A DNA stretch of 31,656 nucleotides from contig NIVC01001351.1 of NCBI GenBank assembly GCA_002269645.1, positions 1 to 31,656 on the forward strand, given 5' to 3'. This DNA is from Macrostomum lignano (lineage: Eukaryota). Position 1 is the first letter of the stretch. Every line of letters begins with the position of its first letter. Below are positions 1 through 31,656 of this stretch, one piece after another. The position numbers were made by a program, and so were the translations under genes. The notes beneath the pieces are model-generated. The model was not told the origin of the DNA and searched no databases. It worked only from the letters and a program-made list of their open reading frames with translations.

Positions 1-364
1 AGGAAACCAACCAGCTTCCAGGAAACCAACCCAGCTCCAGGAAACCAACCCAGCTTCCAGGAAACAACCAGCTTCAGGAAACCAACCCAGCTTCCAGGAA
101 ACCAACCCAGCTTCCAGGAAACCAACCCAGCTCCAGGAAACCAACCCAGCTTCCAGAAACCAACCCAGCTCCAGGAAACCAACCCAGCCTCAGGAAACCA
201 ACCCAGCTCCCAGGAAACCAACCCAGCTTCCAGGAAACCAACCCAGCTCCAGGAAACCAACCCAGCTCCCAGAAACCAACCCACTTCCAGGAAACCAACC
301 CAGCTTCCAGGAAACCAACCCAGCTTCCAGGAACAACCCAGCTTCCAGGAAACCAACCCAGCTT
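1..364. repeat. 19-20 bp minisatellite (AGGAAACCAACCCAGCTTCC)n, running off the window start
   Basis: About 18 tandem units read directly; ORF 74..397 is its repeat translation. Confidence 0.95.
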
Positions 365-520
365 CGATAACACCTGCCCTAATGGGCAGGAGTGCACCGA
401 CAGCTCAGCCGCGAGCTATTGCGCGGCGCATTGAAGGCTGCATACGGCTGTTCAGTCCAAGGACTGGAGGTTGCCACACAACCTCAATTACCCCAGCTAA
501 TGCTCACCCATTTTACAGCT
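365..520 (-). mobile_element. 3' half of a tRNA-derived CORE-like SINE
   Basis: Minus strand begins AGCTGTAAAATGGG, resembling the CORE end CATCTGTAAAATGGG; terminal hairpin CCTGCCC-TAAT-GGGCAGG at 373-390. Confidence 0.55.
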
Positions 521-664
521 ATGGCGATTTTAAGGCAGTTGTAGCCTAGAGGTTAGACGTCGCTCTCACGATTGAAATGTCGGGGTTCGATTCTGGACCC
601 ACTCCGAATAATTTGTATCCTTGAGCAAGACGCTTAACTCTGCATTGCTACAGTTCACCCAGCT
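521..664 (+). mobile_element. 5' half of a tRNA-derived SINE (Pol III head plus CORE-like start), inverted relative to its 3' half
   Basis: A box TAGCCTAGAGG 542-552, B box GGTTCGATTC 584-593, then TGTATCCTTGAGCAAGACGCTTAAC resembling CORE TGTGACCTTGGGCAAGTCACTTAAC; ends CACCCAGCT. Confidence 0.7.
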
Positions 665-1296
665 AACAGTTAAAACAGCTCTGCCAAGCGGAGTTCTATA
701 GAATACAAATGCGCAGGCACAGGCAGTAACAATGTCATTCCAATGAACATTCCGCTGACCTACAGTTAATTACCTGGGCTGAGGCAGCACTAGCAGAATT
801 TACCAGACGGCTAGGAAATAGAGGGTATGTAAAGAAATAGTTTTTTTGCGCAGACTATAGGTATCTGTGAGACGTTCTCCTAACTATTCTAGTGCTTTTG
901 AAGCTGCAACACGTGCTGTAGCTGTGCGTTATACTCAAATTAGTCTTAAGTAGCCAAACAAGGTGCAAGAGAGGACCAAAAACAAAATGGAGACGTTGGC
1001 GACAGACAATGCGAGAGTCGCAAAAGCTTTCGACAAAGTCTGTACTGAGGCCACACAATAGAAGGTCTTATACAAAGGTCGGAAAACAGACCATTGAAGC
1101 TGCTGGCTATGGTATTTGAGTGCTACCTATATCTGAGCCAAGCAAATGTGCCCTGCTTCTGTCAGCTATTCTTTAAAACTAAAATTTCAATACTGACCAT
1201 GGCATAATTATTGGCTACACAAAACCTAAGGCCTTTTGCTGGTGACCAGTTTTGGCTCACCCGAGTGTTTTAATTAAGCGAGAGAAAAGGTTGTTT

Positions 1297-1606
1297 GACG
1301 AAGGTAGCTGGACGAAGGTTACTTGACGAAGGTAGCTGGACAAAGGTAGCTGGACGAAAGTTACTTGACGAAGATAGCTGGACGAAAGTTACTTGACGAA
1401 GGTAGCTGGACAAAGGTAGCTGGACGAAAGTTACTTGACGAAGGTAGCTGGACGAAAGTTACTTGACGAAGGTAGCTGGACAAAGGTAGCTGGACGAAAG
1501 TTACTTGACGAAGGTAGCTGGACGAAAGTTACTTGACGAAGATAGCTGGACGAAAGTTACTTGACGAAGGTAGCTGGATGAATGTTGTTAACTGGATGAA
1601 GGTTAT
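1297..1606. repeat. 14-bp minisatellite (GACGAAGGTAGCTG / GACGAAAGTTACTT) with a 70-bp higher-order unit
   Basis: 20 units of 14 bp at 1297-1576 plus a degenerate tail; further degenerate units at about 1890-1945. Confidence 0.95.
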
Positions 1607-1989
1607 TTTAAAAGTCTGAGTCGATGATTGGAATAGCCCGATCGGAGTTAGGACAGAGGTACCCGGGGAGTGAGAGGGCAAAGGAGGCGAAATCTGTGCG
1701 GATGCGGAGATGGGACGGCGGGTGGTTGAAAAGCGCCTGACAAGAATGGCAGGTGACAACAGACCGAATGCACCTTCGCCGCGATCCTGCCTGCCAGATT
1801 ACTGGCAAGAGCTGCTCATCGACTCCCTCAGGGTTCCCCACGGATCAGACCCTGCCAGCCCCTCTGGTCCCCCTGGGCCTGGTTGGCAGAAGAAGGTCTG
1901 GACAAAGGTTTGCATACGAAGGTCGCTAGTTGAAGGTTCTTGAACATGGAGCACGAAAGCAAAACCCAACCTCACATAGTCTTGAAGAC

Positions 1990-3170
1990 AAAGAACGCTA
2001 ATTCATGCTGCTATCGTTTTCGCGGCTGAGCAGAACGGGTTCCGGCCCCATCGCGGCACATTGGCGCAGATCCTGGCTCTTCGCCGAGTCATCGTGGAAG
2101 CGCAGGCCCAGAGCCTGATTGCTCTCTTTATTGACTTCAGGAGGGCCGAGCTCCCAATGGTGCTCCGTGCGTACAATGTGCCAGAGCAGCTGATTTCCGC
2201 CGTCATGGCGCTGTACCATGGCACGAGCGCTGCTGTGCTGACACCGGACGGCCTGTCGAATTTCTTTGAGACATCTTCTGGGTTGCTTCAGGAAGTTACG
2301 CTTGCGCCGCTCCTGTTCGTCCTGGTGCTGGACTGGGTGGATCGCTCTTTCTTCTAGCGACGACGGCTTTCTTCTGCAGCGACGCGTGGGTCGACACGTG
2401 GGCGGCTCAGCGTGCTTGGCTACGTCAAGGCGCCGAGGGCGCCGAGCACCAGCTGGACCGGCTGTTAAGCTTTGCGGCGAGCGTCGGCCTGGTGGTCAAC
2501 ACGCAGAAGACTGCCGTGCTCTGCATGCTGGACGACATCGAGGCTGCGATTTTCTTCCGAGGCGCTGACGGGAGGGCGACGAAGCTTCCGCTCTGTCAGC
2601 AGTTCGTCTACCTCGGCATCTGGTGTGAGTTGTTCGCGAGGATCTCCGACGTTGCCGTGGACTTGCCTGGGCTGCCTTCCGCTCCGTGAGGGTTTTCCTG
2701 CAATCAGAAGCCCTGCCTGACCGCCAGAGGGCGGCGCTGTTCCAGGCGGTGGTCGAGACTGTCCTGTTGTACGGACAGTCTACGGACAGTCCTGAGACTT
2801 GGACGCTGACAGATTCGCTTGAACAGCAGGTCGATGCGGCGCACGCTGGTCTGCTGCGCGCCGCCTTCAGGATCGGCTACGAGCGAGTCACCAATGCAAT
2901 GCGGCACTCCATCGCCGCACCGGCCTGTCCCGTACAAGCAAACTGTTGCGCCGTCGGCAACTCCAGCTGGGAGGCCATATTATCCGAGCCAAGTCCTACT
3001 GCCCGCAACCGGTGCAGGAGGTTCTGCTGCTGACGCTGCAGACACTACCGGCGGGGGCAGGCGCTCACTCGGTGTTTCGTTGACACCGCCTGCTGGCTGA
3101 TTCCCTCGTCCTGGACACGCGCCCTGTGACGTTGTCTTTGCCTCTCTCGACCCGCTTAACTGGCTGACAA
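1990..3170 (+). mobile_element. 5'-truncated, frameshifted non-LTR retrotransposon (RTE-like) reverse transcriptase remnant
   Basis: Motifs QNGFRP..GTLAQILALRR, FIDF, GLLQEVTLAPLLFVLVLDW, LVVNTQKT, FVYLG and ETVLLYG..ETWTL are spread over ORFs 2061, 2492 and 2686 in different frames; the YADD motif is lost. Confidence 0.85.
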
Positions 3171-3707
3171 CGAATTTTTGTTGTTGCAGCACAGAAAGAA
3201 AACAATGGGCCAAGCAGAAATGGAAAACCTGCTTTTTGGGGCTGGGGGCGGCCAATATTGCTGAGAATACAGCTAAATCTGACAAAAAGAATTATGGCTT
3301 GCTTTCTCTCTCCCTATAGAGCACCTGCAGTAAACAAAGCGCTTGACCGGAATACGGTTGAGTTTATTATCAAGTATTTGGCACACTGGGGGGGGGTTCT
3401 GCTGCTGAGTTGAATGACATTTTTCGAGTATGAGATAAGAGTCTCATAAAAAGGGAAGAGCTGAGACTGCAGGATAGCAATAAAAATTTGAGAAAGAAGT
3501 TTACTGCATTATACGAAAAACAGCATTCGTTTCATTTTGGAGTTTTTTTAAACTGGACAATTAAACAAAACCATAAACAAGCAGTTTATTATGAGCAGGA
3601 AAGACAGCCCCTAGTTTTCACTATAACTATTTTCGTGCCTCAAAGAACAATTGCTGAGTCGTGCAGCTAATTGAGCAGCAATTCATGGCTCATCCGGTAC
3701 TCTAACT

Positions 3708-4537
3708 CAAGGGCCGGCAAATTTTTTTACCGAAAAAAACCGGACTAGATAAATATCCCAGCTCGTAGCTGCTGGTCAAATGCGAAACAGAGGGCGAGGG
3801 AATAGAAGGTGAGAAAGGAGAGGAGGGAGAGAGGAGAGGAGGGAGAGAGGAGAGGAGGGAGAGAGGAGAGGAGGGAGAGAGGAGAGGAGGGAGAGAGGAG
3901 AGGAGGAGAGAGGAGAGGAGGGAGAGAGGAGAGGAAGGAGAGAGGAGAGGAGGGAGAGAGGAGAGGAGGGAGAGAGGAGAGGAGGGAGAGAGGAGAGGAG
4001 GGAGAGAGGAGAGGAGGGAGAGAGGAGGAGGAGGAGAGGAGGAGAGAGGAGAGGAGGGAGAGAGGAGAGGAGGGAGAGAGGAGAGGAGGGAGAGAGGAGA
4101 GGAGGGAGAGAGGAGAGGAAGGAGAGAGGACAGGAGGGAGAGAGGAGAGGAGGGAGAGAGGAGAGGAGGGAGAGAGGAGAGGAGGGAGAGAGGAGAGGAG
4201 GGAGAGAGGAGAGGAGGGAGAGAGGAGAGGAGGGAGAGAGGAGAGGAGGGAGAGAGGACAGGAGGAGGAGAGGAGGGAGAGAGAGGAGAGGAGGGAGAGA
4301 GGAGAGGAGGGAGAGAGGAGAGGAGGGAGAGAGGAGAGGAGGGAGAGAGGAGAGGAGGGAGAGAGGAGAGGAGGGAGAGAGGACAGGAGGGAGAGAGGAG
4401 AGGAGGGAGAGAGGAGAGGAGGGAGAGAGGAGAGGAGGGAGAGAGGAGAGGAGGGAGAGAGGAGAGGAGGGAGAGAGGAGAGGAGGGAGAGAGGAGAGGT
4501 GAGAGATGCTTCACCGGCCGGGGTTTGCCGATCCCTG
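3708..4537. mobile_element. hAT (Charlie-like) non-autonomous element enclosing the GA minisatellite
   Basis: TIRs CAAGGGCCGGCAAAT and CAGGGATCGGCAAAC (reverse complement of right end), 11/15 match; 8-bp flanks CTCTAACT and GTCCAACT, 6/8 match; right end GGCCGGGGTTTGCCGATCCCTG resembles Charlie ends. Confidence 0.65.
3811..4505. repeat. 16-bp polypurine minisatellite (GGAGAGAGGAGAGGAG)n
   Basis: About 43 units, almost purely A/G on the plus strand. Confidence 0.95.
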
Positions 4538-5397
4538 GTCCAACTATTGATAATTGGGCTAAGGAGACCAAGGACCAAGAGATAAACCAAACTGTCCGAT
4601 GGCTAGGTTGAGCATTAACTTTTTATGAGACTCAATATCTGGAATTTTTGCCGACCTGTTGGGAATTTTCAAATCTAAAACTCGCTTGCTTTTTACTGTG
4701 CTGCAGACAAAACGAGATGAAGAGGCAAGTAAACTGCACTCAGCCAGAGGGTGAGCTCGTAAACCGAGGTGGTTCAGAGAGTGGGGCGATGACTGACAAT
4801 TGTACTCTTACTAAACTGATAGAGAATTTTGAGTGTTTGGAGAGCTCTCGGCTTCAGTTCGTAGGCTTTCTGTTCACGACAAAAAAACTGCTGAGTGGGC
4901 TGTAGAGTTCGAACTAATTACAGTGCTTGTAAAAGTGCATTAGAAACTGAGAAAGCTTGTGACTGATTTATTAATAGAAAAATCTGTTCGAATTTGAAGA
5001 GGACTTTTATTTTAGACAAGAATTATTACTTCTTGCTTTTGAATAAAAACTTTTTTACTGATTTGAACAAGAAATAGAAGTAAGTTATAGGATAAACGTT
5101 TGAGGATCCGAATCAACAAACAATTCTGTACGAGTGTAGTTAGTCCTAGTTGGCTACGAGTGCCAAACTCCCAAGCGTTGCTCTACCTGGATGAGTAAAA
5201 AAATCGTACAGAAAAGAAACAGTAAACACAGCAAATTAGAATTAATTTAGTATAAAAAATAGATTCATAATTAGTAAGGAAATAAACACAAACTAAACTA
5301 CAAAGACAGCGCTGTTTATAGTGTTAGCTAATTGTGTTAGCAACCGTTTTAACAGAGTCAATAAAGAACGTCCATCAGGTGTCCATTAAAACCTTTT

Positions 5398-6429
5398 TCA
5401 AACGGCCGCCCTAGCAACGGTCATAGCAACGGCGAGGCTCAGCCCGACACTGTTCAGCTTGTCGGCTCGAAGCCAGGAGGCGCCTCTGGGCAGGCCGGGC
5501 GTGCTGCCGGAGTTGAAGGACCGAACCACGATTCGGCGAGCGCCGAACGGGCTGGTGGGGTTCAGCGGCACCGGCGGCCGGAAGTTGCTGATCATGGCGC
5601 TGCCGTCCGGGTACTTCAGGCTGCGCAGGGTTGCCAGCACGGACGGGGGCACACGCTGGGCCTGCCGGTAGACGGTCCACATGACGTTCTGGCGACAGTC
5701 AGGCGTGGTGAGCGAGCCGCCGTACAGGTAGTACTGCGACCGGTCAGCGGGCACGAGGTCTCCGAGGGGAAAGGCGTCCATGTCAACCTTGGGCGGCTCG
5801 AAGGTCTCGTTGGCGCAGCCGGCGCAGCGCTGCAGCCGCGGGTCCGAGGCCACCAGGCTGATCATGTTGGCCAGCGGCCCGCTGTAGGTCGTCACCGAGC
5901 TGTCCGGCTCGTACAGGATGCCCAACACGGCCAGACCGCTGAAGCTGTTGGCGGCGTCTTCGAATTTCGAATAGAACTGGCAGTTCCACATGACAACGTG
6001 GCCTTCCAGAGGGTAGTGCCGGCCCTCCATCCAGTGCTCGGAGCCGTGCGAGTCGTCCGCGCCCCAGTGCCAGTGAATTGAGTGCGGCCGGAAACAGCTG
6101 TTCGGGTGTCCGGGCACAGTGACGTTCATCATAGCCGAGGAAAAGAAGATGCTGACTTTGTGGCCATCGTTGTACACTTTGAACTTTCTGCCGGGCGTGT
6201 TGTCCTCCACAATGGAATAGGGCGGCAGGTCGGTGTCGTACCGGGCCTCGCTGTAAATCAGCTTGATTGGGGATTGGGCTCTTCCGCCGCACCACTTCTT
6301 GAAGGCGGACGGCCACTCCGATGGGTCATTGGACACGTAGTCCCAATCGGTTGGGGCAGATTTGCCCCCTGGGAGCTGGACCAGCAGCAGCAGGCCTAGA
6401 AGACCAGTGAACTTCATTAGCATACTCAT
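5398..6429 (-). CDS. Alpha-carbonic anhydrase, intronless, with signal peptide and possible GPI-anchor tail (343 aa)
   Basis: WDY, CGGRAQSPI, DGH (His64-like), HWHWG..GSEH and EGH (three Zn His plus Glu106), GLAVLG, YGGSLTTPDC, NFRP; hydrophobic N-terminus and moderately hydrophobic C-terminus. Confidence 0.95.
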   Translation of the reverse strand: MSMLMKFTGLLGLLLLVQLPGGKSAPTDWDYVSNDPSEWPSAFKKWCGGRAQSPIKLIYSEARYDTDLPPYSIVEDNTPGRKFKVYNDGHKVSIFFSSAMMNVTVPGHPNSCFRPHSIHWHWGADDSHGSEHWMEGRHYPLEGHVVMWNCQFYSKFEDAANSFSGLAVLGILYEPDSSVTTYSGPLANMISLVASDPRLQRCAGCANETFEPPKVDMDAFPLGDLVPADRSQYYLYGGSLTTPDCRQNVMWTVYRQAQRVPPSVLATLRSLKYPDGSAMISNFRPPVPLNPTSPFGARRIVVRSFNSGSTPGLPRGASWLRADKLNSVGLSLAVAMTVARAAV

Positions 6430-6505
6430 TATGTCAGACTGAGTCGGTAACTAATTACTTGCAATTACTATCGACAATTAGAGAGCTTTCGTCTTAGCAA
6501 CCTCG

Positions 6506-6513
6506 TATTTATA
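6506..6513 (-). promoter_or_regulatory. TATA box of the carbonic anhydrase gene
   Basis: TATAAATA on the minus strand about 77 bp upstream of the ATG at 6429. Confidence 0.6.
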
Positions 6514-6607
6514 GCTAATTTAGCAGTGAGCGCGGGCCCCTCGCCTCCTATGTTGACAAATTAGCTTCAGTAGAATTGCGTCTTCAGTAGGTTTGGCGAC
6601 TCCAGCT

Positions 6608-6613
6608 GAGAGA

Positions 6614-6661
<48 letters not shown>
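6608..6661. repeat. (GA)n microsatellite
   Basis: About 27 GA units with one interruption. Confidence 0.95.
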
Positions 6662-6665
<4 letters not shown>

Positions 6666-7271
6666 GCCATATTTAACGACGCAAATACGATTATAGCCAG
6701 GTGTTAGGAGAGGCGAGCAATGCTGCCTAGAAACAATCCGAAACTCGCAATCTCCCCCCCTCCCTCCCAAACCTCTCAAGTCTCCTGCCATCTCAATCTC
6801 GCTGATGGTAAACAACATCACGCGAACGCAATAAAAGTGCAGCAGAGACCATCTTCTTGTCTTCTCAAGTCATAGGCTACGAGCGTATATCTTCGTTCAA
6901 ACTAAGTGCCTCCTTAATTCTTCGTTTTTTGTTGAACGGGGGTTGCCTTGTGCAAGCTTACCTACTCCAAAGCACTGCCTATGGAATTTTTTCAGCATGT
7001 CGCGCTCACTCAAAGCAATGAAGAGGGTGAGTTTGCGTGCTGTAAGTAAAAGCAATTTAGGCTCTTACACACAGAACGCATTACCTAGTGAATCGAAACC
7101 TGCTCAAAATAGCAACTGAAACTCCAACAAAACTTTTTGTAGATGACGAGTGACAGAGAGTCTGCAGTCTTGCTTCATCAAACTACAAGAAGCAAACAGA
7201 ATCTTTCTCTATGTTATTGACAAACTGCATAATAATGAACTACTGAAGTAATAGAAACTTGTACAATTTTT

Positions 7272-7710
7272 GATGGACGAAGGTTACTGGATAGACGAAG
7301 GTTACTGGATGGACGAAGGTTACTGGATGGACGAAGGTTACTGGATGGACGAAGGTTACTGGATGGACGAAGGTTACTGGATGGACGAAGGTTACTGGAT
7401 GGACGAAGGTTACTGGATGGACGAAGGTTACTGGATGGACGAAGGTTACTGGATGGACGAAGGTTACTGGATGGACGAAGGTTACTGGATGGACGAAGGT
7501 TACTGGATTGATGAAGGTTACTGGATGGACGAAGGTTACTGAATTGACGAAGGTTACTGAATTTACGAAGGTTACTGGATGGACGAAGGTTACCGGATGG
7601 ACGAAGGTTACTGGATGGACGAAGGTTACTGAATTGACGAAGGTTACTGAATGGACGAAGATAAATGTATCAGGATGAAGGTAGCTGGACCAAGGTTTCT
7701 AGACGAAGGC
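7272..7710. repeat. 18-bp minisatellite (GATGGACGAAGGTTACTG)n
   Basis: About 21 units plus a degenerate tail; gives the MDEGYW repeat ORF 7270..7542. Confidence 0.95.
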
Positions 7711-8017
7711 CCTTTACACGGCTGCTGCTGTGTCGCGCCGGGACATCCGGTGGTTGCCGGTGTCCGCAGCGCGGTCCCCCTTTGGAGAGTCCAGGACGTG
7801 AATAAGTCGCTCGTCCGAAAGTCCTCAGGTACATGTGTAGCTAACAGAAATTCTAGGGGCCTGAAAACGTCGGAAAATTAGCCCGGGTTTGGGACGAGCT
7901 AGGTGAGCCTGTCCTGATCGCAAAGGATTTTATGGTGGGGAACAAAGACAAGAATTCTAAAAGTACATGTATGTGACTGAATTCCTTCGTGTACATCATT
8001 CTGTTGACAGTGTTGTC

Positions 8018-8220
8018 ACACTCATTTTGGTGCCGCAGGCACTCATTTTGGCGCGACAGGCACTCATTTTGGCGCGACAGGCACTCATTTTGGCGCCACA
8101 GGCACTTATTTTGGCACCATAAGCACTCATTTTGGCGCCACAGGCACTCATTTTGGCACCATAAGCACTCATTTTGGAGTCATTTTGGTGCCGCAGACAC
8201 TCATTTTGGCGCCGCAGGTG
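8018..8220. repeat. 21-bp minisatellite (GCACTCATTTTGGCGCCGCAG)n, same family as the 27.8-29.5 kb array but in opposite orientation
   Basis: About 9 units; the reverse complement shares CCAAAATGAGTGCCTG with the larger array. Confidence 0.9.
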
Positions 8221-8361
8221 CTAGGCTTTGTCGCCCTGAAGCAAAATTATTGTATTTCCACAAGATCACAACGCCACAAGGTGGGGTGGGACGAAGCATT
8301 GGCATGTCCATAGCGTTTACTGGGGGGGGACATGCCCCCCCCCCAGTGGCGACGCCCCCTG
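8221..8361 (-). mobile_element. Single hAT-like end (CAGGGGGCGTCGCCACTGG) adjoining the 21-mer array
   Basis: The reverse complement of 8343-8361 resembles hAT TIR starts; subterminal G-run/C-run hairpin like the element at 27724; partner end not found. Confidence 0.4.
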
Positions 8362-9049
8362 ATGCCCCGCATCCTTAACACCACGCTTCGAGGCAGAATG
8401 GCCATTCCGCACTACGGATTTTCCCTGGGAGGTGACGATGTGCTAAATTATATATAAATAAAAATTAGTGTTCGTCTAACTCGAAATAAAAGAAATATTT
8501 TATTAGAAATAGGTTCTCTGTGCGCTTTGAGTTACCCCATACTTTGCATTACAAACTGTTACTTAATTCGAAATTATTTTAGATTTCAACCACTTTTGTG
8601 GGTTTTTGTAACAGTTTAGTGTAATGTCCGCGTAAAATAATTATTCAAGCGTGGTAGACTAGTATTAGTAGACTGCACGTACATGCAAATACACATGTTT
8701 TTTGTTGAAGAATATCGTTTTCAGCCTTCTAGATAGAACGATTACATTCAGAACAACAACATACTGTCATATATTAGGCAACTCCCTGCCCGCACATGAT
8801 GCTTCCCAAATATTCCCGAAATATAGAAGTTCCTTTGAAAGTATCCATAAATACTCGTAGAAGGCATCCAGCATTGTCTTCACTCGAGCCTGGCTTTTGC
8901 ATACGGGAAACTGTCAGACAAAAGCGAACCAAAAAACAACCGTCTTTTTACGCATCATTTACTGTATTTAATATCGCTACGAGAATTCGTGGATATCAAG
9001 GAACAGTAGTTATTAATACTTCTAGATACGCCTACAGAAGGAATGACTT

Positions 9050-10822
9050 ATTGCGGAGCTGTTGGAGTGGTGGAATGGGGGCGGAGCTGTTGGAGGGGTG
9101 GCGGTATGGGGGCGGAGCTGTTGGAGGGGTGGCGGTTGGGGGCGGAGCTGTTGGAGGGGTGGCGGTATGGGGGCGGAGCTGTTGGAGGGGTGGCGGTTGG
9201 GGGCGGAGCTGTTGGAGGGGTGGCGGTATGGGGGCGGAGCTGTTGGAGGGGTGGCGGCATGGGGGCGGAGCTGTTGGAGGGGTGGCGGTTGGGGCGGAGC
9301 TGTTGGAGGGGTGGCGGTATGGGGGCGGAGCTGTTGGAGGGGTGGCGGTATGGGGGCGGAGCTGTTGGAGGGGTGGCGGTTGGGGGCGGAGCTGTTGGAG
9401 GGGTGGCGGTATAAAAGGCGGAGCTGTTGGAGGGGTGGCGGTATGGGGGCGGAGCTGTTAGAGGGGTGGCGGTATGGGGGCGGAGCTGTTGGAGGGGTGG
9501 CGGTTGGGGGCGGAGCTGTTGGAGGGGTGGCGGTATGGGGGCGGAGCTGTTGGAGGGGTGGCGGTATGGGGGCGGAGCTGTTGGAGGGGTGGCGGTATGG
9601 GGGCGGAGCTGTTGGAGGGGTGGCGGTTGGGGGCGGAGCTGTTGGAGGAGTGGCGGTATGGGGGGCGGAGCTGTTGGAGGGGTGGCGGTATGGGGGCGGA
9701 GCTGTTGGAGGGGTGGCGGTATGGGGGCGGAGCTGTTGGAGGGGTGGCGGTTGGGGGCGGAGCTGTTGGAGGAGTGGCGGTATGGGGGGCGGAGCTGTTG
9801 GAGGGGTGGCGGTATGGGGGCGGAGCTGTTGGAGGGGTGGCGGTATGGGGGCGGAGCTGTTGGAGGGGTGGCGGTATGGGGGCGGGGCTGTTGGAGGGGT
9901 GGCGGTATGGGGGCGGGGCTGTTGGAGGGGTGGCAGTGAGCTGTTGGAGGAGTGGCGGTATGGGGGCGGAGCTGTTGGAGGAGTGGCGGTATGGGGGCGG
10001 AGCTGTTGGAGGGGTGGCGGTATGGGGGCGGAGCTGTTGGAGGGTGGCGGTATGGGGGCGGAGCTGTTGGAGGGGTGGCGGTATGGGGGCGGAGCTGTTG
10101 GAGGGGTGGCGGTATGGGGGCGGAGCTGTTGGAGGGGTGGCGGTATGGGGGCGGAGCTGTTGGAGGGGTGGCGGTATGGGGGCGGAGCTGTTGGAGGGGT
10201 GGCGGTTGGGGGCGGAGCTGTTGGAGGGGTGGCGGTATGGGGGCGGAGCTGTTGGAGGGGTGGCGGTATGGGGGCGGAGCTGTTGGAGGGGTGGCGGTAT
10301 GGGGGCGGAGCTGTTGGAGGGGTGGCGGTATGGGGCGGAGCTGTTGGAGGGGTGGCGGTTGGGGCGGAGCTGTTGGAGGGGTGGCGGTATGGGGGCGGAG
10401 CTGTTGGAGGGGTGGCGGTATGGGGGCGGAGCTGTTGGAGGGGTGGCGGTTGGGGCGGAGCTGTTGGAGGGGTGGCGGTATGGGTGCGGAGCTGTTGGAG
10501 GGGTGGCGGTATGGGGGCGGAGCTGTTGGAGGGGTGGCGGTATGGGGGCGGAGCTGTTGGAGGGGTGGCGGTATGGGGGCGGAGCTGTTGGAGGGGTGGC
10601 GGTATGGGGGCGGAGCTGTTGGAGGGGTGGCGGTATGGGGGGCGGAGCTGTTGGAGGAGTGGCGGTATGGGGGGCGGAGCTGTTGGAGGAGTGGCGGTAT
10701 GGGGGCGGAGCTGTTGGAGGAGTGGCGGTATGGGGGGCGGAGCTGTTGGAGGAGTGGCGGTATGGGGGGCGGAGCTGTTGGAGGAGTGGCGGTATGGGGG
10801 CGGAGCTGTTGGAGGAATGGCG
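9050..10822. repeat. 29-32 bp (mainly 31-bp) G-rich minisatellite (TATGGGGGCGGAGCTGTTGGAGGGGTGGCGG)n
   Basis: About 57 tandem units; the consensus has no stop codons, which explains the long ORFs on both strands. Confidence 0.95.
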
Positions 10823-11285
10823 ATGGCGTGCAAAGCTGTGATTGAGTTGTGAAGAGCGCGGATTTATCCTGAGACTTTTTGGAGTAGTGATCGAAGTTAT
10901 CAAGTCGACGAAGATCGACTCTGGGCATAAACTGTAAGTCTATGTCTATTAAGGAATGTAGTCTAAAAAATACATTGACAGGAAAGCAAAGTTCAGTTTT
11001 ACAAAAAAATAAGTTTTAGTCCATTAGGAGGTTAGCAAAATTGTCAGTAATAAACAGAGTTCCACCGGAACTTTCAGCGTCCAGGAAGTGCCCGTTGGTC
11101 AACCGCCTGCAATCGCCGAGTGTTAGTCTGCCCGTGGGCAAATGGAGCAAATCATGTTGCTTGAGTCACGTTTCTGAATTTTGTGCACGTGAAGGTACGA
11201 GTATAGAGTCAAGAAAAAACTATGGGAAACCCTAGGGCCATTGATTCATTTTTTACTTATAATGGACTCAGACCTTGACTAATCC

Positions 11286-12305
11286 CTACTTCACTGAAAT
11301 TAAACAACGAGCCGCATGCAGGACTCTCGTATGACAATGCAATCAAGGTAAACAGAATCACAGCATTTCGTGGAACTTACGGTCATTCGGTTCATGTATG
11401 TAAGTGCCGAACACCTGAACCTCGCAGAGCATCATCCATATATGGTCTCGGTTATGCACCATCACTACGTTACCCACTAGGTTGCAGTGGAAGGTCTTGA
11501 CACTGAACGCATCGTGAGACATGTACGATCCGCACTCGTTGCCATCTACTGTGACCTTGAAGTTCCACAGTCTCTTAATAGTGCCGGGATCGATTATGTT
11601 GAACACTTTGATCTGGGTGATGCGGGCAAGCCTATGTGTTTTTGCCATCCACCAGCCCTTCTCCCGGAGGGTGTGGCTGCAAGAGTTCTGATTGCCGTAC
11701 TGGTTAGTGTTTCCGTCGATGGCTCTGCTGCAGACCCATGTCGAGTAAGTTGAGCTCTGGGAGCAATTGGTGAGCGGCAGCATACCTGAAATCATAAAAT
11801 CAGTTTACGTTGTCGCATCGTATTTTTGTGTTTTCTGTATTTCTGTGATTAAATATTAATCACTAGCACTAAAATTAAATAATGTTTAGTTCGACAAGGT
11901 GTCATGGGACTTACTTGGCCAACTTGACGCTTCATAGACTTGGTTGTGAAACCTGCCTCCACAGGTGCCGCTGCTGCCACTGTACTGCATCGAGCACTTC
12001 TCTTCCTGCCTCCTCGGGTACCGACCGAACTTGCTGCCGCACCAGCACTCGTTGGAGTTCTGCAGGCCAAAGTCCTGCTGGTGCCACTTCTCACAGAGCT
12101 GGTCGCAAAGACCAACGTACATGCCTCTATCGTCGAGGAAGCACCCGATGTAGCGATACGAATACACTGGAATAGCGAGCGATCCAGCGAATTATTTGCA
12201 ACCCATTTTGTACCAACTCGCACTTCTAATGCTAAAAATGCACCAACCTTGCGATAGTGAATGAAGCAGGCAGGTTGCCATCAGTAGCCAGGTGCCGCGC
12301 GCCAT
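11286..12305 (-). CDS. Secreted WSC-domain + F-type (fucolectin) lectin protein, predicted 4 coding exons, about 240 aa: 12305-12248, 12166-11915, 11785-11381, 11293-11286
   Basis: Exon 1 MARGTWLLMATCLLHSLSQ (signal-like); exon 2 YIGCF..C...C..FGLQNSNECWCG..C..CGG..VY (WSC); exon 3 SQSS..RAIDGN..CSHT..WW..LCEVQVFG (FTP). All introns are GT-AG and phase 1 (81, 129, 87 nt), with GTAAGT donors at 11914 and 11380. The last 8-nt exon is least certain; read-through would stop at 11358. Confidence 0.8.
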
Positions 12306-14525
12306 TTTTACTGAGAAAATTTAAGAGCCCAATCTTCTCTTAGTTCGGAAATTGAGCCAGCTGGTTATTATAATTTATTTAAGAAACTCACACAACCAGG
12401 ATATGCGCAGCTCCGCTGTATCTGTAAGACTTCTCTTAGGTCTCCGGCTATACTTCTCTGGTCGTCTAGGCGGTCTTGCTGGATTACTTCCGCTGTCTTC
12501 GGAGCCTAAGAGAGCTTATAAAAGAGATCGCTACTCGTGCCTGTAGCACAAATAACAAATATGAGTCTTTAGATTTTTGGTTAACTACACTGGAATCCAG
12601 GCTATAGAATTAGAGTCTCAGCAAGAGTTGCCCATTTCCAAAGAGGCCGTGTCTATTTTATAAATCTTTCGATACACGCCATCCCCCGCCACTGATTAGC
12701 AACGGCGGGGTGCCAGAACAGACGCAGCAACATTAGATTAGCGAGTTGCTACGGGGCGAGAGAGATAATTTGAAATCTGTTATTTGGTCGCATCAGGATG
12801 TGTTCAAAGGCAGATCCACGCACGTCACCGCTGCCCTTGGCCTGTTGACCATCGCTCTGTCTCGCCCGCCAGTCGGGGTATCTTGCCGTATCGCTTCTCC
12901 TGGCACCGCACCGACTGACTCTGCCTGTACATCGGCTGACGTTGAAGTCATCTCGCTTGGTCTGTAATCTTGGGGAAAGGTGACAGTAAAATTCTTATCA
13001 TATCTATAATTTATTTCAATTTCTATCTGTTCTTTTAATTTCTTTTACTTAGGTGCCTTATCTCTAAAGTTCTGTTTCCAGTCCTTTAGCTTTCGCTTTA
13101 CCTCTGACGACCTTTAATGATGCTTAATTTTTGCTAATTTCTAATCCCTATAGTATCCCCCTCACTCCAGCACCAAATCCTTCATCTCTGTGTGCTCCTA
13201 CTCAAGTCTTCTCAAACTAGAGCTAGCTAGTACGCTCGTAATGAAGCCAAGTGACTGCCCCAGAAAATGAGTGCTTTAATTGCTAACTCGGTGTTTCCTT
13301 TCTTATCCCGGTGTTTTAGCAAATGCAGGATTTGCATTCGAAATCGAATTCGATTCGAAAATAGAACTCGAAACAAGTTTACGCGGTTTGCGAGTATAGT
13401 TTAGTTAAGTTTAGTTTAGTTCACTTGTACAGCTCAAGCTGCTGACCCAGAGACACTGGCCTGGCTATTGTGTTAGCCACATACAAGGCCAGCCCAGCGT
13501 ATTCACTTGTTTATTTTTAAAGCTTCCAATGCCACTCGATACAGCCAGTAAAACAAACTTACTTGCTAAAGAGTAGTTCTCAAGACAGGGCTTCTGGTGC
13601 AAATGAACAAAAAACATCCTCCCTGATTAGATTGGACGCGCAAATCTATTATGCATAACATCCAACATCCCCCTAGGAAGCTGTGGTGGATTTACGAGTA
13701 CACTGCCATTATCCGCCTCTCGATCAGTTAATTAAGAGGGTAACCACGACGCTCTCTCAGGCTTTGGATCATGCGTTCTCATATCAAGGGAGAAGCGGTG
13801 TGGAGCTACTGCCAGTACAGTGGACCCCATTGGGCCAGCTCTGCCGTAGCACCACCAGCTCCAGATCTGTCCTGGACTGCAACGCCCAGCTCAATGGATT
13901 CCGGGCAACGATGGTCCTGGGCCCCCATCGATCCCTGCCTCGGTGATCAACTCCCGCGTCAAGCGCTGAGCTGATTTCGAGCATCTCCGCAGTTGGGCGC
14001 GACCACCCGAAATTTGTTCTACCGCGTCCCCTGTCCTTCCACACTCGTTTTTTTAGCCCTCATGCTAACTGCAGGGGGACATTAAAAGCAGTCAGCATAT
14101 GGGCTCTCCATGCATGGCTGCTTCTCTCGCCCGTTTCCTTTAGGGCCTTTGGAGTGGCGCCCCCCCCCCAATTTCTGTCGTTCAGGCACTGAAAACGCGG
14201 AGCCCTTTTACCTGCTATACAGACTGCCACTGTCTTCACCAGGGCCAGGCTCACTCAACCTTAGGCCAAACTCGGCTCTCTCTGACGTTTGCAAGCCCAA
14301 GAGCATACTCCTGATGGGTTCGGCCTTTTTAAGCCTATAGCTTCGGGCCTCGGAACTCAGAAATGAATCACTTAAAGCTCCGGCCTCTCACTCCTGCCAG
14401 ATGGTCAGCCCCGTGGTAGCTAGATTGTGGGCGAGCAGCAAGGTCCTATAGCTAAGAGAAGACAGCGAGAGACAAGCAGGGAGAATTTGAAAGGTTGAGA
14501 TTAGCTAATCCACAGACTAACTAAC

Positions 14526-14537
14526 CCGCTGCCACCA
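14526..14537 (-). other. PBS-like 12-mer TGGTGGCAGCGG (tRNA-Leu 3' end), probable relic of a second LTR element
   Basis: Identical to the first 12 nt of the PBS at 26060-26077; preceded on the minus strand by CA plus a 5-nt spacer, as in the intact element. Confidence 0.5.
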
Positions 14538-15625
14538 GTCCGTGCGCCCCGGCTCACCAAACCGGAGCTATCGAAATCGGACTTCCGACTAGAGGGGCAC
14601 TGCACTTACCTGCCATCTAGTGTCTTTTAGCTGTCTAAATCTCGAAGTCATTGCCGAATAGAAGGGACGCTGCTGTGACTAAGATCGCATTGGCCATGCA
14701 GGGACAGAGAGGACTTCTGCAGGGGGTTCTTGCCCTGGCGAGCCTCTATACACTACTGAAAGTACTATTTCATTACCAAATTCCTAGAAGTACACGTACA
14801 AATACACGTAACTGCACGCTTTTGGCACTAAATGTGTTAACATGTCGACAGACAGCGATGATGTAGATGTACTGTTACTTTCGGAGACCTTCAGACTAAT
14901 ATTTATCTCGTTTTAGCCGCTTAGCTGCCTGAGACCGCGCGAAAGCGCCAGTCTGGCACTTAATTCGCATGCTTATCATTATTTCTGAGATCGACTGATT
15001 GACTGGGAACTGTGCCGCTTCCGGTCCACTGTGACCCCTGCCCCTAGATCTAGCCACTCATCTCAGCTGGCATTGCGAAAAAGAAAGAAAACATTAAGTC
15101 TTTAATTTCCAGATTTAACTTTCTCACTTAATCCGCAATCCTAGACACTTTAGATTGAGTTAGAGCGAATGGCTACTTTTAATATTAACTGACACTTCTG
15201 CCTCGAGATTGGCACACAAAAGCAAGTAAGCAAAAGTGCAAATCCTATCATACTACCTAGGAAGGGGTCAGACAAAGGGCGCACCCAGTTAAGCAGGTCA
15301 AGAAAGCCTCTCACCAAACCAATCAGAGGACCTATCTGCCGGTAGCCAAGGAATCCACAGAGACCGCAGCGCTCGGATGGGATGCTGCTGCTGATCTTAA
15401 CAGACGAGTGCCTGCCGGTGGTCGTTGCTGCTCTTAGATCACTGCCGGGAAATATCGATGATGCTTCTCAGGGGGAACTTAGCTGCTGAAGCCGGAACTG
15501 CCGGGGGAAGGGGGACCAGACGTCGAAGACGCAGCAGATACCGAAGGGGCCGTCTAAGACGGGGTTAGGACCGTGCAAGAAGGGAGGTCCCAGCCGGACT
15601 TTTTGAGCGCGGGTCGAGTTGCCGC

Positions 15626-15758
15626 CTTTTATAGCTCTCATGCGGCCGATTTGTTATAACGCGCGCCGAATTTTCTGATTGGCTGAGAGCTTTTGTTAAA
15701 ATAGGCGCCGAATTTTCTGATTGGTCGAGCCGGGGGCAGTCAGGTCGACTCTGATTGG
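15626..15758 (-). promoter_or_regulatory. Pol II promoter-like module: three CCAAT boxes plus TATAAAAG
   Basis: ATTGG at 15678, 15720 and 15754 (the first two inside a 20-bp direct repeat GCGCCGAATTTTCTGATTGG); CTTTTATA at 15626-15633. Confidence 0.6.
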
Positions 15759-17434
15759 CTGAGCTCAAGACCCCAAAACCTACCCCACCAGGTGGCCTTC
15801 AGACCCCAGGGAAGATGACAGGTGCGGTCATAAATCATGCGCAAAACATTATAAAAGCCACTTGTCTAGACACCCTGGCGCCAAAAGTGACAGCAAAACA
15901 CCCATAAATTAAAAGAGAATTGTAACAGAGCGAGTGGGGAGAAGGCTGGAAAGGCCTCTTTGACCCAGACAGGCTGGAGCCAAAAGTGACAGCTAGACCG
16001 CCATAAATCACTAAAAACAGTGAAAAAGCCGCAAATCTGGGGGTCAGATGGGGTTAAAACCATCACTCCCAGACTTAGTGTCGCCCGTCTACTGCTAGAG
16101 GTCAATCCGTCTCAAACCCAGACAGTCTGACCTTCAAAGATGCGTAACAATCCAAAATTAGAATCCTAAGAGAAGTACATTGAGTATTTATCATAATTAA
16201 ATAGTGATGGCATAAATTAGTGTAGAACTTAGCCTGGATGAGAGAATGGAGAGAGGTTCCTAAGCTAGCCTAACTGACAGTATTCCCCTATAGGGGAAAA
16301 GCGCATCGCGAAATGTGCGGTTTTAAGATTGCAAAAAGATGCGTCCTCATCACTCCGCTGCACGCCCGGTACGTCAGGGACACGTAACAAGCTGAGTTCT
16401 TTTCCCCACCTCAGCTGTGAGGAGGATAGCGCTGCAGTCAAGAGCGACCGTTCCTCCCTGAGCGACAGTTGTGGTGGTGTAAGCTCCACTGCAAAACAAG
16501 AGCTGTGAATTGATAAACATTCAGCAAATATATGATAACGAAGTCGCATTCCAAGCTTAATAGCTACACACCAATTATTAAGTTCACAAGTACCTAGCTA
16601 AATTCGTGACCATTGAGGCACACAGCTGTTACCAAATAGCTATACCCATGGTTTAATGAGCTGAACTCAATAGACTAGAAGTCCTTAGCTGAAATATTTT
16701 GGGGCAAAACTTTTGAACCATAATCTATAAGATTTTACTACGGTCGCATTTGGGGCCTAAGTTTAAAATTTTGATTTAAAAGTTTTAAAATATAGCGACA
16801 TGGAAAGATGCCAACATTTTGCAACGGATTGATAACGAGAAAACGTATTAAAATAAATATGCTAAGCACTAATTCTCTACACATTTTATAAAGGTTTTGT
16901 AAGTCTTAAGGACCTTATAAAATTATTATAAAATCCACTCTAAGACATAATTAAACGACCTTAAAATATCTTGAGTCATTGAAATCTCATCCGCATAATT
17001 TAGATTTTAGTACCACGTAGTTACAAATACAAGTTGTGTGTGCGTCTGTGTGTGATGTGCTATGAAGGTTAGCTTATTCACTGAGTAAGACTAGCATGCA
17101 TGCATTATAGAAGTAGTAGTTATAATATATATATATGGCAAACTCAAAAGCAAATGCTTTTATGTCTCGAGCTGTCTTTCAATCATCAGTAACAGCCAAG
17201 CAAACAACCATCACTCTCAGTATGTTATGACGTCTCTAAACTTAGAGAATTCATGCAGAGAGGTTTCGGTTTGCAGGCCGTCCCACCAAGTCCCAAGGCC
17301 CAAGAAAAGACTAGGCGGCTAGGCCTAGGCCCCATTTAAGCCGAAAATAAATAAAAACTTGTAAGTTAAGTGCAATGTTTCAAAAATGTTTGAACCATGG
17401 TTGACAAAATGACAATGATATAGGACACCCATGT

Positions 17435-17539
17435 AGTAACGAGTGCTGGCTACAATTGCCTTCATTTACTGAATGGCTGCTAGTTTAACTAGTTTTTAAC
17501 TGCATCTAAAGCTTTGATTTGTTGCCGGCACTCGTTACT
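17435..17539. repeat. 16-bp inverted repeat (15/16) with 73-nt spacer, probable MITE relic
   Basis: AGTAACGAGTGCTGGC 17435-17450 versus GCCGGCACTCGTTACT 17524-17539; hAT-like end CCTGACCCCTG at 17558-17568. Confidence 0.5.
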
Positions 17540-18161
17540 GCACCAATCCTATGCACTCCTGACCCCTGCCTAACAATGATTCAATATTTTTATTTGAGAT
17601 ATATTTCTTCATACATTTTAAGTTTAACATGAATTCTAACACATTGGTCTTGAATCTATATAACTTTGTCTTTATTTTATGCAATATATAGCTTTAAGTA
17701 TCATAATATATAATAATAATGTCATCTTTAAATCAATTAGGCCCTAAGTCTCTTAGAAAAATGCAATTAGATGAGCAATTTTTTAAAAACTCTTTTAGAC
17801 CTGTCTTTAGTTATATTGATTGCAATATTAGGCTCTATCAAGAAAGTATTGTTTATTTATAAGTGATTTTTTGTTTTTATTAGATATAGGGTGCCTATAT
17901 AATTTTGTGAACTTTATCTATTATTCATAATTATTTTTAATTTAGGCTGTCGTATATAGGGGCCTATATTTATAATATTTTATAAACCTACAATCAAAAT
18001 AAGATCTTGTTAGTTATTACTTGCACATTGTCTTTGGCCAAGTTCATAAGAAAAATATCCATTTAAAATATTTTAAACAGATGTTGCTATTATTGTTCTT
18101 CTGGTCTCTCATTTCTATGGCTCTGGGTCTACTTCAAATATCAATGTGAAAGCCAAATAAC

Positions 18162-18530
18162 TGAGGCGGCAGATTCAACTGATTTTTCGGTTTTTCGATT
18201 TTTAGCGGTTTCTGATACTCCCAATTGGGGTTCTTATATTCTAAGAAATGATTAAGTCTTTAAGCGATTTCAATATTTAGAACAAACTAAATTTGCTTAT
18301 CAAAAACCGAAAGGCAGCAAACGGTTGCTTCCTCAAGTCTGCTCAGCGTGTCTATTTATACCCAAAATTTGTTATAGTTTAAACAAAATAATAATTGCAG
18401 AAATATTTTTGCAAACCACAACATTCAAACAAATATTTCGCGCAGATTTGAATAAAGGTTTTTCTAAGAAAGGCAAACATAAAACGAGTAAAATTTAAAA
18501 GTATTAGAGCTATTATTAATGCCTGTCTCA
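18162..18530 (-). repeat. 3' LTR
   Basis: 18203-18530 matches 26468-26795 with 4 mismatches; starts TGAGACAGGC on the minus strand directly after the PPT; left boundary TGAGGCGG at 18162 is inferred. Confidence 0.85.
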
Positions 18531-18543
18531 GCTGCCTTCCCTA
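18531..18543 (-). other. Polypurine tract
   Basis: TAGGGAAGGCAGC immediately 5' of the 3' LTR on the minus strand. Confidence 0.65.
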
Positions 18544-18974
18544 AACGCAAATTTTGAACAATAAAATTTACAAAAATGTTTGCGTGAAAAATTTGCTAAG
18601 TAGTATTACTAGTATTATAAGGCAAAGATTTGTGAAGAAATTCAAAAGAACGATAAGTACATATTTATGAAAAAGGCAGTAAAAAGGCAATGGCATAACA
18701 AAACTATTTAGTAGGTGCTAATAATAAGGAAGAGTTAGTAGTGTGAAACAAAGCAAGTGTAGCAACAGAGAACTAAAATACAATTTAAGCAAAAAAGGCA
18801 ATACAGGTAACGAAAAATAAAAAAAATGTAAGCTAGTAATAATTTCCTATAAGCATAATTGAAAGAAGAATTTAGCTACTAAATGCTACAAATACTACTA
18901 AGCTAGTAATAAAGCAAAAACAAAAACAATATCAGTACTTTTGCAAATGTTCGATTCAGAGTAACCCTTGTCAT

Positions 18975-20000
18975 TTAGAAGTAGCAATTTCGCGGGAGGT
19001 CTCTGTACTCGAGCCATCCGAGCTGGGTGAAAACCCATCTCACCTCAATGTTGACAAGCTGTCTCTGAATTGGCTGTCGGCTGGCATCCAGATCGTCTCG
19101 AAATCGGTCGATGGCGTATCGCAGCAGAGCGATGGCTTCCTCTCGCGAAAGTCGGGTTCTCAGCTGCCTCAGGCTTGGCCACAGGTAAGCCCGCTGTGGC
19201 AACGCCTGGTCGAGGCGCAGGTGGGCTATCCTTTCCAGATAAACCCTGATGCCGTGCACAACTCGTTCGAGCGTAACGCCGTGCATGTCGATAAGGGCTA
19301 GCGCCGTTTCATGGTACTCTCGCCTTGGCTGTAGCGGCGGATTAGGCACAGGCTGCAGTGGCTGCCTGGGTGTTGCTGGCTGATGTGGCGGAGGCGGCTG
19401 CTGCTGCTGTGGCGGCCGACTCGGCGGCTGCGGCTGGTTCGACGGCTGCGGCAGACGTCTTGGCGACGAATGGCGCGGCGGCTGTGGTGGACGTCTCGGC
19501 TGACGTCTCATTGCTGACTGCTGTGGAGGCGCGGCCAGCTGAAGGGTGCGCCGCTCTTCTCCGGCGCATGGTCTTACGACCAAAGACTTGATTGGCGCTT
19601 TTGCTTGAGCATCCAGAAGAGCGGCCCTCTTGGCTGGAATTGATGATTGTTCAGCGGCTGGCGGTCGCTTGCCTGTTCCTGACAGGGCTCTTGGTCTCGT
19701 CGGAGCTCGCAATGGCGCCTCCTCAATGTCAGGCGCCGATCGGCTGGTTGATGGCGCGAACGTCGCTGCAGGCTGATTTGCTGATGAAGCTGGCGGCCGA
19801 GCTGACGGTACTGGCGACTCAGCTGGCGGCTCGGCTGGCTGCTCAGCTGGCTGCTCAGCCGGCTGGTCTGGAGGTCGAACTGGCGGCGCTGGAGGCTGCG
19901 CTGGAGGCTCAGCTGGCTGGTCTGCTGCGGCGGCGACGGCTAATTCCTCCATGGAGTCGTCCAGCAAATCTTTTAAGAAATTATCTAAGTCGTCGTCCAT
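18975..20000 (-). CDS. Retrotransposon ORF3 of unknown function (341 aa from ATG 20000), not Env-like
   Basis: Intact ORF between pol and the PPT, same strand as gag-pol; acidic N-terminus, Pro/Gln-rich middle, about 115-aa ordered-looking C-terminus; no signal peptide or TM segment visible. Confidence 0.75.
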   Translation of the reverse strand: MDDDLDNFLKDLLDDSMEELAVAAAADQPAEPPAQPPAPPVRPPDQPAEQPAEQPAEPPAESPVPSARPPASSANQPAATFAPSTSRSAPDIEEAPLRAPTRPRALSGTGKRPPAAEQSSIPAKRAALLDAQAKAPIKSLVVRPCAGEERRTLQLAAPPQQSAMRRQPRRPPQPPRHSSPRRLPQPSNQPQPPSRPPQQQQPPPPHQPATPRQPLQPVPNPPLQPRREYHETALALIDMHGVTLERVVHGIRVYLERIAHLRLDQALPQRAYLWPSLRQLRTRLSREEAIALLRYAIDRFRDDLDASRQPIQRQLVNIEVRWVFTQLGWLEYRDLPRNCYF

Positions 20001-20389
20001 TCTAGCTCGCAATATATATTCTTGCGGTATTAACTCAAGATTGACTTGGAGAGGTGTGATCGACGGGTCTATGGAGCTGCAGGGAGTTCAATTGTATATC
20101 TGAAAAACTGGACCGCATCTTCGTGTTCGCACGAGAGGGGGTTTAGCAAATTTCTAACGAGCTCGCTCATTGGCTCACACCGTTACTAAGCGTTGCTAGG
20201 ATTTTTATGCGGAACGAGTTTCGAACAATACCTGCACAATTCTGTATACTCTACTGTTAGTAATGCGCATAACATTTTTACTGTATATGCAAATTTAATA
20301 TTTTTGTATTTTTATAGATTTTATGATTTTTACTTTTTATGAGTTTTATATTGAGTCTATTTACACATTTTTACATGGATTCGGCCTCA

Positions 20390-23300
20390 TTACTTTCGGT
20401 AATGAGAATATCGCCTCCGGGGAACAAAGCCTGTTGCGACTGAGTTCTCTCGGGGTCTCAAATTATATTGATGTCTTTGTTCGGCTCTTTCATTCTCACC
20501 TATCTCTAATGCGTCATCTTCCTCAGCTAACTCAGTTCTTTCACTGTCTGTTGACTCATCTTCTATCTCATTCTGCTCAATTTCCTCTTGCTCAACTTCT
20601 TCCTCAATTGGCTCGATCTCTCTTGCTCTCCACTGAATTCTTTCGTCTTCCGAACTGTCAGTTTCTATTATTGGCTCTAAATGATTTTTCTTACTAATCT
20701 GTTGCCTTCCCTTATTTTTCGGCTCTCTCTTTTTCTGTTGTTCTCTCTGCCTTCCCCTATTTGTAGGTTCCGTCTCTTTATTTGGTTCATTCGGCAAATC
20801 TATTTGCGAGTTGGGTACTGGAGTGAGGTTGTTTCGATGTACGAGCATCTTCTCGCCAATCCTTACTCCGTCTATTTCTCGCTGTACTCGAAATACTGTT
20901 TCGGAAAGTCTCGCAAGGACTCTGAATGCTGCTCTTTTCTTGCGGTGAAATTTATGGCTTTCTTCACTGTGTAATTGCGGATTGTTAATCAATGCGAGGC
21001 ATCCAACCGGTACATGCTTCGGTGGCTTGTTCTCAGCATTGTCCTCCTCTCTACGGTCCTTTACCTTCTCTAGCTTCTTCTGCACGAGTTTCTGTGCTTC
21101 TTCGAGCCTTTCAGCATGGTTTAGCACATAGCTCGGATAATCGTGATACTGCTTTGGCCTTCGAATAATACTGTCTATCCTAAGATCTGCCTCCCTACCA
21201 AATAGCAGGTAGTGCGGCGTGAATCCGGTGGTCTGGTTCACACTAGTGCGCACAGCTACCAGAGCTGCGGGAATTAGCAAATCCCAGTCGGAATGATCTT
21301 TCTCTACTAGACAAGTTACTATTGACTTTATTTGTTTATTGAATCTTTCGACTAGTCCGTTACTTTGTGCGTGATACGGTGTGGTGCATGTATGCTTGAT
21401 GCCATACATCCTACAAAATGCTTGGAACTGACGGCTGACGAATGTCTTGCCATTGTCAGTGTGGATCCACTGGCATTGTCCGTATTCGCTAAAGATTCTT
21501 TCTTGTATGATCTTAATCACTATATCCGATTTCTGATTTCGCACTGGGAACGCAAATGGGAACCGAGTAGTGCTATCTACTACTGTTAGTACGTAGCGAT
21601 GACCTCTTCGACTCTCTTTTGAGATCGGCCCAATCAGGTCAATATGGATCCTATGAAACGGTTCGCATATTGGAAAGGACTGCACTGGCGCCTTCACCTT
21701 ATTTCCTGCCTTACTCTCTAAACAAGGAATACATTCCGAAATATACTTCTCTACTGCAGTTGCTAGTCCTGGTCGCCAAAATCGATCGCGCACACGTTGC
21801 AGTGTTTTATCACGACCTAGGTGACCTGAGAGAGGACTGTCATGCAACTCTCGGAATACTTTTTTCTCAATGTTCTCTGGCAACACGACCTTCTGTGTCC
21901 CGTCTTCGTCTATGGTCAATAACTCGTCTTCTAGCTTCATCTGCTTATAGAACTTTAACATCTGCTTCAACTCTCTAGTTGCATCCTTTGGTAATTTCGG
22001 TTCTCGGATACTCTGCTCCTTCCAGGCTATCAGCGTCCTCATAGAAGGGTCGTCACGCTGAGCTGATGTCAGCTGCTCCTTCTTAAGCGGGACGAAGAGA
22101 TAGTCGGTTAGGAGTTTCCGACAAGCGGTCTCACTAACGTTTTCTTCCGCATCCTCATACACTTCTTCATCATCAGCGAAGTAATCGCTGGCGTCCTCAT
22201 ACTCTTCTTCTTCATCTTCGAAATATTCTCTTGCATCTTCGTACTCTTCATCGTCTTCTACTTCTTCTCTAATTGGATCAGTCTGACAGCTCTGGTGCTT
22301 ACAGCTTGAGATATTGGTCTGACTTCGGTTTACCGTAACGGTAGGAAGTACTGGACCTATCTCAGCTTTAGTGCACTTTTCTGCCTTAGTCTCCTGATTA
22401 TCTTTTAATCTTTCTGCGGGTCGTCTGGATAGTCCGTCTGCATTGGTGTGTTTAGCACCGCTGCGGTGTTCAATGTCATACTGAAACTCACTTAATCTCT
22501 CAATCCATCTACCGAGGATTCCCTGCGCTTCAGTCTGGCGAAGTAGCCATAGGATAGCGCGATGATCTGTTCTTGCCAGGAATCTCTTTCCGATGAGATA
22601 GAATCGGAAGTGTTTCATTCCGTCAACTAATGCTAGCAATTCTTTTCTTGTGATTGGATACCTCTTTTCTGATTCCTTCATGGCTCTGCTAAAGTACGCG
22701 ATGGGCCTTTCAACTCCATCGGATTGTATCTGACCTAAGCAGGCCCCAATCCTGTCATCACTCGCGTCGGTGTCAAGCACCATTCGAACTTCTTCATTGT
22801 CAGTGAACTCTGGGTATGCTAAAACTTCTGTTGATGTCATCTTCTGCTTTAGTAGCGCAAAGGCTTCATCATGACTCTTAGTCCATTTCTCCCTAAAATT
22901 CTGAATTCCCTTCTTAGTTAGCTGGAAGAGCGGGTGCGCTGCTTCCGCGTAATTCTTCACGAACCTACAGTAATAGTTACATAGACCTAGGAAGCTTCTT
23001 AATTCTTTAACGTCCTTAGGCGTCGGCCATGACTGAATTGCTTCTATCTTAGCTGGATCTGTCTTAATTCCTTCTCTACCAACTATGTGTCCTAGATATT
23101 TAAGCTCTTTTTGAAATAGATTACATTTCTTCGGCCTTAATTTTAATCCGGCTGTTACTAGTCTCTGGAACACTTCTCGTAGGTGATCCAGGTGATCCTC
23201 AAATTTCGTTGAGTAAGTTACTATGTCGTCAATGTACGACATGGCGAATTTATGTTGAATCCCCATCAATACTAGGTTCATTAGTCTCTGGAATGTTCCA

Positions 23301-24937
23301 GGTGCATTAGATAGTCCCTGCGCCATGACCTGATACTCGAACTGTCCCATAGTCAAAGTCGAAAATGCTGTCATGAATTTATCCTCTTCCTTAATTGGTA
23401 CCTGCCAATAACCTGAATTTAAGTCTAAACTACTGAAATATTGACTTCCCGTTAGATGAGAGAAAGTTTCCTGAATATTCGGCAACGGATACGGATAGTA
23501 GTTAACTCGAGAGTTCAAGACTCTGAAATCGCTGACAATCCTAATAGTTCCATCTTTCTTAGGCACTATTACTAATGGCGTCGAATAAGTGCTATAGCAC
23601 GGCCTTATTAAATTTTTAGCGAGCATATCGTCTAACTGTTCGTCTACTTGCTTCTGCAGATGTGGTGGTATTCTGCGAGTAGGTATTCTGACTGGCGTCG
23701 TATCCTTCAGCGAGATTTCGTGGGTCACTAGATGAGTGAGGCCCATCTCCTGGCTTGTCTGCGAGAATGCTTCCCTATTCTCTTTCAGCAGCTCTACTAC
23801 CTTTTCTTTCTGCTCTGATGATAGCTCATCTGAGATGTTAATCTCCTGAATCCATTCATCAGTACGAGTATCAGCAGTTTCAGCGCATTTCGCGGATTTA
23901 ACTTGTCCGGTGTCATTCTTGGTAACGAAGTACGTTAGTTCTTCGGCTTTTAATGGCTTGGCAATGCCTACCATTGCTGATTTCCTAATCACTACGTCGT
24001 TATTCTGCCTATTGATCACTTCTACCACACCAGTTCCATTACTCATCGTTAATAAGGTTGGAACCATATCCAGTGTGTCATCTTTTACTGAGATATGTCC
24101 TTTGGTGGTCTCAATCATCATTGGCGTACCGAAGTTCATTTCAGCTCGTTTAGCTAGTTTGACTGGTATTCTTAAAGCACTATTAGCTGGCACAACTACC
24201 TTGTCGTGACAGTAGACTCGGCACACTCGTACCGGCAATTTAGTAAACTGCATCGGAATGCAAACTCCGGTTTTTAAAATCATCATTCCTTTGTCAAAAC
24301 TCATACTCTCGCAAAAGTTCATAAAGAAATCCATTCCTAGGATATCATCACACTCATGGTTGCACAGCAGGAAGTCGGTCACAATTTCTACTTCTCCGAA
24401 CATTATCTTTATTGTCACTTCTCCTTCGATTCGCACAATCGATCCATCGAATGTGGTCACTCTTTGATCAGATGGCCTGATCTCTTGTTCTCTACATACT
24501 CTTCTCCAAGTACTTTTACTTAGAAAGTTACGACCGGCTCCTGTGTCTAACAGAAAGCGAATATTCTGCTTGCGGATCTTTCCGTCAATGACTGCTTCTC
24601 GGCCTTTCTTCTCTGTGCCGGCATCTAAACTTGTCTCTTCTTCTGCACTTTCATTCAGCTTGACGTACTCTTCTGGCTTCGGAGTACTTTTCTTGGGTAA
24701 GCAATCAGGTGCACGCGTAGTATTTACATTCGGTACTGTATGTGCATTCGCATGTTTTTTGTTGGGTTTTCTAAACTTATTATAATTTTCGCATGATTTG
24801 TACTTGTACTGCTTATTAACTTTGTACGCATTATTAACTTTGTACGCATTATTTACAAATTCAGAGGCCTGAATTTTGCTCTGGATTTCGCTAGAGGGAC
24901 GTGGCCTCGTTATTCGGCCCTCGCTTCTCAGTTTCCC
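20390..24937 (-). CDS. pol: Pol polyprotein (protease, RT, RNase H, integrase), about 1515 codons from the slippery site, expressed by -1 frameshift
   Basis: The frame stays open 159 codons upstream of the listed start at 24460 and includes protease LLDTGAG (about 24530-24553); RT YIDD; RNase H DTDAS, ELLAL and TDH; IN H-H-C-C, HIDLIG, TDNG and GLVERFN. Confidence 0.95.
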   Translation of the reverse strand, partial: GKLRSEGRITRPRPSSEIQSKIQASEFVNNAYKVNNAYKVNKQYKYKSCENYNKFRKPNKKHANAHTVPNVNTTRAPDCLPKKSTPKPEEYVKLNESAEEETSLDAGTEKKGREAVIDGKIRKQNIRFLLDTGAGRNFLSKSTWRRVCREQEIRPSDQRVTTFDGSIVRIEGEVTIKIMFGEVEIVTDFLLCNHECDDILGMDFFMNFCESMSFDKGMMILKTGVCIPMQFTKLPVRVCRVYCHDKVVVPANSALRIPVKLAKRAEMNFGTPMMIETTKGHISVKDDTLDMVPTLLTMSNGTGVVEVINRQNNDVVIRKSAMVGIAKPLKAEELTYFVTKNDTGQVKSAKCAETADTRTDEWIQEINISDELSSEQKEKVVELLKENREAFSQTSQEMGLTHLVTHEISLKDTTPVRIPTRRIPPHLQKQVDEQLDDMLAKNLIRPCYSTYSTPLVIVPKKDGTIRIVSDFRVLNSRVNYYPYPLPNIQETFSHLTGSQYFSSLDLNSGYWQVPIKEEDKFMTAFSTLTMGQFEYQVMAQGLSNAPGTFQRLMNLVLMGIQHKFAMSYIDDIVTYSTKFEDHLDHLREVFQRLVTAGLKLRPKKCNLFQKELKYLGHIVGREGIKTDPAKIEAIQSWPTPKDVKELRSFLGLCNYYCRFVKNYAEAAHPLFQLTKKGIQNFREKWTKSHDEAFALLKQKMTSTEVLAYPEFTDNEEVRMVLDTDASDDRIGACLGQIQSDGVERPIAYFSRAMKESEKRYPITRKELLALVDGMKHFRFYLIGKRFLARTDHRAILWLLRQTEAQGILGRWIERLSEFQYDIEHRSGAKHTNADGLSRRPAERLKDNQETKAEKCTKAEIGPVLPTVTVNRSQTNISSCKHQSCQTDPIREEVEDDEEYEDAREYFEDEEEEYEDASDYFADDEEVYEDAEENVSETACRKLLTDYLFVPLKKEQLTSAQRDDPSMRTLIAWKEQSIREPKLPKDATRELKQMLKFYKQMKLEDELLTIDEDGTQKVVLPENIEKKVFRELHDSPLSGHLGRDKTLQRVRDRFWRPGLATAVEKYISECIPCLESKAGNKVKAPVQSFPICEPFHRIHIDLIGPISKESRRGHRYVLTVVDSTTRFPFAFPVRNQKSDIVIKIIQERIFSEYGQCQWIHTDNGKTFVSRQFQAFCRMYGIKHTCTTPYHAQSNGLVERFNKQIKSIVTCLVEKDHSDWDLLIPAALVAVRTSVNQTTGFTPHYLLFGREADLRIDSIIRRPKQYHDYPSYVLNHAERLEEAQKLVQKKLEKVKDRREEDNAENKPPKHVPVGCLALINNPQLHSEESHKFHRKKRAAFRVLARLSETVFRVQREIDGVRIGEKMLVHRNNLTPVPNSQIDLPNEPNKETEPTNRGRQREQQKKREPKNKGRQQISKKNHLEPIIETDSSEDERIQWRAREIEPIEEEVEQEEIEQNEIEDESTDSERTELAEEDDALEIGENERAEQRHQYNLRPRENSVATGFVPRRRYSHYRK

Positions 24938-25953
24938 TGGTTATTCGAGCGGTTCTGCATCTGCGGAGCGTTCTGCTTGGCACTCCTGCACTGCTTTGCA
25001 ATGTGGCCAATCTTCCCGCAGTTATAGCAAGTCTGCGGCTGTTGTCTCGGCTGACCCTGGTTTGGGTGCTGCTGCCGGGCGAACATTTGCTGTCGCGCCT
25101 GCGCTCCATTGCCATACTGTGGCGGAACGGGCTGCGGCTGCTGGGGCTGGTATCTCTGTGGATACTGCCTGGCTGCCTGAGCGTACGAATAATTTTGCGA
25201 AAACTGCTGCTGATTATTCTGCATCTTCTCCTCTCTTAGCTCCTGCAAAGCTCTCTTCTGCTGTTCAATCTCGAACTTCTGCTTCCTAATGATCTCTTCC
25301 AGTCTTTCTTGTTCAGCCTTCCTCTGCTGTTCTTGTTCTTCCTCGCTCTTAGCTACTCTCATGCCTGAATTCCTGCGTGACATGTTCCAGGCTGCTTCCA
25401 TTCTCCTCAGCATTCTTCTGGCTTCCTGCAGATTAGCTGGCTGAGCGAAGATCAGTTTCTCGCGGGTTTCAGGTGGAACTCTCACACCCTTGATGAACTG
25501 TTCCACGATCTCCTCTTCCCGCTGTTCCACAGTCATGTTTGGGAAGGCTCGCGAAGCTAGCTCAATTAGACAATCGGTGTACGATTCTACTAACTCATTT
25601 CTGCCTTGCATTCGGCCTCTAAATTCTTCCCTAAACTCTGCTGAACTGCCAATTCTGCCAAAGCGTTCTACAAGTCTTTCTTTAAATTCTTCGTACTCCA
25701 GATCATCTGGGAGGTTCAAACGCTGAACTGCTGCGAATGCAGTAGCCAGGTCGAGGTTCGCGAGAAGCTCTTGCTTCCGGTTATCCTCTTCGATACCCTC
25801 AGCTTCACAGCGCTGGTCGAAGGCAGTCAACCAGATCCTAATATCTTGACCTGGCGTGAATTTCTGAATTTTCACATGCCTTTGTGGTCCTAACTCTAAC
25901 CTGTTTCTTAGCTCTTCAGCTAGCATCGCAATCGCATCATTTGCGTTGGCCAT
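24928..25953 (-). CDS. gag: Gag (capsid plus CCHC zinc knuckle), 341 aa
   Basis: KFTPGQDIRIWL, FRGRMQG..E.VESY, IVEQFIKGV, CYNCGKIGHIAKQC. Confidence 0.95.
   Translation of the reverse strand: MANANDAIAMLAEELRNRLELGPQRHVKIQKFTPGQDIRIWLTAFDQRCEAEGIEEDNRKQELLANLDLATAFAAVQRLNLPDDLEYEEFKERLVERFGRIGSSAEFREEFRGRMQGRNELVESYTDCLIELASRAFPNMTVEQREEEIVEQFIKGVRVPPETREKLIFAQPANLQEARRMLRRMEAAWNMSRRNSGMRVAKSEEEQEQQRKAEQERLEEIIRKQKFEIEQQKRALQELREEKMQNNQQQFSQNYSYAQAARQYPQRYQPQQPQPVPPQYGNGAQARQQMFARQQHPNQGQPRQQPQTCYNCGKIGHIAKQCRSAKQNAPQMQNRSNNQGN
24931..24937 (-). other. -1 ribosomal frameshift heptamer G GGA AAC
   Basis: Last two gag codons before TGA; the pol frame is exactly -1; downstream GAGGGCC..GGCC..CCCTC can pair. 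Confidence 0.85.
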
Positions 25954-26059
25954 CTCTGATCTTGTCAGGTTCTGCTATTTCTCTAGTCTTCTAAGGTTTT
26001 TGCCGTTTCTCTGATCTAATTCGCGCCGTTTCTCTGATCTAATTCTCGCCGTTTCTCTG

Positions 26060-26077
26060 ATCCCACCGCTGCCACCA
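26060..26077 (-). other. Primer binding site for tRNA-Leu (18 nt)
   Basis: Plus strand ATCCCACCGCTGCCACCA matches the recalled 3' end of eukaryotic tRNA-Leu(AAG/TAG) plus CCA; a second 10-nt copy lies at 26124-26133. Confidence 0.85.
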
Positions 26078-26448
26078 AAAGCTGTCGTAGGGCTCTTATT
26101 TAATCCTTTGTCTAGCCTTACTTGCTGCCACCAAAGTTGTTACAAAGCTATTTCTTCTTAACAATTCTACTGGTTGTTAATTGTAATTCTACTGGTAGCG
26201 CATGTACTTCTATTGGTAGCGTATGTACTTCTATTGATAGCGTATGTACTTCTATTGTACTTTCTGGCCTGAGCGGTCTAATAGCACTGTCTATTCTATT
26301 CCTATGCTTCCCCTAATATTATTCTCTCAGTCCTGGGCGTTCCCTGGATCAGAGGGTCACAGCTTATGCTCTTTCTCTGCCCTGAGGCGATCTTCTCTCG
26401 TTATGAGGCGGTTCTCCTGCCCTGAGGCGAATTTACAATTTACTGCCC

Positions 26449-26795
26449 TGAGGCGGTTTCTCGCTTGTAGCGGTTTCTGATACTCCCAATTGGGGTTCTT
26501 ATACTCTAAGAAATGATTAAGTCTTTAAGCGATTTCAATATTTAGAACGAACTAAATTTGCTTATCGAAAACCGAAAGGCAGCAAACGGTTGCTTCCTCA
26601 AGTCTGCTCAGCGTGTCTATTTATACCCAAAATTCGTTATAGTTTAAACAAAATAATAATTGCAGAAATATTTTTGCAAACCACAACATTCAAACAAATA
26701 TTTCGCGCAGATTTGAATAAAGGTTTTTCTAAGAAAGGCAAACATAAAACGAGTAAAATTTAAAAGTATTAGAGCTATTATTAATGCCTGTCTCA
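26449..26795 (-). repeat. 5' LTR (duplicated core 26468-26795)
   Basis: Matches the 3' LTR; TATAAATA on the minus strand at 26618-26625; inner boundary is ambiguous. Confidence 0.85.
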
Positions 26796-27723
26796 ATAAT
26801 AACTTATAGACCATTGTATTTGATAGTCACAATCTCAATATATTATCTTACAAATAGGCCTATAATGTCTAAGATAGAATTCCAAATAAGAAGCACATTC
26901 AGTTCAAGTTACAAGGGGTTTCTAATTGTATAGGTGAACCAAAGGTTTAGTCTATTGTGGAATGCGGGATGCTTGTTGGTTCAGTTTTAGTGAGTCAATT
27001 TAGCAGTTTTGGCATTTGGGTTAAGACCCTAATTGTGTCAATCAAAGGTTGTTCTACAAAAATAGAAGGCAAAAAGGAGGGAAAAGGGAGGCAAGCTTCT
27101 TGCTTGGTTGACATGGGCTTTTTTAATACTTTTTGGTCTTGATCACATTGGATGGTATATAGCTACTTTCCATTAGTTTGGGTTGTGTCCTCAGCTTTTG
27201 CTAGTTGGAGCACATACATTGGTTAAAATACATTCATTCTGGATAAGAACTTTTTAGAGCCAAAATGTGTCACTTCATATTATTAGATATTTTATCTAAA
27301 AATTTTTAGATCTTTTATCTACTATTATACTAGATCTATAATAATTCTAAGCCTAAGAAGGTTGGGCAAAATCTAGATTATTAGCTATATATGGCTTAAG
27401 AAACCTTTAAATAAAATTTAGGGTATTTAGTTACTTTTTGTAATAGTAATATGGTTTACTTTATATCTTAGTCTTATTTTATGTGTTCTTTGCTCTTTTT
27501 TTCTAAAAATATTTGTTATTTTTTCTTTCTTTATTCTTTTATTTACTTATCTTTGTTTATTAATAGAAAACCACTATTATAACAATAATAATAATAATAA
27601 TAACAACAAAAATATGAAGTCATTATTAGAGTAGGACATATTAGATAGGCCCTAGTACATTGCAGAGCCTAAAAGTTAAAATCAATGTTAGGTGCCCATG
27701 CCCTAGTATTGCATACTAGGTAG

Positions 27724-29552
27724 CAGTGGCATAGTCAGGGGGAGGCCCCCCATTGCCTGGGGGATTGGGTTGGGTGTGGTGGGTACCAAAAACCATGAGG
27801 CAATTGAGTGCTTGCAGCGCCAAAATGAGTGCCTGCAGCACCAAAATGAGTGCCTGCAGCATCAAAATGAGTGCCTCCAGCACCAAAATGAGTGCCTCCA
27901 GCACCAAAATGAGTGCCTGCAGTGCCAAAATGAGTGCCTGCAGTGCCAAAATGAGTGCCTGCAGCACCAAAATGAGTGCCTGTAGTGCCAAAATGAGTGC
28001 CTGCAGCACCAAAATGAGTGCCTGCGCCAAAATGAGTGCCTGCAGCGCCAAAATGAGTGCCTGCAGCACCAAAATGAGTGCCTGCAGCATCAAAATGAGT
28101 GCCTCAGCACCAAAATGAGTGCCTCAGCACCAAAATGAGTGCCTGCAGCCAAAATGAGTGCCTGCAGCACCCAAAATGAGTGCCTGCAGCACCAAAATGA
28201 GTGCCTGCAGTGCCAAAATGAGTGCCTGCAGCCCAAAATGAGTGCCTGCAGCACCAAAATGAGTGCCTCCAGCACCAAAATGAGTGCCTGCAGTGCCCAA
28301 AATGAGTGCCTGTAGTGCCGAAATGAGTGCCTGCAGCACCAAAATGAGTGCCTGTATTGCCAAAATGAGTGCTTGCAGTGCCAAAATGAGTGCCTGCAGC
28401 ACCAAAATGAGTGCCTCCAGCACCAAAATGAGTGCCTGCAGTGCCAAAATGAGTGCCTGCAGTGCCAAAATGAGTGCCTGCAGCACCAAAATGAGTGCCT
28501 GCAGCACCAAAATGAGTGCCTGCAGTGCCAAAATGAGTGCCTGCAGCGCCAAAATGAGTGCCTGCAGCACCAAAATGAGTGCCTCCAGCACCAAAATGAG
28601 TGCCTGCAGTGCCAAAATGAGTGCCTGCAGTGCCAAAATGAGTGCCTGTAGTGCCAAAATGAGTGCCTACAGTGCCAAAATGAGTGCCTGCAGCACCAAA
28701 ATGAGTGCCTCCAGCACCAAAATGAGTGCCTGTAGTGCCAAAATGAGTGCCTGCAGTGCCAAAATGAGTGCCTGCAGCACCAAAATGAGTGCTTCCAGCA
28801 CCAAAATGAGTGCCTCCAGCACCAAAATGAGTGCCTGTAGTGCCAAAATGAGTGCCTGCAGTGCCAAAATGAGTGCCTGCAGCACCAAAATGAGTGCCTC
28901 CAGCACCAAAATGAGTGCCTGTAGTGCCAAAATGAGTGCCTGCAGTGCCAAAATGAGTGCCTGCAGCACCAAAATGAGTGCCTGTAGTACCAAAATGAGT
29001 GCCTGCAGCACCAAAATGAGTGCTTCTAGCACCAAAATGAGTGCCTCCAGCACCAAAATGAGTGCCTGTAGTGCCAAAATGAGTGCCTGCAGTGCCAAAA
29101 TGAGTGCCTGCAGCACCAAAATGAGTGCTTCCAGCACCAAAATGAGTGCCTCCAGCACCAAAATGAGTGCCTGTAGTGCCAAAATGAGTGCCTGCAGTGC
29201 CAAAATGAGTGCCTGCAGCACCAAAATGAGTGCTTCCAGCACCAAAATGAGTGCCTCCAGCACCAAAATGAGTGCCTGTAGTGCCAAAATGAGTGCCTGC
29301 AGTGCCAAAATGAGTGCCTGCAGCACCAAAATGAGTGCCTCCAGCACCAAAATGAGTGCCTGCAGTGCCAAAATGAGTGCCTGCAGCGCCAAAATGAGTG
29401 CCTGCAGTGCCAAAATGAGTGCCTGCAGCACCAAAATGAATGCCTGCAGTGCCAAAATGAGTGCCTGCAGCACCAAAAGTGGCAATGGCATAAGGCATGG
29501 CCAGCTAGGCCAACCTGCCTCCTCCCAATTGAAATTCCTGGCTACGCCATTG
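27724..29552. mobile_element. Non-autonomous hAT element (1829 bp) consisting almost entirely of a 21-bp minisatellite
   Basis: Perfect 8-bp TSD CTAGGTAG (27716-27723 and 29553-29560); TIRs CAGTGGCATAGTCAGG and CAATGGCGTAGCCAGG (reverse complement), 13/16 match. Confidence 0.9.
27805..29480. repeat. 21-bp minisatellite (CAAAATGAGTGCCTGCAGCAC)n
   Basis: About 80 units; source of the MSACSAK, LQALILA and GTHFGAA repeat ORFs. Confidence 0.95.
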
Positions 29553-31049
29553 CTAGGTAGTCAATGTATTGATGGGTTTGGGCCTAACCTTGACCCCATT
29601 TAAATAGGCATTATAAGGTGAGCAAGAGGGTATCTTGAATAGGTTAGGGACATAAGCCCTTGGCCTAGATCATGTGACTTACCAGTTGAAGTTGCCACTG
29701 GCATAGGATAGGCCTAATAGATAGGTGCTGCAGCTTGGCCTAATCATATAAGGTCTCTTTTCCTAAAGCATTATTATAGATAGAGCATTAGCAAAGTGAT
29801 TGACTTTAGCTTATACTAAAAATTATACAATATTTTCCAACTCTTGCTTGGGCACATTGGGTCTAGGCTTAGCTGCTAAATAAGACAAGCAAATATGAGA
29901 CAGTTTACAAAGTTGAAAGTGCTTGACACAGATAAAGTAGGTGGTGTATTACTATCTCATTTGTAAGAGAGTTGTTTCAATGGGTAAAATTGATCAAAAC
30001 TAGCTATAACTATTGACATCTGTATAATAATGAAATCAAGTTGAACTTGCTATAACTAATTTACAATACCATCAAATGAGGCAATTTTTTAACACATGAC
30101 TTGTTTATTGACTTTCATTCTTTTATTACTTTGTTTGTATGATTTGATAAGATTATGAAGAGGATTTTGAACTACCATCTCTTGATCTATGGGGGCGAAA
30201 GCCAGCACTCAGTGTATTTTAGTTGGCCTACTACCTCTGGTTAGATAAACCTCTTGACTGACTGGACTGAACTGATTGGTCTAAAAGGACTTACAGTATA
30301 TGAGCTGCTCATTTGTACCTTAGTTTTGTTTGTTTCCTTAGACCTCAAATATGCTCATACACTCAGCACATTTTAAATTTTCCACCCAAAACCAATGGTA
30401 AAATTTTATCAGATCTCACCCAAGTGACGCAGTTCAACCACGCCCACAAGGCCCTAGCTTAGGCTGGTGAGAGAGTGGGGAGTTAAGAGTCCTCATGAAC
30501 TGGAAACTCTTAACATGTTTGAGAAGTATGAATATTAGGTGCGTTTTTATTCAAAGACTAATCCTCTTGATAGTGAGCTGTTTGTGATACTTTTAAAGAA
30601 ACGTAGCGATGACTTCTAACTTAGACTGGTCAGGCACCGAAATTTTCACACTTATCAGCTGCCTTCAGAAGCTGCTGAGCAAATGTCCTGTTCCTGCTTC
30701 TAACTGCTCTCTCCAGGGTTTGAAAGGCAAATCGTTCTGCCAAAACGTATGTCTTGGGAAGCAGAATGTCTTCCGAGTCTTCTTCAAGTCCTGAAATGAC
30801 TTCGTGGTCGCAGCTGGTCAGCCAATGTGTCATGAAGGGGGCTTCACAAGACAGAAACTTCACAACGCAGAAAACTACTGCACGATCCTTCACAGAACCG
30901 AAACTTACAAGCCGAAATTCTGCATGGTCATCTGCATGGTGTATATTATGTTTTCTACGATATGAAATTTCGGTCTTTTAAAAGCGCTCCATCATAAAAG
31001 ATGAAACTGGTATAAGACGTACTGGTTCGAGTACTATCTTTAAGGCATA

Positions 31050-31585
31050 GCTTCTCAGGTAAATCTCGGTGTGGTTCGGGGGCAATTCTCAGGTGTGGTT
31101 TAGGGGCGATTTCTCATGTGTGGTTTAGAGCAATTCTCAGGTGTGGTTTAGAGGCAATTCTCAGTGTGGTTTAGAGTCAGTTCTCAGGTGTGGTTCAGGG
31201 GGCAATTCTCAGGTGTGGTTTAGGGTCAATTCTCAGGTGTGGTTTAGAGGCAATTCTCAGGTGTTGTTTAGAGTCAGTTCTCAGGTGTGGTTTAGAGTCA
31301 GTTCTCTGGTGTGTTTGGGGGAATTCTCAGGTGTGGTTTGGGGGGAATTCTCAAGGTGTGGTTAGAAGCAATTCTCTGGTGTGGTTTGGGGGAATTCTCA
31401 GGTGTGGTTTAGGGGAATTCTCAGGTGTGGTTAGAAGCAATTCTCTGGTGTGTTTGGGGGAATTCTCAGGTGTGGTTTAGGGGGAATTCTCAGGTGTGGT
31501 TAGAAGCAATTCTCTGGTGTGGTTTGGGGAGAATATCAGGTGTGGTTTAGAGGCAATTCTCAGGTTTGGTTTAGGGGCAATTATC
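31050..31585. repeat. About 24-bp minisatellite (AATTCTCAGGTGTGGTTTAGRGGC)n
   Basis: About 22 diverged units near the window end. Confidence 0.9.
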
Positions 31586-31656
31586 GGTATGTAGATGCGA
31601 TTCTCATGGTGGTTCAGAGTGTAGTGAAGACATTATCATAAGCAATTTAGATTAGT

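What the first reader, a model, noticed from the sequence alone, without database searches (positions are those of the whole stretch)
18975..20000. Intact non-Env third ORF in a Gypsy element: candidate accessory or regulatory gene
Seen: an uninterrupted 341-aa ORF occupies the env position between pol and the PPT. It has no signal peptide, furin site or TM helix. It has an acidic-hydrophobic N-terminus (MDDDLDNFLKDLLDDSMEEL), a long Pro/Gln/Ala linker with QPAE repeats and a basic KRP..KR patch, and a compact C-terminal domain (YHETALALIDMHG...LGWLEYRDLPRNCYF) that I do not recognise. Known: third ORFs of errantiviruses are Env fusogens, and some LTR families carry unrelated extra ORFs. Inference: the layout resembles a nuclear trans-activator or anti-silencing factor. 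The frame has stayed open while the LTRs accumulated 4 changes.
Basis: partly seen in the sequence, partly recalled or inferred. Interest (0 to 1): 0.75.

Follow-up and report, generated by a model that had tools for sequence, protein, structure and literature searches.

The report
Orphan accessory gene of flatworm retrotransposon
A jumping gene, likely of a flatworm, carries a conserved third gene that is not an envelope gene and matches no known protein family; its product likely acts in the nucleus to boost the element's own expression, which is untested.

Summary
The ORF is real: 341 codons at 20000-18975 (minus strand), between pol and the 3' LTR of a Ty3/Gypsy element, with no Env features. 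Five relatives were found among 1.84 billion proteins; the four with a name are Macrostomum lignano records. They share a five-helix C-terminal domain (32-54% identity; AlphaFold pLDDT 82) with no Pfam or clear fold match. The two full-length relatives also keep an acidic amphipathic N-terminal helix and an APLR-x-PTRP/KRP...K[KR]AA block inside otherwise scrambled linkers (0 of 3000 shuffles). One relative also shares the pol-ORF3 spacer, so it likely sits in a related element. Best reading: an element-borne nuclear adaptor that raises expression from its own LTR (40%); RNA export or defence antagonism remain close rivals. Non-Env ORF3s are a known kind. The scan noted other ORF3 types (J-domain) in this genome, but no look-alike of this protein.

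The parts
26468..26795 (-). 5' LTR, block shared with the 3' copy (starts TG; TATAAA at 26625)
26083..26467 (-). Likely rest of the 5' LTR/leader, absent from the 3' copy; holds 14-mer and 21-mer repeats, a first PBS-like 10-mer (26133) and a candidate splice donor GTAAG (26121)
   Evidence: LTR assignment inferred from PBS position
26060..26077 (-). 18-nt primer binding site (tRNA-Leu type recalled, not from a call)
24928..25953 (-). gag, 341 aa, one CCHC knuckle
24931..24937 (-). GGGAAAC slippery heptamer at the gag end; -1 frameshift into pol inferred
   Evidence: downstream hairpin not significant (z -1.35)
20390..24940 (-). pol frame, open for 1516 codons: protease, RT, RNase H, integrase
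   Evidence: best PDB match Ty3 Gag-Pol, E 1.7e-98
20001..20389 (-). pol-ORF3 spacer: six ATGs, TATAAA at 20350 and 20316, CCAAT at 20173
20096..20170 (-). Spacer block shared with relative P0002 (22 of 25 identical when read as peptide); contains acceptor-like TTTTTCAG ending at 20100; a second acceptor-like CTGCAG ends at 20077
18975..20000 (-). ORF3, 341 aa
19953..20000 (-). ORF3 residues 1-16: acidic amphipathic helix, kept in P0002 (9/16) and P0007 (6/16)
19617..19721 (-). ORF3 residues 94-128: conserved EAPLR-x-PTRP and KRP...K[KR]AA (bipartite NLS-like) block; 22/35 and 19/35 identical to relatives
18978..19316 (-). ORF3 residues 229-341: predicted five-helix orphan domain, invariant Y254 L255 R257 I258 R262 L267 P268 Q269 R270
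18543..18974 (-). T-rich 3' untranslated stretch (46% T)
18531..18542 (-). Short purine-rich tract (PPT-like) abutting the 3' LTR
18203..18530 (-). 3' LTR, only the 328-nt shared block; 4 differences from the 5' copy

Best explanation
ORF3 is a conserved non-envelope accessory gene of a Ty3/Gypsy lineage, likely in the flatworm Macrostomum, whose product likely enters the nucleus and raises expression from its own element. Shown: an intact ORF, a family of diverged relatives, and conservation of three modules. Inferred steps: (1) ORF3 is made from a sub-genomic message, either by splicing to the acceptor-like site at 20100 or from a promoter in the spacer, because six ATGs precede it in the spacer; (2) the KRP...KRAA block imports it into the nucleus; (3) the five-helix domain, with three invariant arginines on one helix-loop-helix, docks on element DNA, RNA or a chromatin factor; (4) the acidic amphipathic N-terminal helix recruits a host co-activator across a disposable Pro/Gln tether. 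Close sister elements appear to carry other, diverged ORF3 types behind the same spacer, as expected of family-specific regulators.
For: Relatives: 6 hits at E<=0.001 among 1.84 billion proteins, 5 kept (E 1e-28 to 9e-10) and 1 dropped as chance (P0006, E 9e-4). C-domains are 32-54% identical to ORF3. In the disordered part, residues 1-20 and 90-130 beat 3000 of 3000 shuffles against both full-length relatives, while 21-89 and 161-228 do not (812-2387 of 3000 reach the score); this points to selection on short motifs. Hydrophobic moment of the N-helix is 0.62-0.65 in 3 of 3. AlphaFold with 7 sequences gives pLDDT 81.9, pTM 0.77, five helices. Four-fold-site GC of ORF3 (0.49) equals gag (0.49) and differs from the host carbonic anhydrase ORF (0.82), so it is long resident. 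P0002 shares the spacer, 22 of 25 as peptide, score 117 vs shuffle maximum 43. The first ATG after either acceptor-like site is ORF3's, and both sites fit the M. lignano trans-splice acceptor motif [T/C]TNCAG (PMC8629364, passages; P(2 or more by chance)=0.02). The named relatives are gene models of an RNA-seq-based annotation that excluded transcripts overlapping annotated repeats (PMC5730564, passages), a hint of stand-alone transcripts. [quoted passage not shown]
Against: No function was tested. The C-domain is only weakly basic (19 K+R vs 15 D+E) and shows no recognised DNA-binding motif. The acidic stretch is only about 16 residues, and such helices serve many adaptors. The NLS-like motif has only two basic residues at each end (canonical pattern recalled). 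P0004 and P0005/P0008 are C-domain-only models without the N-helix or NLS-like block. Genomic context is shown for none of the relatives; only P0002 is tied to an element, through the spacer. P0002's model reads through the acceptor-like site, so at least that model is not spliced there. CpG is not depleted in ORF3 (o/e 0.96), which weakens a DNA-demethylation version. The splice sites were picked after looking. No codon-level dN/dS was possible.
Confidence: 0.4

Rival explanations
1. Rev/CERV-like RNA adaptor: ORF3, made from a spliced message, binds unspliced genomic RNA in the nucleus and licenses its export or stability.
For: Candidate donor (26121) and acceptors (20100, 20077) would create the retention problem that CERV solves in Cer1 (PMC10309623, abstract and one discussion section). 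NLS-like block and invariant arginines fit RNA binding.
Against: No arginine-rich RNA-binding motif or zinc loop; no conserved RNA structure in the spacer (z -0.54 and -0.38); splicing not shown.
Confidence: 0.2
2. Host-defence antagonist or assembly adaptor (Bet-like, or piRNA/RNAi-pathway binder) that acts through protein contacts, with fast divergence driven by host conflict.
For: The family is split into types at 32-59% identity. Short motifs in a disordered tether suit protein binding. In one search summed contig depth over ORF3 is 2.0-4.0 times lower than over pol in 4 of 4 runs, a hint that near-identical sisters carry other ORF3 types.
Against: The NLS-like block is kept in 3 of 3 full-length proteins; there is no match to any defence-related family. 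Contig depth is not a copy number.
Confidence: 0.22
3. Negative regulator or inter-element competition factor: ORF3 limits its own family's copy number or blocks rival families.
For: Divergent types behind a shared spacer would also suit family-specific interference.
Against: No Gag similarity, which dominant-negative restriction factors usually have (recalled): hhalign probability 0.1 against gag and pol.
Confidence: 0.08
4. Passenger: a captured host-gene fragment or a neutral GC-rich frame.
For: ORF3 is GC-rich (0.61 vs pol 0.44). Context of most relatives is unknown, and P0005/P0008 could be host genes.
Against: Motif-specific conservation at under 50% identity; gag-like four-fold-site GC; no relative outside Macrostomum-labelled or unnamed records.
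Confidence: 0.08
5. Degenerate Env or small fusogen.
For: Position only.
Against: No signal-like or membrane-spanning stretch in 6 of 6 proteins scanned (best hydropathy 0.22-1.01), 0-3 Cys, all-helical soluble model. Flatworm errantiviruses described so far are GAG-ENV-POL with gB-type Env (PMC13524379, passages).
Confidence: 0.01

Closest known systems
Non-Env ORF3s of bdelloid rotifer LTR retrotransposons (DEDDy exonuclease, GDSL esterase; PMC5408684, abstract and section 3.3)
   Same: Sense third ORF between pol and 3' LTR of invertebrate Ty3/Gypsy elements; family-specific
   Different: Those are recognisable captured enzymes; this is an orphan helical domain with a motif-bearing disordered arm
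CERV of C. elegans Cer1 (PMC10309623, abstract and one section)
   Same: Novel nuclear accessory protein of an animal Gypsy element with no retroviral homologue
Foamy virus Tas/Bet (PMC8003144, passages) and Tor3b/4b internal promoter (PMC4402516, passages and discussion)
   Same: Gene just before the 3' LTR; expression from a sub-genomic message; Tas is a nuclear trans-activator
   Different: No homology shown; internal promoter and trans-activation untested here; the Tor product is Env
VANC anti-silencing proteins of Arabidopsis VANDAL transposons (PMC5735166, abstract)
   Same: Divergent element-encoded paralogues; short tandem repeats that vary between relatives lie in the element's non-coding leader
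   Different: Plant DNA transposons acting on DNA methylation; no homology; binding untested
Plant additional ORFs between pol and 3' LTR (PMC7264820, passages)
   Same: Conserved extra ORFs of unknown, possibly nuclear regulatory role
   Different: The nuclear ones are mostly antisense; the sense ones are env-like with TM helices

Membership tests
Ty3/Gypsy LTR retrotransposon (host element) | gag then PR-RT-RH-IN order | tested here: met
Ty3/Gypsy LTR retrotransposon (host element) | Two LTRs with PBS and PPT | tested here: met
   328-nt shared block, PBS and short PPT present; 3' LTR looks truncated
Ty3/Gypsy LTR retrotransposon (host element) | Target-site duplication | tested here: not met
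   None of 4-6 nt; a contig in X3 joins 18188 to 26799 with 22 other letters, consistent with loss at the 3' junction
Ty3/Gypsy LTR retrotransposon (host element) | Clade (Mag, CsRN1, Gmr1/Osvaldo, Mdg3) by RT tree | not testable with these tools
   No reference RT set on hand
Errantivirus Env (F or gB type) | Signal peptide or TM helix flanking an ectodomain | tested here: not met
   Best 19-residue hydropathy 1.0; acidic N-terminus; definition from PMC13524379
Errantivirus Env (F or gB type) | Furin site, cysteine bridges | tested here: not met
   No R-x-[KR]-R, 2 Cys, no N-glycosylation sequon
Errantivirus Env (F or gB type) | Fusogen fold | tested here: inconclusive
   Model is a small five-helix domain; fold searches list no clear match
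J-domain ORF3 (earlier scan notes, same genome) | HPD motif / DnaJ domain | tested here: not met
   No HPD in 6 of 6 proteins; no DnaJ Pfam hit
DEDDy or GDSL ORF3 | Catalytic motifs on an alpha/beta fold | tested here: not met
   All-helical model without strands; no Pfam hit
Tas-like or VANC-like regulator (works-like) | Sequence-specific binding to the element and activation | not testable with these tools
   Needs reporter and binding assays
Tas-like or VANC-like regulator (works-like) | Own sub-genomic message | tested here: inconclusive
   Signals present; contigs cannot show RNA ends
CERV/Rev-like export factor (works-like) | Needed for export of unspliced genomic RNA | not testable with these tools
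   Needs knock-down with RNA localisation

The most novel reading that the evidence does not exclude
An animal LTR retrotransposon lineage encodes its own family-specific, sequence-specific trans-activator or anti-silencer: an orphan five-helix domain recognising the short repeats in its own leader. The gene is a swappable cassette behind a fixed expression signal, so sister elements with near-identical gag-pol carry different specificities, a VANC/Tas-like system in a flatworm Gypsy element.
Probability: 0.15. Interest if true: 0.85.

Novelty: new variant of a known kind. Interest (0 to 1): 0.52.

Why it matters
Few animal LTR retrotransposons are known to encode regulators of their own expression (CERV is the clearest case I read). 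A new orphan family with conserved motifs, in a host where LTR-reporter transgenesis and RNAi work (PMC12801592), makes it directly testable whether simple retrotransposons carry Tas-, Rev- or VANC-like functions. The value is moderate because extra ORF3s of unknown role are common and the function is unproven.

Tried and rejected
No whole genome was held, so sister copies, dN/dS and the context of relatives could not be examined. Word-indexed homologue searches: 0 of 186 candidates, 1 of 7990, 2 of 7992 among longer proteins, no pol-ORF3 fusion; all hits were already known. Pfam, NCBIfam, PHROGs, PDB sequence and ESM Atlas searches gave nothing significant for the window's ORF3. Foldseek found no match at E<=0.001 in PDB or BFVD. 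VIA-align best Z was 10.1 (rmsd 4.6, 110 aligned, a designed protein) for the single-sequence model and 7.4 (rmsd 3.7, 103 aligned) for the better model: generic helical matches. Absence of a match does not show a new fold. Viral and metagenome contigs held no ORF3 relative; two distant pol fragments only. Gag or Pol origin rejected. No Rfam family. No canonical heat-shock element in the LTR. No RNA holder listed among sequencing runs; no evidence either way. No spliced joint among the 15 of 45 joints shown. A closer look at reads over the spacer was not obtained, so where sisters diverge from this ORF3 remains open. A homodimer prediction was not obtained: no verdict. Gene-model ids were not found in supplements of PMC12801592, PMC5730564, PMC5816591 or PMC12896417; those of PMC5946080 and PMC8629364 could not be read and might hold expression data. 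Four motifs were absent from supplement 5 of PMC12801592. Nine literature searches showed no description of this ORF; the word ORF does not occur in the main text of PMC12801592. The earlier classification paper that it cites was not read.

Full report
Observation. The ORF exists as described: 341 codons, minus strand, 20000-18975. A frame this long arose in 1 of 5000 base shuffles and 9 of 2000 Markov simulations. It lies 389 nt after the pol stop and 444 nt before the 3' LTR. My scan found no hydrophobic segment (best 19-residue mean 1.0), no R-x-[KR]-R site, no sequon and 2 Cys.

The element. It is a Ty3/Gypsy retrotransposon: gag with one CCHC knuckle, a GGGAAAC heptamer at the gag end, and a pol frame open for 1516 codons in the order PR-RT-RH-IN. 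The LTR copies share 328 nt with 4 differences. The PBS-like sites lie 334 and 390 nt further in, the intervening DNA has no second copy, and there is no target-site duplication. A contig joins 18188 to 26799 with 22 other letters. I infer that the 3' LTR and some flank were lost.

ORF3 is a gene family. A full phmmer scan of 1.84 billion representatives with the C-terminal 120 residues gave 6 hits. I kept 5 and dropped P0006 (E 9e-4). With two cluster members that makes 7 proteins: P0002, P0003, P0004, P0005 and P0008 are Macrostomum lignano records, and P0001 and P0007 are unnamed. The host is therefore likely M. lignano or a close relative. P0003 looks like a chimeric gene model (LRR domains by Pfam). 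C-domains are 32-54% identical to ORF3, with a near-invariant Y-L-x-R-I-x-x-x-R-x-x-x-x-L-P-Q-R core. The two full-length relatives also keep residues 1-20 and 90-130 (0 of 3000 shuffles reach the score against either), while the Pro/Gln/Ala stretches are no better than shuffles. Residues 131-160 are kept in P0002 only. This island-like conservation is the real evidence of selection. Four-fold-site GC is 0.49, equal to gag and far from the host carbonic anhydrase ORF (0.82), so the gene is not a fresh capture; the C-domain alone is intermediate (0.60).

Link to elements. P0002 begins with a peptide that matches the window's pol-ORF3 spacer at 20170-20096 in 22 of 25 positions, much closer than its ORF3 domain (51 of 113). 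P0002 thus likely lies in a related element, and the spacer is either a conserved cis-element or the fixed side of a cassette swap. Public contigs hint at the same. ORF3 is covered by single contigs with 0-1 other letters in X1, X3 and X9 (11 gaps in X9), and its summed depth is 2.0-4.0 times lower than pol's in 4 of 4 runs. In X1 and X3 the bin holding the proximal spacer (19949-20255) is as deep as pol, and 3-5 contigs carry other letters at 20089-20094. The tool warns that depth is no copy number, so this is a hint only. Context is unknown for the other relatives.

Structure. AlphaFold2 gave pLDDT 70 from the single sequence and 81.9 (pTM 0.77) with 7 sequences: five helices, no strands. 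Sequence-family, Foldseek and VIA-align searches gave only generic helical matches. There is no similarity to the element's Gag or Pol and no HPD motif, so this is not the J-domain ORF3 that earlier scan notes describe in this genome.

Expression. Six ATGs in the spacer precede ORF3, so it needs its own message. Two acceptor-like sites (ending 20100 and 20077) follow the last of them and fit the M. lignano trans-splice acceptor motif (PMC8629364, passages; P=0.02 for two). A GTAAG donor lies at 26121 in the leader. TATAAA (20350, 20316) and CCAAT (20173) allow an internal promoter instead, as in Oikopleura Tor3b/4b (PMC4402516). P0002's model reads through the acceptor, which favours a start further upstream for that copy. 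The named relatives are RNA-seq-based gene models (PMC5730564, passages). Expression of this copy is not shown.

Mechanism. The layout is an acidic amphipathic helix, a disposable tether with an NLS-like block, and a folded domain with conserved arginines. That is an adaptor. I put 40% on a nuclear activator or anti-silencer of the element's own LTR, by analogy with foamy virus Tas and VANC. The leader's variable short repeats would be the candidate targets. Against it: weak net charge of the domain (+4), no DNA-binding fold, C-domain-only relatives, and no CpG depletion. Rivals are a defence antagonist or assembly adaptor (22%), a CERV/Rev-like export factor (20%), a repressor (8%), a passenger (8%) and Env (1%).

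Known versus new. Non-Env third ORFs are known in rotifer and plant elements (PMC5408684, PMC7264820), and a regulatory accessory protein is known in Cer1 (PMC10309623). I read the abstract, results, conclusions and most methods of the M. lignano LTR survey PMC12801592 (parts 1-3 of 6), its supplement 1 and part 1 of 2 of supplement 3; the main text never mentions ORFs. Nine paper searches showed no account of this protein; unread supplements and papers outside the library may bear on that. The scan's own index has no look-alike of this sequence. Verdict: a new orphan protein family in a known role class, function untested; interest 0.52.

Noticed in passing
window 18189-18202 and 26796-26799: The 3' LTR ends abruptly in a short filler resembling the adjacent flank. 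A contig in run X3 joins 18188 to 26799 with 22 other letters, and loose ends at 18188 occur in X1, X3 and X9: an empty-site allele or a paralogous repeat.
   Followed up: partly
window 18203-18530 vs 26468-26795: All 4 LTR differences are G/C in the 5' copy and A/T in the 3' copy; 3 of 4 fall on CpG sites (7% of positions; P=0.001, or 0.03 given a G/C site), a hint of methylation-driven change.
   Followed up: partly
window 26002-26456: Leader/U5 holds 14-mer (x3-4), 21-mer (x3) and 23-mer (x3) repeats and two PBS-like sites 56 nt apart. It is indel-rich among sisters and has the highest contig depth of the element.
   Followed up: partly
window 20069-20170: A 33-codon ORF in the spacer matches the N-terminus of gene model P0002, where it runs in frame into ORF3; here it is out of frame and stops. 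Conserved cis-element, uORF or swap breakpoint.
   Followed up: partly
window 20390-24403: Of the 35 pol differences among the 40 rows shown (1080 more not shown), 27 are synonymous: sisters' pol is under purifying selection.
   Followed up: yes
window 20134-20885: A joint skipping the integrase tail and part of the spacer occurs in runs X1 and X3 (table 5c): likely a deleted copy.
   Followed up: no
window 5398-6429, 11358-11795, 11886-12191 (minus): Host ORFs: alpha carbonic anhydrase, an F5/8-like domain and a WSC domain.
   Followed up: no
window 27673-29600 and 8019-8177; 9018-10900; 15650-15763: A 21-nt satellite with an inverted copy 20 kb away, a 31-nt G-rich satellite, and a triple CCAAT-box-like repeat.
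   Followed up: no
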